Part shown: piece by piece, positions 1 to 64,000 of the stretch
Numbering within the stretch: the stretch's first letter is position 1
Layout: each line of letters begins with the position of its first letter
Virus record (IMG/VR): IMGVR_UViG_2778261375_000003
Length of the DNA stretch: 64,000 nucleotides
Reading direction: 5' to 3' (one strand)
DNA from: a virus
Lineage: Duplodnaviria > Heunggongvirae > Uroviricota > Caudoviricetes
The notes under the pieces: generated by a model
Told to the model about the DNA's origin: nothing
What the model saw: the letters and a program-made list of their open reading frames with translations, nothing else
Databases searched by the model: none
Position numbers and translations under genes: made by a program

Positions 1-342
1 ATGATGAAAAAAAGTATTCTGGCGTTTCTGTTACTCACCAGTTCTGCAGCGGCGCTGGCTGCACCGCAGGTGATTACCGTCAGCCGTTTTGAAGTGGGTA
101 AAGACAAATGGGCGTTTAATCGCGAAGAGGTGATGCTGACTTGCCGACCGGGTAATGCTTTGTATGTCATCAACCCAAGTACCCTCGTGCAGTATCCTTT
201 AAACGATATCGCACAAAAGGAAGTTGCCAGTGGGAAGACTAAAGCCCAACCCATTTCGGTGATTCAGATTGATGATCCTAACAATCCCGGCGAAAAAATG
301 AGTCTGGCACCGTTTATAGAACGAGCTGAAAAACTCTGTTAA
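1..342 (+). CDS. yebY: Periplasmic DUF2511-type protein, YebY-like (host gene)
   Basis: 113-aa ORF from base 1 with signal peptide [20 protein letters not shown]; matches my recollection of E. coli YebY; followed by a hairpin terminator. Confidence 0.6.
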
Positions 343-371
343 TTACCTAAACTAGCGTTTTGATTTCCAAT

Positions 372-413
372 AAAAAAACCGCCTCAGTTCTTTCACCAGA
401 ACGGGCGGTTTTT
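372..413. terminator. Bidirectional rho-independent terminator
   Basis: A-run, imperfect GC stem (ccgcc ... ggcgg), then T-run; reads as hairpin plus U-tract on both strands. Confidence 0.6.
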
Positions 414-500
414 AACATTTAAGCTGATGACCACCGCGCTTTTTATTGACCATTTTGCACGCAAACTGGAAAACCTGGCGTCGTCATCTATTCTTAAAGG

Positions 501-603
501 GCAAGGCAACTAAGCCTGCATTAATGCCAACTTTTAGCGCACGGCTCTCTCCCAAGAGCCATTTCCCTGGACCGAATACAGGAATCGTATTCGGTCTTTT
601 TTT
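501..603 (+). ncRNA. sdsR: SdsR/RyeB-like small RNA
   Basis: gcaaggcaacuaagccugcauuaaugcc... ending in hairpin 571-595 plus T-run 597-603 matches my memory of SdsR; possible -35 TTGACC at 446-451; known to lie next to yebY. Confidence 0.5.
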
Positions 604-734
604 AATTGTATTTAAAATCAATCAGTTGCAAGCGTCTCCCCGAAATTCCCCGAAATTTACTCGAATTTCTGTATTCCGGTCTTTTTTGGTTATATCACAA
701 CCAATATACATTTAACAATCCATTTACGTTAAAA

Positions 735-1811
735 TCAGAGCAGTAAGTACGTTTTTTCTCGCTCATCAAGATACATTTTTGTTGTCTTCTCCGATGTGTG
801 ACCAAGTAGGCGCTGGGCAAATTCTTCTCCACATGTTTCTTTGTACAATCGTCCAGCCAGACTTCTGATCTCGTGAAAAGTTGGTGGGTTTTCACTGAAC
901 TGGATACCTGTTAATTTTCTGGCTGCGACAAATTTTTTTGTCAGGCCATCCGGGTGAATGCTGCCGTCAGGGCTGTTTTTTCTAATCCCGGCACTGATTA
1001 GATAATCTCCCCGGCTTACCAGGCGGCATCGTTCAACTACTGTACCAAGCCGTAGACCAGCGACAGGAAGGCTGAGTGACAGGGGGATAGCAATCATCAT
1101 TCCTGTCTTAATTTGCCTGATGTGGAGACGATCATCATAAATATCACTGAACCGCATATTCGTTATGTCTTCGCGACGTTGTCCTGTTACAAGGGCTAAA
1201 TCCATAGCTAATGGGAACCATGCCGGAAGTTGATCTGCTGCCTCCCTGATGCAGTTGTATGTCTTTAGTTTCAGTCGTTCTCTTGTAACTACTATTTTCG
1301 GTGCTCTTGTTGGTGTTACTGGATTTTGAGATATACGTCCTTCAACAATGGCCTCGCGGAACATATCAGATAACACAGAACGCATTGATCCTGCCATCGT
1401 GTTTTTCCCTCCTTCAATCCACAAATCAAGAAACTCGGCAATATGGCGAGTGGTTATTTCTGTCAGTAAAACCCCTCCTAATTTTTCTTTTATTGTCTCC
1501 AGTTGATTTACCCGAATTTTATAAGTATTTCTGGACACTTTTCTCCTTATAAGAATCGTTTTGTAACGTTCAATCCAGTCTGCCATAGTAAATGAGTCGA
1601 ACCCTTTTAGTTTTTCAATTAAGGCAGCAGGAGAGTAGTTTTTGTATATATAATGATTTGCTTCAATTGCCTGCGCTACTGCATCTCTTCTTGAAATTTT
1701 ACCTAGTGTAAATTCTTCTTTCGTCAGAGGGTTGCGCCAGTAATATGCTTTGTCCCTCCTTCGATATGTTAAGTTTTTAGGCAAATTGGGATCGTATTTT
1801 TTCCGCTGCAT
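735..1811 (-). CDS. int: Tyrosine integrase, lambda Int family
   Basis: 358 aa; C-terminal catalytic region (...[11 protein letters not shown]...[17 protein letters not shown]) closely parallels lambda Int; overlaps xis as in lambda. Confidence 0.9.
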
Positions 1812-2064
1812 GTTTTAACTTCTCCAGTAACGGACTGTCTCTCCCTTGTCGCCCATTAGGCTGATGGTGTGTTATATCGGTATCAACCTTATTTGGGTTG
1901 ATATAGAAAGCTTCCGGAACCACCCTGTAACTCCTCCCGTGTAGTTCAGGTGCAGGATAAATGTTTCCATTCCTTGCCCATCGTCTCAGCGTTGATATTG
2001 ATGGTGGGTTATCCGGATATCTGAGTTTTCCCCACGTTTTGAGTGTCACAAGATTCATTGCCAT
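1777..2064 (-). CDS. xis: Excisionase (Xis-like)
   Basis: Small ORF directly upstream of and overlapping int; winged-helix-like TLRRWARNGNIYPAP resembles lambda Xis. Confidence 0.7.
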   Translation of the reverse strand: MAMNLVTLKTWGKLRYPDNPPSISTLRRWARNGNIYPAPELHGRSYRVVPEAFYINPNKVDTDITHHQPNGRQGRDSPLLEKLKHAAEKIRSQFA

Positions 2065-2164
2065 ACCTCTTACGATATGACCGCCAGTAAATATACAGAA
2101 TACTGGCGGGTGTGGTTGATTTTTAATAATCAGCTATGAAGTTATAATTTGTATATAATGCAAC

Positions 2165-2353
2165 TCACGAGGACAGAAGTTTCTCGCAATTAAAATTTAT
2201 CAGCTTTACTTTCTGCTCTCTGGACACGCCTGCTTCTTTTTTCCCTGAGAGCATTTTTTCGCATTCTGATTTCGTTAATTTAGATTTTGAATATCTTGTC
2301 CAGTTAGTAGGAGTGCCACCTTCTTTTTCAATAGTGGCAGTTATTTTATACAT
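2165..2353 (-). CDS. Hypothetical small protein (YdaC position in Rac)
   Basis: ORF between xis and lar; start chosen at internal Met to limit overlap with lar; start uncertain. Confidence 0.4.
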   Translation of the reverse strand: MYKITATIEKEGGTPTNWTRYSKSKLTKSECEKMLSGKKEAGVSREQKVKLINFNCEKLLSS

Positions 2354-2549
2354 GAACACCTCCATTATTATTTCCAGTAGTTCGTTTATTCCATCTTTCG
2401 AGTGCTTCTTTTTCACTTCCACCATAGCCAGTTCGGGATTCGCATTCGTTGCATTTTGCCCGGTAATACCCTGAAATTGCTTTCACCGTAACAGATGGAC
2501 AACCACAAAACGGACATGGTTTAACATCGTCATATCTCATAATTTTTGT
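2346..2549 (-). CDS. lar: Restriction alleviation protein, Lar/RalR family
   Basis: MTKIMRYDDVKPCPFCGC...CNECESRTGYGGSEKEALERWNKR zinc-ribbon signature of the Lar family; sits upstream of recT as in Rac. Confidence 0.8.
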   Translation of the reverse strand, partial: TKIMRYDDVKPCPFCGCPSVTVKAISGYYRAKCNECESRTGYGGSEKEALERWNKRTTGNNNGGVHV

Positions 2550-2596
2550 CATAAAAACTGTCTCACGTTGGCGGTGCATTACACCGCCAGGCTGAA

Positions 2597-3406
2597 TTAT
2601 TCTTCTGAATTATCGATTACACTGTATTCCCCGGTTAATACAGAGGAGTCTGCCGGATCGATTGTCAGTGGTTCCTTTTCATCCATTGATACTGCACGCT
2701 GGATTTCAATTGAGACAGGCAGGTATTTAAACAGGCGACGAATAGCCGTTTTTTTTGCCATTTCTTCCCAGTGAGTTACCCATGGCCCGTTATTACCAGC
2801 CTTACTCTGGCTGCGCACCAGTTCAATCTGTTTGCGCGTCATAACTTCAAACTGAGTCCCTCCGTCTTTCAGTCTTGCGACAGCATAGACGTGGGTCACT
2901 GGTGCATCTTCGTTTTCTCCCGGGCGGTGTATTAACTTTTCATCAAGGCCAAATTCAAAACTAAACTCGTCACCTTCACGGACAACACGGGCTGACAGGC
3001 TGGCGATTTGACCAGAACGGCGAGCCAGATCAATCATGCCGCGATAACCAATGATTAGCTGAACGTTCTTTTTACCGCTCTTTTCGTTTTTATTACCAAA
3101 AGGCAGTAAATATGCGTGGCCGAGGGCGCTACCTGGCTCAAGGCCGAGCTGTGAACACTGAACGATCGCACTGACAAAACTCATGGTGTCACAGTTTCCT
3201 AGCGCCGGAACCTTACGAATTTCTGTGGTGGCGATACGTATCATTCGTTCAGCCGTCATATGGCGTGGGAGAGCTGCTGCCAGTTGCTCTTTCATTGATG
3301 GCTGATTAATAAAGCTGATCACGTCGTTATTTTTTACTGCTGCTGGTGCACGGTTTCCCTGAGTTTTTTGCAGATCGGCTTTTGCGATTGGTGGTTGCTT
3401 AGTCAT
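2597..3406 (-). CDS. recT: RecT single-strand annealing recombinase
   Basis: 269 aa from [24 protein letters not shown]...; essentially the Rac RecT sequence as I recall it. Confidence 0.95.
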
Positions 3407-6053
3407 TTGCATATTCCTTAGCCCAGCGGGGCAGTGATAACGTCTTAATAGCTGGCCATTCATCGGTATTGAGGCAGTCAGCCAGGGTTCGCAGATTGCG
3501 GTGATATTCCAGCTGACCTGCCAGTTTTGCTTCTTCGCCCATCATGAAAATTTCAACCGGATAACGTCCGCATTCAATAGTTGTGCTGGCAACCAGAAAA
3601 ACGAAAGTTGGCTGCACTCCAAACTGTGCTTCATAACCGTCACTGTAGAATGCATCCTGAACGTGATAGCGGTAGTCGTAATAAGCGGTTTTGAATCGTT
3701 GAATATCCGCCGTAGTTTTCACGTCCATGATCCAGTGAAATTCAGGGATAATTTTGTCCGGACGGCACCGACACAAAATTCCTGTTTCAGGATCTTCCCA
3801 GTAAATTGATGATTCAGCGTGTCCGGCGCTTTCAACAAGCCATTGCCCCAGCGGCAAAGCCATAACGCTTTGATACATGAGTTCAATTTTCCGGCCTTCT
3901 TCCGCAGTGATAACCGTTTTTCCTGTGCTTGCGCATTCCATCAGAAACGCTTTCTCTTCTTCTTTTCCGGCGTTTGTACGGCGGTTAAATTCAGGTGCTA
4001 CGATAAAGCGGTTACTGAATTCTTCCGGTTCAAGTACCCGGCAGTGGAAAGCGGTTCCTAAATCGAGCGTTTTTGTCTTTGTGGTGTCCACGGGGGCATT
4101 TTTACGCCACAAATACAGTGCCGGAGTATCAGCAATGTCGTCGAGCTGAGACTTACTGACACCGGGACCCGCGTGGTAACTCTCATTCGAAATTCCGTAA
4201 TAAATACCTGGCTCTATGTCTTCTACGATTACGGGATCTGCGACTTCGCCAGTTTCATCACTGCAATCGCGATGCGGATCGCTGCCAGCATTCTCATTGT
4301 GCGGATGTTCAGCGCCTTCCATTTCCTCCGGATCATTTTCCTTAGCTTCAACCTGATTCTCTTCACCGAATGTTTCCTGGTATGTTGCGTCGCCCATCAC
4401 CGCACCACAGTCAGGGCAGTTATCCCCGCCAGTCTGACCGCAGGCATTGCAGACTATTTCCGGTTCCTGTTGCACTACTGGCTCAGGTTGTTTCACATCC
4501 GGGCTGGTTTTTTCCGTTTCTGGCGTGTTTTGTTCCGTTTCTGGCTGGTTCTGGTACACAGAATCGCGAGTCTGGATCCCCTTAACCCATTTCGGATCGT
4601 TCGGGTCGCTAATTCCGTCAACAAATTCACCACGTGATGCAGCAAGCAATTTATCGGCATCGACAGGATTTTTTGATGGAATGTTTTTCCGGGCTTCATG
4701 GAGTTCTGCCCGCAGTTCCTGATATTTCGCATCAACAGAATTTACCTGTGACTGAGCATCCAGCGGCTGCGTGTCCTGATGATGTTCAGTTGCGTCCGGT
4801 TCCATTGTTTCAGCCTCTCCCTGTTCATCTGCCGTTGTTCCAGTTGGTTGTGGTTTTTCTTCATCATCCTGTTTTCCTTCTTCTGTTACACGCTGCGGCA
4901 TCGGGGCAGAGGAGCGACCGCAGGCAATATCCACGATTTCCGGATCAGGGTTGGCATGATCGGTTTCAGTCAGTACTTTGTTCAGATATTCAGTGACGTG
5001 CGCGGGGATGACCTCGATCCCAATTGGTGCTTTTTTCACGGACGCAACCACGATGGCGCGTGAATAATCCAGCCCGCCAGGCATGGTGATGAATTTGTCG
5101 CGGAAAACAGAAAAGGGCGGTTTATTTTCAGCGATAATTTCCTCGACACGTTTAGCGTGTGCCGGATGAAGGTTATAAATGTCCACGTCCATTGAACGAG
5201 CCAGTACGCCAGTGGCTACGTCGCGCGCCAGTGACGTCAGATCGTGAACGAAACCTTCGCCGCGATCGGTGAGGTTCCCGCCGCCAGCATTAGCGCCGGA
5301 AGCCGTGCGCGTGATGCGTGAAACACGATTTCCTTTCATCCACTCTTTTGTCAGCAGACCGCGATCGGTGTAGTCTGCGTCCAGGTATGCTTCGAAAAAA
5401 GCAGTCATCAGCCCCAGGCTTGAATTGCCTGGATTAGGGAAAACTCTGTCAGTATCACGCACCAGTTTGTGGAGATCGCGAATTTCCAGCGGGTCGAGCA
5501 GGCTGGTTTTGTGGGAAACAGCCAGGGCAGTAACAGCTGGTAGTTCTTCAGCTCGTGCAATGTGTAATGCCTGGAGTTTGTCGCGTGAAACGTGCGTTAC
5601 CGGTTTTTCGCTGCCGTGTTGAGCAAGCCAGCGAATGGGCAGCTCCTGACCGGAAATCGGGAGTAGCATATTCTCCTCAATCTCCGTCATGTCTTCGCCA
5701 TTAACATTGGTATTGTCAGTGCTGGCTGGTTTGTCCTGCGCAGAGGATGAGGGCGCGATAAATACCATTGTGATGCCATCTTCCCCGCCTTTTTCGTAAC
5801 GGTTGCAGAATTCCGTATCAAATACGCCCTCTGGTGGAAGGTCATCAACAACGGGCAAATTGACGCGAACAGGTTTTTTAAAGTCATCTTCATCGTAGCC
5901 AGCATCGTCAATCGCAACAGCACCACGGGATATGGCAATGGATAATTTTTTCGCTTCAGCCCAGTAGAAACCGCCTTTAATACCGAGACGTTTTCTTACT
6001 TTGTCATTTTTTGCTTCGTAATACAGTGGGTAAACTTGTTTATCGGTGCTCAT
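3399..6053 (-). CDS. recE: RecE exonuclease VIII
   Basis: 884-aa ORF overlapping recT start; acidic low-complexity middle and C-terminal nuclease domain (...[22 protein letters not shown]...) as in Rac RecE. Confidence 0.9.
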
Positions 6054-6152
6054 TGTTTTTTAACCTCAACTCAGATTAAAATTAATGCGAGTGATGAATA
6101 AATGTCCCAGGTTCTTCACTCAGGCCTGCACAGTGTGCAGGCTTTCTTTTTT

Positions 6153-6428
6153 TCAGATTTCACCTTTTAATTTCATTGCAATCAGAGTTGCCAGAAATTC
6201 GGCTTTTTTTTCTGCGGGCAGATTCTTTCCTATGTGCACCAGACACATTTTTTTAACACCATCGTTAAGTGTTTTAACGTTGCCTGATGGACCGTCGATA
6301 TCAACCACAGTGAATGGGGTTTCTTTATTTTCTGTCTTAATCACGTAGCCAATACGCTTTCCTTCCAGGGTAACTTCGTGAACAATGTCATCAGTAGTAA
6401 CAACAGTGGCTTCATAACTGGTAATCAT
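6153..6428 (-). CDS. racC: RacC
   Basis: 91 aa from MITSYEATVVTTDDIVHEV...; matches recalled Rac RacC. Confidence 0.85.
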   Translation of the reverse strand: MITSYEATVVTTDDIVHEVTLEGKRIGYVIKTENKETPFTVVDIDGPSGNVKTLNDGVKKMCLVHIGKNLPAEKKAEFLATLIAMKLKGEI

Positions 6429-6502
6429 GTTTTTCTCCTTAATTAAGGTTGAGTGAATCCCTGCCATTGCTGGCATAAATTCAGTTTCGGATAGTCAGTT
6501 AA

Positions 6503-6673
6503 TTAAAGTTCGTGTGCCATCTGGTCTTTTTCGGCACAGATTTCACTACAATATTTTTTCATTTCCGTCGTTGGTATAACTCCACGCATGAAATGAAGTG
6601 GTCTTGTAATGATTTTGCTTTCTTCAATTTCTTTATTGCAAAGGTGATAAGCACATTTTATTTTCTTAGTCAT
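6503..6673 (-). CDS. ydaE: YdaE-like small zinc-binding protein
   Basis: Hand-translated 56-aa [22 protein letters not shown]...YCSEICAEKDQMAHEL, below the ORF-track size cutoff; start overlaps kilR stop (TAATG). Confidence 0.7.
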   Translation of the reverse strand: MTKKIKCAYHLCNKEIEESKIITRPLHFMRGVIPTTEMKKYCSEICAEKDQMAHEL

Positions 6674-6894
6674 TACCATGACTCCGCCTTTACAGGTAAA
6701 CCATCACGACCGAGGAAGACTTTAATCATGCAGTCAGAAATGCATGTTTTTGTAGTCAGGCTACGAATATAAAGTTTTCGCTTTTTAATATTGTTTGCCG
6801 AGGCGATATACGTCCGGCCTTCATGAAGAACATAATCGCCAGGGGTCACACACTGACGTGGTATTTCATCAGTTCCGAAGTGATGAGCAATCAT
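6673..6894 (-). CDS. kilR: KilR, FtsZ-inhibiting killing protein
   Basis: 73 aa [38 protein letters not shown]...; matches recalled Rac KilR. Confidence 0.85.
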
Positions 6895-7289
6895 AATTAT
6901 CTCCATTTTTACAAATGAATTTTGTCGATGCGGTGCCTGGTGCCTCCAGGTGACGTTAACCAGTTAACAATTAACGCCGGATAATCCACCCATAACACTG
7001 ATGCTTTTAACTGTTCCGCGTGCGCTTAGCCGCATTCACCGCATCACAAAATTCACTTTAAAAAGGGGCGGCAGGGCAGCCACGGAGTAGAACTGATGCC
7101 GCCAAAGACTAGACACAGCAATGTCGTTATTTACAACCGGAGGCGCACTCCCACCATTTAAATTTAACAGACAAGACCGACTCTTTATGAATACCGGAAA
7201 TGCGCCTTCGTGTTGTGCGCCTGTCTTTTTACCACTTCAGGCTCGGTGGTATACTGGAGTTCTCACACAACCAGTAATAAGGTATTCCG

Positions 7290-7484
7290 ATGGATAATAA
7301 AGACAAAGCCTGGCTACTTGCTTTAGCTTTCAGCATCAGATCGCAGCGAGAAACAACTCATCAAGAATTTTTCTCGGAAATCGAGAATGCTGAGAATGAG
7401 TTTTTGTCACTACTCAATGAACGTGATGCTAAAAAAAGCGCCGATTCACTTAAGGCTTGGGCGAAACTAGGCTCTTCAAAATAA
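7290..7484 (+). CDS. Hypothetical small protein
   Basis: 64-aa ORF with upstream -10-like tatact and purine-rich RBS region; no recognised family. Confidence 0.35.
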   Translation: MDNKDKAWLLALAFSIRSQRETTHQEFFSEIENAENEFLSLLNERDAKKSADSLKAWAKLGSSK

Positions 7485-7668
7485 TTGCTTCTGTAGCGGC
7501 ATGAACAACTGTTTTTGCCGCCTCTTCAACTTCCTTGTCTGGACGACCAGCCTTTACTTTTTCTGCAATGACCTCCAGCACAGTTGGAAGAACCTTGCTA
7601 ATAAGCATGGCTGCCACATCTTTGCTGCACAATTGACCGTTAATAACAACCAGATCTTCACCAACCAT
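7450..7668 (-). CDS. Hypothetical small protein
   Basis: 72-aa ORF with strong RBS (aagggg 8 nt upstream of ATG); convergent with and overlapping 7290-7484. Confidence 0.4.
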   Translation of the reverse strand: MVGEDLVVINGQLCSKDVAAMLISKVLPTVLEVIAEKVKAGRPDKEVEEAAKTVVHAATEAIILKSLVSPKP

Positions 7669-7859
7669 CTTTTTTCCCCTTAACGCCGGGTGGCGGAACT
7701 AAAACCTACAGCGCCGTGCTGTTCTTGATATAAATATTAGTAACACGGATATTTTAAGTCAACAGTATGGCGTATGATATTTTTGATTTAGTAACTATGT
7801 AAATGTTTTTTCAAGGGAAAAATATTAGTTATACAGCTGATTTGCAGAAGTTATGGCAC

Positions 7860-7890
7860 AAAAAAACCGACTAAGACGTCGGTTTTTTTG
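7860..7890. terminator. Bidirectional terminator downstream of racR
   Basis: aaaaaaccgac-taag-acgtcggttttttt hairpin flanked by A-run and T-run. Confidence 0.6.
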
Positions 7891-7915
7891 TTGTGGATGG
7901 GGTAGTGAGTGGTGG

Positions 7916-8377
7916 CTACTGGTTACGTTTCTTTAGTGCCAGCATGTTCTCGAAGGCTTCCTCGTAGAGCTTGTTTAGTCCACGTAGCTGGTTAAGGAGT
8001 TTGGCTTTTTCTGACGCAGGTAGAATCTCGAAGAGGTTAAGTAACTCAGCCTGTTCTTCATTGACCAGCCTCCATCCTTTGCCTGAAAAGCTATCATCAT
8101 AAGTATCTGATGATCTTACATAATTCATTAAGTCTTTAAGGTCTTCTCGAATGTCCTCTGGTTTTACCTTTAACAGAGCCGCAAATTTTAGCGCAGCGTC
8201 GGTATTTACCGGTATCTTGCCGTTCAGATACTGGCTAACGGTGCCTTGAGATTCGAATCCCAACAACTCAGCCGCCAGCTCTTGAGTCAGCTTCAGCTCT
8301 TTTTTTCTTGCATTCCATGCGGCTTTTAAATTCTTGCTCGCTTCTGGAGTTGCAATCACTTCGCGTGTTTTTTTCAT
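7916..8377 (-). CDS. racR: RacR-like HTH repressor
   Basis: 153 aa with XRE-type HTH (LTQELAAELLGFESQGTVSQYLNGK); divergent from a Cro-like gene; position equals RacR in Rac. Confidence 0.7.
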   Translation of the reverse strand: MKKTREVIATPEASKNLKAAWNARKKELKLTQELAAELLGFESQGTVSQYLNGKIPVNTDAALKFAALLKVKPEDIREDLKDLMNYVRSSDTYDDSFSGKGWRLVNEEQAELLNLFEILPASEKAKLLNQLRGLNKLYEEAFENMLALKKRNQ

Positions 8378-8425
8378 ACATAGAGTTTATTTGTTTTACC
8401 AATATTATCAAAGATAGTCTGACTG

Positions 8426-8454
8426 TTGATCTTTAAAATTAGTGGAGCTAATAT
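8426..8454 (+). promoter_or_regulatory. Candidate pR-like promoter for ydaS-ydaT
   Basis: TTGATC, 17-bp spacer, TAATAT, about 25 nt upstream of ydaS ATG, in the racR/ydaS divergent region. Confidence 0.4.
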
Positions 8455-8478
8455 TTGCTCGAGGCATAACGTAGAAGG

Positions 8479-8760
8479 TTGGCTATGAACTTAAGAGACT
8501 ATTTAAAAGAGAAACATATCACCCAGTTACAGTTTGGGAAGCTAACGGGTTTATCTCAGGTGCATGTAAGTCGAGTGCTGGGGGGCTATGAAAGATTCAG
8601 CCCTGAAAAAGCATTACGTGTTGCTGAAGTAACGAATTTCGAGGTTACACCTCATGAACTCCGGCCTGATATCTACCCGAATCCGACCGATGGTTTACCT
8701 GTTGGATGTAAGGCTAACACACAAAATGCACAGGAGTTGATTCATGAAAATCAGGCATGA
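8479..8760 (+). CDS. ydaS: YdaS-like Cro-type HTH protein
   Basis: 93 aa, HTH (LTGLSQVHVSRVL), divergent from repressor. Confidence 0.7.
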   Translation: MAMNLRDYLKEKHITQLQFGKLTGLSQVHVSRVLGGYERFSPEKALRVAEVTNFEVTPHELRPDIYPNPTDGLPVGCKANTQNAQELIHENQA

Positions 8761-9166
8761 GCACATCGAATCAGTGTTGTTAGCCCTAGCCGCTGAAAAA
8801 GGGCAGGCGTGGGTCGCTAACGCAATTACTGAAGAATATCTGCGCCAGGGGGGCGGCGAATTGCCCCTGGTACCAGGCAAGGACTGGAATAATCAGCAGA
8901 ACATCTATCACCGTTGGTTAAAAGGTGAAACGGAAGCGCAAAGGGAAAAAATTCAGAAACTGATCCCTGCAATTCTGGCAATCCTTCCGCGCGGGCTGCG
9001 TCACCGACTCTGCATCTTCGATACCCTGGAACGCCGTGCATTACTGGCGGCGCAGGAAGCGTTGAGTACGGCAATTGATGCGCATGATGATGCAGTCCAG
9101 GCCGTTTACCGGAAAGCACATTTCAGCGGTGGTGGGTCGCCCGGCGATTCTGTCGTAGTGCATTGA
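8744..9166 (+). CDS. ydaT: YdaT-like protein
   Basis: 140 aa, overlaps ydaS 3' end; length and position match Rac YdaT. Confidence 0.7.
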   Translation: MKIRHEHIESVLLALAAEKGQAWVANAITEEYLRQGGGELPLVPGKDWNNQQNIYHRWLKGETEAQREKIQKLIPAILAILPRGLRHRLCIFDTLERRALLAAQEALSTAIDAHDDAVQAVYRKAHFSGGGSPGDSVVVH

Positions 9167-9210
9167 TTGAAATTAATCGTGCCGGATTGTTTTGTTCGGT
9201 ATCAGTTAAA

Positions 9211-9630
9211 TGTAACGCTGCGAGCGTTACAAGGTGAAAACAAATGGCTTCAAACTGGATAAAGCTCGAGGTTATTACGCCGGATAAGCCGGAAATATTC
9301 AGGCTTGCTGAGATTCTGAATATTGATCCAGATGCCGCATTAGGGAAGGTTATTCGCTTCTGGGCATGGGCGGATCAACAAATGATAGACGGTAATGCAG
9401 ATTGTAACGCTCGCGGCGTTACAAAAAGTGCAATAGATCGCATCACTTTTATGGCTGGTTTTGCTGATGCGTTAATTCAGGTTGGATGGCTGGTCGAAAA
9501 TGACGGTGGGCTTTCTCTACCTAACTTTGAACGTCATAACGGGAAAAGCTCTAAAAAACGGGCGGTTACAAACGAGCGAGTTACAAAAATACGCGAACTG
9601 AAACGAAAAGGTAACGCTGGCAGCGTTACA
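9211..9630. repeat. Three copies of a GTAACGC(N)GCGTTAC palindrome plus one degenerate copy
   Basis: Perfect palindromes at 9211-9231, 9403-9423, 9611-9630 and a degenerate gttaca...gttaca at about 9565-9585; first overlaps the ydaU RBS region, others lie inside ydaU. Confidence 0.8.
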
Positions 9631-10032
9631 CAAATGGATCAAAAAGCGTTACCAGAGGAAGAGGAAGAGGAAGATATAAATACTGATCTCCCCCTAAATC
9701 CCCCTCGCCAAAAACGAGCGTCTAAAAAATTTGAGCCGGAGGCTATTGAGCTGCCCGATTGGTTGCCGGAAACACTCTGGCATGAGTGGGTCCGGTTCAG
9801 GCAGGCATTGCGAAAACCGATTCGAACGGAGCAGGGCGCTAACGGGGCGATACGGGAGCTGGAAAAATTCCGCCAGCAGGGTTTTACACCTGAGCAGGTG
9901 ATTCGACACAGCATCGCCAATGAATACCAGGGCCTGTTCGCGCCGAAAGGTGTTCGGCCTGAGACGTTGCTCCGACAGGTTAACACTGTCTCGTTGCCGG
10001 ACAGTGCGATCCCGCCAGGCTTCAGGGGGTAA
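9244..10032 (+). CDS. ydaU: YdaU-like replication initiation protein (lambda O analogue)
   Basis: 262 aa directly upstream of a DnaC-like gene; carries internal palindromic repeats. Confidence 0.65.
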   Translation: MASNWIKLEVITPDKPEIFRLAEILNIDPDAALGKVIRFWAWADQQMIDGNADCNARGVTKSAIDRITFMAGFADALIQVGWLVENDGGLSLPNFERHNGKSSKKRAVTNERVTKIRELKRKGNAGSVTQMDQKALPEEEEEEDINTDLPLNPPRQKRASKKFEPEAIELPDWLPETLWHEWVRFRQALRKPIRTEQGANGAIRELEKFRQQGFTPEQVIRHSIANEYQGLFAPKGVRPETLLRQVNTVSLPDSAIPPGFRG

Positions 10033-10038
10033 CGGACC

Positions 10039-10785
10039 ATGAAAAATATTGCGACAGGCGGCGTTCTGGAACGCATCCGCCGACTGACCCCGCCACATGT
10101 AACCGCCCCATTCAGAACGGTAGCGGAGTGGCGCGAGTGGCAACTTGCTGAAGGCCAGAAACGTTGTGAGGAGATCAACCGTCAGAATCGTCAGTTGCGG
10201 GTGGAAAAAATTCTGAATCGTTCAGGCATCCAGCCGTTGCACCGTAAATGCTCATTTGCGAATTACCAGGTGCAGAACGACGGCCAGCGATACGCGTTAA
10301 GCCAGGCGAAATCCATCGCCGATGAACTGATGACCGGGTGTACAAATTTTGCGTTCAGCGGAAAACCTGGTACCGGGAAGAATCACTTAGCGGCAGCTAT
10401 CGGGAATCGCCTGCTGAAAGACGGTCAGACAGTGATTGTGGTTACCGTGGCTGATGTTATGAGCGCCCTGCACGCCAGCTATGACGACGGGCAGTCAGGC
10501 GAAAAATTTTTGCGGGAGCTGTGCGAAGTGGATCTGCTGGTTCTTGATGAAATTGGCATTCAGCGCGAGACGAAAAACGAGCAGGTGGTGCTGCACCAGA
10601 TTGTTGATCGCCGGACAGCGTCGATGCGCAGCGTGGGGATGCTGACAAACCTGAACTATGAGGCCATGAAAACATTGCTCGGCGAGCGGATTATGGATCG
10701 CATGACCATGAACGGCGGGCGATGGGTGAATTTTAACTGGGAGAGCTGGCGTCCGAATGTCGTCCAGCCAGGAATTGCGAAGTGA
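10039..10785 (+). CDS. ydaV: YdaV-like DnaC/IstB-type helicase loader ATPase
   Basis: 248 aa, Walker [16 protein letters not shown], Walker B LLVLDEIG. Confidence 0.85.
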
Positions 10786-10807
10786 TTTTTACCGGGAGGA
10801 AATTTTA

Positions 10808-11569
10808 ATGGAGACTGTTTTTGACGCACTGAAAGCGATGGGAAAAGCCACGTCGGTAGAGCTGGCTGCGCGACTTGATATCAGTCGTGAAGAAGTACTG
10901 AACGAGCTGTGGGAACTGAAAAAGGCTGGCTTCGTTGATAAAAGCGTATACACCTGGCGTGTGGCTGATAACAACGTTCAGCAGGAACAGCCAGCGCCAG
11001 AAGAACAGCCGGAAGAAACCACCACGGCGACAGTAGCGAAAATCTCAGAGTGCGATTTAACCGCGACGATTGAACAACGCGGACCACAAACGGCGGATGA
11101 ACTGGCTACGCTGTTCGGTACAACATCCCGCAAAGTGGCTTCAACGCTGGCAATGGCAATCAGCAAAGGTCGTCTGATTCGCGTAAATCAGGGCGGTAAA
11201 TTTCGTTACTGCATACCGGGCGATAATTTACCAGCAGAGCCGAAAGCTGCATCGGTAGCGGAAACTGATGGTAAAGCCTTTCCTCAGCCTGCATGTGTTG
11301 CGTTACCAGTACAGGAGGCTGCAACACAGGAAGATATTAAAACAGAAACTGTGGCGGACATTGTGCAGTCGCTGCCATCGTTCACCGAAACGCGAGCGGA
11401 TGACCTGATTTTACCATCGCTGCATATGGCAAACCGCGAACTGCGTCGGGCGAAAAGTCATGTCCAGAAGTGGGCGCGAGTCTGCGCCGCGCTGCGGGAG
11501 CTGAACAAGCACCGGGATATTGTTCGACAGATTACTGATTCTTCCCGACGTGTTGTATCGGAAAAGTGA
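10808..11569 (+). CDS. Hypothetical phage protein (YdaW position)
   Basis: Start set at ATG 10808 behind gggagg RBS; acidic/proline-rich linker; no recognised motif. Confidence 0.5.
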
Positions 11570-11584
11570 TTGCCGGAGGCACTT

Positions 11585-12007
11585 ATGGCAAAAGTATTTA
11601 CACAAGAAGAGCGGGAAAAAATTAAAGGGCAGGTTGTTGAGCTAGTACGCCGGAGTGGGCGCGAGACGTTACGGCAACTGGAAGCCAAGACAGGTGCGAC
11701 AAGATATCTGATGAGCGTTCTCGCCAGAGAGCTTGTTGCCAGTGGCGATGTATACAACTCTGGTTACGGGTTATTTCCGTCTGAACAGGCCCGTAAGGAC
11801 TGGCAAAACGCCCGCAAAAAACTATCCAGGGCAAAGGTGAAAAAAACGGTTGTGGTTGATCCTGACCTTATCTGGTCATTACCAGACGGAGAAATACGCC
11901 GCTACGACAGGCGTCTGAACATAATCTGTCGCGAGTGCCGGAAGAGCGAAGCTATGCAGCGTGTACTGGCTTTCTATCAGGGTAATTTTCAGGAGGCGGT
12001 ACTGTGA
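11585..12007 (+). CDS. Hypothetical phage protein
   Basis: ATG 11585 behind ggagg RBS; 140 aa. Confidence 0.5.
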   Translation: MAKVFTQEEREKIKGQVVELVRRSGRETLRQLEAKTGATRYLMSVLARELVASGDVYNSGYGLFPSEQARKDWQNARKKLSRAKVKKTVVVDPDLIWSLPDGEIRRYDRRLNIICRECRKSEAMQRVLAFYQGNFQEAVL

Positions 12008-12064
12008 GTGAAATTAGCTATCAGGCTTCAATTGCCGCTGGCATTCGCATCAAAGGAGAGGAGC

Positions 12065-12421
12065 ATGGAAATAAAACCAGAAGATGAGTTAAGTAATATT
12101 GTTTTATTTCCGGTAAAAGAGGATGACCCACGTAATCAGGTTAATTTTCTTTATGAGCCATCGGAAAGACCATATTGTCATCACGCCTCTGTCCGGGTTG
12201 ACGAAAAAGAGCGTCAGGTCCGCTGTAAAATCTGCGGTGCAGTTGTGGAGCCATTTGACTGGATGCTCTCTGTGGCGAAAAGAGAAACCAGACTGGCAGA
12301 TGATGTAAGGCTATTGCGTCAGGAGGAACAGGAAAGGCGAAAAAATATAGAAAAGCTAATTCAGATTGAGCGTAACGCGAAAGCGCGGATAAGCAGGGTG
12401 ACAAAATCAAGAACTGAATAA
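12065..12421 (+). CDS. Hypothetical protein with C/H zinc-ribbon-like motif
   Basis: ATG 12065 behind aaaggagaggagc RBS; CHH...CKICG motif. Confidence 0.5.
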   Translation: MEIKPEDELSNIVLFPVKEDDPRNQVNFLYEPSERPYCHHASVRVDEKERQVRCKICGAVVEPFDWMLSVAKRETRLADDVRLLRQEEQERRKNIEKLIQIERNAKARISRVTKSRTE

Positions 12422-12514
12422 TTTAAATTTAGCACTGTTAAAAATTTAATCCTTAACCGGAGGGATTTCTGCACCCTCAGAACATCAGGAGTCCGCCCGA
12501 AAGGGCGGTAAGAA

Positions 12515-12733
12515 ATGACTACATTATTCAGAAAAGAATATCCGCGAAGAAGTAGAACGACAGAATTTTTGTTTCTCATTCTGTTTATCGTGTTGATGAC
12601 ACCGATATCCCCGCTAATTTTTGTCTGGGCAATCGGGAAAATAATTGAGCCAGTTATTGAATTGTATAACGACGTGGTATGGGCGTCGTTCAACACACTG
12701 CACAATAAAATTAATCCGTATAAGGAAAGCTGA
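12515..12733 (+). CDS. Small hydrophobic membrane protein
   Basis: 72 aa with one long hydrophobic helix (FLFLILFIVLMTPISPLIFVWAIG). Confidence 0.4.
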   Translation: MTTLFRKEYPRRSRTTEFLFLILFIVLMTPISPLIFVWAIGKIIEPVIELYNDVVWASFNTLHNKINPYKES

Positions 12734-12734
12734 T

Positions 12735-13166
12735 ATGACCACTATTACCACTATTACCAGAGAAAACGCGGAGATTAAATCATTCATCACTGGTTTCCTG
12801 AGCGACCCGGCGCACGATAACCAATCTTCAGACAGCCTGCTTGCCAATGTGTTTCGTATCGCGCTGGCTTCGCTGGAAGCAGAACCAGTTGCATGGACTG
12901 ATGATGAGGAACTGCGTGATGTCAAGCAGTATGGTCTCGGTGAGATATTTCAGTGCCCGCCAGATAAATACGCAGACTCGCGTCGTGTAATTCCGCTGTA
13001 TCGTGTGCCGCCAGCTTCCATGGTGCAGGCACAGGGCATAGAGATTGCAATAAACGAACTGGTGGCTCTGTCCCCACGCTTGGATAAACAGGCGGTGGAA
13101 ACTCTTTCTATGGCTGTGGAACATTTACGCAAACTGGTTAAGAAGCAGTTGCAGACTAAGGACTAA
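12735..13166 (+). CDS. Hypothetical phage protein, paralogue A
   Basis: ATG 12735 behind aaggaaag RBS; begins MTTIT and contains RIALASLEAEPVA, both shared with next gene. Confidence 0.55.
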   Translation: MTTITTITRENAEIKSFITGFLSDPAHDNQSSDSLLANVFRIALASLEAEPVAWTDDEELRDVKQYGLGEIFQCPPDKYADSRRVIPLYRVPPASMVQAQGIEIAINELVALSPRLDKQAVETLSMAVEHLRKLVKKQLQTKD

Positions 13167-13169
13167 CCC

Positions 13170-13865
13170 ATGACCACTATTACCAAAGAACGTATTGAAT
13201 TGTTCATTAAAAATCCGCTTGAAAACGGGCTTGCTCGTAGCGAACAAATGGAAGTGGCACGGATCGCTTTGGCATCGCTGGAAGCAGAGCCGGTGGCATA
13301 TCAGTATCGCCAGTGGGATGCAGAATATGATGAATGGGGAGAATGGGAAGATTGCGGGGAATGTGCTTTCGAAAGATTCGTTGAGGAAGAGAAATGCCAG
13401 GGGGCAGGTGTTCAGACCCGTAAGCTTTACACCGCCCCTCCAGTGCCGGTAGTGCCAGAGGAAATCAGCATGGCTTCAAAGTTGCCTCTCATGAGTGACC
13501 AGTTGATGTTAGTAGGTTATGTGAAGGGGTGGAACGCCTGCCGCGCAGCCATGCTTCAGTCCGGAAACTTTCGGGAAATCTCGGAAACGTCAACCAACTC
13601 TCCGATAACTCTGACTCCTTTGCCTGGTGGTTTCACCATTGAGGATGCGAAGGAGTTACATGAAGACCTGGTACGCAGCCACATAAGCCAGGCTTTAAGT
13701 GGCGAGAAGATGAAAAAGAAAGATCGTGATGCTGATTTGCTCTGGATTCATGGCGTTATAGTACAGGCAGCGTGGTTTGTGAAAGCCTCACTGGATGCGT
13801 TGCCTGAACCGCTGCGGGAGGAGAAGGGAGGAAGTCCAACTGAAGAAAGTGAAGCCGGACTGTAA
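13170..13865 (+). CDS. Hypothetical phage protein, paralogue B
   Basis: 231 aa; shares MTTIT N-terminus and ARIALASLEAEPVA block with previous gene. Confidence 0.55.
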   Translation: MTTITKERIELFIKNPLENGLARSEQMEVARIALASLEAEPVAYQYRQWDAEYDEWGEWEDCGECAFERFVEEEKCQGAGVQTRKLYTAPPVPVVPEEISMASKLPLMSDQLMLVGYVKGWNACRAAMLQSGNFREISETSTNSPITLTPLPGGFTIEDAKELHEDLVRSHISQALSGEKMKKKDRDADLLWIHGVIVQAAWFVKASLDALPEPLREEKGGSPTEESEAGL

Positions 13866-13931
13866 ATTACCGAGTAAGGCGATGGACTACCTGAAGCGAA
13901 ACGGGCTGACAAGCGTGGAGGATATTTTACG

Positions 13932-14015
13932 ATGACCTGGCCTGAGGCATTCACCACGGTAGGAATTGCAATGGCGGTGGCGCTGGTGGTGTATTCGATT
14001 TGCCGCTGGGGATAA
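13932..14015 (+). CDS. Possible 27-aa hydrophobic peptide
   Basis: Hand-found ORF MTWPEAFTTVGIAMAVALVVYSICRWG; below ORF-track cutoff; speculative. Confidence 0.25.
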   Translation: MTWPEAFTTVGIAMAVALVVYSICRWG

Positions 14016-14203
14016 AAACGGTTTGCGGGAAAAGGAGAGTTAAGTAGAATTGCAGCGGGTGCTTGAGGCTATCTGCCTCGGGCATGAACACCAACGGCAG
14101 ATAGATAAAAGCCCCACCCGACTATAAATCGAAGTGAGGCCCCTATATGCTCGTCACATATAGATTGCCTCTTACGGACCGAAAGGTCAAGGAGAAGCAG
14201 GCT

Positions 14204-14359
14204 ATGAAGCAGCAAAAGGCGATGTTAGTCGCCCTGATCGTCATCTGTTTAACCGTCATAGTGACGGCACTGGTAACGAGGAAAGACCTCTGCGAGGTAC
14301 GAATCCGAACCGGCCAGACGGAGGTCGCTGTCTTCGTAGACTACGAACCTGAGGAGTAA
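14204..14359 (+). CDS. hok: Hok/Gef-family type I toxin
   Basis: 51 aa MKQQKAMLVALIVICLTVIVTALVTRKDLCEVRIRTGQTEVAVFVDYEPEE, near-identical to recalled HokD/RelF; in-frame upstream ATG at 14147 could act as a mok-like leader. Confidence 0.9.
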   Translation: MKQQKAMLVALIVICLTVIVTALVTRKDLCEVRIRTGQTEVAVFVDYEPEE

Positions 14360-14427
14360 GAGACCCGGCGGGGGAGAAATCCCTCGCCACCTCTGATGTG
14401 TCAGGCATCCTCAACGCACCCGCACTT

Positions 14428-14450
14428 ACCCCGCTTCGGCGGGTTTTTTG
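14428..14450 (+). terminator. Rho-independent terminator of hok transcript
   Basis: ccccgcttcggcggg hairpin followed by tttttt. Confidence 0.7.
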
Positions 14451-14637
14451 TTGTTTATTTTCGGTGAGCATGATGCATCTGGTTGTACTGATGTGGCTGG
14501 CTGATTCTGTTATTCAGGTGGCTTATTGCTGTTGATTGGTATGTCTTCACGGCTAGAATCGAGGCTCTTAAGTAGCGCGCAGGGAGAAGAGGGATGGACC
14601 CCGAAGGGGAAGAGCTATTTATCTGGAAGGATTCTGA

Positions 14638-14813
14638 AGATGAAAATCGAAGAATTGCGTGAAATTTTTAGTGAAAATGGCCTCTATGCTGTGCGCGTTG
14701 AGAATGGGAAAGTTGTCTACACAACGTTAATCCCTGATGATCATGTAATTTTATCTATCGAGGCATTCATTGAATACCTTGAAAGGCTCGGTTTCAAGGT
14801 GGTTCGCGAATGA
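14638..14813 (+). CDS. Hypothetical small protein
   Basis: 58-aa ORF from MKIEELREIF; start chosen at internal ATG. Confidence 0.4.
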
Positions 14814-14872
14814 GTTATAATTCGTAAGCCAGCCTGAACAACTGGCAACCTACAGCGCCATTGGAGGCAGCA

Positions 14873-15472
14873 ATGGCGCATATACAACTGGTCAAACAAA
14901 CCTCTTCCGGATTACTTCTCCCGGCGACGCCGGAGAGTTGTGATTTTCTGCATCAAATCAAAATAGGTGAGTGGATACACGCAGACTTTAAGCGTGTGCG
15001 TAACTACGCGTTCCACAAGCGTTTTTTCAAACTCCTGCAACTGGGATTCGATTACTGGACTCCGAACGGTGGGGCGATCACGCCTCGCGAACGAGAACTG
15101 GTGTCCGGTTTCGTTGAGTATCTGTGCGAATCAGTTGGTCGGGAACACACTCCAGCCCTGAGCGAAGCCGCAGAGCAATATCTGAATGCCGTTGCGACAC
15201 GCAGAACCCGGGATACGGCATTGCTAAAGTCGTTTGACGCTTTCCGCGAGTGGGTAACCATTCAGGCCGGATTTTACACCGAGCATATTTATCCTGATGG
15301 TAGTCGTGGGCGCAGGGCAAAATCTATCGCATTTGCGAATATGGACGAAACCGAGTTTCAGCAGGTTTATAAATCTGTACTGAATGTGCTGTGGAACTGG
15401 ATCCTGTTCCGTAAATTTTCCTCTCCGGAGGAAGTCGAAAATGTGGCCGCACAGTTACTGGAGTTTGCGTAA
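14873..15472 (+). CDS. Nin-region protein, DUF1367-like
   Basis: ATG 14873 behind ggagg RBS; recalled as the family paired with DUF1364 upstream of Q in lambdoid prophages. Confidence 0.5.
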   Translation: MAHIQLVKQTSSGLLLPATPESCDFLHQIKIGEWIHADFKRVRNYAFHKRFFKLLQLGFDYWTPNGGAITPRERELVSGFVEYLCESVGREHTPALSEAAEQYLNAVATRRTRDTALLKSFDAFREWVTIQAGFYTEHIYPDGSRGRRAKSIAFANMDETEFQQVYKSVLNVLWNWILFRKFSSPEEVENVAAQLLEFA

Positions 15473-15762
15473 TGGTGGATTTACGTAAAGCGGCGCGGGG
15501 GCAGATGTGCACCGTCAGAATTCCTGGCTACTGCAATCACAATCCCGAAACTTCTGTGCTGGCGCATTACAGGCTGGCGGGGACGTGCGGAACAGCGACA
15601 AAACCACACGATATGCAGGCAGCGATTGCCTGTAGCTCATGCCACGATCTAATCGACGGGCGGGTAAAAACCAGCGATTACACCAAAGAAGAATTACGCC
15701 TGATGCATGCAGAAGGTGTTTTTCGCACACAAGAAATCTGGAGAAAGGAAGGTTATTTATGA
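15472..15762 (+). CDS. DUF1364 protein, YbcO-like
   Basis: MVDLRKAARGQMCTVRIPGYCNHNPETSVLAHYRL...CSSCHD resembles recalled YbcO; ATGG start overlaps previous stop. Confidence 0.7.
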   Translation: MVDLRKAARGQMCTVRIPGYCNHNPETSVLAHYRLAGTCGTATKPHDMQAAIACSSCHDLIDGRVKTSDYTKEELRLMHAEGVFRTQEIWRKEGYL

Positions 15763-16313
15763 TTTACCCAACAAATACAGGCAAAAGCGGGGAACACCTT
15801 CGTCTCACCACGCTGGAAAGTGTCTGGATTCAGGGAAAACTGCGCATGTGGGGGCGCTGGTCGTATATTGGCGGCGGTAAGACGGGAAATATGTTCAACC
15901 AGTTGCTGACCTCTAAAAAGCTGACAAAAACGGCAATTAACGAGGCGCTCCGGAGGATGAAAAAAGCAGGTCTGGACAAACCTGAACTTGAGGCTTTTTT
16001 GCGGGATATGATCAACGGCAAGCAAAAAAGCTGGCTGGTGCATTGTACTGATGCAGAGGCGTTATGCATTGATCGGGTGATTAGTGAAGTGCTGGCAGAA
16101 CACCCAGGATTGATTTGTATCCTCCGGCAACGATATGAAGGGAGGGGGATGACTAAGCGAAAAATGGCTGAGTTGCTGAATGATTCACACCCTGAGTGGT
16201 GTTACGCCACGTGCCGTAATCGCATAGATGCGTGGTTGAAAATGGCAGAGTTTATGCTCTATCTGCCGATGCGTGATGCATTCTCTTCCGGGGATCTAAA
16301 AACCGTCTGTTGA
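15759..16313 (+). CDS. Late-gene antiterminator, Q21-like
   Basis: 184 aa; blocks LRMWGRWSYIGG / CTDAEALCIDRVI / RIDAWLKMAEFMLYL parallel recalled phage-21-type Q; followed by promoter plus short terminated leader. Confidence 0.6.
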   Translation: MIYPTNTGKSGEHLRLTTLESVWIQGKLRMWGRWSYIGGGKTGNMFNQLLTSKKLTKTAINEALRRMKKAGLDKPELEAFLRDMINGKQKSWLVHCTDAEALCIDRVISEVLAEHPGLICILRQRYEGRGMTKRKMAELLNDSHPEWCYATCRNRIDAWLKMAEFMLYLPMRDAFSSGDLKTVC

Positions 16314-16339
16314 CTCAATCTGTTATCCGGGGCTATATT
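16310..16339 (+). promoter_or_regulatory. Candidate late promoter pR'
   Basis: TTGACT (16310-16315), 18-bp spacer, TATATT (16334-16339), overlapping the Q stop codon. Confidence 0.4.
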
Positions 16340-16400
16340 CCTCACGCGCCAGCAAAATCTGGCGTCGGGATTGGCGTCCTGGATAGAGACCGCGACAGAT

Positions 16401-16422
16401 ACACGCCGCGAGCGTGTTTTTT
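16401..16422 (+). terminator. Candidate tR' terminator of a short pR' leader RNA
   Basis: acacgccgcgagcgtgt hairpin plus tttttt, about 75 nt downstream of the predicted pR' start. Confidence 0.5.
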
Positions 16423-16583
16423 ATTGTCGTATGCACGCGCACATCTGAATTATGGTGGGCTGTGTGGGGGCGGAGAGATCCGCGCCGGTCGGTTTCCCGG
16501 TTACGCCAACCCTGCACAGTTCACCACCAGATGATTGGCGTCGTCGGTGGTGAGTTATTAAGAAACCACCAGAGGGCGTCATT

Positions 16584-17195
16584 ATGACAACTCAAATTTC
16601 TGTTGAAACTCTCTCCCCGATCACCCATAACCAGATTCCTGTTATTACCACCGAACTTTTGGCGCAGCTTTACGGCACTGAGCCGGTGCGCATTCGCCAG
16701 AATCATCATGAGAACAAAGTACGCTTCGTTGAAGGGAAACACTTTTTCAAAGTTGTTGGTAATGACCTTAAAGAATTGCGGGTAGCTTTAAACTACTCAC
16801 AAAATTTGCGGGTTACTTTAAGTAACTCACAAAATTTGCAACCATCTTTAAGAGGGTTACAAATTTCCCCGAAAGCCCGCTCCCTCATCCTCTGGACAGA
16901 ACGCGGAGCAGCCCGTCATGCCAAAATGCTCGAAACCGATCAGGCGTGGGATGTGTTCGAAAAGCTGGAAGACTGCTATTTCAGACAAAAGGATCCGTCA
17001 GCGCCAGCTTCATGCCAGAAAAGTTACGACACGCGAGTTCTCTGTTATCAGCGAGGCGGTGTCACTGTTTCCACAATTCAGTTGCGGGATGATGATATTG
17101 TTATTTCCCTTGAGTCATGGCTGGAACTGGCGAGAGCCAATGGTTGGTTTGTTGTTCGCAGAGATAAACTGGTGGAAAGGCTGATGCAGCTTTAA
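16584..17195 (+). CDS. ORF6N-domain protein (antirepressor-like), with internal 30-bp tandem repeat
   Basis: N-terminus PVITTELLAQLYGTEPVRIRQNHHENKVRFVEGKHFFKV fits remembered ORF6N pattern; 30-bp unit repeated about 2.5 times at 16776-16865. Confidence 0.55.
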   Translation: MTTQISVETLSPITHNQIPVITTELLAQLYGTEPVRIRQNHHENKVRFVEGKHFFKVVGNDLKELRVALNYSQNLRVTLSNSQNLQPSLRGLQISPKARSLILWTERGAARHAKMLETDQAWDVFEKLEDCYFRQKDPSAPASCQKSYDTRVLCYQRGGVTVSTIQLRDDDIVISLESWLELARANGWFVVRRDKLVERLMQL

Positions 17196-17290
17196 AAAAG
17201 TTCTTGCAATTTTAGCCATAAACTGCTTCAATTCCGTTACGCTTCGCAAAGCTGTATCGCGAGGCGAACCAAGCGCATGAACTTTACCAG

Positions 17291-17316
17291 AACCCGCCAT
17301 TGAGCGGGTTTTGTTG
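17291..17316 (+). terminator. Rho-independent terminator after ORF6N gene
   Basis: aacccgccattgagcgggtttt hairpin plus T-rich tract. Confidence 0.6.
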
Positions 17317-17332
17317 TTTCTGGAGAACACCC

Positions 17333-17605
17333 ATGAAATTTTATGAATTATCTTCTGAGTCCCGATCTCAGGCCAAAATCACACTGGGTCAGTTGATTGT
17401 GGCTCGGGCTAACACCGGGATGGATGATTTTGAAAATTTGGGGCATTGCATCGCTGCCGCGTTTATTGCGATGGAGCGCCATGAAAGCGCCCCTGAGGTT
17501 GGTGAGGGGCGTAGCGGGAACGGAATACCCGTTAATGGCGATCAAAAACTAGCATCCAACGTCGTGAACGTGATGATTCACTATCCGTGTGACTCTATAG
17601 CGTGA
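17333..17605 (+). CDS. Hypothetical cargo protein
   Basis: 90 aa from MKFYELSSESR; ggagaa RBS; no family recognised. Confidence 0.45.
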   Translation: MKFYELSSESRSQAKITLGQLIVARANTGMDDFENLGHCIAAAFIAMERHESAPEVGEGRSGNGIPVNGDQKLASNVVNVMIHYPCDSIA

Positions 17606-17661
17606 CAGCGACAGTAAATTGGGTAAAATTTTCTACGCTGCAATATGCGAAAGGGGATGAA

Positions 17662-18231
17662 ATGAACGATCTGCCCGATGACTACTTTCTTGATGCTGAC
17701 GATGATCTTGTCGATTTTCTTGAAAAACAGGGTGAAGACTGCATAGGTGAAATCTATCGGTCAAATTCAGTAAATAAAGAAAATGGCTATAAGCTGTTGA
17801 GCATCCTAATCGTCGGTATTGGATCTTCATTTTTGCTGTTAACGCAAAAGACGCAGATTGACTTTCTTAGCGCAGGCATTGCCGTTTTCACCGTGTACTG
17901 GTCAGTTTGTGCTATTTATCTTGTTATTAATGTGCTGACGGTTCACACATACGGACTTGTTTCCACATCACCTGCAGATTTGTATACCGAAGCTTATAAA
18001 GGGATTTGCGAGTCCGATTTCGAGAACCTTAAGGCAAGGGGTTTTGTCGGTAAAAATGACCGCCTTTCAGTGATGAGGCGGTACAGATTGAAAACGTTAT
18101 GTGTGACTGCTGATGAGTTGCTCCAGGTCAATGAAACCATAAGAACCAGACTGAAAAAAGCAAGGATAGCGACTATCCTTGCTCCTGTTTACGCGATTAT
18201 TATTTCAGCTATCACTTACCTTTTTTTCTGA
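17662..18231 (+). CDS. Hypothetical multi-pass membrane protein (cargo between Q and holin)
   Basis: ATG 17662 behind aaagggga RBS; acidic N-terminus then three hydrophobic helices. Confidence 0.5.
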   Translation: MNDLPDDYFLDADDDLVDFLEKQGEDCIGEIYRSNSVNKENGYKLLSILIVGIGSSFLLLTQKTQIDFLSAGIAVFTVYWSVCAIYLVINVLTVHTYGLVSTSPADLYTEAYKGICESDFENLKARGFVGKNDRLSVMRRYRLKTLCVTADELLQVNETIRTRLKKARIATILAPVYAIIISAITYLFF

Positions 18232-18452
18232 TTCCTTCAGCGGAATCACCAACGATCCTTCTACCGACTGAAAAACGGTCGGGTTGAACTGGGGCCGGTT
18301 TTTGCTGCTGTGTTGGCTGTGGCTTGCTTTCACCTGCCGGCTTGTTTGACTGGCTCATCTAATTCTCCATATTTGATAAGGTTATCTTTGGCGATTTAAC
18401 GATATCAAACACGAGGATATACCGCCAGAAGCTTAATCTGGCACTCCATCTG

Positions 18453-18477
18453 GCCCCGGCATGTCCCGGGGCTTTTT
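18453..18477 (+). terminator. Hairpin terminator upstream of lysis cassette
   Basis: gccccggcatgtcccggggc followed by ttttt. Confidence 0.5.
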
Positions 18478-18575
18478 CGTTGTTAGGCTCCGGAAACATC
18501 CTCGACTTCTTGTGAGCAAGCCTGAGAGCCTGAATCTTACACTTAGCACCATCCGAACTCTCGGAGGTGAGGCTT

Positions 18576-18917
18576 ATGAAAATGCACAATGCCCCTCATT
18601 CCTGGCCTGACTTACTGGAACTCTTACAAAGTTGGTGGCGTGGAGATACGCCGCTGGGCGCAGTGGTTATGTCAATTATTATGGCTGGTTTGCGCATTGC
18701 CTATTTTGGCGGTGGCGGCGGCTGGAAACGAAAAACGCTTGAGATTCTGCTTTGTGGTGCTCTGACGCTGACCTTTGCATCCGCGCTTGAGTATGTCGGA
18801 TGGCCTAAATCACTTTCTGTTGCCATTGGTGGTGGGGTGGGGCTGATTGGTGTTGATGCTATTCGTGGTGCGGCAATGAGGGTCATCGGTAACAAGTTCG
18901 GTGCCCATAAGGAGTAA
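18576..18917 (+). CDS. Holin, lambda S family, with dual-start motif
   Basis: MKMHNAPHS... (Met1-Lys-Met3 like lambda S); three hydrophobic segments, glycine-rich C-terminal region; ggaggtgagg RBS; directly upstream of endolysin. Confidence 0.8.
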   Translation: MKMHNAPHSWPDLLELLQSWWRGDTPLGAVVMSIIMAGLRIAYFGGGGGWKRKTLEILLCGALTLTFASALEYVGWPKSLSVAIGGGVGLIGVDAIRGAAMRVIGNKFGAHKE

Positions 18918-18920
18918 TTA

Positions 18921-19397
18921 ATGCAGACACTTAATTCCCAGCGTAAAGCTTTCCTTGATATGGTGGCATGGTCAGAAGGAACAGATAACGGACGGCAGAA
19001 AACCAGAAATCACGGTTATGATGTTATTGTCGGTGGCGAACTGTTCACTGATTACTCCGATCACCCCCGCAAACTTGTCACGCTAAATCCGAAACTCAAA
19101 TCAACAGCCGCCGGACGTTACCAGCTTCTTTCACGCTGGTGGGATGCCTACCGCAAGCAACTTGGTCTGAAAGATTTTTCTCCAGAAAGCCAGGATGCTG
19201 TAGCGCTGCAGCAGATTAAAGAGCGTGGCGCTTTACCGATGATTGACCGCGGCGATATTCGTCAGGCAATCGACCGTTGCAGCAATATCTGGGCTTCGTT
19301 GCCGGGCGCTGGTTACGGTCAGTATGAACATAGAATCGGTGACCTGATTGCCCGATTTAAAGAAGCTGGTGGGGGGGTAAATGAAGCTGAGATATAA
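18921..19397 (+). CDS. Endolysin, lambda R-type lytic transglycosylase
   Basis: 158 aa; ...NSQRKAFLDMVAWSEGTDNGRQKTRNHGYDVIVGGELFTDYSDHPRKLVTLNPKLKST... nearly identical to recalled lambda R. Confidence 0.95.
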   Translation: MQTLNSQRKAFLDMVAWSEGTDNGRQKTRNHGYDVIVGGELFTDYSDHPRKLVTLNPKLKSTAAGRYQLLSRWWDAYRKQLGLKDFSPESQDAVALQQIKERGALPMIDRGDIRQAIDRCSNIWASLPGAGYGQYEHRIGDLIARFKEAGGGVNEAEI

Positions 19398-19773
19398 GCT
19401 GGTTATTGTTGCCTTCTTTGTTACCGTCATCGGTTCTTTTATCTGGTCTGCCGGGCATTACTACAGCAAATATCAGCACGAAAAGGAGCGCGCTGATGAG
19501 GCTGTACGAAATGCTGAATCTGCAACAGCCATTACCAGTAACGTCCTGCAATCACTGCAAATCATCAATACAGTTATAGAGGCTAACCAGCATGCAAAAC
19601 AGCAGATCGCACTGGAGTCACAGAGAACCCAGGAAGATATCAAAGTGGCTGTTGCGGATGATGATTGCGCTGTTCGTGTTGTTCCTTCTGGCGCAGTTAA
19701 GCGGTTGCACGAATACGCGAACGGTATACGTGTCGGTGCCGGTCATTCCGTTACCAGCAAGTCTGACGGCTGA
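19381..19773 (+). CDS. Rz-like i-spanin
   Basis: 130 aa; N-terminal TM helix then coiled-coil periplasmic domain; immediately after endolysin. Confidence 0.7.
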   Translation: MKLRYKLVIVAFFVTVIGSFIWSAGHYYSKYQHEKERADEAVRNAESATAITSNVLQSLQIINTVIEANQHAKQQIALESQRTQEDIKVAVADDDCAVRVVPSGAVKRLHEYANGIRVGAGHSVTSKSDG

Positions 19774-19936
19774 AACACCCCAGCCAGATTTACCCGACCC
19801 GTTTACGTGGGGAGCCAGCCTTAACCTGAATGTTGCGTTGTTGTCAGCGTTAGCACAGTGCAACAGGGATAAGGCTGATATCAGGACTTTTGAGAAAAAC
19901 AGGGCAGCACAAACCAATGGCACGATTAAACGTTGA
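19658..19936 (+). CDS. Rz1-like o-spanin lipoprotein (overlapped architecture)
   Basis: +1-frame ORF starting inside Rz; lipobox LAQLSGC; proline-rich mature part; extends past the Rz stop. Confidence 0.6.
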   Translation: MMIALFVLFLLAQLSGCTNTRTVYVSVPVIPLPASLTAETPQPDLPDPFTWGASLNLNVALLSALAQCNRDKADIRTFEKNRAAQTNGTIKR

Positions 19937-20102
19937 AGTTATCCCACCAGACAGCGAAACGATGAACGGGATTTTTGCAGAGATTGAACGTAAATATGCG
20001 CATCAGCCGATGACGCCAAAAGTTATCGATGAAATGCAACGCGAAGCGGCGCGCCTTGTAAGGCGAGCGACAAACACGAAGGTTACGTTTGTTCGGGACT
20101 GA
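19917..20102 (+). CDS. Hypothetical small protein
   Basis: 61-aa ORF from MARLNVEV between spanins and terminase. Confidence 0.4.
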   Translation: MARLNVEVIPPDSETMNGIFAEIERKYAHQPMTPKVIDEMQREAARLVRRATNTKVTFVRD

Positions 20103-20159
20103 CATTACAGAAGCTCCTTTGATAAGGGGCTTCGATAATGTCACTAAGAGGAAAAATTC

Positions 20160-20909
20160 ATGGCAAAACCGGACTGGGAGGCCATCGAATCGGCATACCG
20201 GGCCGGAGTCCTTAGCCTCCGTGATATAGGTGAGAAATACGGCGTAACAGAAGGGGCTATCAGGAAGAGGGCTAAAAAGCTTGGTTGGGTACGCAGTGGC
20301 GGTACGCAGGTTTGCAAAAATGGTACGCAAAAAAGAAAAGTGCGTACCAGCAGAAAGCCTGCTATTACTGGCCCTACACAAAAAGGTACGCAACCAAAAA
20401 CAGAACCTACACCGGATACGAAACCGATACGCGGAATGCGTACCAATCCCCCGACTAACCCATTCCAGCCCGGTAACCAGCAGGCATTAAAACACGGTGG
20501 TTATGCCCGTCGCCTTCTGCTCAAAGATGAGGTGATAGAGGACGCTAAAGCGTTGACGCTCGAGGACGAATTATTTCGCCTTCGTGCTAACAACCTTGTC
20601 GCTGCAGAGAATATTGGTCGGTGGCTGGTGTCGCTGGAAGATGCTAATGGGGACCAGGAAAGGAAGATGCTGATGGAAAATATCAGCGCCGCCGAGAAAG
20701 CAATGATGCGCAATACAGTTCGTATTGAGTCCATCGTTGGCACGCTTGCGACGGTAGGAAAAATATTTGCTGATACAGCCTACCGCAAGGCCGCTACTGA
20801 TAAGGTGTCTCTGGAGGCTGATCGTCTTCGCCGTGATGCAGGTATTGATGATGGCAATGGAGAGCGTGACCTCAATGACTTCTACTCTGACATCCAAACC
20901 GACGCTTAA
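20160..20909 (+). CDS. Terminase small subunit (HTH type)
   Basis: N-terminal HTH (LSLRDIGEKYGVTEGAIRKRAKKLGW), basic low-complexity linker, directly upstream of terminase large subunit. Confidence 0.7.
   Translation: MAKPDWEAIESAYRAGVLSLRDIGEKYGVTEGAIRKRAKKLGWVRSGGTQVCKNGTQKRKVRTSRKPAITGPTQKGTQPKTEPTPDTKPIRGMRTNPPTNPFQPGNQQALKHGGYARRLLLKDEVIEDAKALTLEDELFRLRANNLVAAENIGRWLVSLEDANGDQERKMLMENISAAEKAMMRNTVRIESIVGTLATVGKIFADTAYRKAATDKVSLEADRLRRDAGIDDGNGERDLNDFYSDIQTDA
20288..20444. repeat. GGTACGCA / TGCGTACC octamer array inside small-terminase gene
   Basis: Direct copies at 20288, 20301, 20322, 20385; inverted copies at 20341, 20437; encode repeated GTQ tripeptides in the linker. Confidence 0.8.
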
Positions 20910-22278
20910 TCCGGCTTTACGTAGTTTCTGGACTACGCGGGCACGTAACAAAGTGCTTTATGGTGGCCGGTCATCGTCAAAATCATGGGATGCCGCTGGC
21001 ATTGCCATATTTCTGTCGAATAAATACACCCTGCGTTTTTGTTGTGCCCGTCAGATCCAGAATAAAATCGAAGAGTCGGTGTATACCCTGCTCAAAATTC
21101 AGATAGACAGGTTTGGCCTGCGGCACCGTTTCCGGATTCTGAACAACAAAATCATTAACCGGGTTACTGGCTCGGAATTTGTTTTTTATGGATTATGGCG
21201 CAACATCGAAGAAATTAAGTCACTGGAGGGGATCGATGTGTTGTGGCTGGAAGAAGCCCACGCACTGACGGAATACCAGTGGAAAATTCTGGAGCCAACG
21301 ATCCGTAAAGAGGGTTCGGAATGCTGGTTCATATTCAACCCCGGACTTGTTACTGATTTCGTCTGGCGCAACTTCGTTGTTGATCCGCCCGAAGGCACTC
21401 TCATCCGCAAAATTAACTATGACGAAAATCCGTTTCTGTCTGACACCATGCTTAAGGTTATCGACGCGGCGCGACGCCGTGATCCGGATGGTTTTAAACA
21501 TGTGTATGAGGGCGTTCCGGAGTCTGATGATGATGCGGCAATCATCAAACTGTCCTGGATAGAAGCCGCAGTGGATGCGCACAAAACGTTAAATTTCGAA
21601 CCCAGTGGAAGAAAGCGTATTGGCTTTGACGTGGCTGACAGTGGTACAGATAAGTGCGCTAACGTTTACCGTCACGGATCCGTTGTTTTCTGGGCCGACG
21701 AATGGAAGGCCAAAGAAGATGAATTACTGAAGAGCTGCCAGCGTACTTATCAGGCGGCGCTGGAGCGTGAAGCAGATATTGTTTACGACTCTATCGGTGT
21801 TGGTGCGTCTGCCGGTGCTAAATTCTCTGAAATTAACGCTGACCGGAAGAGCGAGAATGCATACGCGCGACGTGTGAATTACCAGAGGTTTAACGCCGGT
21901 GCTGGTGTGCATGAGCCAGATGACGAATACAACGGCATCCCCAACAAAGACTTTTTCGCAAATCTTAAGGCTCAGGCATGGTGGCTGGTGGCTGACCGTT
22001 TCAGAAATACGTTTAACGCCATTAACAACGGAGAACAGTATCCTGTGGATGAGCTGATCAGCATAGATTCTCGTTGTCCGTTGCTTGAAAAGCTGAAACT
22101 GGAACTGACAACACCTCATCGTGATTTCGACCGTAACGGACGTGTGATGGTCGAAAGTAAAAAAGACCTCGCAAAACGCGAGATACCGTCACCAAACGTT
22201 GCTGACGCATTCATTATGGCCTTCGCGCCAATTGATACATCGCTGGATATCTGGGAACAGCTGGGGAGACAGGCCTGA
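20848..22278 (+). CDS. Terminase large subunit
   Basis: About 475 aa, directly after the small subunit; ATPase-like N-terminal half and acidic nuclease-like C-terminal half; start (20848/20851/20857) uncertain. Confidence 0.8.
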   Translation: MMAMESVTSMTSTLTSKPTLNPALRSFWTTRARNKVLYGGRSSSKSWDAAGIAIFLSNKYTLRFCCARQIQNKIEESVYTLLKIQIDRFGLRHRFRILNNKIINRVTGSEFVFYGLWRNIEEIKSLEGIDVLWLEEAHALTEYQWKILEPTIRKEGSECWFIFNPGLVTDFVWRNFVVDPPEGTLIRKINYDENPFLSDTMLKVIDAARRRDPDGFKHVYEGVPESDDDAAIIKLSWIEAAVDAHKTLNFEPSGRKRIGFDVADSGTDKCANVYRHGSVVFWADEWKAKEDELLKSCQRTYQAALEREADIVYDSIGVGASAGAKFSEINADRKSENAYARRVNYQRFNAGAGVHEPDDEYNGIPNKDFFANLKAQAWWLVADRFRNTFNAINNGEQYPVDELISIDSRCPLLEKLKLELTTPHRDFDRNGRVMVESKKDLAKREIPSPNVADAFIMAFAPIDTSLDIWEQLGRQA

Positions 22279-23744
22279 TGGCACGAAACAAGCAAGCCCT
22301 GCGAAGAACTGCGCAGGCCACAGCTGATGGTTATGAGAATTTTATTGCCCGCGTAGGGATGCAGACACCTAACCAGCACTCAGCATCCACCTACCGGGCT
22401 AATTTCACCAGTCGTAACCGCATGCTGGTGGAATGGTCCTATCGTTCATCCTGGATCATCGGCGAAGCAGTCGATGCTATCCCGGATGATATGACCCGCA
22501 AAGGCATTCGCATCACTTCGGAAATTGATGCAAAAGATCGTGGCATTCTCGAATCACAACTGGATGAGTTGCAAATCTGGGATGCGCTGAATGACGTGCT
22601 GAAATGGTCGCGCCTCTACGGCGGCGCGGTGGGTTTCATCATGATTGAGGGGCAGGCACCAATGACCCCGCTGCGACCCGAAACCATCGGTAAGGGCAAG
22701 TTTAAGGGGATTCTCCCGCTCGACCGCTGGATGATTGACCCGGTACTGACCCGCCGCATTAAAGATATGGGGCCGGACCTGGGTAAACCTGAGTTTTACG
22801 ATGTGGTGACCACAGCAACGGGAATTCCTGCCTGGCGCATTCATCACAGTCGACTGATTCGCTTTGATGGCGTCACGCTGCCATTTCAGCAGAAGATGAC
22901 CGAGAACGAATGGGGAATGTCGGTTGTAGAGCGTATCTGGGATCGTCTTACCGCGTTCGACAGCGCTACTGTCGGCGCGGCGCAGCTGGTCTACAAAGCG
23001 CATTTGCGCACCTACAGCGTGGAGAAGCTACGCGAGCTTATCGCACTTGGTGGTCCTGCGTATGAAGCGTTGCTGAAGAATATTGACCTGATTCGACAGT
23101 TCCAGAGCAATGAAGGCATGACGCTCATGGACTCGCGGGATAAGTTTGAAACCCATCAGTACAGCTTCAGTGGTCTGGATGACATCCTTTCACAGTTTGC
23201 AGAACAGATTAGTGGCGCTGTTGGTATCCCACTGGTGCGGTTGTTCGGACAGTCCCCGAAGGGATTTTCTACCGGCGATGCAGACCTTGCCAACTATTAC
23301 GACCGGGTAAGCTCGTTACAGGAGAGGCGTTTACGTCTTCCGGTGCGGCGGATACTGGACATCATGCATCGTTCGGAGCTTGGCAAGCCGCTGCCGGACG
23401 ATTTCACGTTTGAGTTTAACCCGCTCTGGCAAATGTCTGATGTCGATCGCTCAACGGTGGCGTTAAACACTACCAACGCAATCAGTACGGCGCTGGGTGA
23501 TGGTCTGATGACACTGAAAGCCGCTATGACTGATTTGCGCGAAAATTCTGACGTAACCGGCATCGGGGCATCCATTACCGACGAGGACATCGAGAATGCC
23601 GAAGATGAAGCGCCGCCCGGCATCGGCGAACCTGATGACGAACCGCAGGAACCGTCAGGCGGAAATCCGCTATCGAACCAGCCTACGCAGGATAGCGCGG
23701 GCGGTCGGAGACATCGTAAATGGTCGCTACGATGGTTCAAATGA
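22278..23744 (+). CDS. Portal protein
   Basis: 488 aa after terminase large (ATGA overlap); acidic C-terminus. Confidence 0.75.
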   Translation: MARNKQALRRTAQATADGYENFIARVGMQTPNQHSASTYRANFTSRNRMLVEWSYRSSWIIGEAVDAIPDDMTRKGIRITSEIDAKDRGILESQLDELQIWDALNDVLKWSRLYGGAVGFIMIEGQAPMTPLRPETIGKGKFKGILPLDRWMIDPVLTRRIKDMGPDLGKPEFYDVVTTATGIPAWRIHHSRLIRFDGVTLPFQQKMTENEWGMSVVERIWDRLTAFDSATVGAAQLVYKAHLRTYSVEKLRELIALGGPAYEALLKNIDLIRQFQSNEGMTLMDSRDKFETHQYSFSGLDDILSQFAEQISGAVGIPLVRLFGQSPKGFSTGDADLANYYDRVSSLQERRLRLPVRRILDIMHRSELGKPLPDDFTFEFNPLWQMSDVDRSTVALNTTNAISTALGDGLMTLKAAMTDLRENSDVTGIGASITDEDIENAEDEAPPGIGEPDDEPQEPSGGNPLSNQPTQDSAGGRRHRKWSLRWFK

Positions 23745-24369
23745 CAGTATCACGGAAATTATTGAGGCGCTGGAACGCTACAGTGAAATCATCACCCCCT
23801 GGGCGACAAAGGTCGCGGAAAACTTTACCGCCGATATTGTGCGCAAGAATGATGAGCAGTGGCGTAAACACAGCAAAACCATCAGCCGTGAGCTACGCAA
23901 TCTGGTAAACAGTGCCCCGCCAGGGCAGGTGATGAAATCCATCGTTGCTGAACAGGTTAAGTACATTAAATCGCTACCCCTCGAGGCGGCTGACAGGGTG
24001 TACGACATCCAGAATCGGGCGATTGAAGCTGTTGTGACCGGTGGGAGAGCGGAACATTTTGCTAAAGAAATAGCCGCATCGGGTGATATAGCAAAGTCCA
24101 GAGCTGACCTGATTGCCCGTACTGAACTTGGACGTGCAACCGGCGCGCTGGATCAGGCGCGTGCGCTGGCAATTGGTTCGAATGGTTATATCTGGCGTAC
24201 AGCCGAAGATGGTGACGTCAGGCATTCTCATCGGGAAATGGAAGGTAAATTTGTCGAATGGGGCAAACCTCCAACGCTTGATGGCATGACCGGTCACGCT
24301 GGCGAGCTCCCGAATTGTCGCTGTTATAAAGAAATCGTTTTTCCCACCTCCCATTCTTATCCCGCCTGA
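23596..24369 (+). CDS. Head morphogenesis protein (Mu F / SPP1 gp7-like)
   Basis: Follows portal; C-terminal ...HSHREMEGKFVEWGKP...NCRCY typical of the family; annotated start overlaps portal by about 150 nt, true start uncertain. Confidence 0.6.
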   Translation: MPKMKRRPASANLMTNRRNRQAEIRYRTSLRRIARAVGDIVNGRYDGSNDSITEIIEALERYSEIITPWATKVAENFTADIVRKNDEQWRKHSKTISRELRNLVNSAPPGQVMKSIVAEQVKYIKSLPLEAADRVYDIQNRAIEAVVTGGRAEHFAKEIAASGDIAKSRADLIARTELGRATGALDQARALAIGSNGYIWRTAEDGDVRHSHREMEGKFVEWGKPPTLDGMTGHAGELPNCRCYKEIVFPTSHSYPA

Positions 24370-24383
24370 ATCGCAGGTAACAC

Positions 24384-25604
24384 ATGAAATATTTTTTCAA
24401 TACCCGGCTGGGGGAAACCCGCTATCAGCTGGCTGACGGCTCGTTGCTGTGCAAAGACGTGCCGATAGGACGAACAGGTAAGCAGCTCTATGGTGCTGAT
24501 GACCTGCCAAAACTGAAACCCGATAAGTTCGGTGAAATAGTCGTCACGCGTTCTCCTGAGCAGGTATTCCATCCCGCCACGCTTGCCTCATTCGAAGGAA
24601 TGAGTATCACGGTGTTGCATCCCGAGGATGAAAACGGGGATGTGCGGCTGGTGAATCCAGAGAACTGGAAAGAGCTCGCGGTCGGGCATCTTCAGAATGT
24701 CCGGCGCGGGACGGGTGTGCAGTCTGATTTGATGCTGGCTGACCTTATCGTCAAAGACGAAAACGCCATTCAGCTGATCGAAGATGGCCTGCGCGAAGTG
24801 TCGTGTGGCTATGACGCGGAATATAAGCAGACTGAGCCGGGTAAGGCTGAGCAGGTTGATATTACCGGAAACCATGTGGCTCTTGTCCCTAAAGGCAGAG
24901 CCGGAAATCGTTGTGCAATTGGAGACAGAGACACAATGGCAAATCAAAAGAAAAGCTGGTGGACCCGCATGCGCACGGCCATCAAAACGGGTGACGCTGA
25001 CACCATGAACGAACTGGTGGAGTCGGCTCCCGCATCGGTTACAGGAGATGATGGGGATTTGCCGCAGGGCGTTAATCTCAACATCAACCTGTCCCCGCAG
25101 CAACCACTACCGGACAAAGCACCAGAGATGGGTGGAGATCCAACCGGCGACAGTGATGATGACCTCAAAACATTACTGAAAGCCCTGCTGGCTAAGCTGG
25201 AAGGAAATGCGACGGGCGATAACGATAATAAGCCTGACGATAATCCGATCGGTGATGGCGAGGATGATGAAGAGGAAACCACGATTACTGGTGACTCAGC
25301 CTGGCGTGCCGAAGTTATCGTTCCGGGTATCGATCTGAGCCGTAAGATGAAACCGACCGCGTTCAAACGCGAGGTTCTGGCTTCCGCTGACAAAACGCTG
25401 GTTCGCCAGATAGTCGGTGATGCGGATATCCGCAAATTACCGAAACAATCGGTCAACATGGCGTTTAATGCCGTGTCTGAGATTGCCAAAGGGCGAAACA
25501 CCCGCGCCACCACCGGCGATGCACAGCGCCCAAATATGGGCATGACCAGTATCGCTTCCCTGAACAAACAAAACGCTGAATTCTGGGCAAACCGTAAAGG
25601 GTAA
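24384..25604 (+). CDS. Putative prohead protease/scaffold protein
   Basis: 406 aa between minor head protein and capsid; acidic low-complexity middle, helical C-terminus. Confidence 0.5.
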   Translation: MKYFFNTRLGETRYQLADGSLLCKDVPIGRTGKQLYGADDLPKLKPDKFGEIVVTRSPEQVFHPATLASFEGMSITVLHPEDENGDVRLVNPENWKELAVGHLQNVRRGTGVQSDLMLADLIVKDENAIQLIEDGLREVSCGYDAEYKQTEPGKAEQVDITGNHVALVPKGRAGNRCAIGDRDTMANQKKSWWTRMRTAIKTGDADTMNELVESAPASVTGDDGDLPQGVNLNINLSPQQPLPDKAPEMGGDPTGDSDDDLKTLLKALLAKLEGNATGDNDNKPDDNPIGDGEDDEEETTITGDSAWRAEVIVPGIDLSRKMKPTAFKREVLASADKTLVRQIVGDADIRKLPKQSVNMAFNAVSEIAKGRNTRATTGDAQRPNMGMTSIASLNKQNAEFWANRKG

Positions 25605-25607
25605 AAA

Positions 25608-26114
25608 ATGAATAATGTATTTCTGTACCGGATGCCTGTTGGCATTGCCGGGGCTGTCTCTCGTCCGCAGGACTTAACCGTCGAACCGGTGGTCCTTAAA
25701 TCCGATAACGCCTTTGCTGCCTATGGGCTGGCTGGTAAATACGATGATGACGGTTTTTTCGTGCCGCTGGCAGATGGTGATACCGCAGACAAGGTGAAGG
25801 GGATCTATGTGCGCCCTTATCCGACCACTTCGCAGCCGGACATGGTTCGCCAGGTGGGGAGTGGCAAGAACTTCCCTGGCGACGCCATGAAGCGTGGCTA
25901 CGTGACCGTTAATCTCGGTTCTGATTTTGATGCCAGCACCATCAAAAAAGGCGACCCGGTATACGTTGTCGTCTCCACTGATGAATCCATCAAAGTGCCG
26001 CTGGGTGGATTCATGTCCACGTCAGTCAGTGGCAAAAATGTGGTGCTGACCAACGCTGAATTCACAGGTGCCGGTGATGCTGACGGCAATGCAGAAATTT
26101 CCTGGAAGATTTAA
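25608..26114 (+). CDS. Head-associated hypothetical protein
   Basis: 168 aa immediately upstream of major capsid gene. Confidence 0.4.
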   Translation: MNNVFLYRMPVGIAGAVSRPQDLTVEPVVLKSDNAFAAYGLAGKYDDDGFFVPLADGDTADKVKGIYVRPYPTTSQPDMVRQVGSGKNFPGDAMKRGYVTVNLGSDFDASTIKKGDPVYVVVSTDESIKVPLGGFMSTSVSGKNVVLTNAEFTGAGDADGNAEISWKI

Positions 26115-26125
26115 GGAACAGACGA

Positions 26126-27067
26126 ATGATTACTTTTGATCAGGCAACCGTTGACAGCTCTGGTGCCTTTCTCATCGGAGAGCTGGAGCGACTCGACCAG
26201 ACGCTGAACCTGCCACTGGTGGGGTACACCTGGACCCGCGATATTCAGTTGCGTGAAGATGTCTCTATCGCAGATGACATTTCCAGCTGGACGAATACCA
26301 GCTTCGCCGCTGCGGGTACTGGTGCAAATCCGAATGGCAAAAACTGGGTAGGCAAAGACTCAACCGCTATTGCTGGCGTAAACGTGGATATCGGCAAATC
26401 CGGTAACCCGCTGAACCTGTGGGGGATGGAACTTGGCTGGACGGTCATAGAATTGCAGGCTGCTCAGCAGGTCGGACGCCCGATCGATACGCAGAAGTAT
26501 GACGGGATGCAACTGAAATGGCAGATGGATAACGATGAACAGGTATATGTTGGCGATTCCGCATTAAACCTGAAAGGCCTTGTTACCCTGGACGGCGTGC
26601 CTGTCAACAACGCTGCCAAAACGTGGGCAACCTCAACACCGGACGAAATCCGCGCAAGCATTAACCAGGTGCTGTCTGATGCGTGGGCCGCTTCTGGTTA
26701 CTCTGTGGTCCCGCGTGATTTGCTGATCCCGCCTGAGCAGTTTGCTCTGTTGTCCAGCATCATCGTTTCATCTGCGGGTAACCAGTCCCTGTTGACGTAT
26801 CTTCAGACCAACACCATCAGCTATCACCAGAACGGTGTTCCGCTGAATATCCGCGCGGTTAAATGGCTGAAAGGCCGTGGTGTGGGGGATAAGGATCGCA
26901 TGGTTGCGTACACCAACGACAAGAAATACGTGCGCTATCCGCTGGTGCCGTTGCAGAGCGTTCCTATCCAGTATCGTGGTCTGTATCAGATTGCGACCTA
27001 CTACGGCAAGCTGGGTGCGGTTGAGCCAGTGTACAAAGAAACCATTTCGTACGTTGATGGCATTTAA
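26126..27067 (+). CDS. Major capsid protein (Mu gpT-like size)
   Basis: 313 aa in head module, after scaffold-like gene. Confidence 0.65.
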   Translation: MITFDQATVDSSGAFLIGELERLDQTLNLPLVGYTWTRDIQLREDVSIADDISSWTNTSFAAAGTGANPNGKNWVGKDSTAIAGVNVDIGKSGNPLNLWGMELGWTVIELQAAQQVGRPIDTQKYDGMQLKWQMDNDEQVYVGDSALNLKGLVTLDGVPVNNAAKTWATSTPDEIRASINQVLSDAWAASGYSVVPRDLLIPPEQFALLSSIIVSSAGNQSLLTYLQTNTISYHQNGVPLNIRAVKWLKGRGVGDKDRMVAYTNDKKYVRYPLVPLQSVPIQYRGLYQIATYYGKLGAVEPVYKETISYVDGI

Positions 27068-27109
27068 CAGCCACATGGCCCCCTGGCGGGGGCCATTAAG
27101 GATGACCAG

Positions 27110-27331
27110 ATGGCAAAAAATAATGCAGTAATACACGTACATACCCCGTTTGTGCTCACGCTTCCCGACGGTTCACGGCGCGAGTTTGTTAAAGGCCGTC
27201 ATGCTGTGGAGGAAGACGTTGCCACGCACTGGTTCACTCGTGCGCACGCGGAAGTATCCGTTGGCAAAGCCACAGACGCGCGTAACGAGGTAAAAAATGC
27301 CAAAGAATCAAAGTCTGCCAGCGGTAAGTGA
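27110..27331 (+). CDS. Hypothetical small head-module protein
   Basis: 73-aa ORF after capsid gene. Confidence 0.4.
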
Positions 27332-27704
27332 TTTTCGCCGCGACTTCCCGCAGTTTGCTGACCCTGCCAAATATCCCGAAGCGCAAATCCAGTTTCGTCT
27401 GAATCTGGCCGATGAACTGCTGAGCGAAAACGTCACCGGAAAAAAGTTGTTTCCGTACTTTGCCGGGTTGTTCGTGGCTCACTACATGACGCTATGGGCG
27501 GCAGACAGCCGGGCGATGCTGGCTGGCGGGCCGGGCGGTTCAACCAATGGTGTTCAGTCCTCAAAGTCCGTGGATAAGGTAAGCGTCAGTTATGACACCA
27601 GCGCGACGCTGAATCCTGATGCAGGTTTCTGGAATAACACCCGATATGGCGCTGAATTTTATCAGTTGATCACGATGTTTGGTGCAGGCGGTCGCCAGCT
27701 ATGA
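27297..27704 (+). CDS. Head completion / connector protein (hypothetical)
   Basis: 135 aa in head-tail joining region. Confidence 0.45.
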
Positions 27705-28255
27705 GCTTCAAAAGCGGTGTAACAACGAGGGTGGATAACGCTCAGGCCATTCTGGATGCGCTCAGGTCGCTAACCAAAAAGGATGTGCTGGTCGGCATCC
27801 CTTCGGAAGACAGCGAGCGTGAAGATGTTCCGTTTGGTAATGCCGGGATCGGCTATGTCAACGAACACGGCTCACCAGCGCAAAACATCCCCCCACGCCC
27901 GCACCTGACCCCCGGCGTTAAATCGGTAGAGGGACAGACAGTGCCGCAGCTCAAAGCAGCTGCGCAGGCTGCGCTTGATGGTAATGCGTCGGGTGCGGAA
28001 AGAGCGCTCAACCGTGCCGGAACGCTGGCCGCTAATGGCGTCAGGCGTTACATGACTATTACCGGCTTTACGCCGCTTGCTGACAGCACTGTTGAAGCCC
28101 GTGCACGTCGAGGGCGCAAAGGGGCAAAAGCGGAACTTGCGCGGCGCGCTGCTGGTGAGTCTCCTGGAACCGATCTGGTGAAACCGCTAATTGACACCGG
28201 ACAGTACCGCAGAGCTATTACCCATGTAGTGAGGGATAAAGATGCCGACTCTTGA
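27701..28255 (+). CDS. Phage structural protein (hypothetical)
   Basis: 184 aa, ATGA-coupled to neighbours. Confidence 0.45.
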
Positions 28256-28631
28256 TGTAACAGACGTGCTTTTTGACCCCGATTTTTGCGACTTCAACCT
28301 GTGGGTAACGCGTCGCGTGCAAACGGTGGACGATGACGGGATCGGCAGTGACAGCGAAGTTAAAACGCAGTTTGCCGGAGTTGTTACCGTTGACCGCTCC
28401 CTGGAGAACCGCCGTATGCAGTCCGGGCAAGTTATCAGTGGCGCGATTCTTATCGTGACAACTGAGCGACTGACGCAGGGACAGACTGGCCGTGATGCAG
28501 ATATCGTGACGTATCAGGGCCGTGATTATCGTGTGACCTTCGTCGACCCGTATACAGCTTATGGGGCCGGATTCGTTCAGGCGCATTGTGAGTTGATGCC
28601 GTTTGATGGGGGAATTCCGGTTGAGCAATAA
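28242..28631 (+). CDS. Phage structural protein (hypothetical)
   Basis: 129 aa in head-tail joining region. Confidence 0.45.
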   Translation: MPTLDVTDVLFDPDFCDFNLWVTRRVQTVDDDGIGSDSEVKTQFAGVVTVDRSLENRRMQSGQVISGAILIVTTERLTQGQTGRDADIVTYQGRDYRVTFVDPYTAYGAGFVQAHCELMPFDGGIPVEQ

Positions 28632-29169
28632 CACCAGCACAGAGCGCGGATGGCTGATACCAACCAGTGGCGATCCGGATTATGACGAAGCACTCGACAG
28701 GCTGTTAAGCCAGTGGATGCGTAACGTTTCCGGTCTGTCTGCCGGGATGGTTCGCCCGCGCTGGCAGAAAGAGCAGCCGCCACTGCTACCGGTTGAAACG
28801 AACTGGTGTGCGTTTGGGGTTATCGGATGGTCAGGTGATGACAGTCCGGCATTCACCAGACAGACCGATGATGGCTCTCAGCTCTGGCGGCATGAAACGA
28901 TTGAGTGTATGGCTTCGTTTTATGGTCCGGCGGGGATGGTGTATGCGTCCCGGTTTCGTGACGGTATATCTGTACCGCAGAACAATGCAGCACTGAATGC
29001 GCTGGGGCTGTCTCTTGGCGATTACACAGGTCTGACTCCCTTCCCTGAACTTATTAATCAGCAATGGGTCCGCCGCTACGATATGACGGTGCGTCTGCGC
29101 CGGAAGGTTGTGCGCGAGTACGGTATTAAATCGCTGGTGGAAGCACCAGTCATCTTTTTCGGAGATTAA
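28621..29169 (+). CDS. Phage structural protein (hypothetical), probable TTG start
   Basis: ORF overlaps previous stop; TTG at 28621 gives MSNNTSTERGW... Confidence 0.4.
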   Translation: MSNNTSTERGWLIPTSGDPDYDEALDRLLSQWMRNVSGLSAGMVRPRWQKEQPPLLPVETNWCAFGVIGWSGDDSPAFTRQTDDGSQLWRHETIECMASFYGPAGMVYASRFRDGISVPQNNAALNALGLSLGDYTGLTPFPELINQQWVRRYDMTVRLRRKVVREYGIKSLVEAPVIFFGD

Positions 29170-29172
29170 GCT

Positions 29173-30318
29173 ATGGCACAGGGCTTGCCTGTATCAAACG
29201 TTGTTAATGTTGATGTGATCATGTCGCCGCGTGCAGCATCAGGGCGAAATTTTGGTGCATTACTCATTCTCGGCCCGTCCACAATCATTCCGGTAAGTGA
29301 GCGCATTCGTCGTTATTCTGCCGCGGAAGATATTGGAAAAGATTTTGGCGTGGAATCACCAGAATATAAGGCTGCGCAGGTGTTTTTCTCACAATCACCG
29401 AAACCTCAGGAGGTTTTTGTTGGTCGTTGGGTGAAAACGAAGGGAGACAGCGAACAGGCCACGACTGAGACGCTGGAGCAGGCTGTGAATGCCATGCTCG
29501 ATTATACTTCATGGTATGGGTTGGGGATTGCAGACGATGCAGATATTCCGGATGCAGACTGGCTGAAAGTGGCTGCGGCGATCGAATCCTCTTCTGTAAG
29601 CCGTATTCTGGCGATTACGACAAGCGATGAGAAATGCCTGCAGACTGCATCCAGCGATGATTTGGCATCAAAACTGAAAACCGCCGGATATTCACGCAGT
29701 TTTATTCAGTATTCATCGGGTAATAAATACGCTGCGTTATCTGCATTTGGCCGGGCATTCACGGTTAATTTCAATGGCAGTAATACCGCGATTACGCTCA
29801 AGTTTAAGCAGGAGCCGGGTGTCGGGTATGAAACACTGACAGTCAGTCAGGCATCGGCACTTGATGCAAAAAACTGCAATGTGTTCGTGTACTACCAGAA
29901 TGATACAGCTATCCTCCAGCAGGGAGTGATGGCTAACGGCGATTTCTTTGATGAACGCCACGGCCTGGACTGGTTACAGAATTATGTGCAGACCAACCTC
30001 TATAACCTGCTTTATACCAGCACCACGAAAGTTCCCCAGACTGAAGCCGGTATTACCCGACTGTTATCAAATGTTGAAAAATCACTGGATCAAGCCGTTC
30101 AGAATGGACTGATTGCTCCGGGCGTATGGAACGGGGGCGACCTTGGCCAGTTGTCATCAGGTGACACGCTGCCCAAAGGTTATTACGTATACGCCCAGCC
30201 GCTGGATGAACAGGCACAATCAGAACGTGAAGCCCGTAAGGCTCCGGTGATTCAGGCTGCAATAAAACTTGCAGGCGCGGTTCATTACGCTGACGTACAG
30301 ATTAACGTTGTTCGCTAA
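29173..30318 (+). CDS. Tail sheath protein (contractile tail)
   Basis: 381 aa immediately upstream of tube, chaperone and tape measure genes. Confidence 0.6.
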
Positions 30319-30328
30319 GGGGAAGTGA

Positions 30329-30769
30329 ATGTCTACCTATTCTTTTATGGATGTCACTGCGACGCTGACCGGCCCGACCGGTTCGATTGACCTCGGGTAC
30401 GGTTCTGCAAGTTCTGAAGAGGGGATTGTGGTTGCGATGGGCGGCCCTAAAAACACCATGACCATCGGTGCTGATGGCGAAGTGATGCACAGTCTCCATG
30501 CAGATAAAAGCGGGACGATTACCGTTAACCTTCTGAAGACATCACCGACAAATAAAAAATTGTCGCTGGCGTATAACGCACAGAGCCAGTCTTCTGCCAC
30601 ATGGGGGAATAACGTTATTGTGATCCGAAACAAGGTCAGCGGCGACATCATCACGGCACGTAGTGTTGCGTTCCAGAAACAACCGGATAATGCCAACGCT
30701 AAAACCGGTAATACGATGCCGTGGGTGTTTGACTGCGGCAAGATTGACCAGGTTCTCGGGGAGTTTTAA
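30329..30769 (+). CDS. Tail tube protein
   Basis: 146 aa following sheath gene. Confidence 0.6.
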   Translation: MSTYSFMDVTATLTGPTGSIDLGYGSASSEEGIVVAMGGPKNTMTIGADGEVMHSLHADKSGTITVNLLKTSPTNKKLSLAYNAQSQSSATWGNNVIVIRNKVSGDIITARSVAFQKQPDNANAKTGNTMPWVFDCGKIDQVLGEF

Positions 30770-30772
30770 TAC

Positions 30773-31225
30773 ATGGAATTCGAAATCAAAGGCGTGAAAT
30801 ATCGCGCGGCAAAACTCAGCGTTTTTGATCAGCTGAAAGTGACCCGCAAACTTCTGCCGGTGCTGGCAGGAATGATGTCAGATTTCGGGAGCATTCGCTC
30901 CCGTTTGCCTGCTGATGGCAAAATCGACACCGTGAAATTCGAGCAGTTAAAACCGGTGTTTGAAACCATGCTCCCGCGTATCGCTGAGGAACTGTCTTCC
31001 CTGACCGAAGATGACACCAGTGCGATTATTCATCCCTGTCTTGCGGTGGTATCGCGGCGTCATATGGACGGATGGGTTCCGGTATTTACCCAGGGCGAAC
31101 TGATGTTTGATGATATTGACTTGCTGGTCATGCTGCATCTGGTGGCGCGGGTGGTCGCCGATTCGCTGGGAAATTTTTTGCAAGGACTCCCTACCAAAGA
31201 GACGCCCATCCCGCCAGCGGAATAA
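30773..31225 (+). CDS. Tail assembly chaperone
   Basis: 150 aa between tube and tape measure; 177-bp gap before tape measure could hold a frameshift extension. Confidence 0.5.
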   Translation: MEFEIKGVKYRAAKLSVFDQLKVTRKLLPVLAGMMSDFGSIRSRLPADGKIDTVKFEQLKPVFETMLPRIAEELSSLTEDDTSAIIHPCLAVVSRRHMDGWVPVFTQGELMFDDIDLLVMLHLVARVVADSLGNFLQGLPTKETPIPPAE

Positions 31226-31402
31226 CCTTCAATAGCCTGCCGGGTGGTGAAGATTTTATTCTTCGTCCGGCGCTTGCCTTCCATATTGACCAGAAAGATC
31301 TTAACAGTGGTGCGGTAGATCTCTGTCGCATCGCGCTTCTTAATGACTACCTTGATATGTGCGAGGACAACGATGTCCGGGTAGAAAAATGGAGAGAGGA
31401 TA

Positions 31403-33388
31403 ATGAACGCCGAGACTATTAAAGATTTCCTCGTCTCGCTTGGCTTCAGTGTGGATGATGCAGGAGCGAAAAAGTTCGGTTCTGTCCTCGCCGGTACAAC
31501 TGCAAATGTCATCAAAATGGGGCTGGCCGTCGAAGGAGCTGCACTGTCCGTGGTGGCCTTCACGGCTAAGATCGCCTCCGGTCTGGATAATCTTTACTGG
31601 GCGTCACAGCGCACTGGCGCGACAGTCCAGGGAATTCAGTCTATTGGCTATGCGGTTTCGCAGGTTGGCGGCAGTGTGGACGCTGCGCGATCTTCTCTGG
31701 AAAGCCTCTCCCGGTTTATTCGTAACAATCCCGGAGCAGAAGGCTTTCTGAATCGCCTGGGCGTACAGACCCGTGATGCCAGCGGCAACATGCGTGACAT
31801 GGCCGCTATTTTTACAGGTGTAGGCCAGAAGCTCAGCGGTATGCCGTATTACCGGGCTAACCAGTATGCGCAGATGCTGGGCATTGACGAAAATACCCTG
31901 ATGGCCATGCGTCGTGGTGTGGGGCAGTTCAGCGCTCAGTATTCAGAAATGGTGAAAGCGATCGGATTTAATGCCGATCAGGCTGCCTTATCGTCAAACC
32001 GGTTTATGACCTCGCTGAAATCGCTCGGTGAAATGGCCGGGATGGCGCGGGACAAAATCGGATCGAATCTTGCGGACGGACTGGCGGGGCAGATTGATAA
32101 CCTGCGCAAAAAGATAATTGAAAATTTTCCCAAAATTGAAGTCACCATCACAAAGGTCATAAAGGGGATCCTCTGGCTGGGTGAGATAGTCGGGCGGGTA
32201 GCATTTCGGATAGTCGATGGTGTCGGAGATATCATCGAGTGGTGGGGGAAACTGGATGCCGAAACGAAAACCCTGATAGAGGTTATCGGCGGTCTGGTTG
32301 TCGCCATGCGGATACTTAACTCTACTTTCTGGATGTCACCTATAGGGCTGATTACCGGTCTGATCGTGGCTCTCGGTCTCTTGTGGGAAGACTACAAAAC
32401 ATGGAAAGAAGGCGGTAACAGTCTTATCGACTGGGAAAAATGGCAACCGGCAATAGATAAAGCGAAGGATGCGATCACCTGGCTTCGTGACCACCTTCTG
32501 GAACTAAAAGATGGTGTTGGCGGCTGGCAAAATGCACTGGAAATCCTTGGTACATTCATCGCGGGTGTCTGGGTATCCAGGGTTCTGGGGGCTTTCGGGA
32601 AAATATCAGGTTTGCCGGTCCCGCCGTGGTTAAAAGGCTGGATGGCTTATGCTGCGTATTTGTACTCTGATCGCGAAAATATTGGTGCCAGTGCGAAGTC
32701 ATCCTGGGATTACACGAAACAAAATATTGGAGATTCATTGCGCTGGCTTGGCATTGATACCGATTTTGGTCGTAATCCTCATACCGTAAAAGGCGCAAAT
32801 ATTCAGTCAGATATTCCAGGTGCTGAGCCGGAACAATATGCACAGGCTACGAAACGAGGAGAACGGAATAACAATCCGGGAAACCTTAATTTTGCTGGTC
32901 AGGCAGGGGCTTCTCTTGAACGCCCGGGCGGGCGATTTGCCAGATTTGAAACTGCCTTTGATGGATTACGGGCTCTTGCTCGTCAGTTAATGCTGTACGC
33001 CGGACGGGGAATAAACAGTGTGGAGAAAATTATCTCTACCTGGGCACCTGCGTCTGATAATAACAACACAACAGCGTATATCAGGGCTGTATCGCAACGA
33101 CTGGGAGTGGATCCCCGGGCTGCCCTGAATATGAGCGATCCGCAAACCATGTCAGCATTGATGAGCAGCATTATCCAGCATGAGAATGGAAGAAATATCT
33201 ATTCTCGAGAGCTGATTAATAAGGCTGCCGTGGCGGGAATTAGTGGCAAAGTGACAGAGGTTAACCAGCAAAATACCTACCACATTTACGGTGGCGGAGA
33301 TCCGCACGCTGTCGGTAATGAGGTTGCACGTCGGCAACAGTCTGCAAATGCTCAGGTCATGCGAAGTAATCAGGTGAGGGTGGGTTAG
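31403..33388 (+). CDS. Tail tape measure protein
   Basis: 661 aa, helical with central hydrophobic segment, after the chaperone. Confidence 0.75.
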   Translation: MNAETIKDFLVSLGFSVDDAGAKKFGSVLAGTTANVIKMGLAVEGAALSVVAFTAKIASGLDNLYWASQRTGATVQGIQSIGYAVSQVGGSVDAARSSLESLSRFIRNNPGAEGFLNRLGVQTRDASGNMRDMAAIFTGVGQKLSGMPYYRANQYAQMLGIDENTLMAMRRGVGQFSAQYSEMVKAIGFNADQAALSSNRFMTSLKSLGEMAGMARDKIGSNLADGLAGQIDNLRKKIIENFPKIEVTITKVIKGILWLGEIVGRVAFRIVDGVGDIIEWWGKLDAETKTLIEVIGGLVVAMRILNSTFWMSPIGLITGLIVALGLLWEDYKTWKEGGNSLIDWEKWQPAIDKAKDAITWLRDHLLELKDGVGGWQNALEILGTFIAGVWVSRVLGAFGKISGLPVPPWLKGWMAYAAYLYSDRENIGASAKSSWDYTKQNIGDSLRWLGIDTDFGRNPHTVKGANIQSDIPGAEPEQYAQATKRGERNNNPGNLNFAGQAGASLERPGGRFARFETAFDGLRALARQLMLYAGRGINSVEKIISTWAPASDNNNTTAYIRAVSQRLGVDPRAALNMSDPQTMSALMSSIIQHENGRNIYSRELINKAAVAGISGKVTEVNQQNTYHIYGGGDPHAVGNEVARRQQSANAQVMRSNQVRVG

Positions 33389-33975
33389 TGGATATTCTCT
33401 CTACACTTTTTCATCAGCAGAGCAGAAAAATAGGAATGATTGTTCCCAGTGTTGTTATTTCAGAGAAGCATACAGATATGCTTGAAATAACAGAGCATCC
33501 GGTAGAGGTCGGGGCCGCTGTCGCTGATCATGCCTATAAAAAACCGTCAGAAGTGGTGATGGAGGTTGGTTTCGCCGGTGGCGGCGCATTGCTGGATTTT
33601 GCCAGTAACCTGACGGCTACCAGCCTGCTCGGCCTGAGTCCTCAGCAGACGTATCAGGAGCTACTGGGTCTGCAGGAAAGCCGTATCCCCTTCGATGTGG
33701 TAACCGGTAAACGGCTGTACAGCAACATGTTGATCCGGGCGCTGGAAGTGACGACGGACAAGACAACCGAAAACGTCCTGTCCGCCGTCCTCACCCTGAG
33801 GGAGGTCATTATCTCCCGGACACAGCAGATTACCGTCGCGGATAAAACCAACATGAAGGAAGGGGCCAGCACGTCGGCGGTACAGAACAGCGGCAACAAA
33901 ACCACAAAGCCTCCAGATACTTCACTGCTGAAAAGCATCACGGGTAACGTGGCGTCATTACTGGGGGGCGGCTAA
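33388..33975 (+). CDS. Tail/baseplate protein (hypothetical), GTG start
   Basis: 195 aa; GTG start overlaps tape-measure stop. Confidence 0.5.
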   Translation: MDILSTLFHQQSRKIGMIVPSVVISEKHTDMLEITEHPVEVGAAVADHAYKKPSEVVMEVGFAGGGALLDFASNLTATSLLGLSPQQTYQELLGLQESRIPFDVVTGKRLYSNMLIRALEVTTDKTTENVLSAVLTLREVIISRTQQITVADKTNMKEGASTSAVQNSGNKTTKPPDTSLLKSITGNVASLLGGG

Positions 33976-34277
33976 TGACAATTCAGGAAATTCCGCTGAC
34001 AGCGGACAACCAGCAGTTCTGCATCGTCCTGGGTGGTGTCACCTGGCGGATTAGCATCATATGGCGCGATCTGTACTGGATTATGGACCTGCAGAACGAC
34101 AGAGGGGAGCCGGTAATCTCCGGTATTCCTCTCGTCACTGGTGCTGACCTGCTGGCGCAGTACGCCTGTATGGGGCTTGGTTTTAAGCTGGTGGTGGTCT
34201 GTGATGACAACACACAGGATTACCCCACAAAAACTGACCTGGGCGGTCGCAGCCATTTACTGGTATCAACGGAGTAA
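33975..34277 (+). CDS. Tail/baseplate protein (hypothetical)
   Basis: 100 aa, ATGA-coupled. Confidence 0.5.
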   Translation: MTIQEIPLTADNQQFCIVLGGVTWRISIIWRDLYWIMDLQNDRGEPVISGIPLVTGADLLAQYACMGLGFKLVVVCDDNTQDYPTKTDLGGRSHLLVSTE

Positions 34278-34279
34278 GC

Positions 34280-35347
34280 ATGTCACAGAACTGGATGAGA
34301 CATTTCGAGCTGCAGCTTGTGGACGGGAACGGTCAGGGAATTGAGCTAAGTGATTTCAAAGTCACCTTTACGATCGACTGGTTCAACATCAGCAGCGCGT
34401 CCCGGGTAGGGACTATCAAAATTTATAACCTCTCGGCAGATACTGTGAACCGAATTACCGGGCAAGAGTTTTCGAAAGTGCGTCTGATTGCCGGTTACGA
34501 CGGTATCGCGCCGGAGGTGTCAGCAAGCGACGTCGGGACAGTGCGGGAAGTTGACGCGGCGGACGTGGGCCAGAGTGATGGTCGCAACTACGGACTGATT
34601 TTCAGCGGTGAAATTCGCTACTCGGTTACAGGAAAAGACAGTCCGGTTGATTCCTACGTCCTGATTCAGGCAGCAGATACTGATCTGGCTTTTGCCACCA
34701 GTATAACCTCACAGACGCTGGCTGCCGGTTACACGGTCGCTGATGTAAACCGTGCGCTGATGAAAGACTTCGAAGCCAAAGGCGCGACCGAAGGCCTGAC
34801 GCCTGAAATGCCTGCTACTGTATTCCCCCGGGGGCGGGTACTCTTTGGCATGACGCGGCATCTAATGGATAACGTAGCCGGGCAATGTGGCGCAACATGG
34901 CAATTCGTGGATGGTCAGCGCCAGATGGTGGCGAATAACGAATATGTTCATGAAGCGATTGTGCTCAACAGCGCTACCGGGCTTATTGGCATGCCGCAGC
35001 AGACTATCGGTAACGGCGTAAACGTCCGCGCGCTTATTAATCCGAACATCCGGGTTAACGGACTTATTCAGCTGGATCAGGCTTCCGTGTATCGTACCGC
35101 CTTGTCGAACAACGATATCGCGATGGCCGGTGGGCAGATCACTGACCAGAACACGGACGGAAATATTACGCTAAGCGGCACCACATCGCAGCCTGCCAGC
35201 ATCGCAACGGATGGCGTTTATATTGTGCGCGGGATTATGTACACTGGCGACACAAGGGGCCAGGCGTGGTACATGGATATGATGTGCGAAGCGCGCGGTG
35301 CGGCGGATCTTCGTTCGGCGTCGTCTTTACAGCGTGAGGTAGGATAG
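34280..35347 (+). CDS. Baseplate hub-like protein
   Basis: 355 aa following tape measure and small tail proteins. Confidence 0.5.
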   Translation: MSQNWMRHFELQLVDGNGQGIELSDFKVTFTIDWFNISSASRVGTIKIYNLSADTVNRITGQEFSKVRLIAGYDGIAPEVSASDVGTVREVDAADVGQSDGRNYGLIFSGEIRYSVTGKDSPVDSYVLIQAADTDLAFATSITSQTLAAGYTVADVNRALMKDFEAKGATEGLTPEMPATVFPRGRVLFGMTRHLMDNVAGQCGATWQFVDGQRQMVANNEYVHEAIVLNSATGLIGMPQQTIGNGVNVRALINPNIRVNGLIQLDQASVYRTALSNNDIAMAGGQITDQNTDGNITLSGTTSQPASIATDGVYIVRGIMYTGDTRGQAWYMDMMCEARGAADLRSASSLQREVG

Positions 35348-35700
35348 TGAAAAAGTGGATTGTTATTGGACTCTGTTTCCTTCCGGGGTTCGCATTTGCT
35401 GCGAATCCTGGCGGTGTCACGCTTCAGTGTGGTGGCTACAAATTAGAGTTGATTCCTGATTCATTGTTCAGGATTAATGGTGAGACAGTTACCTCCCAGA
35501 AAATCAAAACGCTCGGCAACGGTAATGGAATGAAGGCGGATATGGGGCTTATGCCAGCCAAAGACGGTAACAATTACGGTTTCGAGTTCATTCGCCGTCC
35601 GGGTACCGAAACGCGATTCCTGAATGTCCAGCTTCTGCAGAACAGCATGGATGCGCCGAAAATCATCGGATCTTTCCCTTGTAAAAAAGTGGCTGGGTGA
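35347..35700 (+). CDS. Secreted small protein with signal peptide (probable moron)
   Basis: GTG start; MKKWIVIGLCFLPGFAFA signal peptide; two Cys; followed by weak hairpin/T-run about 35727-35765. Confidence 0.5.
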   Translation: MKKWIVIGLCFLPGFAFAANPGGVTLQCGGYKLELIPDSLFRINGETVTSQKIKTLGNGNGMKADMGLMPAKDGNNYGFEFIRRPGTETRFLNVQLLQNSMDAPKIIGSFPCKKVAG

Positions 35701-35849
35701 AGGTAACCTGAAATTCGTAACGCCTGAAAAACAACAAAATGTGCTCTAAAAACTGTTGTTTTTTGAGACGAGCGATTACACTGCACTGACTTTTTGATGG
35801 TGGATTGCCATCGATATGCTACTTCATTAAAGCCAGGAATAACTAAAAC

Positions 35850-36581
35850 ATGAGTTTAGCGCAGCCAAAATCAGGAGAACTGTTAGATCTTCTGACTCCT
35901 TCATTAACTAAGGGTGAAAACCTTCTGAGTGAGTTTGAAATCCATCGAATCATTCGTGAAGCGAAGAAACTACCTGAACGTTATCAGGGGCTATCAATTG
36001 AAGGCTTAGCTAAGCTTGTTCTTGGTGAAATAGATGAAGGATGTTCACTCTGTGAGCGGGGGTTGAGAATAGCGCCTAACGATCCAGTTTCTTTTTGTAA
36101 CTATACGATTGCGCTGCGTAACTTAGGTTTGCATGCTCGCCAGTATGTGATGATTCAGAAAGCATCTGATTCACTTAATCCAACGATATTGGCTGAGGTT
36201 GCTACAATTTCTGCATACTGGGTTGATATCGATTTGCTTGAAAAGGTGATGCCGATGCTAACTGCAATGGAAGTACCGCGCCCTGAAGATATGGGCAAAT
36301 GGTATGACACGCTCAATTATCTGCATACCCAAAAAGATCATGCTCAGGAGCTAAAAACTATTGGGCGGCTCATGATGAACGTTGCAGAAAAGTACCGCGC
36401 TCGTCTTGCTGGCGCTCATGCTTTTTATGTAATGTCAGAACTTGATACGCTGTTCGTTGAAGTCAAAACAGACGATCCAGTGCTTCTTTCGCAGATGAAT
36501 AATGCCTTGGCTGATGAGATTATTATTGCGGGGCTTGCGGATTCAGAATGCGTCGGATGCTTTGAAGCCGGGGAACTCTAA
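35850..36581 (+). CDS. Hypothetical helical protein, gene 1 of two-gene moron
   Basis: 243 aa; preceded by 150-bp AT-rich intergenic; stop overlaps next ATG (TAATG). Confidence 0.55.
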   Translation: MSLAQPKSGELLDLLTPSLTKGENLLSEFEIHRIIREAKKLPERYQGLSIEGLAKLVLGEIDEGCSLCERGLRIAPNDPVSFCNYTIALRNLGLHARQYVMIQKASDSLNPTILAEVATISAYWVDIDLLEKVMPMLTAMEVPRPEDMGKWYDTLNYLHTQKDHAQELKTIGRLMMNVAEKYRARLAGAHAFYVMSELDTLFVEVKTDDPVLLSQMNNALADEIIIAGLADSECVGCFEAGEL

Positions 36582-37009
36582 TGTCGGTTGAGCATACCTG
36601 TTTTCTTGAATTGGCTAAGCATTCCCTGGCTCTAAACGGTGAGATGTGGACGAGAAATGCTATTAGCCGAGCATACTATGGTATGTACCATTCCGCCTTA
36701 CGGATCACCAACAATCTGGTACCGACCGCTACACAAGATGGTGAAAAACTAAAAGGTGGAGTTCACATGCGAGTCTATACGGCCTTTTGTAGTGGTGAGG
36801 CAGCTGCACTTAACGATGTTGATGTTAACGCAGTAAAGAAAATCGGCGTTAAACTGAAAATGACGCATGCCCAACGTGTTAATTCTGATTACAAGCTTGA
36901 GCGGAAAATCAACCGGATTACCGCGAGAAGTGTAATTCTGGATGCGGAAGAGGTCGATGCAATCGTTAATCAATTACTGAAGATTGGTGATGACTCGTTA
37001 ACTGCATAA
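36581..37009 (+). CDS. HEPN-like protein, gene 2 of two-gene moron
   Basis: 142 aa; N-terminal helix pair FLELAKHSLALNGEMWTRNAISRAYYGMYHSALRI resembles the HEPN N-terminal pattern; assignment by pattern only. Confidence 0.45.
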   Translation: MSVEHTCFLELAKHSLALNGEMWTRNAISRAYYGMYHSALRITNNLVPTATQDGEKLKGGVHMRVYTAFCSGEAAALNDVDVNAVKKIGVKLKMTHAQRVNSDYKLERKINRITARSVILDAEEVDAIVNQLLKIGDDSLTA

Positions 37010-37030
37010 GCTGAAATTTCTCAAAATTCA

Positions 37031-37055
37031 AACCCGCCACTTGGCGGGTTTTTTG
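37031..37055 (+). terminator. Rho-independent terminator ending the moron cassette
   Basis: aacccgccacttggcgggtt hairpin plus tttttt. Confidence 0.75.
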
Positions 37056-37073
37056 CTTTCTGGAGCCTACTAA

Positions 37074-37826
37074 ATGGCAGTATCTGACCAGACCCGCAGC
37101 GGCGACCTTGCCGAAACATTTAAATCTGAACGGGAAACAACAAAGAACCAGATCCGTGTCGCCTTGCCTGGCATTGTTCAGTCATTCGCTCCTGATGCGG
37201 TGACGGCGGTTGTACAGCCTGCTATCCGTTACGTTGAAATTGATAACGACGGCAACCGCATTACCAAAAATTACCCATTGCTGGTGGATGTGCCAGTGGT
37301 ATTCCCGCGTGGCGGAGGCTGTACGCTAACGTTTCCAGTTAAAGCCGGTGATGAATGTTTGGTGATTTTTGCCGATCGTTGTATTGATTTCTGGTGGCAG
37401 AGTGGCGGGATACAGGAGCCGGTCGATGACAGAATGCATGATTTATCGGATGCGTTTTGTATTGTCGGTCCCCAGTCGCAGGCAAGGAAGATTAGCGGTA
37501 TTAATACCAGTGCCACACAGTTGCGTAGTGATGACGGCAGCACCTATTTTGAGCTTAATCCTGATACCAGGAAAATTAAAATTGTCGCTCCGGGGGGCCT
37601 TGATGTGGTTGCCCCTCTGGCTGATTTTTCTGAGAAAGTAACCATTCATGGCCTGTTAACCTGGATGGGAGGCATGGTGGGGTCTGTTGTTTCTGGTGTG
37701 GCTTCAAAAATCACTGGTGCTGTTGAGTTTTTGGGTAGCGTGAAGGCTAACGGCAAGCCAATCGATGATACGCACACTCATGGTGGTGTTCAGCGCGGTG
37801 GAAGCAATACCGACGGAGTAAAATGA
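37074..37826 (+). CDS. Baseplate central spike protein (gpV / Gp138-N-like)
   Basis: 250 aa, upstream of W- and J-like baseplate genes. Confidence 0.6.
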   Translation: MAVSDQTRSGDLAETFKSERETTKNQIRVALPGIVQSFAPDAVTAVVQPAIRYVEIDNDGNRITKNYPLLVDVPVVFPRGGGCTLTFPVKAGDECLVIFADRCIDFWWQSGGIQEPVDDRMHDLSDAFCIVGPQSQARKISGINTSATQLRSDDGSTYFELNPDTRKIKIVAPGGLDVVAPLADFSEKVTIHGLLTWMGGMVGSVVSGVASKITGAVEFLGSVKANGKPIDDTHTHGGVQRGGSNTDGVK

Positions 37827-38179
37827 TGCGATACAGACGTGAAGACGCCGATGGCGATTACACCTTTGGCAGCGGTGATGACACCTGGCTGATTAACTCA
37901 CCGGAGGCCGTGGCGCAGGCGGTAAAAACGCGATTCGAATTGTGGTATGGGCAATGGTTTCTCGACACCACCGAGGGGACTCCGTGGATCCAGTCCGTAC
38001 TCGGTAAGCAGAAGCCGGAAACCTACAACCTAGCGATCAGAAAACGCATTCTGGAAACGCAGGGCGTTAAATCAATCCTCTCTTTCAATACGACGGTGGA
38101 TACCACGACCCGACGTGTCATGTTTTCCGCTGAAATCGACACTCTCTATGGAATAACGACTGTTACATCGGAGGCGTAA
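37823..38179 (+). CDS. Baseplate protein (gpW-like)
   Basis: 118 aa, ATGA-coupled between spike and J-like gene. Confidence 0.55.
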   Translation: MMRYRREDADGDYTFGSGDDTWLINSPEAVAQAVKTRFELWYGQWFLDTTEGTPWIQSVLGKQKPETYNLAIRKRILETQGVKSILSFNTTVDTTTRRVMFSAEIDTLYGITTVTSEA

Positions 38180-39378
38180 TGGCTCTGAACCTTGATTCTC
38201 TCGGTTTATCTGCAAAGGTAACCGCGGAGGGGATCAGTGCGCCTGATTATCAGACGATACTCAGCACCCTGATTAGCTATTTTCAGCAGATTTATGGCAG
38301 TGATGCCTACCTCGAACCGGACAGCAAAGACGGCCAGATGGTGGCTCTGATGGCGCTGGCGATTCATGATGCCAATAATATGGCGATAACTGTCTACAAC
38401 TGTTTTTCACCGGCAACCGGCTATGGGGCTGCACTGACCAGTAACGTGAAAATAAATGGTATTTCACGTAAAGGCGCGACGAATTCTACGGTTGATTTGC
38501 TTCTTACAGGAACTGCCGGGGCAACCATCATTAATGGCAGCGTGAAAGACAGTAATAATGTGATATGGCGTTTGCCTGCTTCAGTGGTGGTCGGCGTGGA
38601 TGGTACAGTGATGGTGACCGCAACATGTTCCGTCAGTGGTGCAGTGGCGGCGCTGGCTGGAACTATCACTGAAATTAATACGCCAACCCGTGGCTGGATT
38701 TCGGTAACCAATCCTGCTGCAGCTACTGTAGGCACTCCAGCAGAAACTGATGCTGAGTTACGTATCCGCCAGTCGCAAAGTGTTGCGTTGCCATCAATAA
38801 CCCCATTTGAAGCACTGGATGGTGCTGTTTCTAATGTTGCCGGTGTAACCCGCCACAAACTCTATGAAAACGATACTGGTTCGGAGGACGGTAACGGGTT
38901 ACCGCCACACTCTGTTGCTGTAATTGTGGATGGTGGTGATGTGACGGATATTGCTCAGGCTATCAGAGGGAATAAAGGCCAGGGGACAGCCACTCACGGT
39001 ACAACATCCGTTACGGTTCTGGATAAATACGGCAATCCCCATGTAATCAAATTCTCGCGTTCCAGTGATGTACCTGTTTATGCCCGGATTAAATTAAAAG
39101 TTTTTACGGGTTATACCTCACAGATAGGGCAGCAGATCCAGCAGGCTATTTCCGACTATATCAATAGTCTGATGATTGGTGATTCGGTCCTTTTAAGTCG
39201 CATTTACTCACCGGCGAATCTTGGCGTGGTGAGTGGCGGGAATGCACGCTATTACGATATTCAGGAACTGACGATTGGGAAATCCCCGGGGGCTTTGTCG
39301 TCATCAAACATTGATATCAGATACAACGAATCTGCGTCCTGTACCCCGGAAAATATCGTTATAACGGTGGAGTCATGA
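38179..39378 (+). CDS. Baseplate J-like protein
   Basis: 399 aa in canonical position. Confidence 0.6.
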   Translation: MALNLDSLGLSAKVTAEGISAPDYQTILSTLISYFQQIYGSDAYLEPDSKDGQMVALMALAIHDANNMAITVYNCFSPATGYGAALTSNVKINGISRKGATNSTVDLLLTGTAGATIINGSVKDSNNVIWRLPASVVVGVDGTVMVTATCSVSGAVAALAGTITEINTPTRGWISVTNPAAATVGTPAETDAELRIRQSQSVALPSITPFEALDGAVSNVAGVTRHKLYENDTGSEDGNGLPPHSVAVIVDGGDVTDIAQAIRGNKGQGTATHGTTSVTVLDKYGNPHVIKFSRSSDVPVYARIKLKVFTGYTSQIGQQIQQAISDYINSLMIGDSVLLSRIYSPANLGVVSGGNARYYDIQELTIGKSPGALSSSNIDIRYNESASCTPENIVITVES

Positions 39379-40055
39379 GCAAATACACCGAACTAATCAC
39401 AAACTACCACGCCACCAAACCTAAATTTCTTGCACATGTTGATCTGATGACCCGGCCGCTTATTGATGTTGCGGCTGCCACCAGAGGGCTGATTACTGCA
39501 TTTGATATTGACTCTGCGGTTGGTGTGCAACTTGACATTCTGGGATTGTGGATCGGACGTAGCCGTGTTGTCAGCCAGCCTATCTCAGGTGTCTATTTCA
39601 GCTGGGATACCGACGGGCTTGGATATGATCAGGGGGTATGGCAGGGACCATACGATCCTGATTCCGGATACATGTACCTCAGCGATGAAACTTATCGTGT
39701 CATTCTTAAAGCGAAGATTGCGATTAATAACTGGGACGGACGGAATGATTCGCTTCCGGCAATTCTTGACGCTGCAACAGCAGGATCCGGGCTGCGAATG
39801 CAGATAGTCGATAACCAGGACATGACGATATCGGTCTGGGTCTTTCCTGATACTGATATTTCAGATGTATCGCGTGAGTTAATTGCGGCAATTAAACAGG
39901 GGTATCTCACAGTAAAAGTCGCCGGGGTATGGGCGGGTGGCATTGAAACACCTTCGGTGGAAACCCCATCGGAAGGCTCAAAATTTTTTGGTTTTGATAT
40001 GGATAACGAATTCATCAGTGGTTTTGATGTAGGAGCATGGGGAGTATTACTCTGA
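39375..40055 (+). CDS. Baseplate protein (gpI-like)
   Basis: 226 aa between J-like gene and tail fiber. Confidence 0.5.
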
Positions 40056-40828
40056 TGGCGAAAAATGACTTTAAAGCGTTTGCAACGGATCGAAATGCCA
40101 ATGTTATATCGCAGGAGGAATGGGAAGCGTTGCCCGCGCTTTTATCCGGATTTACAGCAGGGAAAGCCTCCAGTGCGCAAGTCAATAAGGTTATTCGGCA
40201 GGCCAGCTTTATTGCTGCAGCTCTGGCCCAGTTTGTAAGTGATAAAACGCAACGGGATGTGCTTGATAATGGTGATCTGCCCGGTTTTGTTGAATTGCTG
40301 GGATCGGGGTTTGCTGTTGAATACCTGAGCCGCAAGAATCCGTTTGGTGATATCAAATCGGATGGCACGGTGAAAACGGCTCTCGAAAACCTTGGTTTGG
40401 GAGAAGGTTCGGCATTACCCGTTGGTGTGCCTGTCCCGTGGCCTTCCGCCACTCCGCCAACAGGCTGGCTAAAATGCAATGGTGCGGCTTTTTCTGCTGA
40501 AGAATACCCGGAACTGGCAAAGGTTTATCCGACAAATAAATTGCCTGATTTACGCGGTGAATTTATTCGTGGATGGGATGATGGGCGTGGGGTGGATTCC
40601 TCTCGTGGTTTGTTGACATCTCAAGACCATTTATTTGCTTCTCATGGGCACTGGTTTGACAAGTACTATGCGCTAACAGGTTTTGATACAACGGGAGGTC
40701 GGTTCGTAGTTACGGCTGATGCTTTCGGGGAACTTATTAAGGCAAATTCAATTTCTACGGTATCGGTTGGTGGTTCTGAAACCCGGCCGCGCAACGTCGC
40801 ATTTAACTATATCGTGAGGGCAGCCTGA
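40055..40828 (+). CDS. Tail fiber protein (short, Stf-like C-terminus)
   Basis: C-terminus ...[10 protein letters not shown]...[12 protein letters not shown]...[11 protein letters not shown] parallels recalled lambda Stf C-terminus; ATGA overlap with previous gene. Confidence 0.7.
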
Positions 40829-41430
40829 TGAATAAAGCCGTATTAAATAACGAACTCATTGCCATAAAAGCGGGAGACATTACCATTTATAATTATGATG
40901 GTGAAACGCGGGAATATATTTCCACATCAACTGAATATCTTGCGGTTGGCGTCGGTATACCGGCATGCTCCTGTTTAGATGCTCCTGACTCATATAAAGC
41001 TGGTTATGCAATCTGCCGTTCTGCAGATTTTAACTCATGGGTATATGTGCCAGACCACCGTGGTGAAACGGTATATAGCACTGAAACAGGAGAATCAAAA
41101 GAAATCACAGCTCCGGGTGATTACCCTGAAAATACAACCACTATCGCCCCGTTAACGCCATTCGATAAATGGGATGGTGAGAAATGGGTGACCGATACTG
41201 AGGCACAGCATTGCGCCGCAGTAGACGCGGCAGAAGCACAGCGTCAGTCACTGATTGATACTGCAATGGCTTCCATCAGTCTGATTCAACTGAAATTGCA
41301 GGCCGGGCGGAAGCTGACGCAGGCAGAAACCACCCGACTTAACGCTGTGCTGGATTACATTGACGCGGTGACGGCAACAGATACCAGCACCGCGCCGGAT
41401 GTCATCTGGCCTGAACTGCCGGAGGCGTAG
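40828..41430 (+). CDS. Tail fiber assembly protein (Tfa)
   Basis: 200 aa after fiber gene; C-terminal ...LDYIDAVTATDTSTAPDVIWPELPEA. Confidence 0.75.
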   Translation: MNKAVLNNELIAIKAGDITIYNYDGETREYISTSTEYLAVGVGIPACSCLDAPDSYKAGYAICRSADFNSWVYVPDHRGETVYSTETGESKEITAPGDYPENTTTIAPLTPFDKWDGEKWVTDTEAQHCAAVDAAEAQRQSLIDTAMASISLIQLKLQAGRKLTQAETTRLNAVLDYIDAVTATDTSTAPDVIWPELPEA

Positions 41431-41842
41431 GCCATTCAATATCTGGCGCACCGGAAGTATCGACCAGTTCCAGTGCGTCCAGGTAATCCAGCCACAAATT
41501 ATATTGCGCCAGTTCGTCACCTTTCAGACGACCAATAGCCGCTTTACCAGGCCATTGTTTACTGTTCATATAATCGTTGGCCTGATTAATCAATTGCTGC
41601 TTCTCCAATTCGGCTGCAGCAATTTGTTCCTCATGTGTTGGTGGTGGAATTTCGGACCATGCAGGAAAACCATTTTCTCCAGCGATACGGATTTTTCCTT
41701 TCGGCGGTAATCCGGAAAACTCAATATACACTTGCTCATCAACTTCAACAGCATCATCTGGCCATGAGTCAGCTTGAGTGTAATCCTCTTTCATCCCCAG
41801 CGGATAGAAAGAGTTTGTAGTCGCGGAATATATGTAATTCAT
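41402..41842 (-). CDS. Tail fiber assembly protein (Tfa), second copy, convergent
   Basis: 146 aa; C-terminal ...LDYLDALELVDTSGAPDIEWPTPP; 3' end overlaps the plus-strand tfa by 29 bp. Confidence 0.75.
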   Translation of the reverse strand: MNYIYSATTNSFYPLGMKEDYTQADSWPDDAVEVDEQVYIEFSGLPPKGKIRIAGENGFPAWSEIPPPTHEEQIAAAELEKQQLINQANDYMNSKQWPGKAAIGRLKGDELAQYNLWLDYLDALELVDTSGAPDIEWPTPPAVQAR

Positions 41843-41863
41843 TTTTCACTCCATATAGCTAAA

Positions 41864-43798
41864 TTAACAGCCTAACGCTAAAAATGAAGCGCCGAGGCCA
41901 GGAGTACTGGCTCTGGATATAAATTTAACCGGGTCGGGACTAAAACCTGCACAGGCAATATAACCAACAGCCCCGCTATCTGGTGTGTAGTCTTGTGAGA
42001 CCAAAACACGCAGACATCTGTTTGGAAATGCAATCGGGAAATGGGTTACTACATCCTGTGCAATGCCTGGTGCGCCGATTGAGCCCCACTGAAGAATAAA
42101 ACCTGATGGTAATTTTTGATATCCAGTACCTGAAACAGAAAGCGTGAAGCTACCCATATCAGGTATCTGATTCGCCCCTGTCCCTACATTCCTTTTAGCC
42201 GCTTCTCCCAAACCAAGGTATTGGATAACGGCCAGTGTGCTTGTTTTAGCCAGAATATCGCGACCGACTGACGTTAAATCAGTCTGAGCTACCGTATCCT
42301 TACCAGTGAAATAAGGCAGTTTGTTTGCACCAGTCGCAAGGGCAGCGAGAGCGGTTAAAGTTGCATCCAGAGGCTGTTTGCCTGCCAGCGCATTTGTCAT
42401 TGTTGTCGCAAAGTTCGGGTCATTGCCAAGTGCTGCGGCAAGCTCATTCAGGGTATCAAGAGCTTCTGGTGATGAACCAACCAATGCGGATATGGCAGCT
42501 CTTACATAAGCGGTCGTAGCAATCTGCGTGTTATTCGTACCCTGTGCAGCGGTAGGCGCAGTAGGGACACCCGTTAATGCAGGGCTTGCCAAAGGCGCTT
42601 TGAGAGCCAAGGCATTGTTGATAGTTGTGCTGTAATTCGGGTCGTTATTGATCGCAGCAGCTATTTCTTTAAGCGTATCCAGTGTGCCAGGCGCACCGTT
42701 GATAAGTGCAGTTATAGCTGCCTTAACAAAGGCTGTATTTGCGATCTGCGTGTTATTCGTACCCTGTGCAGCGGTAGGCGCAGTAGGTATTCCCGTTAAT
42801 GCAGGACTTGCTAAAGGAGCTTTAAGAGCCAGAGCATTGTTGATAGTTGTGCTGAAATTCGGGTCGTTATTGATCGCAGCAGCTATTTCTTTAAGCGTAT
42901 CCAGTGTGCCAGGTGCACCGTTGATAAGTGCCGTTATAGCTGCCTTAACAAAGGCTGTATTTGCGATCTGCGTGCTATTTGTACCTTGCGCTGCCGTCGG
43001 CGCGGTTGGCGTTCCTGTCAGACTCGGGCTTTCTATTGGCGCTTTGGTATCAGCCAGATCTTTTATAGACTTAACAGCTTTAGGGGTAGCCGCCATTGTT
43101 TCGCTGTCGCTGTTAGTTGCGCTACTGAGCTGAACTAATCCCTTTTGCGTTGTGCTTGCATCCTGTGCCGTATACTTGCTTTTCGCCAGATCGTAGGCTT
43201 TTTTAACTGCCAGCGAACTTGCAGCAACATCACTTCTGGTACTGGTTACAGAGTCTGAAATATCAATGCCGATCGAGCGGTTGATACGCTCGGATGTATC
43301 AATCATCTCCTGGGTAATGGCAGATACACTAGCAGGGATATTCACCGTACAAACAAGCAGCTCCCCATCTCCTAACTGATATGAATCGGTATAGGTTCTG
43401 GCAACAAATTCAGCCGCATGAATATGTGACGCGGTATTCACCTGGTAGGTATCTTCTCCAAGGAGGTATCTTCCCTTCAGCACAATTGCATATTTCTTGC
43501 CTGCACTAAGTGCAAGAGAAATATCCTTACGTTGCTGAATAGTTACCTGGTAAAATTCACCAATATCCACCGACGCCGCGCCTGCGGTTTTATCACCATC
43601 CACTGAGGTAATTAACAGGTTCATCCCACCGCCAGGCTTAGGTAAGAAACCGGCATAAAATCCCGGGTCAACAATCCCCCTGAATTTTCGGTTTAGCGCG
43701 GCTGACAGATATGGTTCGTGGTATTGCACATCGGCCACCAGAGCCAACGACTCGGATGATGGGTAAGTAACCGATGTAACAACTGTAACGTCATTCAT
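41864..43798 (-). CDS. Side tail fiber protein (Stf-like) with internal tandem repeats
   Basis: Start set at MNDVTVVTS; contains ...[25 protein letters not shown]... and ...[35 protein letters not shown]... blocks shared with lambda Stf / P2 H as recalled. Confidence 0.8.
42540..43030. repeat. Tandem coding repeats (about 222-bp unit) within tail fiber gene
   Basis: Near-identical DNA at 42641-42660 and 42863-42882 and surrounding; encode repeated [57 protein letters not shown] units. Confidence 0.75.
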
Positions 43799-43809
43799 CA
43801 AGCATATCC

Positions 43810-44244
43810 TTATGCTGTAGTCGTGTTTATGGCCATAACTGCGGTATATGTTTTGCCCACATACAGCGAGTCTTCCTGGACACAAATAATGGCGATTGGC
43901 TTGTTCTCGTTATCCAGAACAACCAGAGTGTTGAATGGGTAGTTTTTCCCTTCCTGCAACTGGCTTTGATCAAGGTCCATTCGGACAGTAATTATCCCGC
44001 CTGAGTAGGTTGGGACGAGGTTGATGGTGCAAAATTGACTGGTCAGTTCTGCCAGTTCGAAAGCCTTTGGCAGTTCTCCAATCTCATAAGTGCCATCTCC
44101 TTTCTTAGTAACCAGCGAACTGGTACCGAAAACGGCCTTGCTGATTAAAAATCGAGAGCCTTTGTTAATGGACGATTCAGCGCGCCGCTGATAGTAATAG
44201 TCCAACAACTGACTCTTATAGAGGTTTGTTGAGACGTCAGACAT
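43810..44244 (-). CDS. Tail/baseplate-associated hypothetical protein
   Basis: 144 aa immediately upstream of minus-strand tail fiber. Confidence 0.45.
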
Positions 44245-44322
44245 GATTTTCCCTAATCAATGTTGTGAAGCCTCATTGTAAGATAAGTAACTTGTCACCC
44301 CGCCCTGCGGACGGGGTGATTA

Positions 44323-45162
44323 TCAGGCATCACTATCCAGCAGCAAATCATCTGCGCGGGTGCGATCAAACGTAGGCGTTGCTTTCACAATAGTGCCGCC
44401 CGGCGTTGCAGTGATCGGAGCGCTAATCGACGTAACTCCAGTAAGCGAAGTTGTATCCGAAGTTTCAAACCAGCAGTACGCTTTTTCGGTATCAGAAATC
44501 TCGTTCAAAGTGATCATGTCGGCGTGTTCATTTACAACAACCGACAAATAGAGCGTAAGCCCATCAAACACTATATGCAGTGGCAGTAGAGGCTTTACGA
44601 ACTGATTAAACTTTCTGAGAATTTCTTCTGTAATTGCGGACTGATCTATCGTGCCAGTAATCCCCATTGTCCGGGCCAGGTCGTTTATGGGAATACTGAT
44701 CATCCCTCTGGAAGTCAGAAACATCTCGCCGAATGTGCCGCCGGTAGTCTCCAGTGTGCTTTCAGGTATTAGAACCGTGCCATAGGGATGACGCTCAAGG
44801 TCCACCGGTGCATATATCGGATCCCATAAAACAGAAATACCGTTAAATTCGCGGTAAATTGTCTGGTTTATAGGGCGTTCAGTCCCCTTAAAGTGAATCT
44901 CATCAAGACGCTGTTGTAACAACATCGGAACGGAAGATGAGTTCGACGTTCTGATAGTAAAGAACTGGCCAAGTTCATTTGTCCTGGTCTCCAGATCCTC
45001 CTTGCTCATGGAAAAAATAGACTTCCGGTTGGTAATTCGCTCCAACCATGGGTCAACAAAGGTATCCATCATTGACTGAACCAAATCAGCCAATGATTTA
45101 TAGAGCAATGACTTTTGCTTAGCTGATGTAAGCCGGTTATTAAACCAGGAACGCTGCATCAC
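44323..45162 (-). CDS. Baseplate protein (gpI-like position)
   Basis: 279 aa between J-like gene and fiber region on minus strand. Confidence 0.45.
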   Translation of the reverse strand: MMQRSWFNNRLTSAKQKSLLYKSLADLVQSMMDTFVDPWLERITNRKSIFSMSKEDLETRTNELGQFFTIRTSNSSSVPMLLQQRLDEIHFKGTERPINQTIYREFNGISVLWDPIYAPVDLERHPYGTVLIPESTLETTGGTFGEMFLTSRGMISIPINDLARTMGITGTIDQSAITEEILRKFNQFVKPLLPLHIVFDGLTLYLSVVVNEHADMITLNEISDTEKAYCWFETSDTTSLTGVTSISAPITATPGGTIVKATPTFDRTRADDLLLDSDA

Positions 45163-46592
45163 TCCTCCTCATACGAAATATTAAAGGTGGAGTTTTCTGT
45201 ATCCAGATAAACGAAATCGTAAAAGCCGTTGGACTCATTCCACTCGACAAATTCCAGATAAAAGTCGCGGAAATAACCCAGCGTTTCGATAAATGCCCAA
45301 ACGTCTTTTTTCTTGATTAGGATGTACTTGCCAACACGGTTCGGATCAAAGAAAGTTGAGTCACGCCCAAATTTTGTTTCCAGTGCCGACTTCAGCTCAT
45401 CAGTCACGTTCTCAATGGTCAGGCTTGCCGATATCCGCCCGGTGATGGTGATCTTAAAGGGTAGTTTTCTGACCTCTTTATACGAGAATTTCTTGTTCAA
45501 CTCATTCGGCACCTTCTTAAAGGCAGCCAGGATCATTTCTTCAAGCTCTGACTGGCTTTTGTTTGGATGCCATCCTGAAATAAATATCTTATTGATATTC
45601 CGAACATTATAAGCACCATCTAATTTCTCTTGCTGGCCTTCGCCCCATGCCTTTACCCAGGACAGTCCCGGGATGTTACGCACCAGAAAATACGTATAGT
45701 CCCCGCCCCATACGACCTGATCATCATAGGCAAGGTAATATTGTGCACGATTACGTGTGATCTCCGTTGTTTCGGCATCGGTACCTGCGGTTATGGGTGT
45801 CATTGTCTTAACTGAAATCAAATTAGCTAAATTAGCCGCAGAATCGACAGGCGTCAGATTTTGGCCAGCAACCAAGGTTATATCTCCGTTGGTGCACCAT
45901 ACCTTAAGTGTAATGGTCGAGCCTTCTGGCGGTATTTGCCCAATTAGCCCATCACCGAATCGAACCCCCAACTGCTCGGATGGTTTATAAAACTCAACGT
46001 AGACCTGGCTTTTACTACCAGCTAACCGGAACATAGTGCTGGAAGACCACTGCGTGGTCTTACCATCGGTCGTCACGAATACTTCCAGCTTATAGCAGAC
46101 AGCAGTGAGAGCCTTTGATAACACGACTTCCAGAAATTCTTTGGCTGCCGTAACGGTATATGTCACCTCCTGGATTTCCAACTGTGCCACTTCTACCGTA
46201 CCGGTGCCGTCAACCAACCTGCATACATCCATAGTTATGTAAGGGTACTGGTCGTCAGATATTAAAGGCATGTTTTTGGGGATTACCGCTGGAGCATCTT
46301 CACTTGTGGCGGTGATCTCAATCATCCCCGATGACGGTGTTGGCTTGGTACCAACGTAACTATTCGTTTCTGCCGCTGCCAGGATAGAGGAACGCCGCGT
46401 CGCGGTCGATATAAAGCCTTCAGCCAGCGCCGCATCGGCATACTGAAAGCACCTGTAGACAATCTGGGTAATAAACAATGTCAGCATCGAGACAAATTGA
46501 GAGCCGACAAACTTCGACCAGAATGAATCTTTCTCGACAAGCTCTTCAAACTCTGCACGAATACTGTCTTTAGTCGGTGTTGTTTTACTCAT
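45159..46592 (-). CDS. Baseplate J-like protein
   Basis: 477 aa in canonical position of minus-strand tail module. Confidence 0.55.
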   Translation of the reverse strand: MSKTTPTKDSIRAEFEELVEKDSFWSKFVGSQFVSMLTLFITQIVYRCFQYADAALAEGFISTATRRSSILAAAETNSYVGTKPTPSSGMIEITATSEDAPAVIPKNMPLISDDQYPYITMDVCRLVDGTGTVEVAQLEIQEVTYTVTAAKEFLEVVLSKALTAVCYKLEVFVTTDGKTTQWSSSTMFRLAGSKSQVYVEFYKPSEQLGVRFGDGLIGQIPPEGSTITLKVWCTNGDITLVAGQNLTPVDSAANLANLISVKTMTPITAGTDAETTEITRNRAQYYLAYDDQVVWGGDYTYFLVRNIPGLSWVKAWGEGQQEKLDGAYNVRNINKIFISGWHPNKSQSELEEMILAAFKKVPNELNKKFSYKEVRKLPFKITITGRISASLTIENVTDELKSALETKFGRDSTFFDPNRVGKYILIKKKDVWAFIETLGYFRDFYLEFVEWNESNGFYDFVYLDTENSTFNISYEEE

Positions 46593-46948
46593 AGCACCAC
46601 GTCCTGTGTGATAGTTATATCCCTGATACGAATGGATATTTTCAACTTATCAAAAGCATCTCCCTCGGCTACTGACAAGCCAGAAATCGGTATGTCAGGT
46701 AAATCTACCGTCAGTTTTTGCAACAGCATTGCCTCAACCGCAATTTGAACATGCGACAAGTTGGTCGGTTCGTGTTTAAACTGCGGTAAAACATTGCCCC
46801 ATGACGGATCCCCGTATACCTCACCCTGATAAGTGTTTAGCCACTCATATAAACGAGCGCCCCAGGCCTCCTCCTGGGACTCATACGTTTTTACGCCGGA
46901 TAACTCCAGCGTCAGCAAAGGATCAATTTCGTTATTGTTGGCCATCAA
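46589..46948 (-). CDS. Baseplate wedge protein (gpW/gp25-like)
   Basis: 119 aa, coupled between tape-measure-like gene and J-like gene. Confidence 0.5.
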   Translation of the reverse strand: MMANNNEIDPLLTLELSGVKTYESQEEAWGARLYEWLNTYQGEVYGDPSWGNVLPQFKHEPTNLSHVQIAVEAMLLQKLTVDLPDIPISGLSVAEGDAFDKLKISIRIRDITITQDVVL

Positions 46949-49900
46949 TCAACTCTCGCGTAGTCATTCATCAACGGATCATCAATTGACAGTGGTACCG
47001 TGCGCATAACGCCCGGCTGAGGCGTGCTGACCTTTACGACAGTTCCCTGGCCTTTCGCCGAGTCTTTGGTGTGCTCTTCAATCCTGGCAAGCAATGAGGC
47101 CATCTGCGCAAACAGCCGCTTCGTTTCACCATCAAGTGAAACGGTATTATCAGCCAACTGCATTGTCGGCTTGGCACCGGAGCCGCCAAGGTCACTAATA
47201 ACCTGTCCGTCTATCTGCATACGACCGGTTGGTTGCTGCAAATCGTTGGCGGCAGTCGTCACCTTGGACGTGGAGGCTGGTTCAGGCGCATTATTTTTCC
47301 GCATCCCCGGCGAGTTGCGGAGTTTATCGAATAGTCCATCAATCTCCATTTGTGCGCCGAGTTGGTCAAAGTAACTTGAGTTGTTGGCCACCGGACGCGC
47401 CTCTTCAACTGGCATCGGAGTATCAACATACACATTGCCAGCTGCTGTTGCGGTCCCCTTCCCTCGTGCACGTTCTTCGAGCGTTCCCTGAACGACTTCC
47501 CGACGCATACCCCGGCCATTCATGAATTTGTTGACCAGATCGTTAACGCCAACAGCATTGCCGATTTTGTCTACCAGACCGCCTTTCTCAAACGGGCTAT
47601 CACCAGGGGTAAATGCCAGGCCAGTAGACTGATCGATAACAGCGTTATCAGGCAGTGGTCCCCTCACTCCATATTGCGCCCCACCCTGTGCTCCTGCTCC
47701 AGGTGTATAGATTTCACCACCTAAATAGCGAGCACGATGAGTATTGACCTTGATCGCGTACTCACGGTTTTCTTTGGATAAGTCACCTGTGCCTTTTTTC
47801 CACTTATTGATAGTGCCAAACCCAGCGTTATATGCAGTGATGGCCTCGTTTAAGTCTCCATTGGCTTGCTTCAGATACTTGCTCATGAGAAGAGCCGCAG
47901 CTTCTGCCGATTTCACAGGATCAAACGATTCACCTTCAGCTAAGCCAGTCTCTTCACGAGCAATCCCCGTGAACTGAAACATTCCCAGAGCACCGGTTTG
48001 GGATTTTGCATACGGATTACCACCAGATTCAGTTGCAGCAATCGCGTAAAGAGTGCCTTCTGGAAGACCGTATTTATTCTCTAGTTCGGCAAAATACGGA
48101 GCCAACTTATCGAGATTTGCCTTACCTTCAGCGCCAAGACTTCCGACTTTTACATCTAAGTTGCCATTGTTGTAAGTATCCGCAGCTTTCTGAATGTCAT
48201 TCCTGGTGCCAGTAGTATTAAGCGACGATGATGATGAGCTATTTTGACCAATAGCATTATCAATTTTCTGCAACGCGCTATTGCCCGTTTCTACGGCATT
48301 TGCATTGATAATCTGATTGGCAGTTTCTTTAACTGTTTTATTGCTATCTTTCGCCGTATCTAGGGATGCATTTACAACACGAGTGACAATATTAGCCTTT
48401 TTAGGGGTATATTCAGTCTTAGGAGCATTGTCCTCCTGACTTTCTTTAGCTGGTGTTTTTAATTCAGGTGTAACCTCTTTCGCATCCGCTTTGTTGACTA
48501 GCTTTGATGCAACCCAGGCCACAGGGGTGCTCTGAACAGCGGCATCTGCAACCTCACCTGAAAGCTCTTTTGCGGCACTCCATAGATTACTGCCAGCTTC
48601 TTTAATGTATTTCCCTGGGTTCTTAATGAAATCAATTGCACTATCAATTGCATCACTGAAAACCTGTTTCAGGTTATCGACAGTAAAGAAGTTTTTGATG
48701 GCGTCTAATTTTTCGTTCAGGTTCTTTGTTGTGTCACTGAACCATGCTGAAATAGCATCACCAATCTTTGCAGTATAATCACTAAATGTCGTGGATATAG
48801 TATCACCAAGGTTAGAAATATATGTTTCTAAATTGGTAATCCCACTATCAATGGCCTGGGCAATACTTTCCGTCGAAAATGATTGCAACATATTGCCGAT
48901 ATCCTCAAATCCAAGTGATTTGAGAACGCCGCCAATGGCACTGCTAATACCAGATACCAGTCCTCCCATATCGAGAACGTTAGCCAGTGTATAAGCCGCT
49001 TTTTGCTGAAAAGATGGATCTTCCCCATCCTTAAGCCCAAAGGTCCGACGTTGTGCTTCTGTATCATTCCAACCGGTTACCGCATCATAGATACCTCCAG
49101 CCACCGTGCCGACTAGCGGAATTGCGCGTAAAGCCCCCTTTGCAAGAGCCTTAACACCTAGTTTCCCCAATCCCTTAGTTGCAAGTTTTCCGGCACCGCG
49201 AGTAGCCAATTCGCCAGCTTCTTTGGCAGCAGCTTTTTTCCCACCAAAGCCCAATAAGCTTGCAACTTTTTTTATACCTAAAGCGCCTAGTGCCATCGAG
49301 CCAACTTTCTTTAGTACCCCACGGCCAAAAATAAGGGAAGCAATACCACCGGCCCCCTTCCCTAACAGGCTAAATAGTTTGGACAGCAAGCCGCCCTTCT
49401 TTTTCCCGGTGTTTTTGGCTATCTGATCAAGGGCGCTGAGAATCTTGTCATTGCCCTCTTTAATTTCGCTGGTCTGCTCCTGAAGTTCCTGAACCGTCCG
49501 TTTTTGGGTGTTAACCTGAACGACATCGGCACTATTTTGCGATTTACGCCTAAAAAAACCTTTTCTACGGCTGTTATCGTCATTGCCACGAATCACATCG
49601 GCAATAGACTTTCTGGCACCATTAAGCGATCCACCAACTTCTTTTGATATCCCGCCAAGCTCCTTCCCTGCTGCCCACAATGGACCAGCAACGGCATAAC
49701 CTAACGCATCGACGGCACGAGTCTCTGAAGGGTTACCTATGCCTTCAGCTACTTTTGACAGTTTTTTTAATAAACCTGATTCAGCATTTAGACGCTCATC
49801 ATCCTCTTTGCGCCTGGCCTTTTCAGCACGTTCAGCACGGGCATCTTCCGCTGCGGCCTTACTCCCTGACTTTCCAATAAAACGACCACGCGCATCGCGT

Positions 49901-50640
49901 TGGTTTTGGCTTTTTTGCGCACCGCCTTTTTGATCGAACATTTTGCGAGCGTGTTCGGCTGCTTCGGTCCGTTGTGCCTTTATATCCTCTGGTATAGCCT
50001 TCCTGCGTCGTTTTTTACCCTTTGGTGTAGTTGATTTGGCCTGCTGTTCCTGTTGAGCAATGCCCTCCTGAACTACACGAGAAACGTCCCCTAAATTAAG
50101 CCGTTTCATTGCATCAACAATAGGGTCTACTGATGGCGCATTGGCCACAAAGTCTGGCCGGGAATTTTCGATTGTTCGATTTAATGCCGACACACTGCGA
50201 GATACTGGGTCAACCGTTGCAACGCGTTCCCCTTTCAAATCACGATCGAGTTTGACCGTTTCTAACCGCTGTGCTTTAACATCCTCTGTTATTGCCTCTC
50301 TTCGTCTATTTGGGGGATTGTGCGCTGTTGGTGCAGCCTGCTGTTCACGGTTAGTGACTTTGTCCTCCCGTATACGAGAAACGTCCCCTAAATTAAGCCG
50401 TTTCATTGCGTCAACAATAGAGTCCACTGATGGCGCATTGGTCACAAAGTCAGGACGTGAATTTTCGATTGTGCGATTTAATGCCGACACACTGCGAGAG
50501 ACAGGATCAACAGTTGCAACTCGTTCCCCTTTCAAATCTTCAACAGCTTCCCGAATACCTGCAAGCTCTTCCAGCTCTTTCGCGCTGGCGGTTTCAACTG
50601 TCCTTATAACATCGTCAATATTGGCGTTTTTTCTTTCCAT
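46945..50640 (-). CDS. Tape-measure-like protein with lytic transglycosylase (SLT) domain
   Basis: 1231 aa; SLT-like block ...AIAATESGGNPYAKSQTGALGMFQF...AYNAG...; Gly/Ala-rich helical stretches; two copies of an N-terminal repeat of about 55 aa. Confidence 0.6.
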   Translation of the reverse strand: MERKNANIDDVIRTVETASAKELEELAGIREAVEDLKGERVATVDPVSRSVSALNRTIENSRPDFVTNAPSVDSIVDAMKRLNLGDVSRIREDKVTNREQQAAPTAHNPPNRRREAITEDVKAQRLETVKLDRDLKGERVATVDPVSRSVSALNRTIENSRPDFVANAPSVDPIVDAMKRLNLGDVSRVVQEGIAQQEQQAKSTTPKGKKRRRKAIPEDIKAQRTEAAEHARKMFDQKGGAQKSQNQRDARGRFIGKSGSKAAAEDARAERAEKARRKEDDERLNAESGLLKKLSKVAEGIGNPSETRAVDALGYAVAGPLWAAGKELGGISKEVGGSLNGARKSIADVIRGNDDNSRRKGFFRRKSQNSADVVQVNTQKRTVQELQEQTSEIKEGNDKILSALDQIAKNTGKKKGGLLSKLFSLLGKGAGGIASLIFGRGVLKKVGSMALGALGIKKVASLLGFGGKKAAAKEAGELATRGAGKLATKGLGKLGVKALAKGALRAIPLVGTVAGGIYDAVTGWNDTEAQRRTFGLKDGEDPSFQQKAAYTLANVLDMGGLVSGISSAIGGVLKSLGFEDIGNMLQSFSTESIAQAIDSGITNLETYISNLGDTISTTFSDYTAKIGDAISAWFSDTTKNLNEKLDAIKNFFTVDNLKQVFSDAIDSAIDFIKNPGKYIKEAGSNLWSAAKELSGEVADAAVQSTPVAWVASKLVNKADAKEVTPELKTPAKESQEDNAPKTEYTPKKANIVTRVVNASLDTAKDSNKTVKETANQIINANAVETGNSALQKIDNAIGQNSSSSSSLNTTGTRNDIQKAADTYNNGNLDVKVGSLGAEGKANLDKLAPYFAELENKYGLPEGTLYAIAATESGGNPYAKSQTGALGMFQFTGIAREETGLAEGESFDPVKSAEAAALLMSKYLKQANGDLNEAITAYNAGFGTINKWKKGTGDLSKENREYAIKVNTHRARYLGGEIYTPGAGAQGGAQYGVRGPLPDNAVIDQSTGLAFTPGDSPFEKGGLVDKIGNAVGVNDLVNKFMNGRGMRREVVQGTLEERARGKGTATAAGNVYVDTPMPVEEARPVANNSSYFDQLGAQMEIDGLFDKLRNSPGMRKNNAPEPASTSKVTTAANDLQQPTGRMQIDGQVISDLGGSGAKPTMQLADNTVSLDGETKRLFAQMASLLARIEEHTKDSAKGQGTVVKVSTPQPGVMRTVPLSIDDPLMNDYARVD

Positions 50641-50721
50641 GATCTTATCGCCTACCGTTTCGGTTTAAGTTTTTCTTCCAGTTTCTCCAACAGGAAAAAC
50701 GCATAGGATTCAGTAAGCCTT

Positions 50722-51603
50722 TCAGCGTCCTGAATCGGTATACCCCCATACAAAACCAGGTTGGACACTAAGGTCTGATAGCTTTTCAATCCCCACCTGT
50801 GGAATGAAGTCGGTAGCCCGAAAGGGCACCCACAGACGGGTATATGCACCCTCTGTGGACTCCTTTTTATCCTGATTTGGGCATTTATGCGGCGGGAGAC
50901 GAAGACGCATTTCACCTTTATCGATGTAGCACGGTAAACCATGTTCGAGCTTTTCATGAGCCAGTCGGATGTGTGCCGCCAGCTTCATAAATTCAGTATC
51001 AATGGCCATCCGTTTAATCGTTTCATAACGACGCTCAGCCTGATCTTCACGAGTACCGCTAACATCGTTATAAAGCTCACACTGATAAGCGAATTCCCAA
51101 AAACGCAAATCAACGATCGCTTCTTTGAATTCCGCGTCGTCTTCAGGTGGCAATGCTGCACGGCGCATCTCCAGCATTTCCATTGCCCAACCATCAAGCG
51201 GCACGATACGCCATTGATAAGGTACTCCCTCTACAGACACCTCAATATCGTCAATGAAAGGTTCCACTTCCAGGACCTGGATATCTTCAGCCAGAGCATT
51301 CATATCGCAATCGTAATAATGCTCTTTACCGCAATGTTTACAGGTGTAGGTGAATGTCTCGACCGGTGTTTCACGGGAGCCGGTAAATATCCACCATAAC
51401 GCGGTAATCCGGTCCTGCGCCGTCCATGTCAGGGGATCATGTTTCGCGGGTTCAGCAAGCAAGGCTTTTAAATACGCCGTTGTCTGTTGTTCTTGTTCCT
51501 CCGGTGTTATCGAGTTGAAACGCATCGCATCAGCAATATTTGGCTGACGGAACTGGATCAATTCAGTTGGCCGCGATGGTAGCGGGAAAAGAGGTAAAAG
51601 CAT
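50722..51603 (-). CDS. Phage tail-associated hypothetical protein (possible chaperone)
   Basis: 293 aa directly upstream of tape-measure-like gene. Confidence 0.4.
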   Translation of the reverse strand: MLLPLFPLPSRPTELIQFRQPNIADAMRFNSITPEEQEQQTTAYLKALLAEPAKHDPLTWTAQDRITALWWIFTGSRETPVETFTYTCKHCGKEHYYDCDMNALAEDIQVLEVEPFIDDIEVSVEGVPYQWRIVPLDGWAMEMLEMRRAALPPEDDAEFKEAIVDLRFWEFAYQCELYNDVSGTREDQAERRYETIKRMAIDTEFMKLAAHIRLAHEKLEHGLPCYIDKGEMRLRLPPHKCPNQDKKESTEGAYTRLWVPFRATDFIPQVGIEKLSDLSVQPGFVWGYTDSGR

Positions 51604-51617
51604 CCTTGCTCCTTAAT

Positions 51618-52229
51618 TCAAAGAGAAAAGCTAAAGCCCAGAAGGGAAGCCAAAGAACTTGAGGATTGGTTAAACGTGCTGTGCAATGCGAAGGTCATTG
51701 GGAATGACTTAAATTCAGTAACCTGATCTCGCGCATAGGTGACATCGCCGGTAGTGACCGGGAATACCGTCATCTCATTTTCCAGTTTGGTTAAGCCGGA
51801 AGACAGCAACCGATAAATACGCACATTGAGCAAATATTTAGACGGTATATTCCCGGTACCGTCCGGATTGATCACCCGACTTTTTGCCGTCTTAAACCAG
51901 TCCAAAACGAGGCCATCAACGGTATCCCTGACCATCATTGTTATCTGCCCAGGCGAACGCTCCGTTGGTTGAAGGATATTCCCTCCGCCGATTTTAATCG
52001 TTTCATATTCGATGCTGTAATCGTGGTAGGTAATGTCTTTGGCAAAGAAGTCTGCCCCCTCCAGTCCATCAACTTCGACAGAGAACTGCCATCCTTGCGC
52101 GAACAGCATTTTGTTCATGATGATTGACGTCAGCTTACCAACTTCCCGCTCACCAACGCCGGAGCCAAATAATGTCGTCGTTAATGCCGAAGATACATAA
52201 GACTTTACTGAAGCAACATTAAGCCCCAT
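51618..52229 (-). CDS. Phage structural hypothetical protein (possible tube)
   Basis: 203 aa in minus-strand tail module. Confidence 0.35.
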   Translation of the reverse strand: MGLNVASVKSYVSSALTTTLFGSGVGEREVGKLTSIIMNKMLFAQGWQFSVEVDGLEGADFFAKDITYHDYSIEYETIKIGGGNILQPTERSPGQITMMVRDTVDGLVLDWFKTAKSRVINPDGTGNIPSKYLLNVRIYRLLSSGLTKLENEMTVFPVTTGDVTYARDQVTEFKSFPMTFALHSTFNQSSSSLASLLGFSFSL

Positions 52230-52239
52230 ATCAGCCCCC

Positions 52240-52830
<591 letters not shown>

Positions 52831-52886
52831 TTAACAGATTCTACGAGTTGTCATTTGTGACAGTATGCTCGCAATCGTAGTGATTA

Positions 52887-53426
52887 CTACCACCAACTGC
52901 TAGCTTTCTTCTCTCTAGCTTTTCCTTCGCTTTGCAGTAAATCTTTACTTCCTGTAGAAATATTTCTATTTGCATCAGCCTCAGACTGAATTACATCTGT
53001 CTTAGCTGCTCTCTCCTTCAACTCCTGCTCTATAAAATCGTTTTCTCGCTGGACACGAGCCGCTTTTGCTTGCAGTTCGAGCTTCATGCTTTCGAGTTGC
53101 AGCTTGCGAAGCTCATCCTCATAAGCTTGATCTCGCTTCTTGTCATTTGCTAGCTCGGCTTCTCGTTTCGCTCTACGTTCATTTTCTGCAGCAACACGCT
53201 GTTTTTCGCGTGCAGCAGCGGCAGATGCTGCTTTTTCTCTTCTAATACGTTCAGCTTGTGCTTGTTGGCGAATAAGTTCTTTTCTGGCATCCTCAGCTTG
53301 CTGCTCTTTAGCTCGCCCTTCATTTTCCGCTTGAGCAATAGCAGCAATTTGACTTTGCAACGAGTTAGCCAAGGCAGTGCCTACACTAAACGTAGAAAAG
53401 ATTAGAAATAAAATAATTTTATTCAT
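52887..53426 (-). CDS. Secreted coiled-coil protein (Lys/Glu/Ala/Arg-rich)
   Basis: Signal peptide MNKIILFLIFSTFSVGTALA then long charged helical region; AT-rich codon usage. Confidence 0.55.
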   Translation of the reverse strand: MNKIILFLIFSTFSVGTALANSLQSQIAAIAQAENEGRAKEQQAEDARKELIRQQAQAERIRREKAASAAAAREKQRVAAENERRAKREAELANDKKRDQAYEDELRKLQLESMKLELQAKAARVQRENDFIEQELKERAAKTDVIQSEADANRNISTGSKDLLQSEGKAREKKASSWW

Positions 53427-53429
53427 AAA

Positions 53430-53951
53430 TTATTTCTTTTCTGGACAAGTAGCATTTGGCTGAATTCGAGTTTCATTATCTTTAGTTGAAATAAGCACAG
53501 CAAGCCCCGTTGTAAACTGGCATGCTTTACCAACTTGAGTTGAAGTGAACACCTTAGTTCCTTCTTTATAAGTCAGTGAAACACCTTCAACAATTGTTTT
53601 ATCACTAACCAAAGAACCAGCCGCTGCACCAAGAGCCGCACCACCAGTACCGCCAGCTACAGCACCCAGTGTCGATGTGCCTTTAACATTATAACCGGCA
53701 ACGCCCCCAGCAACAGCTCCCAGTACCGCACCAAATGTCTGTGCCGCTTCTTTATTAGCTTTATTATCAACTTTCACTTTAGCTGGAAGCACAGAGATAA
53801 TATTGACTGTCTTTGTTTCCTGCTTCGAATTCAATTGAGCGGTATCATAAACATCGGCAGCATAATCAGCACCGCTAGATTGACACCCAGAAAGAAGAAT
53901 TGCAGATACAACAAGAGCGCATAAAGTATACTTTTTAGACATAAGAATCAT
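53430..53951 (-). CDS. Lipoprotein with glycine-zipper domain (SlyB-like)
   Basis: Lipobox LLSGC; GAVLGAVAGGVAGYNV...GAVAGGTGGAALGAAAGS; start may be 53951 or 53942. Confidence 0.6.
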   Translation of the reverse strand: MILMSKKYTLCALVVSAILLSGCQSSGADYAADVYDTAQLNSKQETKTVNIISVLPAKVKVDNKANKEAAQTFGAVLGAVAGGVAGYNVKGTSTLGAVAGGTGGAALGAAAGSLVSDKTIVEGVSLTYKEGTKVFTSTQVGKACQFTTGLAVLISTKDNETRIQPNATCPEKK

Positions 53952-54563
53952 CCCAGAAAAACAAAAACCGGCGAGAAGTTACCACGAGAACGGAAAGTAA
54001 ACAAGAATACTCCCATTGACTTATATCAATTAATCAACTTTTTATAAGCTATCCCTAACTTATTGTGTATAGCTGAAAAGTCAGAGACAAGTTCACCATC
54101 TGCATTATTTCTTAAGTTAATAGTTTATTGCTAACTTAATTTATGTATCGACTATTGATATCCATCTTAAAGTTACAATATCCCTCTGCATTATTTTTCA
54201 TCACAAATAATATATCTATTGCACTACACTCACCTGCTCTAATAAATTTGTATTTTTAAGTCACAAATGCTATCTTTTCGCATCATATTGACCTTTTAAT
54301 CGTTCAGGCTTATAGTTCCGCCGTCGTAGCAAATTCTGCGACCGGGTTTAGCAGCCTGAATGATTGTGCGGACAGCCGCAGATATCCGATATTGCGGTAT
54401 TTTTGTGTCCGTAAAACCGTGTTACGCCCAAATTATGGTGGGGCGTGATGGGGAGGCTTCGGCCTGCTGGTTTCACAATCGCCAGTCTGCTAACCCCGTC
54501 ACGTCCTGCCACCTGTTTAGCAGCGGGTAGCAGGTTGTTAAACCTGATTGTGAGGCCGTAACT

Positions 54564-54785
54564 ATGGTTAATGCCAATCCTTGCGCACGCCAAGAATTCA
54601 TCTGGCGTTTCTATTCCTGTAAAAAACACCACTATCACTTCGTCATCGCAGCAACAGAAGACGAAGCACGCTCTCAATTGCCTGATGGCCCCTGCATTTT
54701 TACTGCCCGTTTTTCAACTAACTCGCGCAATTCACTTAGTTACTGGAACCTCCCCTTCTCTGCCGACGTTCAGGGGGATTTATGA
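54564..54785 (+). CDS. Icd-like small protein (putative cell division inhibitor family)
   Basis: 73 aa; EFIWRFYS...HFVIAATEDEARSQL...TARF fits remembered Icd-like pattern; gagg RBS; ATGA-coupled to antirepressor. Confidence 0.4.
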   Translation: MVNANPCARQEFIWRFYSCKKHHYHFVIAATEDEARSQLPDGPCIFTARFSTNSRNSLSYWNLPFSADVQGDL

Positions 54786-55825
54786 AAAAACCTCTCGTCA
54801 CCCGTAATGAAATAGCCGAAGCGATCGCCCTGCATACAACCTGTATGCCGACACGGGAGATCCCCGGCGCAATTGCCAACTATTTCATGATAACCAGACG
54901 TTTTTATACCCGAACAGATAAGGCTGTGATCAACAAGCTACTGATAGCCGAGATCAGGGATTATTTGATTGAACAAGGACGTCTACGTTACGCAACAGTG
55001 GCAGCAGAAATGAGAAAGGAGGCGCGCAGAATGACCGGTAATAATTTGAATGTTGAAAAACCAGCACCTGTTGCTTCAGCTACGCCATCACCAGCTGTGA
55101 ATGTTATCTCCAACACTGGAGACACAATCGACAGCCAGACACTGTTAAAGATGGTCAATGAAGCTCGTAAGTTATGTGGGGAACCAGAGGTTCGGAACAA
55201 CAAATTCATCGAAAAAATACTCGACGAATTAGAAGGTGAGGACGGTTACACAAAAAGTGCAACCGTGCCGCCAGGTGGCGGTACGCCTATGGTTGTCATA
55301 ACCATGACCTACAAACAAGCCCTGCGAGTCGCCGCACGCGAATCAAAAGCCGTCCGCCGTTCGCTGATCGACAAACTGGAAGAATTGCAGCAGGCAAACT
55401 CCCCTGCCCCATCGATCCCCCAAACATTACCAGAAGCTCTACGCCTGGCTGCCGAGTTGGCAGAACAGAAAATGCAGCTGGAACAACAGCTGGTGGCCGC
55501 CGCTCCTAAAGTCGATTTTGCCGACCGGGTATCAGTGGCTAATGGAATCCTGATCGGGAACTTTGCAAAGGTCGTTGGACTTAAGCAAAACGCCCTTTTC
55601 TCATGGTTGCGCCAGAACGGCATTCTCATGGCTTTTGGTGCGCGCAAAAACGTACCGCGCCAACAGTACATCAACGCCGGGTATTTCACGGTGAAAGAAG
55701 TGGTGCTGGATGATGAAAATGGCTACCAGATACGGCTGACGCCCCAATTAACGGGTAAAGGCCAGCAGTGGTTAACTCGCAAGCTACTTGATGCTGGTTT
55801 GTTAAAACCAGTAGCAATAGGTTAA
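54782..55825 (+). CDS. Phage antirepressor with KilA-C/ANT C-terminal domain
   Basis: C-terminal 130 aa (LPEALRLAAELAEQK...GYFTVKEVV...TGKGQQWL) match the ANT/KilA-C pattern and are paralogous to next gene. Confidence 0.7.
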   Translation: MKKPLVTRNEIAEAIALHTTCMPTREIPGAIANYFMITRRFYTRTDKAVINKLLIAEIRDYLIEQGRLRYATVAAEMRKEARRMTGNNLNVEKPAPVASATPSPAVNVISNTGDTIDSQTLLKMVNEARKLCGEPEVRNNKFIEKILDELEGEDGYTKSATVPPGGGTPMVVITMTYKQALRVAARESKAVRRSLIDKLEELQQANSPAPSIPQTLPEALRLAAELAEQKMQLEQQLVAAAPKVDFADRVSVANGILIGNFAKVVGLKQNALFSWLRQNGILMAFGARKNVPRQQYINAGYFTVKEVVLDDENGYQIRLTPQLTGKGQQWLTRKLLDAGLLKPVAIG

Positions 55826-55837
55826 CAAAAGAAAAAA

Positions 55838-55863
55838 ACCTGCCAGCAAACTGGCAGGTTTCT
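55838..55863 (+). terminator. Hairpin terminator after first antirepressor
   Basis: acctgccagcaaactggcaggt hairpin followed by ttct; weak U-tract. Confidence 0.45.
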
Positions 55864-55989
55864 GAGCAGATCGACCAACCCGATCTGGATCGAGTTAGAA
55901 AAATTTGCTCTAATAAATTTCGTTTTCTAAGTGCAAAGAATCACCATTTCGAGCTGGTGATTGAAGGTTGATGCAAATTTGGAGAAAAA

Positions 55990-56790
55990 ATGCAACAAAC
56001 ATTCAATGCGGATATGAATATATCAAACCTTCATCAAAATGTCGATCCTTCAACCACTCTGCCTGTTATTTGTGGTGTTGAAATTACGACCGACCGCGCT
56101 GGCCGTTACAACCTTAATGCTCTACACAGAGCGAGCGGACTCGGTGCCCATAAAGCGCCAGCTCAATGGCTAAGAACGCTGTCAGCCAAACAGCTCATCG
56201 AAGAGCTTGAAAAAGAAACTATGCAGAATTGCATAGTTTCGTTCGAAGGCCGTGGCGGCGGCACTTTTGCCCATGAATTGCTCGCTGTGGAGTACGCAGG
56301 CTGGATTTCTCCCGCATTTCGGCTGAAGGTAAACCAGACATTTATCGACTATCGAGCCGGAAGATTACAACCAGCTATTCCGCAGAGTCTCCCTGAAGCT
56401 CTCCGTTTGGCTGCCGACCTGGCAGAGCAAAAGCAACGGCTGGAGCAAAAAATGCTTATGGATGCACCTAAAGTCGAATTCGCCGAACGCGTTGCTACCG
56501 CTAGCGGGGTTCTAATCGGCAACTATGCCAAAGTGCTCGGCCTGGGCCAAAACTATCTCTTCACCTGGTTGCGTGATAACGGAATTCTGATCGCAACCGG
56601 TGAACGCAGGAACGTCCCCAAACAAGAATACATATCTCGTGGGTATTTCACCCTTAAAGAAACCGTGATCGATACAAGCAATGGAAGCAGGATTTCTTTC
56701 ACGACTCGTATAACCGGCAAAGGTCAGCAGTGGCTGATGAAGCGATTGCTTGATGCTGGTGTGCTGGTACCTGTCGCGGCAACGCGCTAA
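55990..56790 (+). CDS. Phage antirepressor, KilA-N plus KilA-C domains
   Basis: N-terminal KilA-N-like region (...NLNALHRASG...AQWLR...FEGRGGGTFAHELLAVEYAGWISP...); C-terminal ANT domain paralogous to previous gene; ggagaaaaa RBS. Confidence 0.75.
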   Translation: MQQTFNADMNISNLHQNVDPSTTLPVICGVEITTDRAGRYNLNALHRASGLGAHKAPAQWLRTLSAKQLIEELEKETMQNCIVSFEGRGGGTFAHELLAVEYAGWISPAFRLKVNQTFIDYRAGRLQPAIPQSLPEALRLAADLAEQKQRLEQKMLMDAPKVEFAERVATASGVLIGNYAKVLGLGQNYLFTWLRDNGILIATGERRNVPKQEYISRGYFTLKETVIDTSNGSRISFTTRITGKGQQWLMKRLLDAGVLVPVAATR

Positions 56791-56819
56791 CAGACGTAGT
56801 AAGAACCACCAGCATTGTA

Positions 56820-57665
56820 ATGCTGGCTAAAGTCACTTTCCTGAGCTGTATAACGATGAGCGATTTTACTTTTTCTGGCTATGAATTGGCCTGCTTTGTA
56901 ACACACTCCGGTCTATCCCGTAGCGCCGGGCATATCCTGTCGCAATGTGCAAATCTCGCGGCAACAACCAGTGAATACTTCATTCACAAGCCTCACCGCC
57001 TGATCGCGGCAGAAACTGGTTATAGCCAATCAACCGTCGTTCGTGCATTCCGTGAAGCTGTAAACAAAGGAATTCTGTCTGTAGAGATTGTTATCGGCGA
57101 TCACCGTGAACGTCGCGCTAACCTGTACCGGTTTACACCATCCTTTTTGGCCTTCGCACAACAAGCCAAAAATGCGCTGATAGAAAGCAAATTAAAGATC
57201 TCTTCAGCGGCAACCAAGGTTAAAGCTGTTCTCGCTAAGACATTGGCTTTATTTAATTTTTTATCCACACCCCCATGTCAAAATGATACCCCCTCCCCCT
57301 GTCAGGATGACGTGGCAATAAAGAATAAGAAGTCACAAGTTAAAAAAACAAAAAGATCAGTTTCCGGCGGTGCCGGAACGACCAGCCTCAAAAAATTGAC
57401 TTCATGGATCGCTAAGGCAAAAGCAAAGGCTGACAATCTGCGGTTATCCAAAAAACGCACTCAAAAACATGAGTTCAAGCAGAAAGTAGAGGCGGCTGCG
57501 CGGAAATATGCTTACCTGAAGAACAAGCGTTCGCCTGATATTGGCGGGATATCAAACTTCGATAACCTACCGCATTGCATGACGGTAAACGAAGCTCTTA
57601 ATGCGGTTTTAGCCAAAAATAAAGATAACGAACAATGGGGTATACCGGCAGGATTCAGAGGGTAA
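56820..57665 (+). CDS. Winged-HTH DNA-binding protein (possible replication/regulatory)
   Basis: HTH-like GYSQSTVVRAFREAVNKGIL; basic low-complexity middle; C-terminus ...WGIPAGFRG echoes YdaU C-terminus; start may be 56856. Confidence 0.45.
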   Translation: MLAKVTFLSCITMSDFTFSGYELACFVTHSGLSRSAGHILSQCANLAATTSEYFIHKPHRLIAAETGYSQSTVVRAFREAVNKGILSVEIVIGDHRERRANLYRFTPSFLAFAQQAKNALIESKLKISSAATKVKAVLAKTLALFNFLSTPPCQNDTPSPCQDDVAIKNKKSQVKKTKRSVSGGAGTTSLKKLTSWIAKAKAKADNLRLSKKRTQKHEFKQKVEAAARKYAYLKNKRSPDIGGISNFDNLPHCMTVNEALNAVLAKNKDNEQWGIPAGFRG

Positions 57666-57833
57666 TGAATTGCTCTAATTATAACCATGCATACTTTCAA
57701 CACCTCTAGTTTGCCATGAGGCAAACTCATAGGTGTCCTGGTAAGAGGACACTGTTGCCAAAACTGGACGCCCCATTATTGCAATTAATAAACAACTAAC
57801 GGACAATTCTACCTAACAATAAGTGGAGTTAAC

Positions 57834-58538
57834 ATGTTGAACCGAAGAACATTTAATGTATTCTGCGATGAATCCTGTCACCTACTAAATGATCATAATA
57901 AAGTCATGGTATTGGGTGCGCTTTGGTGTCCCGGCACTATCACAAAAAAAATTGCTAGAGACATCAAGGAATTAAAATTAAAACACAATCTAAAACCTGA
58001 TTTCGAAATCAAGTGGACTAAAGTATCTGCGTCCAAAGTTGAATTTTACTTAGATGTCGTAGATTACTTCTTCAGCAACCCTGCATTGCGCTTTAGAGGT
58101 GTTGTTGTTCCTGATAAAGAGCAACTGGACCATGCTCGATTCCATCAAGATCATAATACTTTCTATTATAAGATGTTTTTTTATGTCTTAAAAAACATAA
58201 TAGAAAGTAACAACACATACAATATCTACCTAGATATAAAAGATACTTTAGGTATTGAAAAAATTGAGAAATTAAGAGGGGTTCTTCACAATGATCGCTA
58301 TGATTACAATCATGAGTCGATAAACAGAATTCAACATATACGATCTCATGAAGTGCAGCAATTGCAGCTAACGGATCTTTTCATTGGCGCGTTAGGCTAC
58401 GTTCATCGAGGAATGAATAGCAACGCGGGAAAAATCCAAGTCATAAACAGAATAAAATCACATACAAACAGGGAGTTACTAAAAAGTACTCTTCCAACAG
58501 AAAGTAAATTTAATATTTTCGTGTGGGAGGCTCGCTGA
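57834..58538 (+). CDS. DUF3800-family protein, gene 1 of AT-rich two-gene cassette
   Basis: N-terminal FCDES motif typical of DUF3800; gtggag RBS; AT-rich codon usage; stop overlaps next start (ATGA). Confidence 0.6.
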   Translation: MLNRRTFNVFCDESCHLLNDHNKVMVLGALWCPGTITKKIARDIKELKLKHNLKPDFEIKWTKVSASKVEFYLDVVDYFFSNPALRFRGVVVPDKEQLDHARFHQDHNTFYYKMFFYVLKNIIESNNTYNIYLDIKDTLGIEKIEKLRGVLHNDRYDYNHESINRIQHIRSHEVQQLQLTDLFIGALGYVHRGMNSNAGKIQVINRIKSHTNRELLKSTLPTESKFNIFVWEAR

Positions 58539-59002
58539 TGCTTCAAATGCCAGATTTATTGTACTTCAATGGAAGTTGGCAAGAGTATATAGACGATGTA
58601 TATGATGTTGTTAGAGAAGATATTTTAATATCTAATATAACGTTTAAGGGTCTCCCTGTTCGATTACGTTATTCACCGGAATATAATGGGAAAGAATTCG
58701 GATTTTGGCATTTAGTATCAGAGGGAAAAATAGAAGAAGAACGTATACCCGATCTTGAACGGTGCAAGCGAATTCGCTGGATCGCGCACATGATAAGGAA
58801 TTATAACCATTGCGATATATCATGTTGGTCTGAAAGACGAGGACCAACTGAAGAGTGGGTAATCTGGAATGAGTGTGAAAACTACGTTGTTGTGCTATCC
58901 GCACGTAGAGACTATTGGCTTCTCAAAACAGCCTATGTTGTAACCTATGACAGTAAAATCAGAACACTCAAACAAAGCAGAAAAAGAGCACTTGGGACAT
59001 AA
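58538..59002 (+). CDS. Hypothetical protein with H/C cluster, gene 2 of cassette
   Basis: 154 aa from MLQMPDLLYF; gggagg RBS inside upstream gene; HMIRNYNHCDISCW cluster; no family recognised. Confidence 0.5.
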   Translation: MLQMPDLLYFNGSWQEYIDDVYDVVREDILISNITFKGLPVRLRYSPEYNGKEFGFWHLVSEGKIEEERIPDLERCKRIRWIAHMIRNYNHCDISCWSERRGPTEEWVIWNECENYVVVLSARRDYWLLKTAYVVTYDSKIRTLKQSRKRALGT

Positions 59003-59167
59003 AAAGCTGAACCCGACACATATTGCTATGTATCGGGTTCGATCGCTCTTTCTACACATGGTAGATGAGTAATGCAAATCTAACCGATCTACTTTAGCTT
59101 TTCAATAGCTAGCTATAACTTTCCGCACATATTCTTCTGATAATTCCGGGAGAGCGGTTGGGTTTTT

Positions 59168-59464
59168 TCATGCTTTTCTGCGCAGAGAAGCACACTTATT
59201 CAGCAATAATAAGTGCAATTCTTTGTTATCACTAAGTATTTCTACACACCAATATCGTAACGTGTTCACTTCAAGTGTAGCCAGCACCTTATGTCGAAAA
59301 GCCCCCTCCCCTACACATAACGATGGCTGACATTCTGCTAAGGCACATAACCATGTATTGGCATCATAGAGAATCCAATAATGCTCCTCGGAAATAGTTT
59401 TGCATCCAATTATTTCGAATCTTCGTTCTATCGTTTCAGGAGAGTATGAAAAATCAATTTCCAT
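59168..59464 (-). CDS. Hypothetical small protein (AT-rich island)
   Basis: 98-aa ORF convergent with DUF3800 cassette; several Cys. Confidence 0.4.
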   Translation of the reverse strand: MEIDFSYSPETIERRFEIIGCKTISEEHYWILYDANTWLCALAECQPSLCVGEGAFRHKVLATLEVNTLRYWCVEILSDNKELHLLLLNKCASLRRKA

Positions 59465-59504
59465 AATATGCTCAAAATTTCGCTATATTGACATGATTTA
59501 AGCA

Positions 59505-59530
59505 CAAAAAAGCTCCCGAAGGAGCTTTAA
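59505..59530 (-). terminator. Bidirectional terminator at end of minus-strand structural block
   Basis: aaaaaagctcccgaaggagcttt; on minus strand the hairpin is followed by tttttt; lies 20 nt after the stop at 59548. Confidence 0.7.
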
Positions 59531-59547
59531 AATACAAGGGATGACTC

Positions 59548-60057
59548 TTAATCCCACTCAATCCAGTTGTAGACGATACGAAGTGACGGGCGCACAGCGG
59601 CAGTCACATCTTCGGTACTAAAGTCGATTGCATCACTGTAGATTTTGCAGTCCAACATTTCAATTGTTGTAGCAGCTTTTGTCACAGCGTTAACCCCGGA
59701 AGATTTGGATTCAGGGGTCGCAGCCATCGTGATATCAACATAGTCCTTCGCCGCAATGCGATCTTTAATGAACTGAAGAATATCGCCTTCGATAGTCTCC
59801 ACGCACTGGACCTGGATTTCCCCAGAGTTTCGAATTGGACCGTGCTGGTTGAACTTCACACCATTCGGACCATAGTCCTCCACATCCTCGCGGGTCATTT
59901 CAGGAATTTGCGACGTGCGAACCAGTACGCTGATATCTTCATGGCCTGCAAAAGTGAGCTGGAATTCAGAAGATACCAGTCGTTCGCCTTTGGCCGCGTT
60001 GGCAGTATAGCGGCCCTTAATAAATTTACGGTTTCCCTTAGTGTTATTGTGCCCCAT
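59548..60057 (-). CDS. Phage structural protein (possible tail tube)
   Basis: 169 aa at the 3' end of a minus-strand structural operon. Confidence 0.35.
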   Translation of the reverse strand: MGHNNTKGNRKFIKGRYTANAAKGERLVSSEFQLTFAGHEDISVLVRTSQIPEMTREDVEDYGPNGVKFNQHGPIRNSGEIQVQCVETIEGDILQFIKDRIAAKDYVDITMAATPESKSSGVNAVTKAATTIEMLDCKIYSDAIDFSTEDVTAAVRPSLRIVYNWIEWD

Positions 60058-60068
60058 ATAAAATCCTT

Positions 60069-60650
60069 TTACTGGAACGCCCGAACAATATCGGAGCTGT
60101 TATATATCGAAGAACCGGTCAACTGGAGGTTGACGGTGTTTTTCAGGAAATGCCCATTGCTGTCCCTGGGCGCATCGAGATCGAAACTTATGTCCTGGAT
60201 AGCGACATCAATGATGTTGATCCGGCGACCAATGTTTAGCGTCACACGCTCCGGGATTCGACCACCAATGCTGGCATCTTTAAGTTCCGGGCTAATCATC
60301 GCTGACAATGCGGCGATAGCTCCTGAAACCTCAGTGAATGGGTCAAACAAAGCGATGAAAGTTACTGGCAGCGTGAAAGTCGGCGGTGTTCCCCCCTCCC
60401 AAACCATTAAGCTGTTCCAACGGGCCACCGACGTTGTTTCAGTACCAACCTGCGCAAAACCACTGAAAGCACCAGCAACAGACCCCATGGACATACCGGT
60501 AAACGGCGCTTCCCAATTCTGGGCCATGTTCATTGCTGCCCCCTGGCTGATATATCCGGTAACCTGGTACTGAGAGTTCGTTAAAGTAACTTTCAGAAAT
60601 GGCGATACACCGTCAGCCTGGCTGTAAACCCCATAAGGTATAGGTGCCAT
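60069..60650 (-). CDS. Phage structural hypothetical protein
   Basis: 193 aa, Gly/Ser/Ala-rich. Confidence 0.35.
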   Translation of the reverse strand: MAPIPYGVYSQADGVSPFLKVTLTNSQYQVTGYISQGAAMNMAQNWEAPFTGMSMGSVAGAFSGFAQVGTETTSVARWNSLMVWEGGTPPTFTLPVTFIALFDPFTEVSGAIAALSAMISPELKDASIGGRIPERVTLNIGRRINIIDVAIQDISFDLDAPRDSNGHFLKNTVNLQLTGSSIYNSSDIVRAFQ

Positions 60651-60685
60651 TCAAGTTAAAGGCCGGAGTTCTCCGGCCTCCTCCT

Positions 60686-61501
60686 TTAGCCAAGGCGCTT
60701 ACGGCGCAGTTTCATTGACTTTTTGCGGGCAAGTTTTGCCGCGCCGGTCTGGGCTTTTCGACGCGCTTTTTTCAGCGCCGATTTTTGAGCCGCAGTCAGA
60801 CGTTTTTTACGCAGGCGTTTACGGATGAGTTTGATCTCACCGTTACGAACAACCTTCTTAAATGCTTCAGTCAGCATTTCATCAGAAGTGCCAGCAACAA
60901 CAAACGCCGCTTCCAGTTCGTCGCGGTCGTCGCTATCTAAACCAGCGATAGAGGCACCAACATCAGCAGCTGCGTCGTCGTCTTCATCGTCAGCCAGTGC
61001 TTCGATCAGGTCATCATCTACACCGCATGCTGCGAGGAAGTCAGCAACATTTGCCCATGCTTCGTTATAGGCATCGTCCTGTTCTTCTGTAACTTCGGAG
61101 TCGTCGTCATCAGAGATACCAGCGATAGCCTGAACGAAACCATCAAGGGAGTCGAAAGTCAGATCACCGCTATCAGCCCAGGAGAAAACGGCGTCGGCCG
61201 CATCACTCAACGCATTCTGCATAGCACTTCGATTTGCAGCTTCCAGAATCATCTGGTGCGCCTGTTCGACGGTCCATTCTTTACCGTCTTTCCCTTCCAG
61301 GATTTGCTCTGGAGCCGGGGCAGATGGAACGTTATCGTTAGTCTGTGCCGCCGGTTCCGGATTATTATTAATAACCGGATCTGTTGGCGGTTCGGCGCTT
61401 GCTCGGGCAGACTCCATCAGCTGCACAGGATCAGAGTTCAAAGCGAAACGGGACAGTCCATTCCCCAAAAATGCCCCGGATTGAAAAAAGTTTTTGCTCA
61501 T
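60686..61501 (-). CDS. Acidic protein with highly basic C-terminal tail
   Basis: 271 aa; Asp/Glu-rich body then about 50-aa Lys/Arg-rich tail. Confidence 0.4.
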   Translation of the reverse strand: MSKNFFQSGAFLGNGLSRFALNSDPVQLMESARASAEPPTDPVINNNPEPAAQTNDNVPSAPAPEQILEGKDGKEWTVEQAHQMILEAANRSAMQNALSDAADAVFSWADSGDLTFDSLDGFVQAIAGISDDDDSEVTEEQDDAYNEAWANVADFLAACGVDDDLIEALADDEDDDAAADVGASIAGLDSDDRDELEAAFVVAGTSDEMLTEAFKKVVRNGEIKLIRKRLRKKRLTAAQKSALKKARRKAQTGAAKLARKKSMKLRRKRLG

Positions 61502-61510
61502 TGTATTCCC

Positions 61511-63100
61511 TTACTTAATAAGCAGCGGTACGCCCTGGATACGACGGGCTACGCCAGTCGGGCAGCAGGCCCAGACTACTTCCCATTTATCGAATTCCGC
61601 CTGCGTAACTTTCAGCACATACGGTTCTGTACCGTCAGCATCGGGATCACGAGGAGCCACCAGAGCGCCGGAGGCGACAAAGCGATCTAAAAGTTTGGTC
61701 ATCCCTTTAGTCAGGCCAGCCGCAGTAATACCGTCCGGGCTATGCTTCATCTGTCGGGCTAACTGGACAAAGAAACGGCTGATTGCATTCATCAGGGATG
61801 GGACGTGCTGGAAGTGCAGATAGTTATCCTGCGTGCAGCAAGTTAAAGCATCGTCGATGATCATCTGGCCAGAGGTGCCAACAGATACTTTATTGAGACG
61901 GCCCTTGACCATTGCTTCTTCGTCCGGGGTATCTTCCGGATACAGCGGTTGAATTGACGCACGAGCAATGACGGCACGTTCTTCACCAGCCGGTGAGTAA
62001 TGCCAACCGCCGACATCAGAGTTTTTCTTGACGCCACGAGCTTTCGCCGCATACGCCGCGCCAGACAGACCGAAGACCACACGGGATTGGGTCCATTTGT
62101 CTTTGCAGGAGAACGGGTAGTGATAGACAGAACAGCTTACATAATCGGTACCAAGTAAACCGGTACCCTCAACAGCTGTTAGTGCTTCTGCGTACCTTAA
62201 TGTCGGTTTGACATCAAAGAAGCCATCAATCAGGCGATCTGCACAGATTTTACCTAATGCGGTGATAGCCGCATTGTCATAGCAGCCCAGGCCAAGAACA
62301 GCGGTGTACATGTACGGCGCATTGTTCAGCACTTTCACCGCACGCAGGTACGCAGCGGTTGAGATTTTCGACTGATCACCGTTGGTACCACCAGTGAACG
62401 CCAACGATTTTTTGTTTGTTACTTTCGCTGTAGAAATCAGATCTTCATTAACAACCGCGCGCAGATATTTAGAACGAGCTTCCAGAGCCGTAGGCAGATA
62501 ACACAAGCGGCCCATGTCATCTTTCGCTTCTTCCGCCAAAGACACAGTGTGTGTCTCCAGGGTCGTTACCACGCCGAGCGAAGTCGTCTGGGTCAGTTTT
62601 AAGAGGAAGCGTTCATTACCCGCGCTGTCCGCTGTTGCCGTTTCGATGGTTAACTCTCGGGTAGGTGAAATACACGGATCACCATCATCAACGTAGATAG
62701 CAAAGGCTTCGCCACTATCAAGTTCAATTTCAGAACCGTATGGCAACGCACTGTAAGCCGGTTCGCCTGATTCATCGAACATAATAATCGGGAACTTCGC
62801 ATCATCCGGAACAGCGCGAACAACATAACCAGATGTTTGCTGAATAGCTTCGTATACATGGCGAATTGGTTCGAACTGTGAGCCGGAAGACGGCTTCAGC
62901 GGTTCGCCGAGAACATCTTCGTAATTGGACTCAGTAACCGCAAGAACAGTAAACGGCTTGCCACGCGCAAATACGCCAATACCAGCCCACAAGCTGCTAT
63001 TTAATGCAACACCGGTAGATAACGTCGCATCGGCATTGATCGGGCTAACCGCGACGCCGGATGCATTACCTAATGACTGTTGAATTGAATATTGAGACAT
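61511..63100 (-). CDS. Large phage structural protein (possible tail sheath)
   Basis: 529 aa; N-terminal region loosely resembles recalled P2 FI-type sheath N-termini; weak assignment. Confidence 0.35.
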   Translation of the reverse strand: MSQYSIQQSLGNASGVAVSPINADATLSTGVALNSSLWAGIGVFARGKPFTVLAVTESNYEDVLGEPLKPSSGSQFEPIRHVYEAIQQTSGYVVRAVPDDAKFPIIMFDESGEPAYSALPYGSEIELDSGEAFAIYVDDGDPCISPTRELTIETATADSAGNERFLLKLTQTTSLGVVTTLETHTVSLAEEAKDDMGRLCYLPTALEARSKYLRAVVNEDLISTAKVTNKKSLAFTGGTNGDQSKISTAAYLRAVKVLNNAPYMYTAVLGLGCYDNAAITALGKICADRLIDGFFDVKPTLRYAEALTAVEGTGLLGTDYVSCSVYHYPFSCKDKWTQSRVVFGLSGAAYAAKARGVKKNSDVGGWHYSPAGEERAVIARASIQPLYPEDTPDEEAMVKGRLNKVSVGTSGQMIIDDALTCCTQDNYLHFQHVPSLMNAISRFFVQLARQMKHSPDGITAAGLTKGMTKLLDRFVASGALVAPRDPDADGTEPYVLKVTQAEFDKWEVVWACCPTGVARRIQGVPLLIK

Positions 63101-63160
63101 AACTTTCCCTGTTATGCGCCCCGCACGGGGGCGCTATGTTAAACGGAGAACTTCCCCTGA

Positions 63161-63928
63161 TTACTCAGAGTCACCGGCATCAATCGTGTCGCCGCTAATG
63201 AAGTTAAGCCCGCCTTTTTTGGCCATTGTCAGCGTTACACGAGTGAAGTAATCAGCGCCGTTGCGTGGGTGCATATCGTTGATAGCCGAACCCCACAGTG
63301 TGGTACGGTTGACCAGCGCCGGAGTGGTCGGATGCTGGAACGGGATAGCCGGGACAGCATCACCAGTCACGAAGCCTGCTTTACCCGGATTTTCATCACG
63401 GACGTAGCACAGCACATCCATCGAGCTGAACTGAATGTTCTCTGTCGTTAAGTTCTTACAAATACCAGCAGGTACTTCGTACACTTTCACGTTACCGAAC
63501 AGGGTACCGATGTAGTGAACATACGGAGTCTGGATATAGTCTTCGGCTGGCTGGAAGAAATCCTTCGGCAACTGTTTGAAGAAAGATGCTGCATCAGCAC
63601 CAGCAAACATCCCCATCGCACCAGAAGATTTAACGCGCTCAATAATGTCGCGATATACAGTCTGGAATTTGCCACGAATGATGGTTGCCCATACATCAAA
63701 GGACTGGTTAACCGGCAGAGCGATGTCAAAGGTGTCGGTCGCAAGAGTACGCCAGATCATGATGCGAAGACGCAGCATATCCTGTTCATGAGACAGGTAT
63801 TCCTTCAGGGTGCGGAACTGTAGGGAACCCAGGTCCAGACCAAATTCACGCTGTGCTTCATACGCCGCCTGTACCGTGTGCTCAGCCGCGATAACGAACT
63901 GGCTTGGGAACAGGGTGTATTTCTTCAT
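63161..63928 (-). CDS. Phage structural hypothetical protein, frame open to window edge
   Basis: ORF from Met at 63928; same frame stays open up to base 64000 with no stop, so the protein may start beyond the window. Confidence 0.35.
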   Translation of the reverse strand: MKKYTLFPSQFVIAAEHTVQAAYEAQREFGLDLGSLQFRTLKEYLSHEQDMLRLRIMIWRTLATDTFDIALPVNQSFDVWATIIRGKFQTVYRDIIERVKSSGAMGMFAGADAASFFKQLPKDFFQPAEDYIQTPYVHYIGTLFGNVKVYEVPAGICKNLTTENIQFSSMDVLCYVRDENPGKAGFVTGDAVPAIPFQHPTTPALVNRTTLWGSAINDMHPRNGADYFTRVTLTMAKKGGLNFISGDTIDAGDSE

Positions 63929-64000
63929 TTCGTGGTTGATCAGCGGGATCAGCTCAGGAGCGGCTTCAATATTGATTTCCGTCTCAATTGCGATCTCAGT

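Follow-up and report, generated by a model that had tools for sequence, protein, structure and literature searches.

The stretch of DNA analyzed here (64,000 nucleotides, referred to as the window) begins with the chromosomal gene yebY, continues through the overlapping genes of two small RNAs, SdsR (RyeB) on the plus strand and RyeA (SraC) on the minus strand, and then passes into a lambdoid prophage that carries its integrase gene at this end (Table 1). RyeA has been described as an antitoxin to the SdsR "toxin".

Table 1. Features of the attL region, the adjoining prophage and its distal junction (window coordinates).
Feature	Position	Strand	Basis or remark
yebY (DUF2511 family), conserved left flank	1..342	+	Pfam DUF2511, RefSeq annotation
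RyeA (SraC) gene, retained 3' four-fifths	371..604	-	own promoter and first 37-51 nt gone
Bidirectional intrinsic terminator	374..413	both	ends yebY on +, RyeA or antisense read-through on -
sdsR sigma-S promoter region	460..500	+	sequence same as K-12; assignment from PMC6610125, PMC3333887
SdsR (RyeB) sRNA	501..603	+	501-588 host-derived, 589-603 phage-supplied
Extended att similarity	573..604		CGAA-n-ACAGGAATCGT-n-TTCGGTCT-n-TTTTTA; attP = attB at 29/32 positions
attL core	578..588		11-bp uninterrupted identity ACAGGAATCGT of attP and attB
Rac-like lambdoid prophage body	605..42216		int, xis, ralR/RalA, recT, recE, DicF, sok, isrK/C4 region
Phage P' arm	605..734		contiguous phage DNA in free-phage attP
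IHF consensus AATCAATCAGTTG	616..628		one of 3 strict matches in whole 64 kb; predicted site
Two tandem CCCCGAAAT motifs	within 638..656		candidate arm-type Int sites; third, related copy in attP P arm
Degenerate second copy of terminator 3' half, GTATTCCGGTCTTTTTT	671..687		also in free-phage attP
Tyrosine integrase, lambda/HK022 family, 358 aa	735..1811	-	Pfam PF09003, PF22022, PF00589 above cut-offs
Excisionase	1777..2064	-	Pfam PF07825 Exc, E 6.5e-14; RefSeq annotation of homologous locus
Hybrid 26-bp serine-invertase crossover site TTCTCCCAAACC-AA-GGTATTGGATAA	42203..42228		pix/cix halves

SdsR is present at full length. Positions 504-603 of the plus strand match the complete Rfam model SdsR_RyeB (RF00111, model positions 1-100) with 118.1 bits against a gathering score of 38, downstream of yebY and on the same strand, where the initial annotation had placed this RNA. 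G501 corresponds to the published SdsR start as derived from the primers of Choi 2019 (PMC6610125). Between 437 and 588, a segment that includes the sdsR promoter region, there are zero differences from K-12; the sigma-S dependence of sdsR is described in PMC3333887. The RNA ends in a terminator-like hairpin with an 11-bp stem at 569-597, a 7-nt loop and a folding energy of -15.8 kcal/mol, followed by six T at 598-603, or a run of seven U when the closing U at 597 is counted. Compared to the E. coli attB allele it carries two substitutions, A for G at 589 and T for C at 598. The former replaces a U-G pair by a U-A pair, and the U tract is uninterrupted because C598 has been replaced by U. A stem-stabilizing role of A589 was considered and dropped, the hybrid and K-12 hairpins being equally stable (-15.8 kcal/mol each). 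SdsR thus stays full length in the lysogen, and its terminator folds in the same way. Upstream, the hairpin between yebY and sdsR has energies of -19.8 kcal/mol on the plus strand and -20.6 kcal/mol on the minus strand, with a U run after each, and its position agrees with the 272-nt RyeA of PMC6610125.

The integrase has the three domains of its family (arm-binding, core-binding, and catalytic). In its match to lambda Int structures (E-value 2.7e-72), the R, K, H-x-x-R, H, and Y motifs are in register; in the alignment to lambda Int 5j0n, the segments TGQRR, KTG, HEIRS, GHTS, and MY occupy the catalytic positions. Identity to HK022 Int is about 41%. The excisionase reading frame overlaps the start of int, and further into the prophage there are structural genes and a tail-fibre invertible segment. 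Rfam also located regulatory RNAs at 2169-2347, 7066-7117, 14057-14206, and 16333-16531, namely RalA (the antitoxin of RalR), DicF, a sok-like RNA, and an isrK/C4/a1b1 cluster that resembles the antirepressor control regions of Gifsy-1 and P1 immI.

The locus had been proposed to be a prophage insertion at the ryeA/ryeB hot spot, and genome comparisons support this proposal. Positions 1-604 were matched in 5426 of 5426 complete E. coli genomes, with continuation into the integrase in 228, while a 601-bp probe across the K-12 site found yebY-sdsR-pphA uninterrupted in 5191 of the same set. With so many empty sites next to 228 genomes carrying the junction, the insertion is real and does not represent the ancestral state. 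Interrupted sites amount to about 4% of complete E. coli genomes, nearly all of them with this type of int. Alignment to the empty yebY-pphA reference, the check that had been suggested for delimiting attL, showed by BLAST that homology with the empty K-12 site ends at 604; past that position nothing in the window, and hence no attR, matched it. The integrase gene does lie some 130 bp after SdsR as the initial annotation stated, but it is the stop codon of int, and not its start, that is found 131 nt after position 604. Use of this site by mobile elements has precedents. The ryeA/ryeB hot spot is known from phage PhiW104 of Salmonella enterica DT104 (Balbontin 2008, J Bacteriol 190:4075, as presented in PMC7380047), ryeB is among the phage targets tabulated by Bobay 2013 (PMC3603311), "RyeB" serves as an island site label in PMC10111431, and a Yersinia prophage adjoining a YebY family gene has a 27-bp att (PMC12653942).

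To define the attachment site, four sequences were aligned: attB of K-12, attL of the window, attR of strain CS6L, and attP of the free-phage record PP818812. The quartet was completed with these two relatives, and not from the source genome, because the window runs into P1-like DNA at 42.2 kb. In the alignment, attB reads ...GGACCGAAT-ACAGGAATCGT-GTTCGGTCTCTTTTTATCTG... and attP reads ...TTGACGAAA-ACAGGAATCGT-ATTCGGTCTTTTTTTAATTG...; attL combines the bacterial left flank with the phage right flank, and attR of CS6L the phage left flank with the bacterial right flank. This pattern is consistent with attB x attP recombination into attL and attR around a common core. The core spans the 7-nt loop of the SdsR terminator and the two adjacent stem base pairs on either side. 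An intact relative of the prophage is found in strain CS6L; its attL and attR cores are 44.5 kb apart, the arrangement is yebY-attL-int ... pinE-attR-pphA, and its attR has the bacterial G and C alleles. In PP818812 the contiguous attP equals the attR P arm joined to the attL P' arm, and the Int is 98% identical to that of the window.

Allele comparisons show how much of SdsR comes from the phage. Empty sites of three lineages (K-12, O157:H7, and EcN) all have G589 and C598, whereas three of four E. coli lysogen attLs (the window and loci L002 and L005) carry A589 together with a T at 598 or close to it. Positions 589-604 of SdsR are therefore phage-supplied, and the 3' half of its terminator is phage-derived. 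The fourth attL, L009 (CP178302.1), keeps the bacterial G at the equivalent of 589 and is of phage type from the U tract onward (ACAGGAATCGTgttcggttcttttttt), which suggests that the boundary of exchange or repair within the extended core may be variable and can lie a few bases further right. With the core at 578-588 and homology ending at 604, the insert boundary falls within the last 26 nt of SdsR, in agreement with the last ~23 bp of ryeB described for the hot spot.

The P' arm between the end of homology and int contains candidate accessory sites (Table 1). By sequence match, two copies of the predicted arm-type motif CCCGAAA(T) were located in the P' arm and a further one in the P arm. 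The distance from the original SdsR terminator 3' half to the degenerate GTATTCCGGTCTTTTTT copy is 84 nt, and in an IMG/VR prophage (L067) precisely the segment separating the two has been lost; the second copy may represent a fossil att. As a second terminator the 671-687 copy was unconvincing: folding of the P' arm gave nothing better than shuffled sequence on either strand. A strong double hairpin is found in the attP P arm of the free-phage record (L006, positions 1960-2060) and also in locus L004 (5366-5450). It has an energy of -39.4 kcal/mol (z -5.9) on the int-sense strand and sits at the far P-arm end, where lambda has tI/sib. In the prophage state this double hairpin is parted from int.

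We conclude, with a probability of roughly 90%, that a Rac-like lambdoid temperate phage has integrated into the Rho-independent terminator of sdsR (ryeB) by lambda-type site-specific recombination. In the mechanism we propose, Int, together with Xis and probably IHF, would recognize the dyad symmetry of the terminator, and strand exchange would occur within ACAGGAATCGT (578-588), that is, in the loop and its adjacent base pairs. The attP would bring its own descending terminator arm and U tract, and attL would therefore rebuild a full-length SdsR. Whatever lies rightward of the crossover in an uninterrupted site, including the sigma-70 promoter of RyeA with the initial 37-51 nt of that gene and also pphA, would have moved about 44 kb away to attR. 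The expected attR of this prophage would consist of P arm-ACAGGAATCGTGTTCGGTCTCTTTTTATCTG adjoining pphA, with the sequence TTGACGAAAACAGGAATCGTGTTCGGTCTCTTTTTATCTG.

The initial annotation had drawn a different layout, in which the phage lies downstream of an intact SdsR/RyeA pair and both the attL core and the native RyeA promoter are found in 600-735. The Rfam model SraC_RyeA (RF00101) does match from end to end at 607-463 of the minus strand, with 179.1 bits against a gathering score of 37. However, this match is misleading because the model covers only 145 nt, mostly the part antisense to SdsR, whereas E. coli RyeA is a 272-nt sigma-70 transcript (PMC6610125). According to the primers in the same study, the RyeA +1 maps to the window-equivalent 641 of the empty site, 37 nt beyond the SdsR 3' end, with the -10 element at about 648-653, in a part of the K-12 sequence that the window lacks. 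The RyeA start is thus right of the crossover, and neither its own sigma-70 promoter nor its mapped 5' end is in the window: nucleotides +1 to +37 and the promoter have been swapped for unrelated phage DNA, and +38 to +51 for a phage mimic. The attL core was likewise misplaced, as it lies at 578-588 inside the SdsR terminator, with imperfect phage-derived homology extending to 604. Since the duplicated core lies at 578-604 and the free-phage attP contains the entire 605-734 segment as one unbroken piece of phage DNA, the intact-pair layout is highly improbable. Lying right of the crossover, the RyeA start is therefore displaced to the attR side next to pphA, and in the attR of CS6L the RyeA promoter sequence is visible, pointing into the prophage.

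Integration as we describe it could also leave regulation largely compensated. Any leftover antisense RNA over sdsR would have to start in phage DNA, by read-through from int or from a promoter in the P' arm, and such a RyeA-like RNA might keep the control of SdsR largely in place or put it under the prophage. There is no minus-strand intrinsic terminator between the int stop (735) and the 374-413 terminator, so int read-through would be RyeA-like; int, however, is normally silent in a stable lysogen according to established lambda biology. One minus-strand sigma-70-like match is present, with a -35 at 732-727 and a -10 at 708-703, but it scores 9/12, and the region has this single match versus 3.9 in shuffled sequence. 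Two observations from other hosts count in favor of compensation: the SraC promoter of Salmonella and Shigella has been placed elsewhere than that of E. coli and is poorly conserved (PMC3333887), and in the PhiW104 lysogen, as far as its description in PMC7380047 goes, ryeA was reduced and not abolished. Compensation of this kind is a tentative reading, which we regard as less likely than not.

The far end of the prophage is where the window departs from its chromosomal relatives. Positions 42200-64000 are 97-98% identical to P1-like phage-plasmids of 90-100 kb and include P1-type C4/a1b1 immunity RNAs. Homology to the chromosomal prophage ends at 42219 and P1 homology starts at 42200, around a hybrid crossover site in which the left half-site together with the central AA corresponds to the pix site of the prophage and the right half-site to a P1 cix site. 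A hybrid tail-fibre reading frame of 673 aa (41864-43885, minus strand) runs in frame across the junction. The duplicated core that the initial annotation proposed to look for at the far prophage end was not found, as the window has no second copy with up to 3 mismatches beyond that in attL. From about 42.2 kb onward the distal prophage end has given way to P1-like DNA, and the window therefore lacks attR, the RyeA promoter, and pphA; for pphA this was confirmed by BLAST of the K-12 locus against the 64 kb.

The same junction gives substance to the view that the prophage is a defective or immobilized remnant, or the window in part an assembly chimera, and that the source strain has no functional attL/attR pair. 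At least 21.8 kb of P1-like DNA is joined at 42.2 kb, no complete E. coli genome spans this junction or holds the whole window, and attR was not found in it. On the other hand, the attL junction recurs in 228 complete genomes, and int and xis are intact. The P1 junction is also placed exactly on the 26-bp invertase site with the tail-fibre frame preserved, and therefore looks like recombination and not like a random misjoin. We consider a remnant or chimera unlikely. A Pin/Cin-mediated event that fused a P1-like plasmid with the prophage would account for the layout of the junction, which may represent a natural cointegrate; in that case a reciprocal hybrid site ATCTCCCAAACCAACGTTTATGAAAA would be expected, followed by pin. 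It may also be a misassembly, and homologous recombination within a shared invertible segment is another possible origin. One P1-like plasmid carries an invertible segment of 95.7% identity, which weakens the junction as proof of invertase-mediated fusion. A chromosomal P1-like region in strain PK-F-10122 was considered as a match and rejected, because it sits at an unrelated site.

Returning to the integration into the sdsR terminator, its expected consequences concern RyeA, SdsR, and pphA, and are extrapolated from K-12 promoter mutants and from one Salmonella phage as summarized in PMC7380047. Native antisense control and transcriptional interference by RyeA on sdsR would be lost, and without RyeA-mediated degradation and interference SdsR should rise, probably reaching higher levels and appearing earlier. 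In K-12, where pphA starts 396 bp after yebY, most of its transcription comes from sdsR-promoter read-through (PMC6610125); in the lysogen, at a distance of at least 44 kb, it would be uncoupled from this promoter and its expression should fall. A rewiring of RyeA/SdsR after integration, as the initial annotation had supposed, is a reasonable expectation because PhiW104 lowers ryeA and raises ryeB in Salmonella, according to the summary of Balbontin 2008 in PMC7380047.

The similarity to PhiW104 extends to the site itself. As recounted in PMC7380047 (citing Balbontin 2008), that phage uses the last 23 bp of ryeB, with ryeA down and ryeB up, and the 5' part of ryeA is "modified". In both cases the target is the last ~23-25 bp of ryeB/sdsR, internal to ryeA, the 3' end of the sRNA is rebuilt, and the 5' part and promoter of ryeA are displaced. 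Unlike PhiW104, however, the element studied here is a lambdoid phage of Rac-like RecET/RalR type with E. coli as its host, and the displaced right flank in E. coli includes pphA with its dependence on read-through from the sdsR promoter.

The recombination machinery resembles the Int-Xis-IHF system of lambda and HK022, with a three-domain Int that has the full set of catalytic residues, an Xis frame overlapping int, a predicted IHF site next to the core, repeated candidate arm motifs, and an attP adjoining the int 3' end. It differs from lambda in using an sRNA terminator hairpin in place of the gal-bio intergenic attB, and in having an attP that mimics the 3' sequence of a gene, which lambda does not need. 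It also resembles the integrases that target tRNA and tmRNA genes, for which, in the outline of Williams 2002 given in PMC3603311, the crossover lies in a loop between symmetric stem arms and the phage brings a replacement 3' segment, so that the RNA gene is intact after integration. Unlike those targets, SdsR is an Hfq-dependent regulatory sRNA with an overlapping antisense partner, and because sdsR and ryeA overlap in antisense, restoring the gene of one strand truncates that of the other. The early region is like that of the K-12 Rac prophage, with ralR/RalA (219 bits), recT, recE, kilR-type genes, and a DicF-type sRNA. K-12 Rac is located at ttcA (ydaO) and has a different integrase; the prophage described here uses the sdsR att/int module and is a full-length element that includes structural genes.

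A more speculative idea is that SdsR acts as a host-supplied, sib-like retroregulator of the integrase. No minus-strand terminator is found from int to the yebY/RyeA terminator, and the int transcript would therefore have a 3' extension of ~100 nt perfectly complementary to SdsR. SdsR, which is abundant and sigma-S dependent, might pair with this 3' end, bring about RNase III cleavage, and suppress excision in stationary phase, whereas the prophage read-through could be an SdsR antagonist that replaces RyeA. Given that the free-phage attP has its double hairpin at the corresponding place, what becomes of int mRNA would depend on whether the phage is integrated, as in lambda. We regard this scenario as a long shot.

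The site appears to be in wide use. An exact-pattern scan of IMG/VR for the core returned at least 120 stretches, and among the matches listed more than 60 were SdsR-core-phage junctions with a minus-strand Int homologue of 49-99% identity. In most of the listed loci the int gene ends 80-145 nt from the core; the distance is 51 nt in the L067 deletion variant and about 1.3 kb in L076. The hosts include several enterobacteria, with yebY flanks 71-99% identical to that of E. coli. Among the listed matches the same core is flanked by dozens of different P and P' arms, which points to recurrent use by different elements. With so many Int variants and arms sharing one core, we therefore view a whole integrase lineage as dedicated to the SdsR terminator. 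A single-sequence scan of genome contigs with Int returned two near-identical loci only.

These findings make a clean E. coli case of a regulatory sRNA terminator serving as a phage attachment site, with the sRNA kept and its antisense partner decapitated. Judging from the account of the 2008 Salmonella work in PMC7380047, the phenomenon was published then, and the E. coli case extends known biology without changing it. The roughly 4% of E. coli strains with the prophage would be natural RyeA-promoter and pphA-uncoupling variants, which is relevant when SdsR regulons are compared between strains.

Two related records deserve mention. In E. coli strain 10153 (NZ_AP027191.1, locus L134), an attR made up of the same P arm and core adjoins pphA around position 3006, and the type III effector gene nleG7 belongs to the prophage ending there; lambdoid phages with effector genes therefore use the sdsR att/int module as well. 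The free-phage record PP818812.1 is named "Actinobacillus phage vB_Apl-pPE4". Its attP (2212-2352) mimics the E. coli-type SdsR 3' end and it has RecET genes; the stated Actinobacillus host looks doubtful. The contiguous attP in this record suggests that phages of this type may still excise.

Follow-up and report, generated by a model that had tools for sequence, protein, structure and literature searches.

A DicA-related repressor in a candidate CI/Cro/CII-type immunity region of a Rac-family prophage

Gene content of the locus and the surrounding prophage

The window analysed here is a single stretch of 64,000 nucleotides (64 kb) from a Caudoviricetes record (IMG/VR IMGVR_UViG_2778261375_000003), and all coordinates refer to it. 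Its gene content and order at ttcA match those of the Rac prophage, with intR, xisR, recET and kilR present. Three regulatory genes lie next to one another: an immunity repressor of 153 aa on the minus strand (7916–8377), a Cro-like helix-turn-helix (HTH) protein of 91 aa on the plus strand (8485–8760), and YdaT, 140 aa, also on the plus strand (8744–9166). The divergent arrangement of repressor and Cro-like gene, and the overlap of the latter with ydaT, confirm the layout described in a first-pass annotation of this DNA. The divergent intergenic region (8378–8484) spans 107 bp. The paaA2-parE2 toxin–antitoxin genes are absent from the window 3' of the repressor gene, and no similarity to YdfC was detected for a 72-aa ORF.

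[quoted passage not shown] Given the break from 7703 to 8737, the repressor, the operators and cro would be the only parts replaced, and the gene for the CII-like YdaT appears to be the only part common to the K-12 Rac module and the window. Of 5426 complete E. coli genomes, 1641 match part of the region, and only about 40 of those have this immunity type. The closest described relative is Escherichia phage Rac-SA53 (KU052037), annotated with dicA, dicC and ydaT, which belongs to the same prophage family and has the same ttcA attachment site. Its repressor, already deposited as dicA, is 100% identical to ours, its YdaT 95% identical, and its intergenic region nearly identical; the replication module and the late region differ. 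A literature search found no experimental work on the Rac-SA53-type immunity module. When genome contigs were scanned with the repressor as query, E. albertii supplied the single close locus, and further relatives were gathered through contigs encoding homologues of the repressor.

The genes that follow the regulators cover lysis, packaging, head, sheath, tape measure, baseplate and fibres in full; terminase, portal, capsid and endolysin are among those present. The leftward operon comprises ydaG/ydaF-like genes (with a DUF1391 gene), a DicF-like RNA, the division inhibitor kilR, recET and onward. By gene content this E. coli prophage looks complete. It could alternatively be a decayed remnant in which an intact switch merely silences a cryptic element, as for Rac in K-12 or for Qin, and indeed most Rac-like elements of E. 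coli are defective; a stop-codon change that lengthens the cro-like ORF by nine codons (see below) could be the onset of decay. Against this stand the full set of structural and lysis genes, the intact state of all three regulators, which show 97–99% conservation across some 40 complete E. coli genomes, and the deposition of related Rac-like phages as phage genomes. We consider decay quite improbable.

The repressor combines similarities to lambda CI and to DicA

The repressor contains a Pfam HTH_3 match and can be divided into an N-terminal HTH domain resembling that of lambda CI (residues ~12–89) and a helical C-terminal domain resembling that of DicA (residues ~107–152). A sequence search of the PDB (phmmer) matched the N-terminal domain to lambda CI (3kz3/1lmb) with E values of 3e-4 to 9e-4. 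When the predicted structure was searched with Foldseek, the top ten hits were all of the lambda CI N-terminal domain, the entry 3kz3 giving a TM score of 0.85 and an rmsd of 1.3 Å, and Q32, Q44 and N52 of the repressor align with Q33, Q44 and N52 of lambda. Matches for the whole model were limited to this domain. The C-terminal domain is modelled with low confidence (pLDDT about 55–60), and its last 69 aa, searched by sequence against the PDB, found no match.

Profile alignment with hhalign relates the repressor almost end to end to Qin DicA (94.9% probability, E 4.7e-8, columns 24–153 against DicA 15–133), and BLASTP aligns the C-terminal 42 aa with DicA at 38% identity (E 8e-6). DicA (NF007257) is also the sole NCBIfam match, scoring 35.1 bits where the cut-off is 101; as the score falls below the curated threshold, the protein is a DicA relative, not a DicA orthologue. 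The helical C-terminal domain probably mediates dimerization. The first-pass annotation had taken this gene for racR, an identification that does not survive comparison with K-12 RacR (b1356): homology is undetectable by BLASTP (E=26) and by hhalign with the family alignment (1% probability). On these comparisons the repressor is a member of the DicA family and not of the RacR family.

The resemblance to lambda CI raises the possibility of a conventional SOS-inducible repressor, inactivated by RecA-stimulated self-cleavage. In addition to the lambda-like fold, the N-terminal domain is 50% identical to that of the CI of Stx2a phages, which bears an S24 domain, and more distant matches that share the N-terminal domain also contain PF00717. 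The repressor itself is only 153 aa long, the Pfam search found no S24 peptidase (PF00717) domain in it, and the alignment to DicA covers its C-terminal part; DicA itself lacks a cleavage site (PMC10448788). A self-cleaving CI is accordingly a very remote prospect.

The Cro-like protein and YdaT

The Cro-like protein matches HTH_3 and, marginally, the Pfam family YdaS_toxin (PF15943; 30.9 bits, cut-off 30). Its identity to K-12 YdaS is 32% over 50 aa. It further matches PHROG 35 (E 2e-26) and PDB chains described as 'Cro' (8c7k and 8co2, E about 5e-3), and no similarity to DicC was detected. By these matches it is a distant member of the YdaS family, so that the earlier label of YdaS holds at the level of the family and not as a close relationship. 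The Cro-like protein and the 'dicC' product of Rac-SA53 are identical over 82 aa. The TAG stop codon of the latter is CAG in the window; the ORF is thereby extended by nine codons, from 82 to 91 aa, and overlaps ydaT by 17 nt (8744–8760), an overlap that is strain-specific.

The label of YdaT is fully borne out, for this is truly a Rac protein: it is 94% identical to K-12 YdaT, matches the Pfam family YdaT_toxin (PF06254) at 40.6 bits (cut-off 21), and retains H56, R57 and W58, of which H56 and R57 are DNA-contact residues. Matches to PHROG 163 'CII-like activator' (E 9e-36) and to the PDB entries 3c4r and 8bt1 suggest a tetrameric transcription activator equivalent to CII. A predicted YdaT box, TTGATT-CATGAA-AATCAG (8737–8754), overlaps the ydaT start codon and differs by one mismatch from the TTGATT-N6-AATCAA box described for prophage CP-933P (PMC9986795). 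It coincides with the point at which K-12 Rac homology restarts (8738), and the K-12 box, ATGATTCATGAAAATCAA, has been footprinted at the same position (PMC11879457).

A further conserved candidate YdaT box was observed at 2116–2133, about 50 nt upstream of xis-int. It is also present in K-12 Rac and is not mentioned in the study of K-12 YdaT (PMC11879457). The YdaT regulon may extend to the xis-int box, which would then be the counterpart of pI in this phage family.

Promoters and terminator

The rightward promoter candidate noted in the first-pass annotation, TTGATC-17-TAATAT, is found at 8426–8454 on the plus strand (TTGATC 8426–8431, TAATAT 8449–8454), and its start is predicted near 8461; the ATG at 8485 is preceded by a Shine-Dalgarno sequence, GAAGG. 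With 8 of 12 consensus positions it falls under the threshold of our promoter scan (9/12), which returned five promoter-like sites between 7650 and 9300 against 2.5 ± 1.5 in shuffled sequences, and the consensus match by itself is weak evidence. The element TTGAT(C/T)-17-TAATAT occupies the corresponding position in Rac-SA53, E. albertii, Enterobacter, Hafnia (two loci) and locus L012 and is missing there only from the Serratia locus; it is thus kept in six of seven related intergenic regions. Since hexamers and spacing have been maintained in DNA that has otherwise diverged, this pR-type promoter is more than a chance match.

On the minus strand, a candidate pRM-type promoter (TTGATA-16-TAAACT, 8384–8411; TTGATA 8411–8406, TAAACT 8389–8384; 9/12 in the scan) has a -10 hexamer that ends 6 nt upstream of the repressor ATG. 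A TAnAnT hexamer (TAAACT, TAAAAT or TAGAAT) precedes the ATG by exactly 6 nt in each of the five diverged loci, none of which has a Shine-Dalgarno sequence there. From the position of the -10, the repressor mRNA is predicted to be leaderless, starting at A8377; precedents for leaderless repressor mRNAs are cI and paaR2 (PMC8630535). The repressor transcription unit would end at an intrinsic terminator (7858–7891, minus strand; RNA fold -19.7 kcal/mol, z -7.1), none of 200 shuffles being equally stable. T runs flank the hairpin on both sides, and it may therefore act in both directions. Terminators composed of a hairpin and a T run, with different sequences, are found there in Enterobacter, Hafnia, Serratia and L012 as well.

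Beyond the terminator, a candidate pL promoter (TTGACT-17-TAATAT, 7734–7762, minus strand; TTGACT 7762–7757, TAATAT 7739–7734; 9/12), with a start predicted at about 7727, has an equivalent in the Enterobacter relative, TTGACA-17-TAATAT. The ydaS gene of K-12 contains a reverse promoter that YdaT activates from a site about 190 bp away (PMC11879457). A search of L001 for the published hexamers of this promoter, PracR4, spaced by 16–18 nt gave no match, and the K-12 promoter could thus not be mapped onto the window. A relaxed scan of 8470–8800 gave a single minus-strand match, TTCCCA-16-TGaTATGTT (8513–8540), at a distance of about 205 bp to the YdaT box and within the cro-like gene, where coding constraint prevents a test of conservation. 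Its assignment as a pRE-like promoter is a low-confidence guess.

Candidate operators recur over pR, pRM and pL

A pseudo-palindromic motif of 21 bp, AATATTAG-N5-CTAATATT, would account for operators at pR, pRM and pL. The consensus has an 8-5-8 layout and was scored over its 16 arm positions in a scan of the 64 kb. The best site in the window is the candidate O_R1, AAAATTAG-TGGAG-CTAATATT (8435–8455; 15/16), and only one other site reaches at least 13/16, the candidate O_L1, AATATTAG-TAACA-CGGATATT (7733–7753; 14/16). Both lie in the immunity region, and both span the spacer and the -10 of their promoter with equal geometry. Comparison of the window with Rac-SA53 and E. albertii shows conserved arms of O_R1 around a variable centre of 5 nt, and all relatives have a site at the offset of O_R1. 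Rac-SA53, E. albertii, Enterobacter, Hafnia and Serratia each have an equivalent of O_L1 3' of their repressor gene, at an equal offset.

A third, weaker candidate resembling O_R3, TTTATTTG-TTTTA-CCAATATT (8386–8406; 12/16), covers the spacer and part of the -10 of pRM. This site was left out when the consensus was derived and is one of seven sites of at least 12/16 in the 64 kb; Rac-SA53, E. albertii, Hafnia and Serratia likewise have a site of at least 12/16 placed 29 nt before the ATG. Overall, six relatives show operator sites at these same three offsets. In the Stx2a phage Lyz12581Vzw, whose CI has an N-terminal domain 50% identical to that of the repressor, both sites of at least 12/16 fall within the cI-cro intergenic region, and no sites of the 21-bp type were found in the control loci of Qin and K-12 Rac. 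The right arm includes the -10 hexamer TAATAT, and promoter function alone could explain part of its conservation.

The word AAATATTAGY has three exact matches in the window, all in the immunity region (7820–7829, 7732–7741 and 8447–8456). The first of these, AAATATTAGT on the plus strand upstream of pL, is conserved in Enterobacter and may be an auxiliary operator half-site. A convincing middle operator (O_R2) was not found, the best candidates scoring 9–11/16. A 16-bp palindrome, GAGCTAATATTTGCTC (8445–8460), was also considered as an operator and was rejected because Rac-SA53, with an identical repressor, does not keep its outer arms.

A candidate antirepressor and the route of induction

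About 6 kb from the switch, following hok/sok, the plus strand encodes a small protein of ~57 aa (14640–14813) that is 70% identical to Rem of Rac-SA53. Only its N-terminal 26 aa align with Rem of Qin, at 73% identity (E 1e-11), and no Pfam or NCBIfam model matches the protein. A leader of about 90 nt upstream of rem is conserved in the window, Rac-SA53 and Qin. In Qin, DicA and DicC form a bistable switch with Rem as antirepressor, and Rem derepresses the DicA-controlled dicBp 165-fold (PMC10448788).

The LexA box CTGT-N8-ACAG has no match in the window. The 20-mer LexA consensus, allowing three mismatches, gave a number of matches expected by chance, none near the regulators, and CTG-N10-CAG with an AT-rich centre was not found upstream of the repressor gene, rem or the ORF6N gene (16584–17195). 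These empty searches leave an SOS-controlled antirepressor unsupported. With a repressor that lacks S24 and a window that lacks a LexA box, induction would most likely proceed through a Rem-type antirepressor or by spontaneous flipping, and by analogy with Qin the Rem-like protein is the likely route.

A model for the immunity switch

Taken together, positions 7700–9166 are best read as the CI/Cro/CII-type immunity region of a full-length Rac-family prophage adjoining ttcA, with a probability that we put at roughly 0.8; the figure is a joint one for repressor, operators, counter-repressor, establishment by YdaT and induction route. The divergent pRM/pR pair and the same 21-bp motif over pR and pL together give, in silico, what appears to be a lambdoid layout. 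The immunity switch with a pR-like promoter proposed earlier is in this respect supported by the gene layout, the conserved pR and the candidate operators.

In the proposed mechanism, the non-cleavable repressor would be made from a weak pRM-type promoter on a leaderless mRNA ending at its own terminator. Repressor dimers on the 21-bp pseudo-palindromes between the -35 and -10 of pR (O_R1) and pL (O_L1) would block RNA polymerase, silencing the rightward operon of cro-like ydaS, ydaT and the replication genes ydaU and ydaV, as well as the leftward operon from pL through the ydaG/ydaF-like genes, DicF-like RNA, kilR and recET. At the weaker O_R3-like site over pRM, the Cro-like YdaS protein or excess repressor could stop repressor synthesis, and the shut-off of pRM by the counter-repressor would make the switch bistable. 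By analogy with K-12 Rac and CP-933P, YdaT may bind the box over its own start codon and activate a leftward promoter, giving more repressor after infection. Induction would follow from the Rem-type antirepressor (14640–14813) or from spontaneous flipping, as for DicA, DicC and Rem in Qin. A narrower reading, of a complete contractile-tail Rac-family prophage with a RecA-uncleavable hybrid repressor (CI-type DNA-binding domain and DicA-type C-terminal domain), Rem-dependent induction and xis-int in the YdaT regulon, is offered tentatively and is rather doubtful as a whole.

The first-pass annotation had also suggested a toxin-control module, in which loss of the repressor is lethal through YdaS and YdaT. 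Taken further, the repressor would be a RacR orthologue mainly restraining these two proteins in a toxin–repressor or atypical toxin–antitoxin module, as in K-12 Rac. The Pfam names YdaS_toxin and YdaT_toxin favour such a module; so does the finding that silencing of racR in K-12 is lethal through ydaS/ydaT (PMC5700377, PMC5700373), and overexpression of K-12 YdaT leads to filamentation and death via rcsA (PMC11879457), results that probably apply to the 94%-identical protein of the window. The repressor is not homologous to RacR, however. It is divergent, has its own terminator and shares no operon with the supposed toxins, so that the co-transcription typical of type II toxin–antitoxin systems is not seen, and by homology YdaS and YdaT are DNA-binding regulators. 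Later work describes YdaS and YdaT as equivalents of Cro and CII, not toxins (PMC5917428, PMC8630535, PMC9986795), and YdaT of CP-933P is not toxic (PMC8630535, PMC5917428). A dedicated toxin module is therefore unlikely here, and a lambdoid immunity region remains the preferred reading. Lethality on loss of the repressor is still to be expected: because the prophage looks complete, repressor loss should cause induction, including that of KilR and the DicF-like RNA downstream of pL, and death should result from prophage induction and from several functions together; YdaS/YdaT would not be its specific cause.

Comparison with related immunity modules

Like RacR-YdaS-YdaT of K-12 Rac, the module occupies the same place in the prophage family, has a repressor divergent from an operon of cro-like and CII-like genes, places a YdaT box over the ydaT start codon and uses TAATAT as the rightward -10, besides sharing its YdaT. 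The two differ in their unrelated repressors, their distant YdaS proteins and the operator-like sites of the 21-bp type, which were not found in the K-12 locus; K-12 Rac is moreover a 23-kb remnant, whereas the element in the window looks complete. With DicA-DicC-Rem of Qin it has in common the homologous repressor without S24, the Rem-like gene after hok/sok and the content of the pL operon (DUF1391 gene, DicF-like RNA and division inhibitor). In contrast to Qin, the DicA score is far below the cut-off, the DNA-binding domain is nearer to CI of the lambda type and of Stx phages, no similarity to DicC was detected for the Cro-like protein, and a gene for the CII-like YdaT is present.

PaaR2-YdaS-YdaT of CP-933P (E. 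coli O157:H7) is similar in its short non-S24 repressor, leaderless mRNA (predicted here), intergenic region of about 100 bp and back-to-back promoters. In CP-933P, YdaS acts as Cro, and YdaT as CII via TTGATT-N6-AATCAA at the ydaS/ydaT junction (PMC8630535, PMC9986795). Unlike in CP-933P, whose operators are GTTTAGTAA repeats and differ from those predicted here, the repressor gene is not followed by paaA2-parE2. The divergent pRM/pR, the operators at pR and pL, the leaderless repressor mRNA and the CII-type establishment that we infer here resemble lambda cI-cro-cII, as does the fold of the N-terminal domain. Departures from lambda are the absence of S24/RecA cleavage, predicted operators of 21 bp compared with 17 bp, and the replacement of CII by the unrelated fold of YdaT.

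Implications for Rac-like elements

The labels 'toxin YdaS/YdaT' in Pfam and RefSeq invite a toxin–antitoxin reading that the context of the genes does not support. The main value of the present analysis is the correction of the RacR reading; the module is otherwise an ordinary control region for lysis and lysogeny. It joins three systems that have been studied separately, namely YdaT of Rac, a repressor and antirepressor of the DicA/Rem type known from Qin, and a DNA-binding domain of the lambda type, and concrete operator and promoter coordinates are supplied that can be tested. As about 40 of the 1641 matching genomes carry this immunity type, Rac-like elements exist in heteroimmune versions, and results obtained with RacR of K-12 are not transferable by gene position alone.

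Identity of the immunity region

The three open reading frames (ORFs) described in the first-pass annotation as a RacR-YdaS-YdaT switch lie in the window exactly where they had been placed. A 153 amino acid HTH_3 protein, the repressor, is encoded at 7916–8377 (minus strand), and 107 bp separate it from a divergent Cro-like HTH ORF (8485–8760, plus strand, 91 amino acids), which overlaps ydaT (8744–9166, plus strand, 140 amino acids) by 17 nt. The TAG stop codon of the Cro-like gene in Escherichia phage Rac-SA53 is replaced by CAG in the window (8725–8727) and by TCG in E. albertii; with CAG the ORF gains nine codons, which carry it across the YdaT box and past the start of ydaT. YdaT was correctly named, with 94% identity to the K-12 protein and retention of H56 and R57, the DNA-contact residues (PMC11879457). 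The product named YdaS is Cro-like, but its identity to K-12 YdaS is just 32% over 50 residues. The RacR label does not hold, as no similarity to K-12 RacR could be detected for the repressor (BLASTP E=26; 1% probability in profile comparison).

Residues 12–78 of the repressor are similar to the N-terminal domain of lambda CI (sequence search, E ~3e-4), and this domain accounts for all ten of the best Foldseek matches to an AlphaFold model with pLDDT of ~78–87 over residues 11–90. Residues 14–89 share 50% identity with the N-terminal domain of the S24-bearing CI of Stx2a phages, with a nearly identical recognition helix (QGTVSQYL versus QGAVSQLL in the Stx2a phage CI). No S24 peptidase domain was found in the 153 residues by domain search. 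Residues 111–152 share 38% identity with the C-terminal end of DicA from the cryptic prophage Qin; the repressor family profile aligns with DicA over almost the full length (94.9% probability), and DicA is the sole NCBIfam match, with a score far under the subfamily cut-off. An identical repressor is deposited in Rac-SA53 as dicA, with the Cro-like gene as dicC. Enterobacter, Hafnia and Serratia have homologues of 58–92% identity, all in the same repressor/Cro-like/YdaT arrangement with a 106-bp intergenic region.

An exchanged cassette in a Rac family prophage

The best E. coli match of the region (99.2% identity) is a prophage adjoining ttcA that carries intR, xisR, ralR, recT, recE, kilR, ydaF, ydaU and ydaV; judged by this neighbourhood and gene set, the region belongs to a Rac family prophage. 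Of 5426 complete E. coli genomes, 1641 match part of the query, and no more than 40 contain at least 80% of it. In alignment with K-12 Rac, DNA homology ends at 7702 and restarts at 8738, and therefore the repressor, operators and Cro-like gene have been exchanged as one cassette, in the classic manner of heteroimmune lambdoid mosaics. The YdaU-like replication initiator likewise has a different N-terminal half from that of K-12 YdaU, by replacement. Palindromes of the form GTAACGC-N5-GCGTTAC (~20–24 nt) are present at 9208–9231, 9400–9423 and 9607–9630, with a degenerate copy at ~9565–9590. They lie just 5' of and within the initiator gene, and probably serve as origin iterons that fit the exchanged domain of the initiator.

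The prophage appears complete, with an apparently full set of genes for a Q-like antiterminator, endolysin, terminase, portal, major head, tail sheath, tape measure, baseplate and fibres. A tail sheath and baseplate wedge are encoded in the late region (29173–30318, 38179–39378), which means a contractile, myovirus-type tail; the early region to which it is joined is of Rac/lambdoid type. Gathering scores were reached by the host SraC/RyeA-SdsR/RyeB small RNA pair (463–607), near the attachment site, and by the antitoxin RNAs RalA (2169–2347) and sok (14057–14206).

Candidate promoters and operators

We infer the promoters and operators of the immunity region from sequence. The TTGATC-17-TAATAT promoter proposed for the divergent region, a candidate rightward promoter (pR), is present on the plus strand at 8426–8431 and 8449–8454. 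It was read from the sequence, agreeing with the consensus at 8 of 12 positions, under the scan threshold, and the scan count in the region is little above that of shuffles. Six of seven related intergenic regions, otherwise diverged, retain TTGAT(C/T)-17-TAATAT at this position; weak by consensus alone, pR is made credible by this conservation. The promoter scan returned a candidate repressor promoter, pRM (TTGATA-16-TAAACT; 8411–8384, minus strand), which sets the -10 at exactly 6 nt from the repressor ATG. In all five diverged loci a TAnAnT hexamer occurs at this distance, and none of them has a usable Shine-Dalgarno upstream of the ATG. Together these predict a leaderless repressor mRNA, of the kind already demonstrated with lambda cI and with paaR2 from the E. 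coli O157:H7 prophage CP-933P (PMC8630535).

Downstream of the repressor gene is a strong terminator, and relatives have terminators of other sequence in the same place. Beyond it, the scan placed a candidate leftward promoter, pL (TTGACT-17-TAATAT; 7762–7734, minus strand). A conserved hairpin, ACAGC-ACGGC-GCTGT (7703–7725, minus strand), lies a few nt 3' of the pL -10, with similar 'ACGGCGCG/CTGTAGG' stretches at the same place in Hafnia, Serratia and the related locus L012; it could act as a leader element, of nut/boxB type or of another kind. Further along, between pL-proximal small ORFs and kilR, is a DicF-family small RNA (7066–7117, minus strand; 55 bits, gathering score 48), a placement that parallels the ydfABC-dicF-dicB operon of Qin.

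The 64 kb contain exactly three copies of the word AAATATTAGY, all flanking the repressor gene; the word extends to a 21-bp 8-5-8 pseudo-palindrome, AATATTAG-N5-CTAATATT. Only two window sites have at least 13 of 16 matches to this candidate operator consensus, 8435–8455 at pR and 7733–7753 at pL, and each begins 3 nt past the -35 and ends 1 nt past the -10. A third candidate (8386–8406, 12/16), over pRM, was left out of consensus building; the same search of the window gave no convincing middle operator. The consensus was derived from the window and hence was tested in other loci. Sites of at least 12/16 occur at the same offsets in Rac-SA53, E. albertii, Enterobacter, Hafnia, Serratia and L012, filling all three offsets in Rac-SA53, E. 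albertii and Hafnia and one or two in the others. Both such sites of the Stx2a phage fall within its cI-cro intergenic region, and none was found in the Qin and K-12 Rac loci. Where phages share the repressor exactly or nearly so, both arms are kept and the central 5 nt vary. A caveat is that the right arm includes the -10 hexamer.

YdaT sites

A YdaT box, TTGATT-CATGAA-AATCAG (8737–8754), overlaps the ydaT start codon. It is at the same position as the footprinted K-12 box ATGATTCATGAAAATCAA (PMC11879457) and equivalent to the CP-933P site TTGATT-N6-AATCAA (PMC9986795). In K-12, a reverse promoter within ydaS is activated from this box, raising racR expression (PMC11879457), and YdaT of CP-933P turns on a pRE-like promoter (PMC8630535). 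Our guess at a reverse promoter in the window is TTCCCA-16-TGaTATGTT (8540–8513), the sole minus-strand candidate in the Cro-like gene.

Three sites with at most one mismatch to the YdaT box consensus occur in the window, versus a mean of 0.145 in 200 shuffles. One of these, TTGATTTTTAATAATCAG (2116–2133, one mismatch), is found in the stretch separating xis from the RalR/RalA region, ~53 nt 5' of where the xis-like ORF starts. Both K-12 Rac and Rac-SA53 keep it; its coordinates elsewhere are 1704–1721 of locus L017 (K-12 Rac), 16175 of L015 and 3472 of L002. One possibility is a site of pI type that places xis-int under CII control; the K-12 YdaT paper makes no mention of xisR (PMC11879457).

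Induction and the consequence of repressor loss

No LexA box was found in the window. DicA works without RecA cleavage, forms a bistable switch with DicC and is antagonised by the small antirepressor Rem (PMC10448788). A gene for a Rem-like protein follows hok/sok (14640–14813, plus strand); its product shares 70% identity with Rac-SA53 Rem and, over the first 26 residues, 73% identity with Qin Rem. Given this precedent and gene, and the lack of S24 domain and LexA box, we propose that induction would proceed by Rem-type antirepression or by spontaneous flipping of the switch. The ~90-nt leader 5' of rem (~14550–14639), strongly conserved among the window, Rac-SA53 and Qin, likewise has no LexA box; it contains a hairpin-like stretch, GGGATGGnCCCC...GGGG.

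Just downstream of the Q-like antiterminator lies a C4 antisense RNA with a1/b1 targets and isrK (Rfam; 16333–16531), directly 5' of an ORF6N-domain protein (16584–17195) labelled 'anti-repressor' in PHROGs. The stretch is similar to the immI module of P1 and the IsrK/AnrP module of Gifsy-1, and could offer a second route to antirepression. A second C4 copy with a1/b1 targets (54310–54516) is outside the Rac-like prophage, a hint that the right-hand part of the window holds another mobile element.

The switch had also been read as probably serving, besides immunity, as a toxin-control module. Silencing of racR in K-12 is indeed lethal through ydaS/ydaT, with YdaT causing filamentation via rcsA (PMC5700377, PMC5700373, PMC11879457), and the closely similar window YdaT may well behave likewise. 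However, this reading is weakened by later work that challenges the toxin label and in which YdaS and YdaT act as counterparts of Cro and CII (PMC5917428, PMC8630535), by the seemingly complete lysis, packaging, head and tail genes, and by the control that candidate pL would exert over kilR and the DicF-like RNA. Because of these last two points, loss of the repressor should lead to induction and not to an effect specific to YdaS/YdaT. The observation of the first-pass annotation is thus confirmed and its interpretation partly supported: the region belongs to the lambdoid/Rac family of immunity switches, as a heteroimmune member that is uncharacterised yet already deposited.

Follow-up and report, generated by a model that had tools for sequence, protein, structure and literature searches.

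Conserved GTAACGC palindromes in and upstream of a prophage initiator gene as predicted initiator sites and putative origin of replication

The window, the whole 64,000-nucleotide stretch of viral DNA analysed here, contains genes for a repressor, a Cro-like protein, a CII-like protein, a replication initiator and a DnaC-like loader, arranged in the lambdoid immunity/replication order. Three palindromes, designated sites A, B and C, together with related half-sites and a purine-rich tract, lie within the initiator gene or shortly upstream of it (Table 1). The region of the window that carries these features is matched by about one third of the complete E. coli genomes. In addition, a plasmid record search recovered two phage-like plasmid records that carry the initiator, which is suggestive at most of autonomous replication.

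Table 1. Genes, palindromes, half-sites and putative unwinding tract of the immunity/replication region (positions in the window)
Feature	Position	Strand	Description
DicA/RacR-like repressor	7916-8377	minus	
YdaS/Cro-like protein	8485-8760		
YdaT/CII-like protein	8744-9166		
Site A	9211-9231	.	perfect 21-bp palindrome TGTAACGC-TGCGA-GCGTTACA; ydaT-initiator intergenic spacer, non-coding
Replication initiator gene	9244-10032	+	262 aa; phrog_2509 'replication initiation protein', E 2.5e-89
Degenerate left half-site	9392-9398	-	GTAATGC, 1 mismatch; 12 bp 5' of site B left arm
Site B	9403-9423	.	perfect 21-mer TGTAACGC-TCGCG-GCGTTACA; N-domain coding region
Forward half-site	9578-9584	+	GAGTTAC, 1 mismatch; first element of linker cluster
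Site C	9610-9630	.	GGTAACGC-TGGCA-GCGTTACA; perfect over 19 bp
Terminal forward half-site	9646-9652	+	perfect GCGTTAC; 23 bp past site C right arm, directly adjoins purine tract
Putative DNA-unwinding tract	9653-9690	+	(GAGGAA)3 then GATATAAATACTGATC; codes acidic linker EEEEEEDIN
DnaC/IstB-like helicase loader (YdaV)	10039-10785	+	PF01695, E 5e-20; phrog_50 'DnaC-like helicase loader'

The initiator consists of an N-terminal domain (N-domain, aa 1-122, coded by 9244-9609), a disordered linker (aa 123-157) and a C-terminal domain (C-domain, aa ~158-262), and its C-terminal half also matches PHROGs annotated 'O-like' and 'primosomal protein'. No Pfam match was obtained at E <=0.1 for the initiator or for any of 68 relatives, and no NCBIfam family could be assigned, the single match being DnaT at 16 bits against a cut-off of 201. 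The N-domain family nevertheless comprises 6,739 representative clusters at E <=1e-3, which are mostly annotated 'hypothetical' and have no Pfam model. No solved structure related by sequence to the initiator was found. An AlphaFold2 model built on a 68-sequence alignment reached a mean pLDDT of 74.8. In this model, residues 10-100 of the N-domain are confident and include two helices (61-68, 73-80) ahead of a beta-hairpin (84-91), the linker stays below a pLDDT of 50, and the C-domain is helical. A fold search with the modelled N-domain returned weak matches only, mostly to winged-helix DNA-binding domains, and these included MarR/RovA, CRP-family proteins, TubR, the ORC2 winged helix, the DnaD N-terminal domain and a plasmid initiator. 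Judging from this model, the N-domain appears to be winged-helix-like and is a putative origin-recognition domain, and the loader YdaV is the presumed partner of the C-domain.

A pattern scan of the 64 kb located GTAACGC-N5-GCGTTAC exactly three times, at 9212-9230, 9404-9422 and 9611-9629. All other matches in the window need three mismatches, none being present at two or fewer. At up to three mismatches the window holds seven matches, a count equalled in none of 100 dinucleotide-preserving shuffles, and the heptamer GCGTTAC occurs 14 times, with seven copies inside one 441-bp span (Poisson p ~1e-13). The three palindromes described in an earlier sequence-only reading of this DNA are thus real, and the search of the remaining window that it had suggested gave no further copy at two or fewer mismatches and a clustering beyond chance. 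Its estimate of about 200 bp for their spacing was likewise accurate, since the start-to-start distances are 192 bp from A to B and 207 bp from B to C. The degenerate palindrome that it placed near 9565 is instead the forward half-site GAGTTAC at 9578-9584, which follows a weaker look-alike at 9563-9569. By scanning for half-sites with at most one mismatch, three extra elements were gained (starting at 9392, 9578 and 9646), so that the earlier list of copies, correct in its palindromes, had missed the half-sites at 9392-9398 and 9646-9652.

The 3' end of site A (9231) lies 13 nt 5' of the initiator ATG (9244) and adjoins a Shine-Dalgarno-like AAGGTGA at 9231-9237. The earlier reading had one copy overlapping the ribosome-binding region of ydaU, a placement to be corrected to the adjoining one given here; the gene name holds for position and C-domain only. 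Two palindromes and three half-sites are intragenic in the initiator ORF. Site B corresponds to codons 54-60 of ORF 9244-10032 (peptide C-N-A-R-G-V-T), inside a low-confidence loop of the AlphaFold2 model at residues 47-60. Site C corresponds to codons 123-129, which belong to the disordered linker between the two domains, and the cluster around it (cluster C, gene offsets +334 to +408) falls inside linker residues 123-157 of the same model. Sites A and B are isolated, whereas cluster C holds several half-sites at steps of 12, 23 and 33 bp. In the window as well as in relatives, flanking half-sites keep a 12-bp register relative to the palindromes. The typical arrangement in relatives is left, left, right at site B, and either 'left, left, right, right' or 'right ... 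left, left, right ... right' at cluster C. Each of the three half-sites has its counterpart in relatives: the one at 9392-9398 is a perfect GTAACGC in most members of the '+160' sub-group, the one at 9578-9584 is matched in several relatives by a perfect GCGTTAC at offset +334, and the one at 9646-9652 is kept in relatives as distant as Xanthomonas phage CP2.

The distances between palindromes showed no helical phasing across a range of 182-264 bp (Rayleigh p >0.6), so that a rigid loop is without support and the distances speak neither for nor against looping as such. The spacing of about 200 bp seems rather to reflect where the coding sequence tolerates such sites (leader, loop and linker) than helical geometry. 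No DnaA-box or IHF consensus was found near the palindromes, nor was any other repeat array found within the replication module.

Downstream of the terminal half-site lies the purine tract, the top strand of which is purine- and A-rich with a strong A-over-T skew. Among the 40-mers of the replication genes, the least stable was located at about 9649-9690, although the AT content is moderate here (about 52-58% in 60-bp windows) and less extreme than in the intergenic DNA of the immunity region. In every sub-family examined, the last half-site adjoins a purine-rich tract, either (GAGGAA)n or (AGAGA)n, after which come a short AT-rich run and, beyond it, C-tracts. On these grounds the tract at 9653-9690 is a putative unwinding site, and cluster C combined with it is, as the best-supported reading of the sequence, a putative origin core.

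Conservation was assessed in a set of 80 IMG/VR loci listed by protein similarity and annotated phage homologues, giving 71 distinct genes. Site B is perfect in 69 of the 71 and site C in 65, so that the search in relatives proposed by the sequence-only reading bore out the motif. Site A is perfect in 32 of the 71, at -32 to -44, and all 32 belong to the enterobacterial '+160' sub-group. Throughout these 71 genes the 14 arm bases are identical, while the 5-bp spacers come in 37 different versions. Codon usage in 19 non-redundant homologues follows the same pattern, the arm codons being GGT for Gly in 17/17, GTT for Val in 17/17 and AAC for Asn in 17/18, compared with a codon entropy of 1.4-1.9 bits at other conserved Gly/Val columns. 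The reading frame differs as well, site C being read in frame 1 here (G-N-A-x-S-V-T) and in frame 0 in the Klebsiella and TL-2011b group (V-T-L-A-A-L). Furthermore, relatives with longer loops (L040 and L074) carry extra half-sites coded in those loops. Because synonymous arm positions are frozen, frames differ, site A is non-coding and spacers vary, selection on the palindrome arms, as read from these alignments, acts on the DNA and not on the peptide.

These results bear directly on two alternative explanations. The first holds that a repeated peptide motif, x-N-A-x-x-V-T, is needed by the protein and that the DNA symmetry is incidental, as might be suspected from the fact that sites B and C share one frame here and both code N-A-x-x-V-T. 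The frozen codons, the frame differences (site C being in the other frame in many relatives) and the non-coding position of site A exclude such a peptide-level explanation; moreover, the coded segments are predicted to be disordered. The probability left to it is negligible. According to the second, the sites act as RNA hairpins in the mRNA, or as extruded DNA hairpins, that tune translation, termination or message stability, and not as duplex sites for a protein. Each site does fold into a stable hairpin of 8-9 bp (z -4.7 to -5.5), the hairpin of site A stands immediately 5' of the Shine-Dalgarno sequence, and both arms change together between sub-families in a way that would keep the pairing. 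Within a class, however, the arms are invariant although synonymous sites are saturated, indicating that the sequence is conserved and not merely the pairing. Unpaired direct half-sites on a 12-bp register accompany the palindromes, and on the + strand none of the sites is followed by a T-run, the single terminator-like match being antisense and within chance. A terminator or RNA-hairpin role was rejected for want of a U-run and of within-class stem covariation, and hairpins of any kind are a very improbable account of these sites.

The association between the palindromes and the initiator was further evaluated in the reverse direction, by scanning public collections with a DNA pattern of two palindromes 171-201 bp apart. 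Among the IMG/VR matches listed, the N-domain is coded at 80/80 loci (37-100% identity) at the same gene offsets, and the present C-domain at just 37 of those 80. In a collection with one genome per species, all 24 loci code the N-domain at 32-99% identity, and they include Planctomycetota, Comamonas, Polaromonas, a Thiodiazotropha MAG and one Oscillospiraceae MAG. Among the matches listed, the paired palindrome thus accompanies the N-domain at 104/104 public loci, Planctomycetota and Betaproteobacteria included. Where the N-domain belongs to another sub-family, the palindrome is also a different one. For instance, the epsilon15 / BUCT711 / RPZH3 / phiPSA1 sub-family carries GTCCGC-N7-GCGGAC at +65 and at about +341 to +365, and Ralstonia phage Raharianne carries GTAGACG-N6-CGTCTAC at +153/+166 and +369. 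Three palindrome classes therefore go with three N-domain sub-families, all sharing a layout of two clusters that ends at a purine tract.

The Rac prophage of E. coli K-12 provides the complementary case. It shares with the window the immunity/replication position of the gene, the positions of ydaS, ydaT and the downstream ydaV, and the C-tract after the linker. K-12 YdaU resembles the initiator only over aa 139-262 of the latter (81% identity) and is unrelated in sequence to its first 138 residues. The K-12 N-domain is annotated as DUF1376 and falls into PHROGs that differ from those of the window initiator. Treating the initiator as a true YdaU (DUF1376) orthologue was accordingly rejected, as it has no DUF1376 or other Pfam match and shares only C-domain and position. 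Of the two, only the window has the palindromes: GCGTTAC is absent from 6 kb of K-12 Rac, the linker of which carries GATGTTCAAAC-type repeats instead. With a different N-domain, a shared C-domain and no palindromes, K-12 shows the pattern of a module swap, and lambdoid O genes are known to be exchanged together with their iterons as a single unit. Exclusive co-occurrence and covariation in these sequence comparisons thus assign the palindromes to the initiator N-domain.

The sequence-only reading had also considered YdaS, YdaT and RacR as binders. The palindromes would then be operators for the neighbouring YdaS/Cro-like, YdaT/CII-like or RacR/DicA-like proteins, the genes of which are close by and each of which is a dimeric or tetrameric helix-turn-helix protein. 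The YdaT operator, however, has been defined experimentally as (A/T)TGATT-N6-AATCAA (PMC9986795, PMC11879457), and a similar box, TTGATT-CATGAA-AATCAG, spans the ydaT start codon of the window at 8737-8754, separate from the palindromes. Those RacR and YdaT operators that have been mapped are found between racR and ydaS or at the start codon of ydaT, away from the palindromes (PMC11879457). K-12 Rac, moreover, possesses racR, ydaS and ydaT and is free of the motif, while the palindromes are kept in Xanthomonas, Ralstonia and Planctomycetota elements with different annotated neighbours; some palindrome-bearing phages have neighbours without any sign of YdaS, YdaT or RacR, as read from record annotation. 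The published YdaT operator and the motif-free K-12 Rac both disfavour this proposal; YdaS, YdaT and RacR are unlikely binders of the palindromes, and the chance that the sites are operators for these neighbours is slim indeed.

A further alternative accepts the initiator or another factor as the binder, but assigns the sites an autoregulatory role only, as operators at which the initiator-loader operon is repressed or roadblocked, the true origin lying elsewhere. Site A adjoins the ribosome-binding site, the other sites belong to a transcribed gene, so that a dimer bound there could stop RNA polymerase, and the Rep dimers of iteron plasmids autoregulate by binding to inverted repeats. Against this stands the lack of a sigma-70-like promoter near site A: a consensus scan, itself a weak test, found none near 9211-9231 and one site elsewhere in 1.8 kb compared with 2.2 expected. 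Moreover, fewer than half of the relatives carry site A, while almost all carry sites B and C. In addition, cluster C has the position of the lambda origin together with a flanking purine tract, and the replication module is without any other repeat array. Autoregulation as the sole function is therefore judged rather unlikely. An autoregulatory role is compatible with the origin reading, and sites A and B may well fulfil one.

The lambda origin is the closest known counterpart. That dyad repeats bound by dimers build an origin within the gene for the initiator is textbook knowledge from lambda, in which four 18-bp dyad iterons are annotated at O offsets +348 to +432 and an A-rich purine tract comes after them. 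As in lambda and its Stx-phage variants with six iterons, the window has dyad units of 18-19 bp in the initiator's own gene, and cluster C occupies a gene offset comparable to that of the lambda iterons. In both, the repeats are placed in the segment that joins an N-terminal DNA-binding domain, which is type-specific, to a C-terminal domain that recruits the loader (a predicted role in the window), and they are followed by a purine/A-rich tract, which in the window is only moderately AT-rich. The order of cro-like, cII-like, initiator and loader genes is likewise shared, and so is the exchange of N-domain and repeats as one module between related phages. The smallest unit to which O binds, as a dimer, has been described as an imperfect inverted repeat of 19 bp, and the AT-rich tract with two iterons is enough for unwinding (PMC7466680). 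Several differences are equally clear. Homology of the initiator to lambda O was sought and rejected (BLASTP E 1.3, no Pfam match), and the loader is DnaC/IstB-like instead of lambda P. The window sites are perfect 7+5+7 palindromes, unlike those of lambda. Of the three sites, two stand by themselves at about 200 bp from the core, whereas lambda has four adjacent iterons at a spacing of 20-24 bp; in the window, with distances of 192 and 207 bp between palindromes, no array of four or more tandem iterons at such a spacing is present. With relatives included, this distance of 182-264 bp sets the palindromes apart from the tight tandem iterons of characterised lambdoid origins.

Other systems offer partial parallels. 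Iteron-plasmid Rep proteins are winged-helix initiators with mixed inverted and direct half-sites, which resembles the situation in the window, and in both cases the sites could serve initiation as well as autoregulation. Rep proteins have a WH1-WH2 architecture, compared with the one small winged-helix-like domain predicted here, and the Rep operator overlaps the rep promoter, whereas no promoter overlapping site A was found. In phage P4, two separated clusters of initiator sites, ori and crr, are both needed; the clusters of the window are separated by about 200 bp instead of kilobases. Unlike the sites of iteron-plasmid Rep and P4, those of the window are embedded in coding sequence. The Rac prophage has been reported to have an active origin, oriJ (PMC3945230), and no sequence-level map of oriJ was found in the accessible literature.

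Altogether, the palindromes are probably the cognate sites of the initiator that this prophage itself encodes, and jointly they would make up its replication origin, a prediction that derives from comparative sequence evidence. The sequence-only reading had favoured an operator or origin-iteron array for a dimeric protein, with an O-like initiator as first candidate, and the comparative evidence points the same way. The reading is supported because the arms are frozen while spacers drift and because the sites occur only with the N-domain, change with its sub-family and vanish when it is replaced, as in K-12 Rac.

In the mechanism that we infer, dimers formed through the winged-helix-like N-domain would each recognise one 19-bp GTAACGC-N5-GCGTTAC site, with one arm of 7-8 bp per monomer and arm centres 12 bp apart, and additional monomers would occupy the flanking half-sites in the same 12-bp register. 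The linker cluster at 9578-9652 (half-site, palindrome C, half-site) would act as the core, with strand opening expected at the adjacent purine-rich, low-stability tract, after which the O-like/DnaT-like C-domain would recruit the DnaC-like loader YdaV and host DnaB. The upstream site A and the intra-domain site B are probably auxiliary or autoregulatory; they could be bridged to the core by initiator oligomers, exert negative feedback on initiator expression, or both. The prophage itself may be replication-defective.

A more far-reaching version of this model is possible, though doubtful. The origin would then be a deeply conserved two-part element (three-part in enterobacterial members) that is obliged to sit in the initiator ORF, where the bridging of dimers about 200 bp apart would open the tract and at the same time block initiator transcription, making replication self-limiting. 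Duplication of half-sites would have added further 'xNA' and 'SVT' peptides to a surface loop on repeated occasions. If so, a DNA element would have shaped the sequence of its own binder, with arms identical from Enterobacteria to Planctomycetota.

Several aspects of this system appear to be new, namely an initiator family unrelated to lambda O and without a Pfam model, a perfect 7+5+7 palindrome as candidate recognition site, a dispersed two- or three-part layout with one site inside the coding region of the DNA-binding domain, and arms that are identical across distant bacterial lineages alongside three covarying specificity classes. A literature search covering the initiator family, palindrome, layout and specificity classes found no paper on them, nor was one found that describes the GTAACGC palindrome as an origin. 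The genes ydaU-W have been described as being of undetermined function (PMC11014345).

The findings provide a testable origin and initiator-site code for the widespread Rac-like prophages of E. coli and Shigella, together with a clean case of a DNA signal that constrains the coding sequence in which it lies. With the three palindrome classes, the origins of many phages and prophages could be annotated directly in their genomes, and the system lends itself to simple tests of specificity exchange. Such information is relevant to prophage induction and replication, to the maintenance of phage-plasmids and to incompatibility.

The N-domain of the putative initiator (9244-9609) belongs to a very broad family, with 6,739 representative clusters at E <=1e-3 and 4,261 at <=1e-10 in a library of 1.84 billion proteins, and despite this size the family lacks a Pfam model. 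Its nearest relatives (99%) come from records of Shigella flexneri and E. coli. Among 5,426 complete E. coli genomes, the region 8400-10100 was matched in 1,723 and was identical in none (best 97.8%). Far beyond Enterobacteria, the identical paired palindrome was found together with the N-domain (32-57% identity) in Planctomycetota (loci L213, L217, L218, L221, L222 and L229), Betaproteobacteria (L220 and L236) and an Oscillospiraceae MAG (L226), the latter being the sole Firmicutes case and possibly a product of MAG contamination. The palindrome recognition code appears to be unusually rigid across large phylogenetic distances.

In diverged sub-families of the same N-domain, represented by five loci, different palindromes occupy equivalent positions, with an (AGAGA)n tract coming after every variant set. 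Some representatives of the family show altered loops, G-N-G-V-S-V-T for example, and these may point to additional site variants. Furthermore, in two IMG/VR loci (L040 and L074), the initiator loop encoded at site B is longer by 15-19 residues (codons about 50-75). The added DNA bears extra GTAACGC half-sites, translated as 'SNA', 'GNS' and 'SVT' peptides, which suggests that duplication of the putative binding sites drives insertions in the protein loop.

Features of the window and of compared loci (+n, offset from the initiator gene start)
Feature	Position	Locus or setting
GTCCGC-N7-GCGGAC	+65 and about +341 to +365	epsilon15 (L212), Klebsiella BUCT711 (L004), Ralstonia RPZH3 (L210), Pseudomonas phiPSA1 (L211)
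GTAGACG-N6-CGTCTAC	+153/+166 and +369	Ralstonia Raharianne (L209)
YdaT-box-like TTGATT-CATGAA-AATCAG	8737-8754	window; overlaps ydaT start codon (ATG at 8744)
Hairpin, 9-bp stem, GUGCCGGAU...GUUCGGUAU	9179-9202	window; ydaT-initiator spacer, immediately upstream of site A
GATC (Dam) sites	9325, 9373, 9436, 9637, 9685	window; putative origin region
Iteron-like repeats of DUF1376-type ydaU	3010-3085 and 2766-2776 of locus	K-12 Rac (L086; NC_000913.3 1418500-1424500)

Within the window, GATC occurs five times in 360 bp of the putative origin region, compared with a density of 3.6 per kb across the whole window. The copy at 9637, lying between palindrome site C and the last half-site, is common to many enterobacterial relatives (GATCAAAAAGCGTTACC), and a link to SeqA or Dam is possible. 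The spacer hairpin is not accompanied by a U-run. At the start of ydaT, the box-like sequence agrees with the published YdaT-box, ATGATT-N6-AATCAA in Rac and TTGATT-N6-AATCAA in CP-933P (PMC9986795, PMC11879457), an agreement which argues that the window's prophage has retained a YdaT autoregulatory site, separate from palindrome sites A-C.

The DUF1376-type ydaU of K-12 Rac also contains repeats, with the unit (C/G)AGATGTTCAAAC in direct or inverted orientation. These are clustered in the linker, directly followed by the same AT-rich/CCCCCCTAAATCCCCC segment as in the window, while a single GATGTTCAA copy stands apart at +149, a two-part layout similar to the palindrome arrangement of the window. 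Judged by sequence, these repeats are a candidate for the position of oriJ. In addition, the initiator and its palindromes are present on two circular phage-like 'plasmid' records of 52 kb and 41 kb, E. coli CP088505.1, in which no recognised replicon type was found, and Pusillimonas sp. T7-7 NC_015459.1. Their presence on such records hints that the initiator-palindrome module can sustain episomal replication.

Follow-up and report, generated by a model that had tools for sequence, protein, structure and literature searches.

[quoted passage not shown] The evidence comprises the elements of the cassette, their predicted folds, their conservation and covariation, and their homology to annotated or tested loci. 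The cassette is of a known and ordinary kind; its identity and intactness are supported, and the ‘addiction’ role proposed for it is not.

The toxin gene (14204–14359, + strand; ATG at 14204, stop codon at 14357–14359) appears in the list of open reading frames and is recognized by both Pfam and PHROG. Translation of 14204–14359 yields a 51-aa peptide, MKQQKAMLVALIVICLTVIVTALVTRKDLCEVRIRTGQTEVAVFVDYEPEE, that matches Pfam HOK_GEF (PF01848) over the full model (positions 1–42 of 42), with an E-value of 2.6e-23 and a score of 81.8 bits vs. a cut-off of 22, and that matches PHROG 251 (‘MokW-like host killing’) with an E-value of 1.1e-32. The peptide is 94% identical (48/51 residues) to K-12 HokD and likewise to 933W HokW, 80% identical to HokC, 35% identical to HokB, and 45% identical to R1-type plasmid Hok, and residues C15, T17, R26, E31, R35, G37, and E40 are invariant in an alignment with HokB, HokC, HokD, and HokW. 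RefSeq lists the identical protein under accession WP_201795642.1, with the name ‘type I toxin-antitoxin system toxin HokD’. In NCBIfam, the model for the Hok subfamily gives a score of 49.8, below its cut-off of 73, and that model thus does not settle the name HokD. A Shine-Dalgarno sequence, AGGAG, is present at 14190–14194 (+ strand), and homology to K-12 hokD starts exactly at this point. We conclude from these matches that the peptide is a member of the small Hok/Gef membrane-peptide family, in agreement with an earlier, sequence-only reading of the locus that had described a 51-aa, HokD/RelF-like type I toxin. Judged by the 48/51 peptide identity, the DNA identity, the flanks, and the RefSeq name, the locus is the orthologue of hokD (relF).

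The codon for Tyr47 and the nucleotide that follows it form a TACG motif (14342–14345, + strand), a putative site in this allele for TadA-dependent A-to-I editing that would change Tyr to Cys. The motif lies in a 9-nt loop having the same fold as in K-12 hokD, in which TadA edits the matching Tyr47 site to Cys.

The toxin gene is predicted to be expressed from a full-length, 393-nt mok-hok mRNA (14057–14449, + strand), with a 5′ end assigned from position 1 of Rfam model RF01794, 7 nt after the −10 element, and a 3′ end assigned from the terminator. The candidate promoter (14022–14050, + strand) comprises a −35 element, TTTGCG (14022–14027), having 3/6 consensus matches, a 17-nt spacer, and a −10 element, TAGAAT (14045–14050). 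The sequence TAnnAT occurs at positions −12 to −7 relative to the GGGTGC 5′ end in 99 of 101 distinct homologous loci, and the position of the −10 element is kept even in loci with unrelated sequence further upstream. A generic scan for σ70 promoters and terminators that required at least 4/6 matches per hexamer and permitted no bulges detected no hok promoter, no Sok promoter, and no Sok terminator. The hok promoter was missed because its −35 element has only 3/6 matches, and we take the misses as a limit of the scan rules, since ~100 loci keep these elements at fixed positions. The mRNA would end at an intrinsic terminator, CCCGC-TTCG-GCGGG followed by six T residues (14430–14449, + strand; stem at 14430–14443, T-run to 14449), which the terminator scan detected and which the sequence-only reading had placed to within 1–2 nt. 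A similarity of the hok 3′ UTR to isrK was rejected as sub-threshold (26.6 bits vs. 50), the resemblance consisting only of a hairpin plus a terminator.

Rfam model RF01794 (‘sok’) matches 14057–14206 on the + strand over its full length (positions 1–157), ending at the hok AUG, with a score of 103.9 bits vs. a gathering threshold of 59 and an E-value of 1.7e-22, values that exclude chance as the source of the leader match. The same model scores 110–118 with hokC, hokW, and hokB and 87.2 with the R1-type plasmid locus. At K-12 hokC and hokB, at 933W hokW, and at the R1-type plasmid locus, the match again is to the hok-sense strand, and, because the match always falls on this strand, the model describes the hok mRNA leader, with the Sok gene opposite. 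Within the leader, a mok-type ORF of 70 codons (14147–14359, + strand), present in the list of open reading frames, is preceded by a Shine-Dalgarno sequence, GAGG (14136–14139, + strand), 7 nt before its ATG, and is in frame with hok. Its start codon, the upstream ATG that had been suggested to open a mok-like frame, aligns with the annotated starts of mokW and mokC, each of which likewise is in frame with its own hok gene. By analogy, translation of hok would be coupled to translation of mok.

The predicted minimum-free-energy fold of 14057–14449 (−163.3 kcal/mol; z = −6.2) contains the canonical structures of hok mRNAs. In this fold, nt 1–12 of the mRNA pair with nt 353–365, that is, the tac element at the 5′ end, GGGUGCUUGAGG (14057–14068, + strand), pairs with the fold-back-inhibition (fbi) element, CCUCAACGCACCC (14409–14421, + strand). 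The ucb element, with the anti-Shine-Dalgarno sequence GCCCC (14111–14115, + strand), pairs with the mok Shine-Dalgarno region (14136–14140). A Sok-target hairpin (14143–14163, + strand), consisting of a 7-bp stem that contains the mok AUG and a loop, CUCGUCA (14150–14156), is predicted in all folds, and the folding model gives an unpaired probability of 0.76–0.99 for the loop. Downstream of the toxin gene, a stable 3′-UTR hairpin (14367–14388, + strand) would, by its role in R1 (PMC9841398), be expected to form the protected 3′ end of the mRNA after processing. Upon truncation of the 3′ end in silico to 14400 or 14408, the 5′ end switches to a tac/ucb stem, GGG.GCUU/AAGCCCC, the activating rearrangement described for R1 (PMC9841398). 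The accompanying gain in accessibility of the mok Shine-Dalgarno sequence in the thermodynamic model is modest (0.14–0.32 unpaired).

An alignment of 93 hok mRNAs, drawn from the 933W record, 45 genome loci, and 80 viral contigs, shows that the predicted pairings are kept. In the alignment, 93.1% of cells are paired, vs. 38–44% with partners slid by 1–3 columns, a percentage that is inflated because the structure was derived from one aligned sequence. The counts of compensatory changes are less affected: 44 pairs are changed on both sides, vs. 15–22 in the slid controls. None of 500 shuffles attained the observed pairing values. The tac/fbi helix (helix 1) is 97.9% paired over the 93 loci, with two compensatory pairs (UA to CG and GC to AU); the ucb/mok-Shine-Dalgarno helix (helix 4) is 96.9% paired, with four compensatory pairs; and the helices of the 3′-UTR hairpin (helices 17–19) are 97–100% paired, with compensatory changes.

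A Sok-like antisense RNA had been expected on the − strand at around 14100–14200. By aligning the window with annotated sokW (AF125520) and with sokC and sokB (NC_000913), we map a putative Sok RNA of ~55 nt to 14155→14101 (− strand), with ends assigned by homology. The 55-nt sequence is predicted to fold (−21.4 kcal/mol; z = −4.7) into a single-stranded 9-nt 5′ tail, a bulged hairpin, and a U-run. The base of the hairpin and the U-run are conserved in 49 distinct Sok-strand sequences, with five compensatory pairs; AU-to-GC compensation is found at two pairs, in 12–13 of the 49 sequences. The hairpin is 21–22 nt shorter than that of the tested sokW, and the shortened RNA still folds as tail, hairpin, and U-run.

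A candidate Sok promoter (14162–14190, − strand) comprises a −35 element, TTGACC (14190–14185), a 17-nt spacer, and a −10 element, CAATCT (14167–14162), with +1 at G14155. Counterparts occur at the same place in sokC (TTGACC-17-CACTCT) and sokW (TTGCCT-17-TAACCT). The −35 element and spacer are conserved (diversity 0.027), but the −10 element has only 2/6 consensus matches. Mutation of the sokW promoter abolished antitoxin activity (PMC8621323), and a search of the available literature found no published evidence that sokC-type promoters are active. By analogy with sokW, the one promoter for which activity has been seen, the promoter of this allele may be active. The locus thus has both a candidate antisense promoter, with hairpin and U-run, and fold-back elements, the features whose absence had been named as the mark of an unregulated or inactive relic.

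Because every element required by the R1 paradigm is present, the mechanism proposed for the module is taken from that paradigm, in which the ends of the transcripts, their processing from the 3′ side, the instability of Sok, and the toxicity of Hok are the parts that we infer. According to this mechanism, the weak promoter (−10 element TAGAAT) would yield the 393-nt mRNA 14057–14449 in a closed state, in which the 5′ tac element is paired with the 3′ fbi element and the mok ribosome-binding site, GAGG, is held by ucb. Slow trimming by 3′ exonucleases, to the hairpin at 14367–14388, would remove fbi; the 5′ end then would capture ucb, mok would be translated, and hok would be translated by coupling. 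The short-lived, ~55-nt Sok RNA would block mok translation by pairing of its 5′ tail with the loop of the mok-AUG hairpin, and the resulting duplex would be destroyed through cleavage by RNase III. When Sok synthesis stops, Hok would be made, would enter the inner membrane, and would depolarize the cell.

Two loci are especially close relatives of the cassette. With mokW/hokW/sokW of phage 933W and Sakai prophage Sp5 (AF125520), DNA identity is 87% from 13932 to ~14430, and the two loci share the in-frame mok, the same 5′ end, the same fbi, the Sok position, and a 27-codon ORF immediately upstream of the cassette. They differ in length of the mRNA (415 nt in 933W/Sp5 vs. 393 nt in the window), in length of the Sok/ucb hairpin (the 21–22 nt difference noted above), in the target loop (CUGAACA in 933W/Sp5 vs. 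CUCGUCA in the window) and, with it, the Sok tail, and in the CCCGC/GCGGG terminator, which is present in the window and missing from the 933W copy. Genomic position differs as well: the 933W neighbours are L0139–L0141 upstream and L0136 downstream, whereas the locus in the window lies in the replication-to-Q interval. The short-hairpin allele of the window is common to five other loci (L053, L076, L088, L112, and L124).

With K-12 hokD (relF) of the Qin prophage, DNA identity is 96.7% over 14190–14462, an interval that covers the Shine-Dalgarno sequence, coding sequence, 3′ UTR, fbi, and terminator; both loci have a rem or rem-like gene downstream, and both occupy the same nin-like position before a Q-like gene. 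The K-12 locus, however, has lost everything upstream of 14190, namely tac, ucb, the mok start, and the Sok gene and promoter, and has relBE instead. The K-12 sequence upstream of the point corresponding to 14190 is relE, and RF01794 gives no match at K-12 hokD. K-12 hokD is a leaderless remnant, and the locus in the window thus is the full-length form of that locus.

More distant relatives share the regulatory logic. The hokC/mokC/sokC (gef) locus has an in-frame mok, a Sok promoter of the form TTGACC-17-CAnTCT, and a short Sok hairpin, but encodes a peptide 80% identical and is a core-chromosome locus beside nhaA, disrupted downstream by IS186 in K-12. Plasmid R1 hok/mok/sok (IncFII type) resembles the locus in Hok/Gef family membership, RF01794 match, tac/fbi logic, and positions of the Sok promoter and mok start; its Hok is only 45% identical, and it is plasmid-borne, with a demonstrated role in post-segregational killing. 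In R1, mok and hok are read in different frames, unlike the in-frame mok of the window.

The genomic context corresponds to the prophage nin-like region named in the sequence-only reading. A gene for a helix-turn-helix repressor lies at 7916–8377 on the − strand and is followed on the + strand by, in order, YdaT-like, DnaC-like, DUF1627, hok, rem-like, DUF1367, and YbcO genes, and then by a DUF1133/Q-like gene, an ORF6N gene, and a DUF2570 lysis gene. The hok gene thus is co-oriented with the early-right operon. Searches with a 601-nt query found, in 1,092 of 5,426 complete E. coli genomes, a place that accounts for 80% or more of the query, where the copies usually carry no annotation beyond ‘hokD’ or ‘Hok/Gef family protein’; matches were also found in 106 phage records, Stx phages included. 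Homology of the cassette ends on its 3′ side at the terminator and on its 5′ side at ~13927–13932, ~14010, or ~14037–14049, a pattern of boundaries of the sort to be expected of a self-contained ‘moron’.

The range first assigned to the hok locus, 13870–14450, holds the locus, but its first ~150 nt (13870–14020) hold a separate ORF. This 27-codon hydrophobic ORF (13932–14015, + strand), MTWPEAFTTVGIAMAVALVVYSICRWG, is treated here as a neighbour of hok rather than as a part of the hok system. The ORF is open in 29 related loci, including 933W, and the exact 27-aa peptide occurs on 79 contigs; between the window and 933W there are three synonymous and six non-synonymous codon differences, a ratio that gives no clear sign of purifying selection. 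Searches of Pfam, PHROG, NCBIfam, and PADLOC assigned the peptide to no family. An apparent link to DUF551 (121 aa) through a 90% cluster was rejected as a chaining artefact of partial records, since DUF551 proteins lack the peptide.

No stretch of the locus varies more than the loop at 14150–14156 (0.99 bits vs. a mean of 0.165), which spans mok codons 2–4 and to which the 5′ tail of Sok is complementary. The nucleotide diversity of the loop is 0.386, vs. 0.027 at hok third codon positions, that is, 14 times that at synonymous sites. Sixteen loop variants are found among 69 prophage-type loci, and one genome with four co-resident loci has four different Sok tails. It is conceivable, if somewhat doubtful, that the loop and the Sok 5′ tail constitute a fast-evolving specificity determinant and that the window carries a distinct specificity class, defined by loop CUCGUCA and the 22-nt shorter Sok hairpin. 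If so, co-resident prophage hok/sok copies would diversify to stay orthogonal, and the Sok of one prophage could or could not neutralize the Hok of a rival. Relaxed constraint on this loop, in which the two strands are always complementary, would account for the diversity equally well. A search of the available literature on hok/sok cross-talk found no discussion of the matter.

The role of the cassette is best approached through hokW-sokW of Sp5, the one prophage relative whose function has been examined directly (Takada et al., 2021; PMC8621323). In that system, HokW acts as a toxin that sokW, expressed from its own promoter, neutralizes; deletion of hokW-sokW leaves normal growth unaffected (PMC8621323). 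Upon treatment with mitomycin C, sokW RNA vanishes in a RecA-dependent manner, HokW, which localizes to the inner membrane, appears ~1 h before endolysin, and wild-type lysogens halt growth ~40 min earlier than the deletion mutant and release ~2 times as much phage (PMC8621323). By analogy, the reading we favour, tentatively, is that Sok is lost at induction of the prophage and that Hok then aids lysis and phage release. Transcription that runs on from the early-right operon, which has the same orientation, could shut down the antisense Sok promoter, and occlusion of the promoter in this manner would explain the loss of Sok upon induction. The hokW locus occupies a different position in its phage, and its induction-linked behaviour therefore may not transfer to the window.

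A second reading, which we consider unlikely, is the one advanced in the sequence-only reading: that the cassette is an addiction module that stabilizes the prophage, such that, when the prophage is lost through excision without replication or through deletion, the decay of unstable Sok leaves the long-lived hok mRNA free for translation and kills the cured cell. R1 hok/sok has addiction as its classical role, the regulatory parts of that system recur in the window, and hok genes are ~four-fold enriched in prophages. The 933W record also labels hokW ‘prophage maintenance’, but that label is an annotation by analogy. The measured phenotype of hokW-sokW is at induction, deletion having had no effect on growth of the lysogen (PMC8621323). 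Furthermore, post-segregational killing is not known for any chromosomal or prophage hok locus, and chromosomal hokA, hokB, and hokC with all elements failed to give either killing after rifampicin or post-segregational killing (Pedersen & Gerdes, 1999, as cited in bioRxiv 10.1101/2025.08.07.668861). The proposal of a stabilizing addiction module accordingly finds no support in the loci that have been assayed.

The reported inactivity of chromosomal hok loci in killing assays raises a third reading, to which we assign a slightly lower likelihood: that the cassette is a silent or decaying relic, carried with the prophage and never activated, like K-12 hokA–E. The Sok and hok promoters look weak relative to consensus, and part of the Sok hairpin present in sokW is deleted from this allele, which would fit decay; the shortened Sok, however, keeps its predicted fold. 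The locus, moreover, contains no IS element, frameshift, or stop codon, and all defined elements are intact, with pairings kept by compensatory change. Diversity is 0.014 at codon positions 1 and 2 vs. 0.027 at position 3, the cassette is present in the 1,092 E. coli genomes described above, and the sister locus hokW-sokW is functional (PMC8621323).

Least probable of the four is abortive infection or phage exclusion, in which a lytic phage would stop transcription, Sok would be shut off, and Hok would kill early and protect the lysogens. The mechanism needs only a transcription stop, and R1 hok/sok cut T4 plating efficiency by 42%, but this effect is modest and comes from high copy number. 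In addition, no enrichment of hok genes in the neighbourhood of defence systems is reported, and PADLOC models (PADLOC-DB) matched neither Hok nor the 27-aa ORF nor the ORF on either flank. Our order of preference thus is the tentative role in lysis and release, then addiction, then silent passenger, then phage exclusion.

Cassettes of this type have been on record for lambdoid prophages since the annotation of 933W in 1999; their function was demonstrated in 2021, and thousands were catalogued in 2025–26. The value of the present locus as a discovery is small, and its use lies in annotation and possibly as an experimental system. At such loci, RefSeq marks the ‘hokD’ coding sequence only, leaving the mok frame, the Sok gene, and the mRNA ends unannotated, and the Rfam ‘sok’ match falls on the sense strand. 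The locus shows K-12 hokD as it was before relBE replaced the leader. Its orientation, the same as that of the early-right operon, makes the cassette convenient for testing whether Sok is silenced by transcriptional interference at prophage induction.

The loop of the Sok-target hairpin (14150-14156, + strand), which corresponds to the 5' tail of the Sok antisense RNA (14155-14147, − strand), is a hot spot of diversity in the hok locus. Entropy in the loop is 0.99 bits, as compared to an average of 0.165 over the locus. The nucleotide diversity of the loop is 0.386; that of hok third codon positions is 0.027. Sixteen loop variants occur among 69 prophage-type loci, and the stem of the hairpin shows covariation. 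The Sok tails of four homologous loci co-resident in one genome (L010, L015, L018, and L033; CP178302.1) all differ from each other; unlike these co-resident loci, sokW, of the Stx2 phage 933W, and sokC, of hokC, are identical in their first 9 nt. The Rfam model RF01794 ('sok antitoxin') matches the hok-sense strand, with its 3' limit at the hok AUG, both in the window (14057-14206) and in the homologous loci L001, L003, L005, and L134. We conclude that an RF01794 match, being consistently on the hok-sense strand, marks the hok leader and not the orientation of the Sok RNA.

Within hok, the Tyr47 codon TAC is followed by G, yielding a TadA editing motif (14342-14345, + strand) that lies inside CUACGAA, in a predicted 9-nt loop. 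The local predicted fold is the same around the equivalent motif of K-12 hokD, for which TadA editing of Tyr to Cys at the Tyr47-equivalent position has been reported.

Upstream of the cassette, a putatively coding hydrophobic ORF of 27 codons (13932-14015, + strand; MTWPEAFTTVGIAMAVALVVYSICRWG) overlaps the end of a short preceding frame through an ATGA start and stops 7 nt ahead of the hok −35 element. The ORF is kept open in 29 related loci, including that of 933W, with 13 peptide variants and two different values for its distance to hok; window and 933W differ by 3 synonymous and 6 non-synonymous codon changes. The identical peptide is recorded from 79 contigs, labeled 'bacteriophage protein' or hypothetical, and has no match in Pfam, PHROG, NCBIfam, or PADLOC. 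Downstream is a rem-like gene (14526-14813, + strand; PF27490 in a precomputed table) that shares 87% identity with a portion of K-12 rem (L004), so that hok and rem follow each other just as they do in the Qin prophage. Positions 14532-14559 contain a promoter-like sequence, TTGATT-16-TAGAAT.

A plasmid search with window positions 14020-14460 as query detected the cassette, at 80-82% identity, on hundreds of E. coli and Salmonella plasmids. These plasmids are non-mobilizable, are about 89-98 kb in size, carry the annotation 'hokD', and may be phage-plasmids; in the phage search, one Punavirus record also matched. The exact 70-aa product of the Mok frame is on record in a single contig, NOEJ01000003.1 (GCA_002517405.1), in which gene order is identical to that in the window; the window probably derives from this contig.

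The window contains further sRNA genes and a toxin-like ORF. An SdsR/RyeB and SraC/RyeA sRNA pair (463-607) is probably host flank. DicF is at 7066-7117 (− strand), a c4-a1b1, isrK, and C4 set lies directly 3' of a Q-like gene (16333-16531, + strand), and a second c4-a1b1 and C4 set is at 54310-54516 (+ strand). An ORF with a match to Pfam YdaT_toxin (8744-9166, + strand; E = 3.5e-10) adjoins an HTH repressor gene (7916-8377, − strand), an arrangement shared with Rac-type immunity regions. A full-length RalA sRNA is present at 2169-2347 (+ strand; 219 bits). In the type I system ralR/RalA, this sRNA serves as antitoxin; the same prophage region would then carry a candidate second type I toxin-antitoxin locus.
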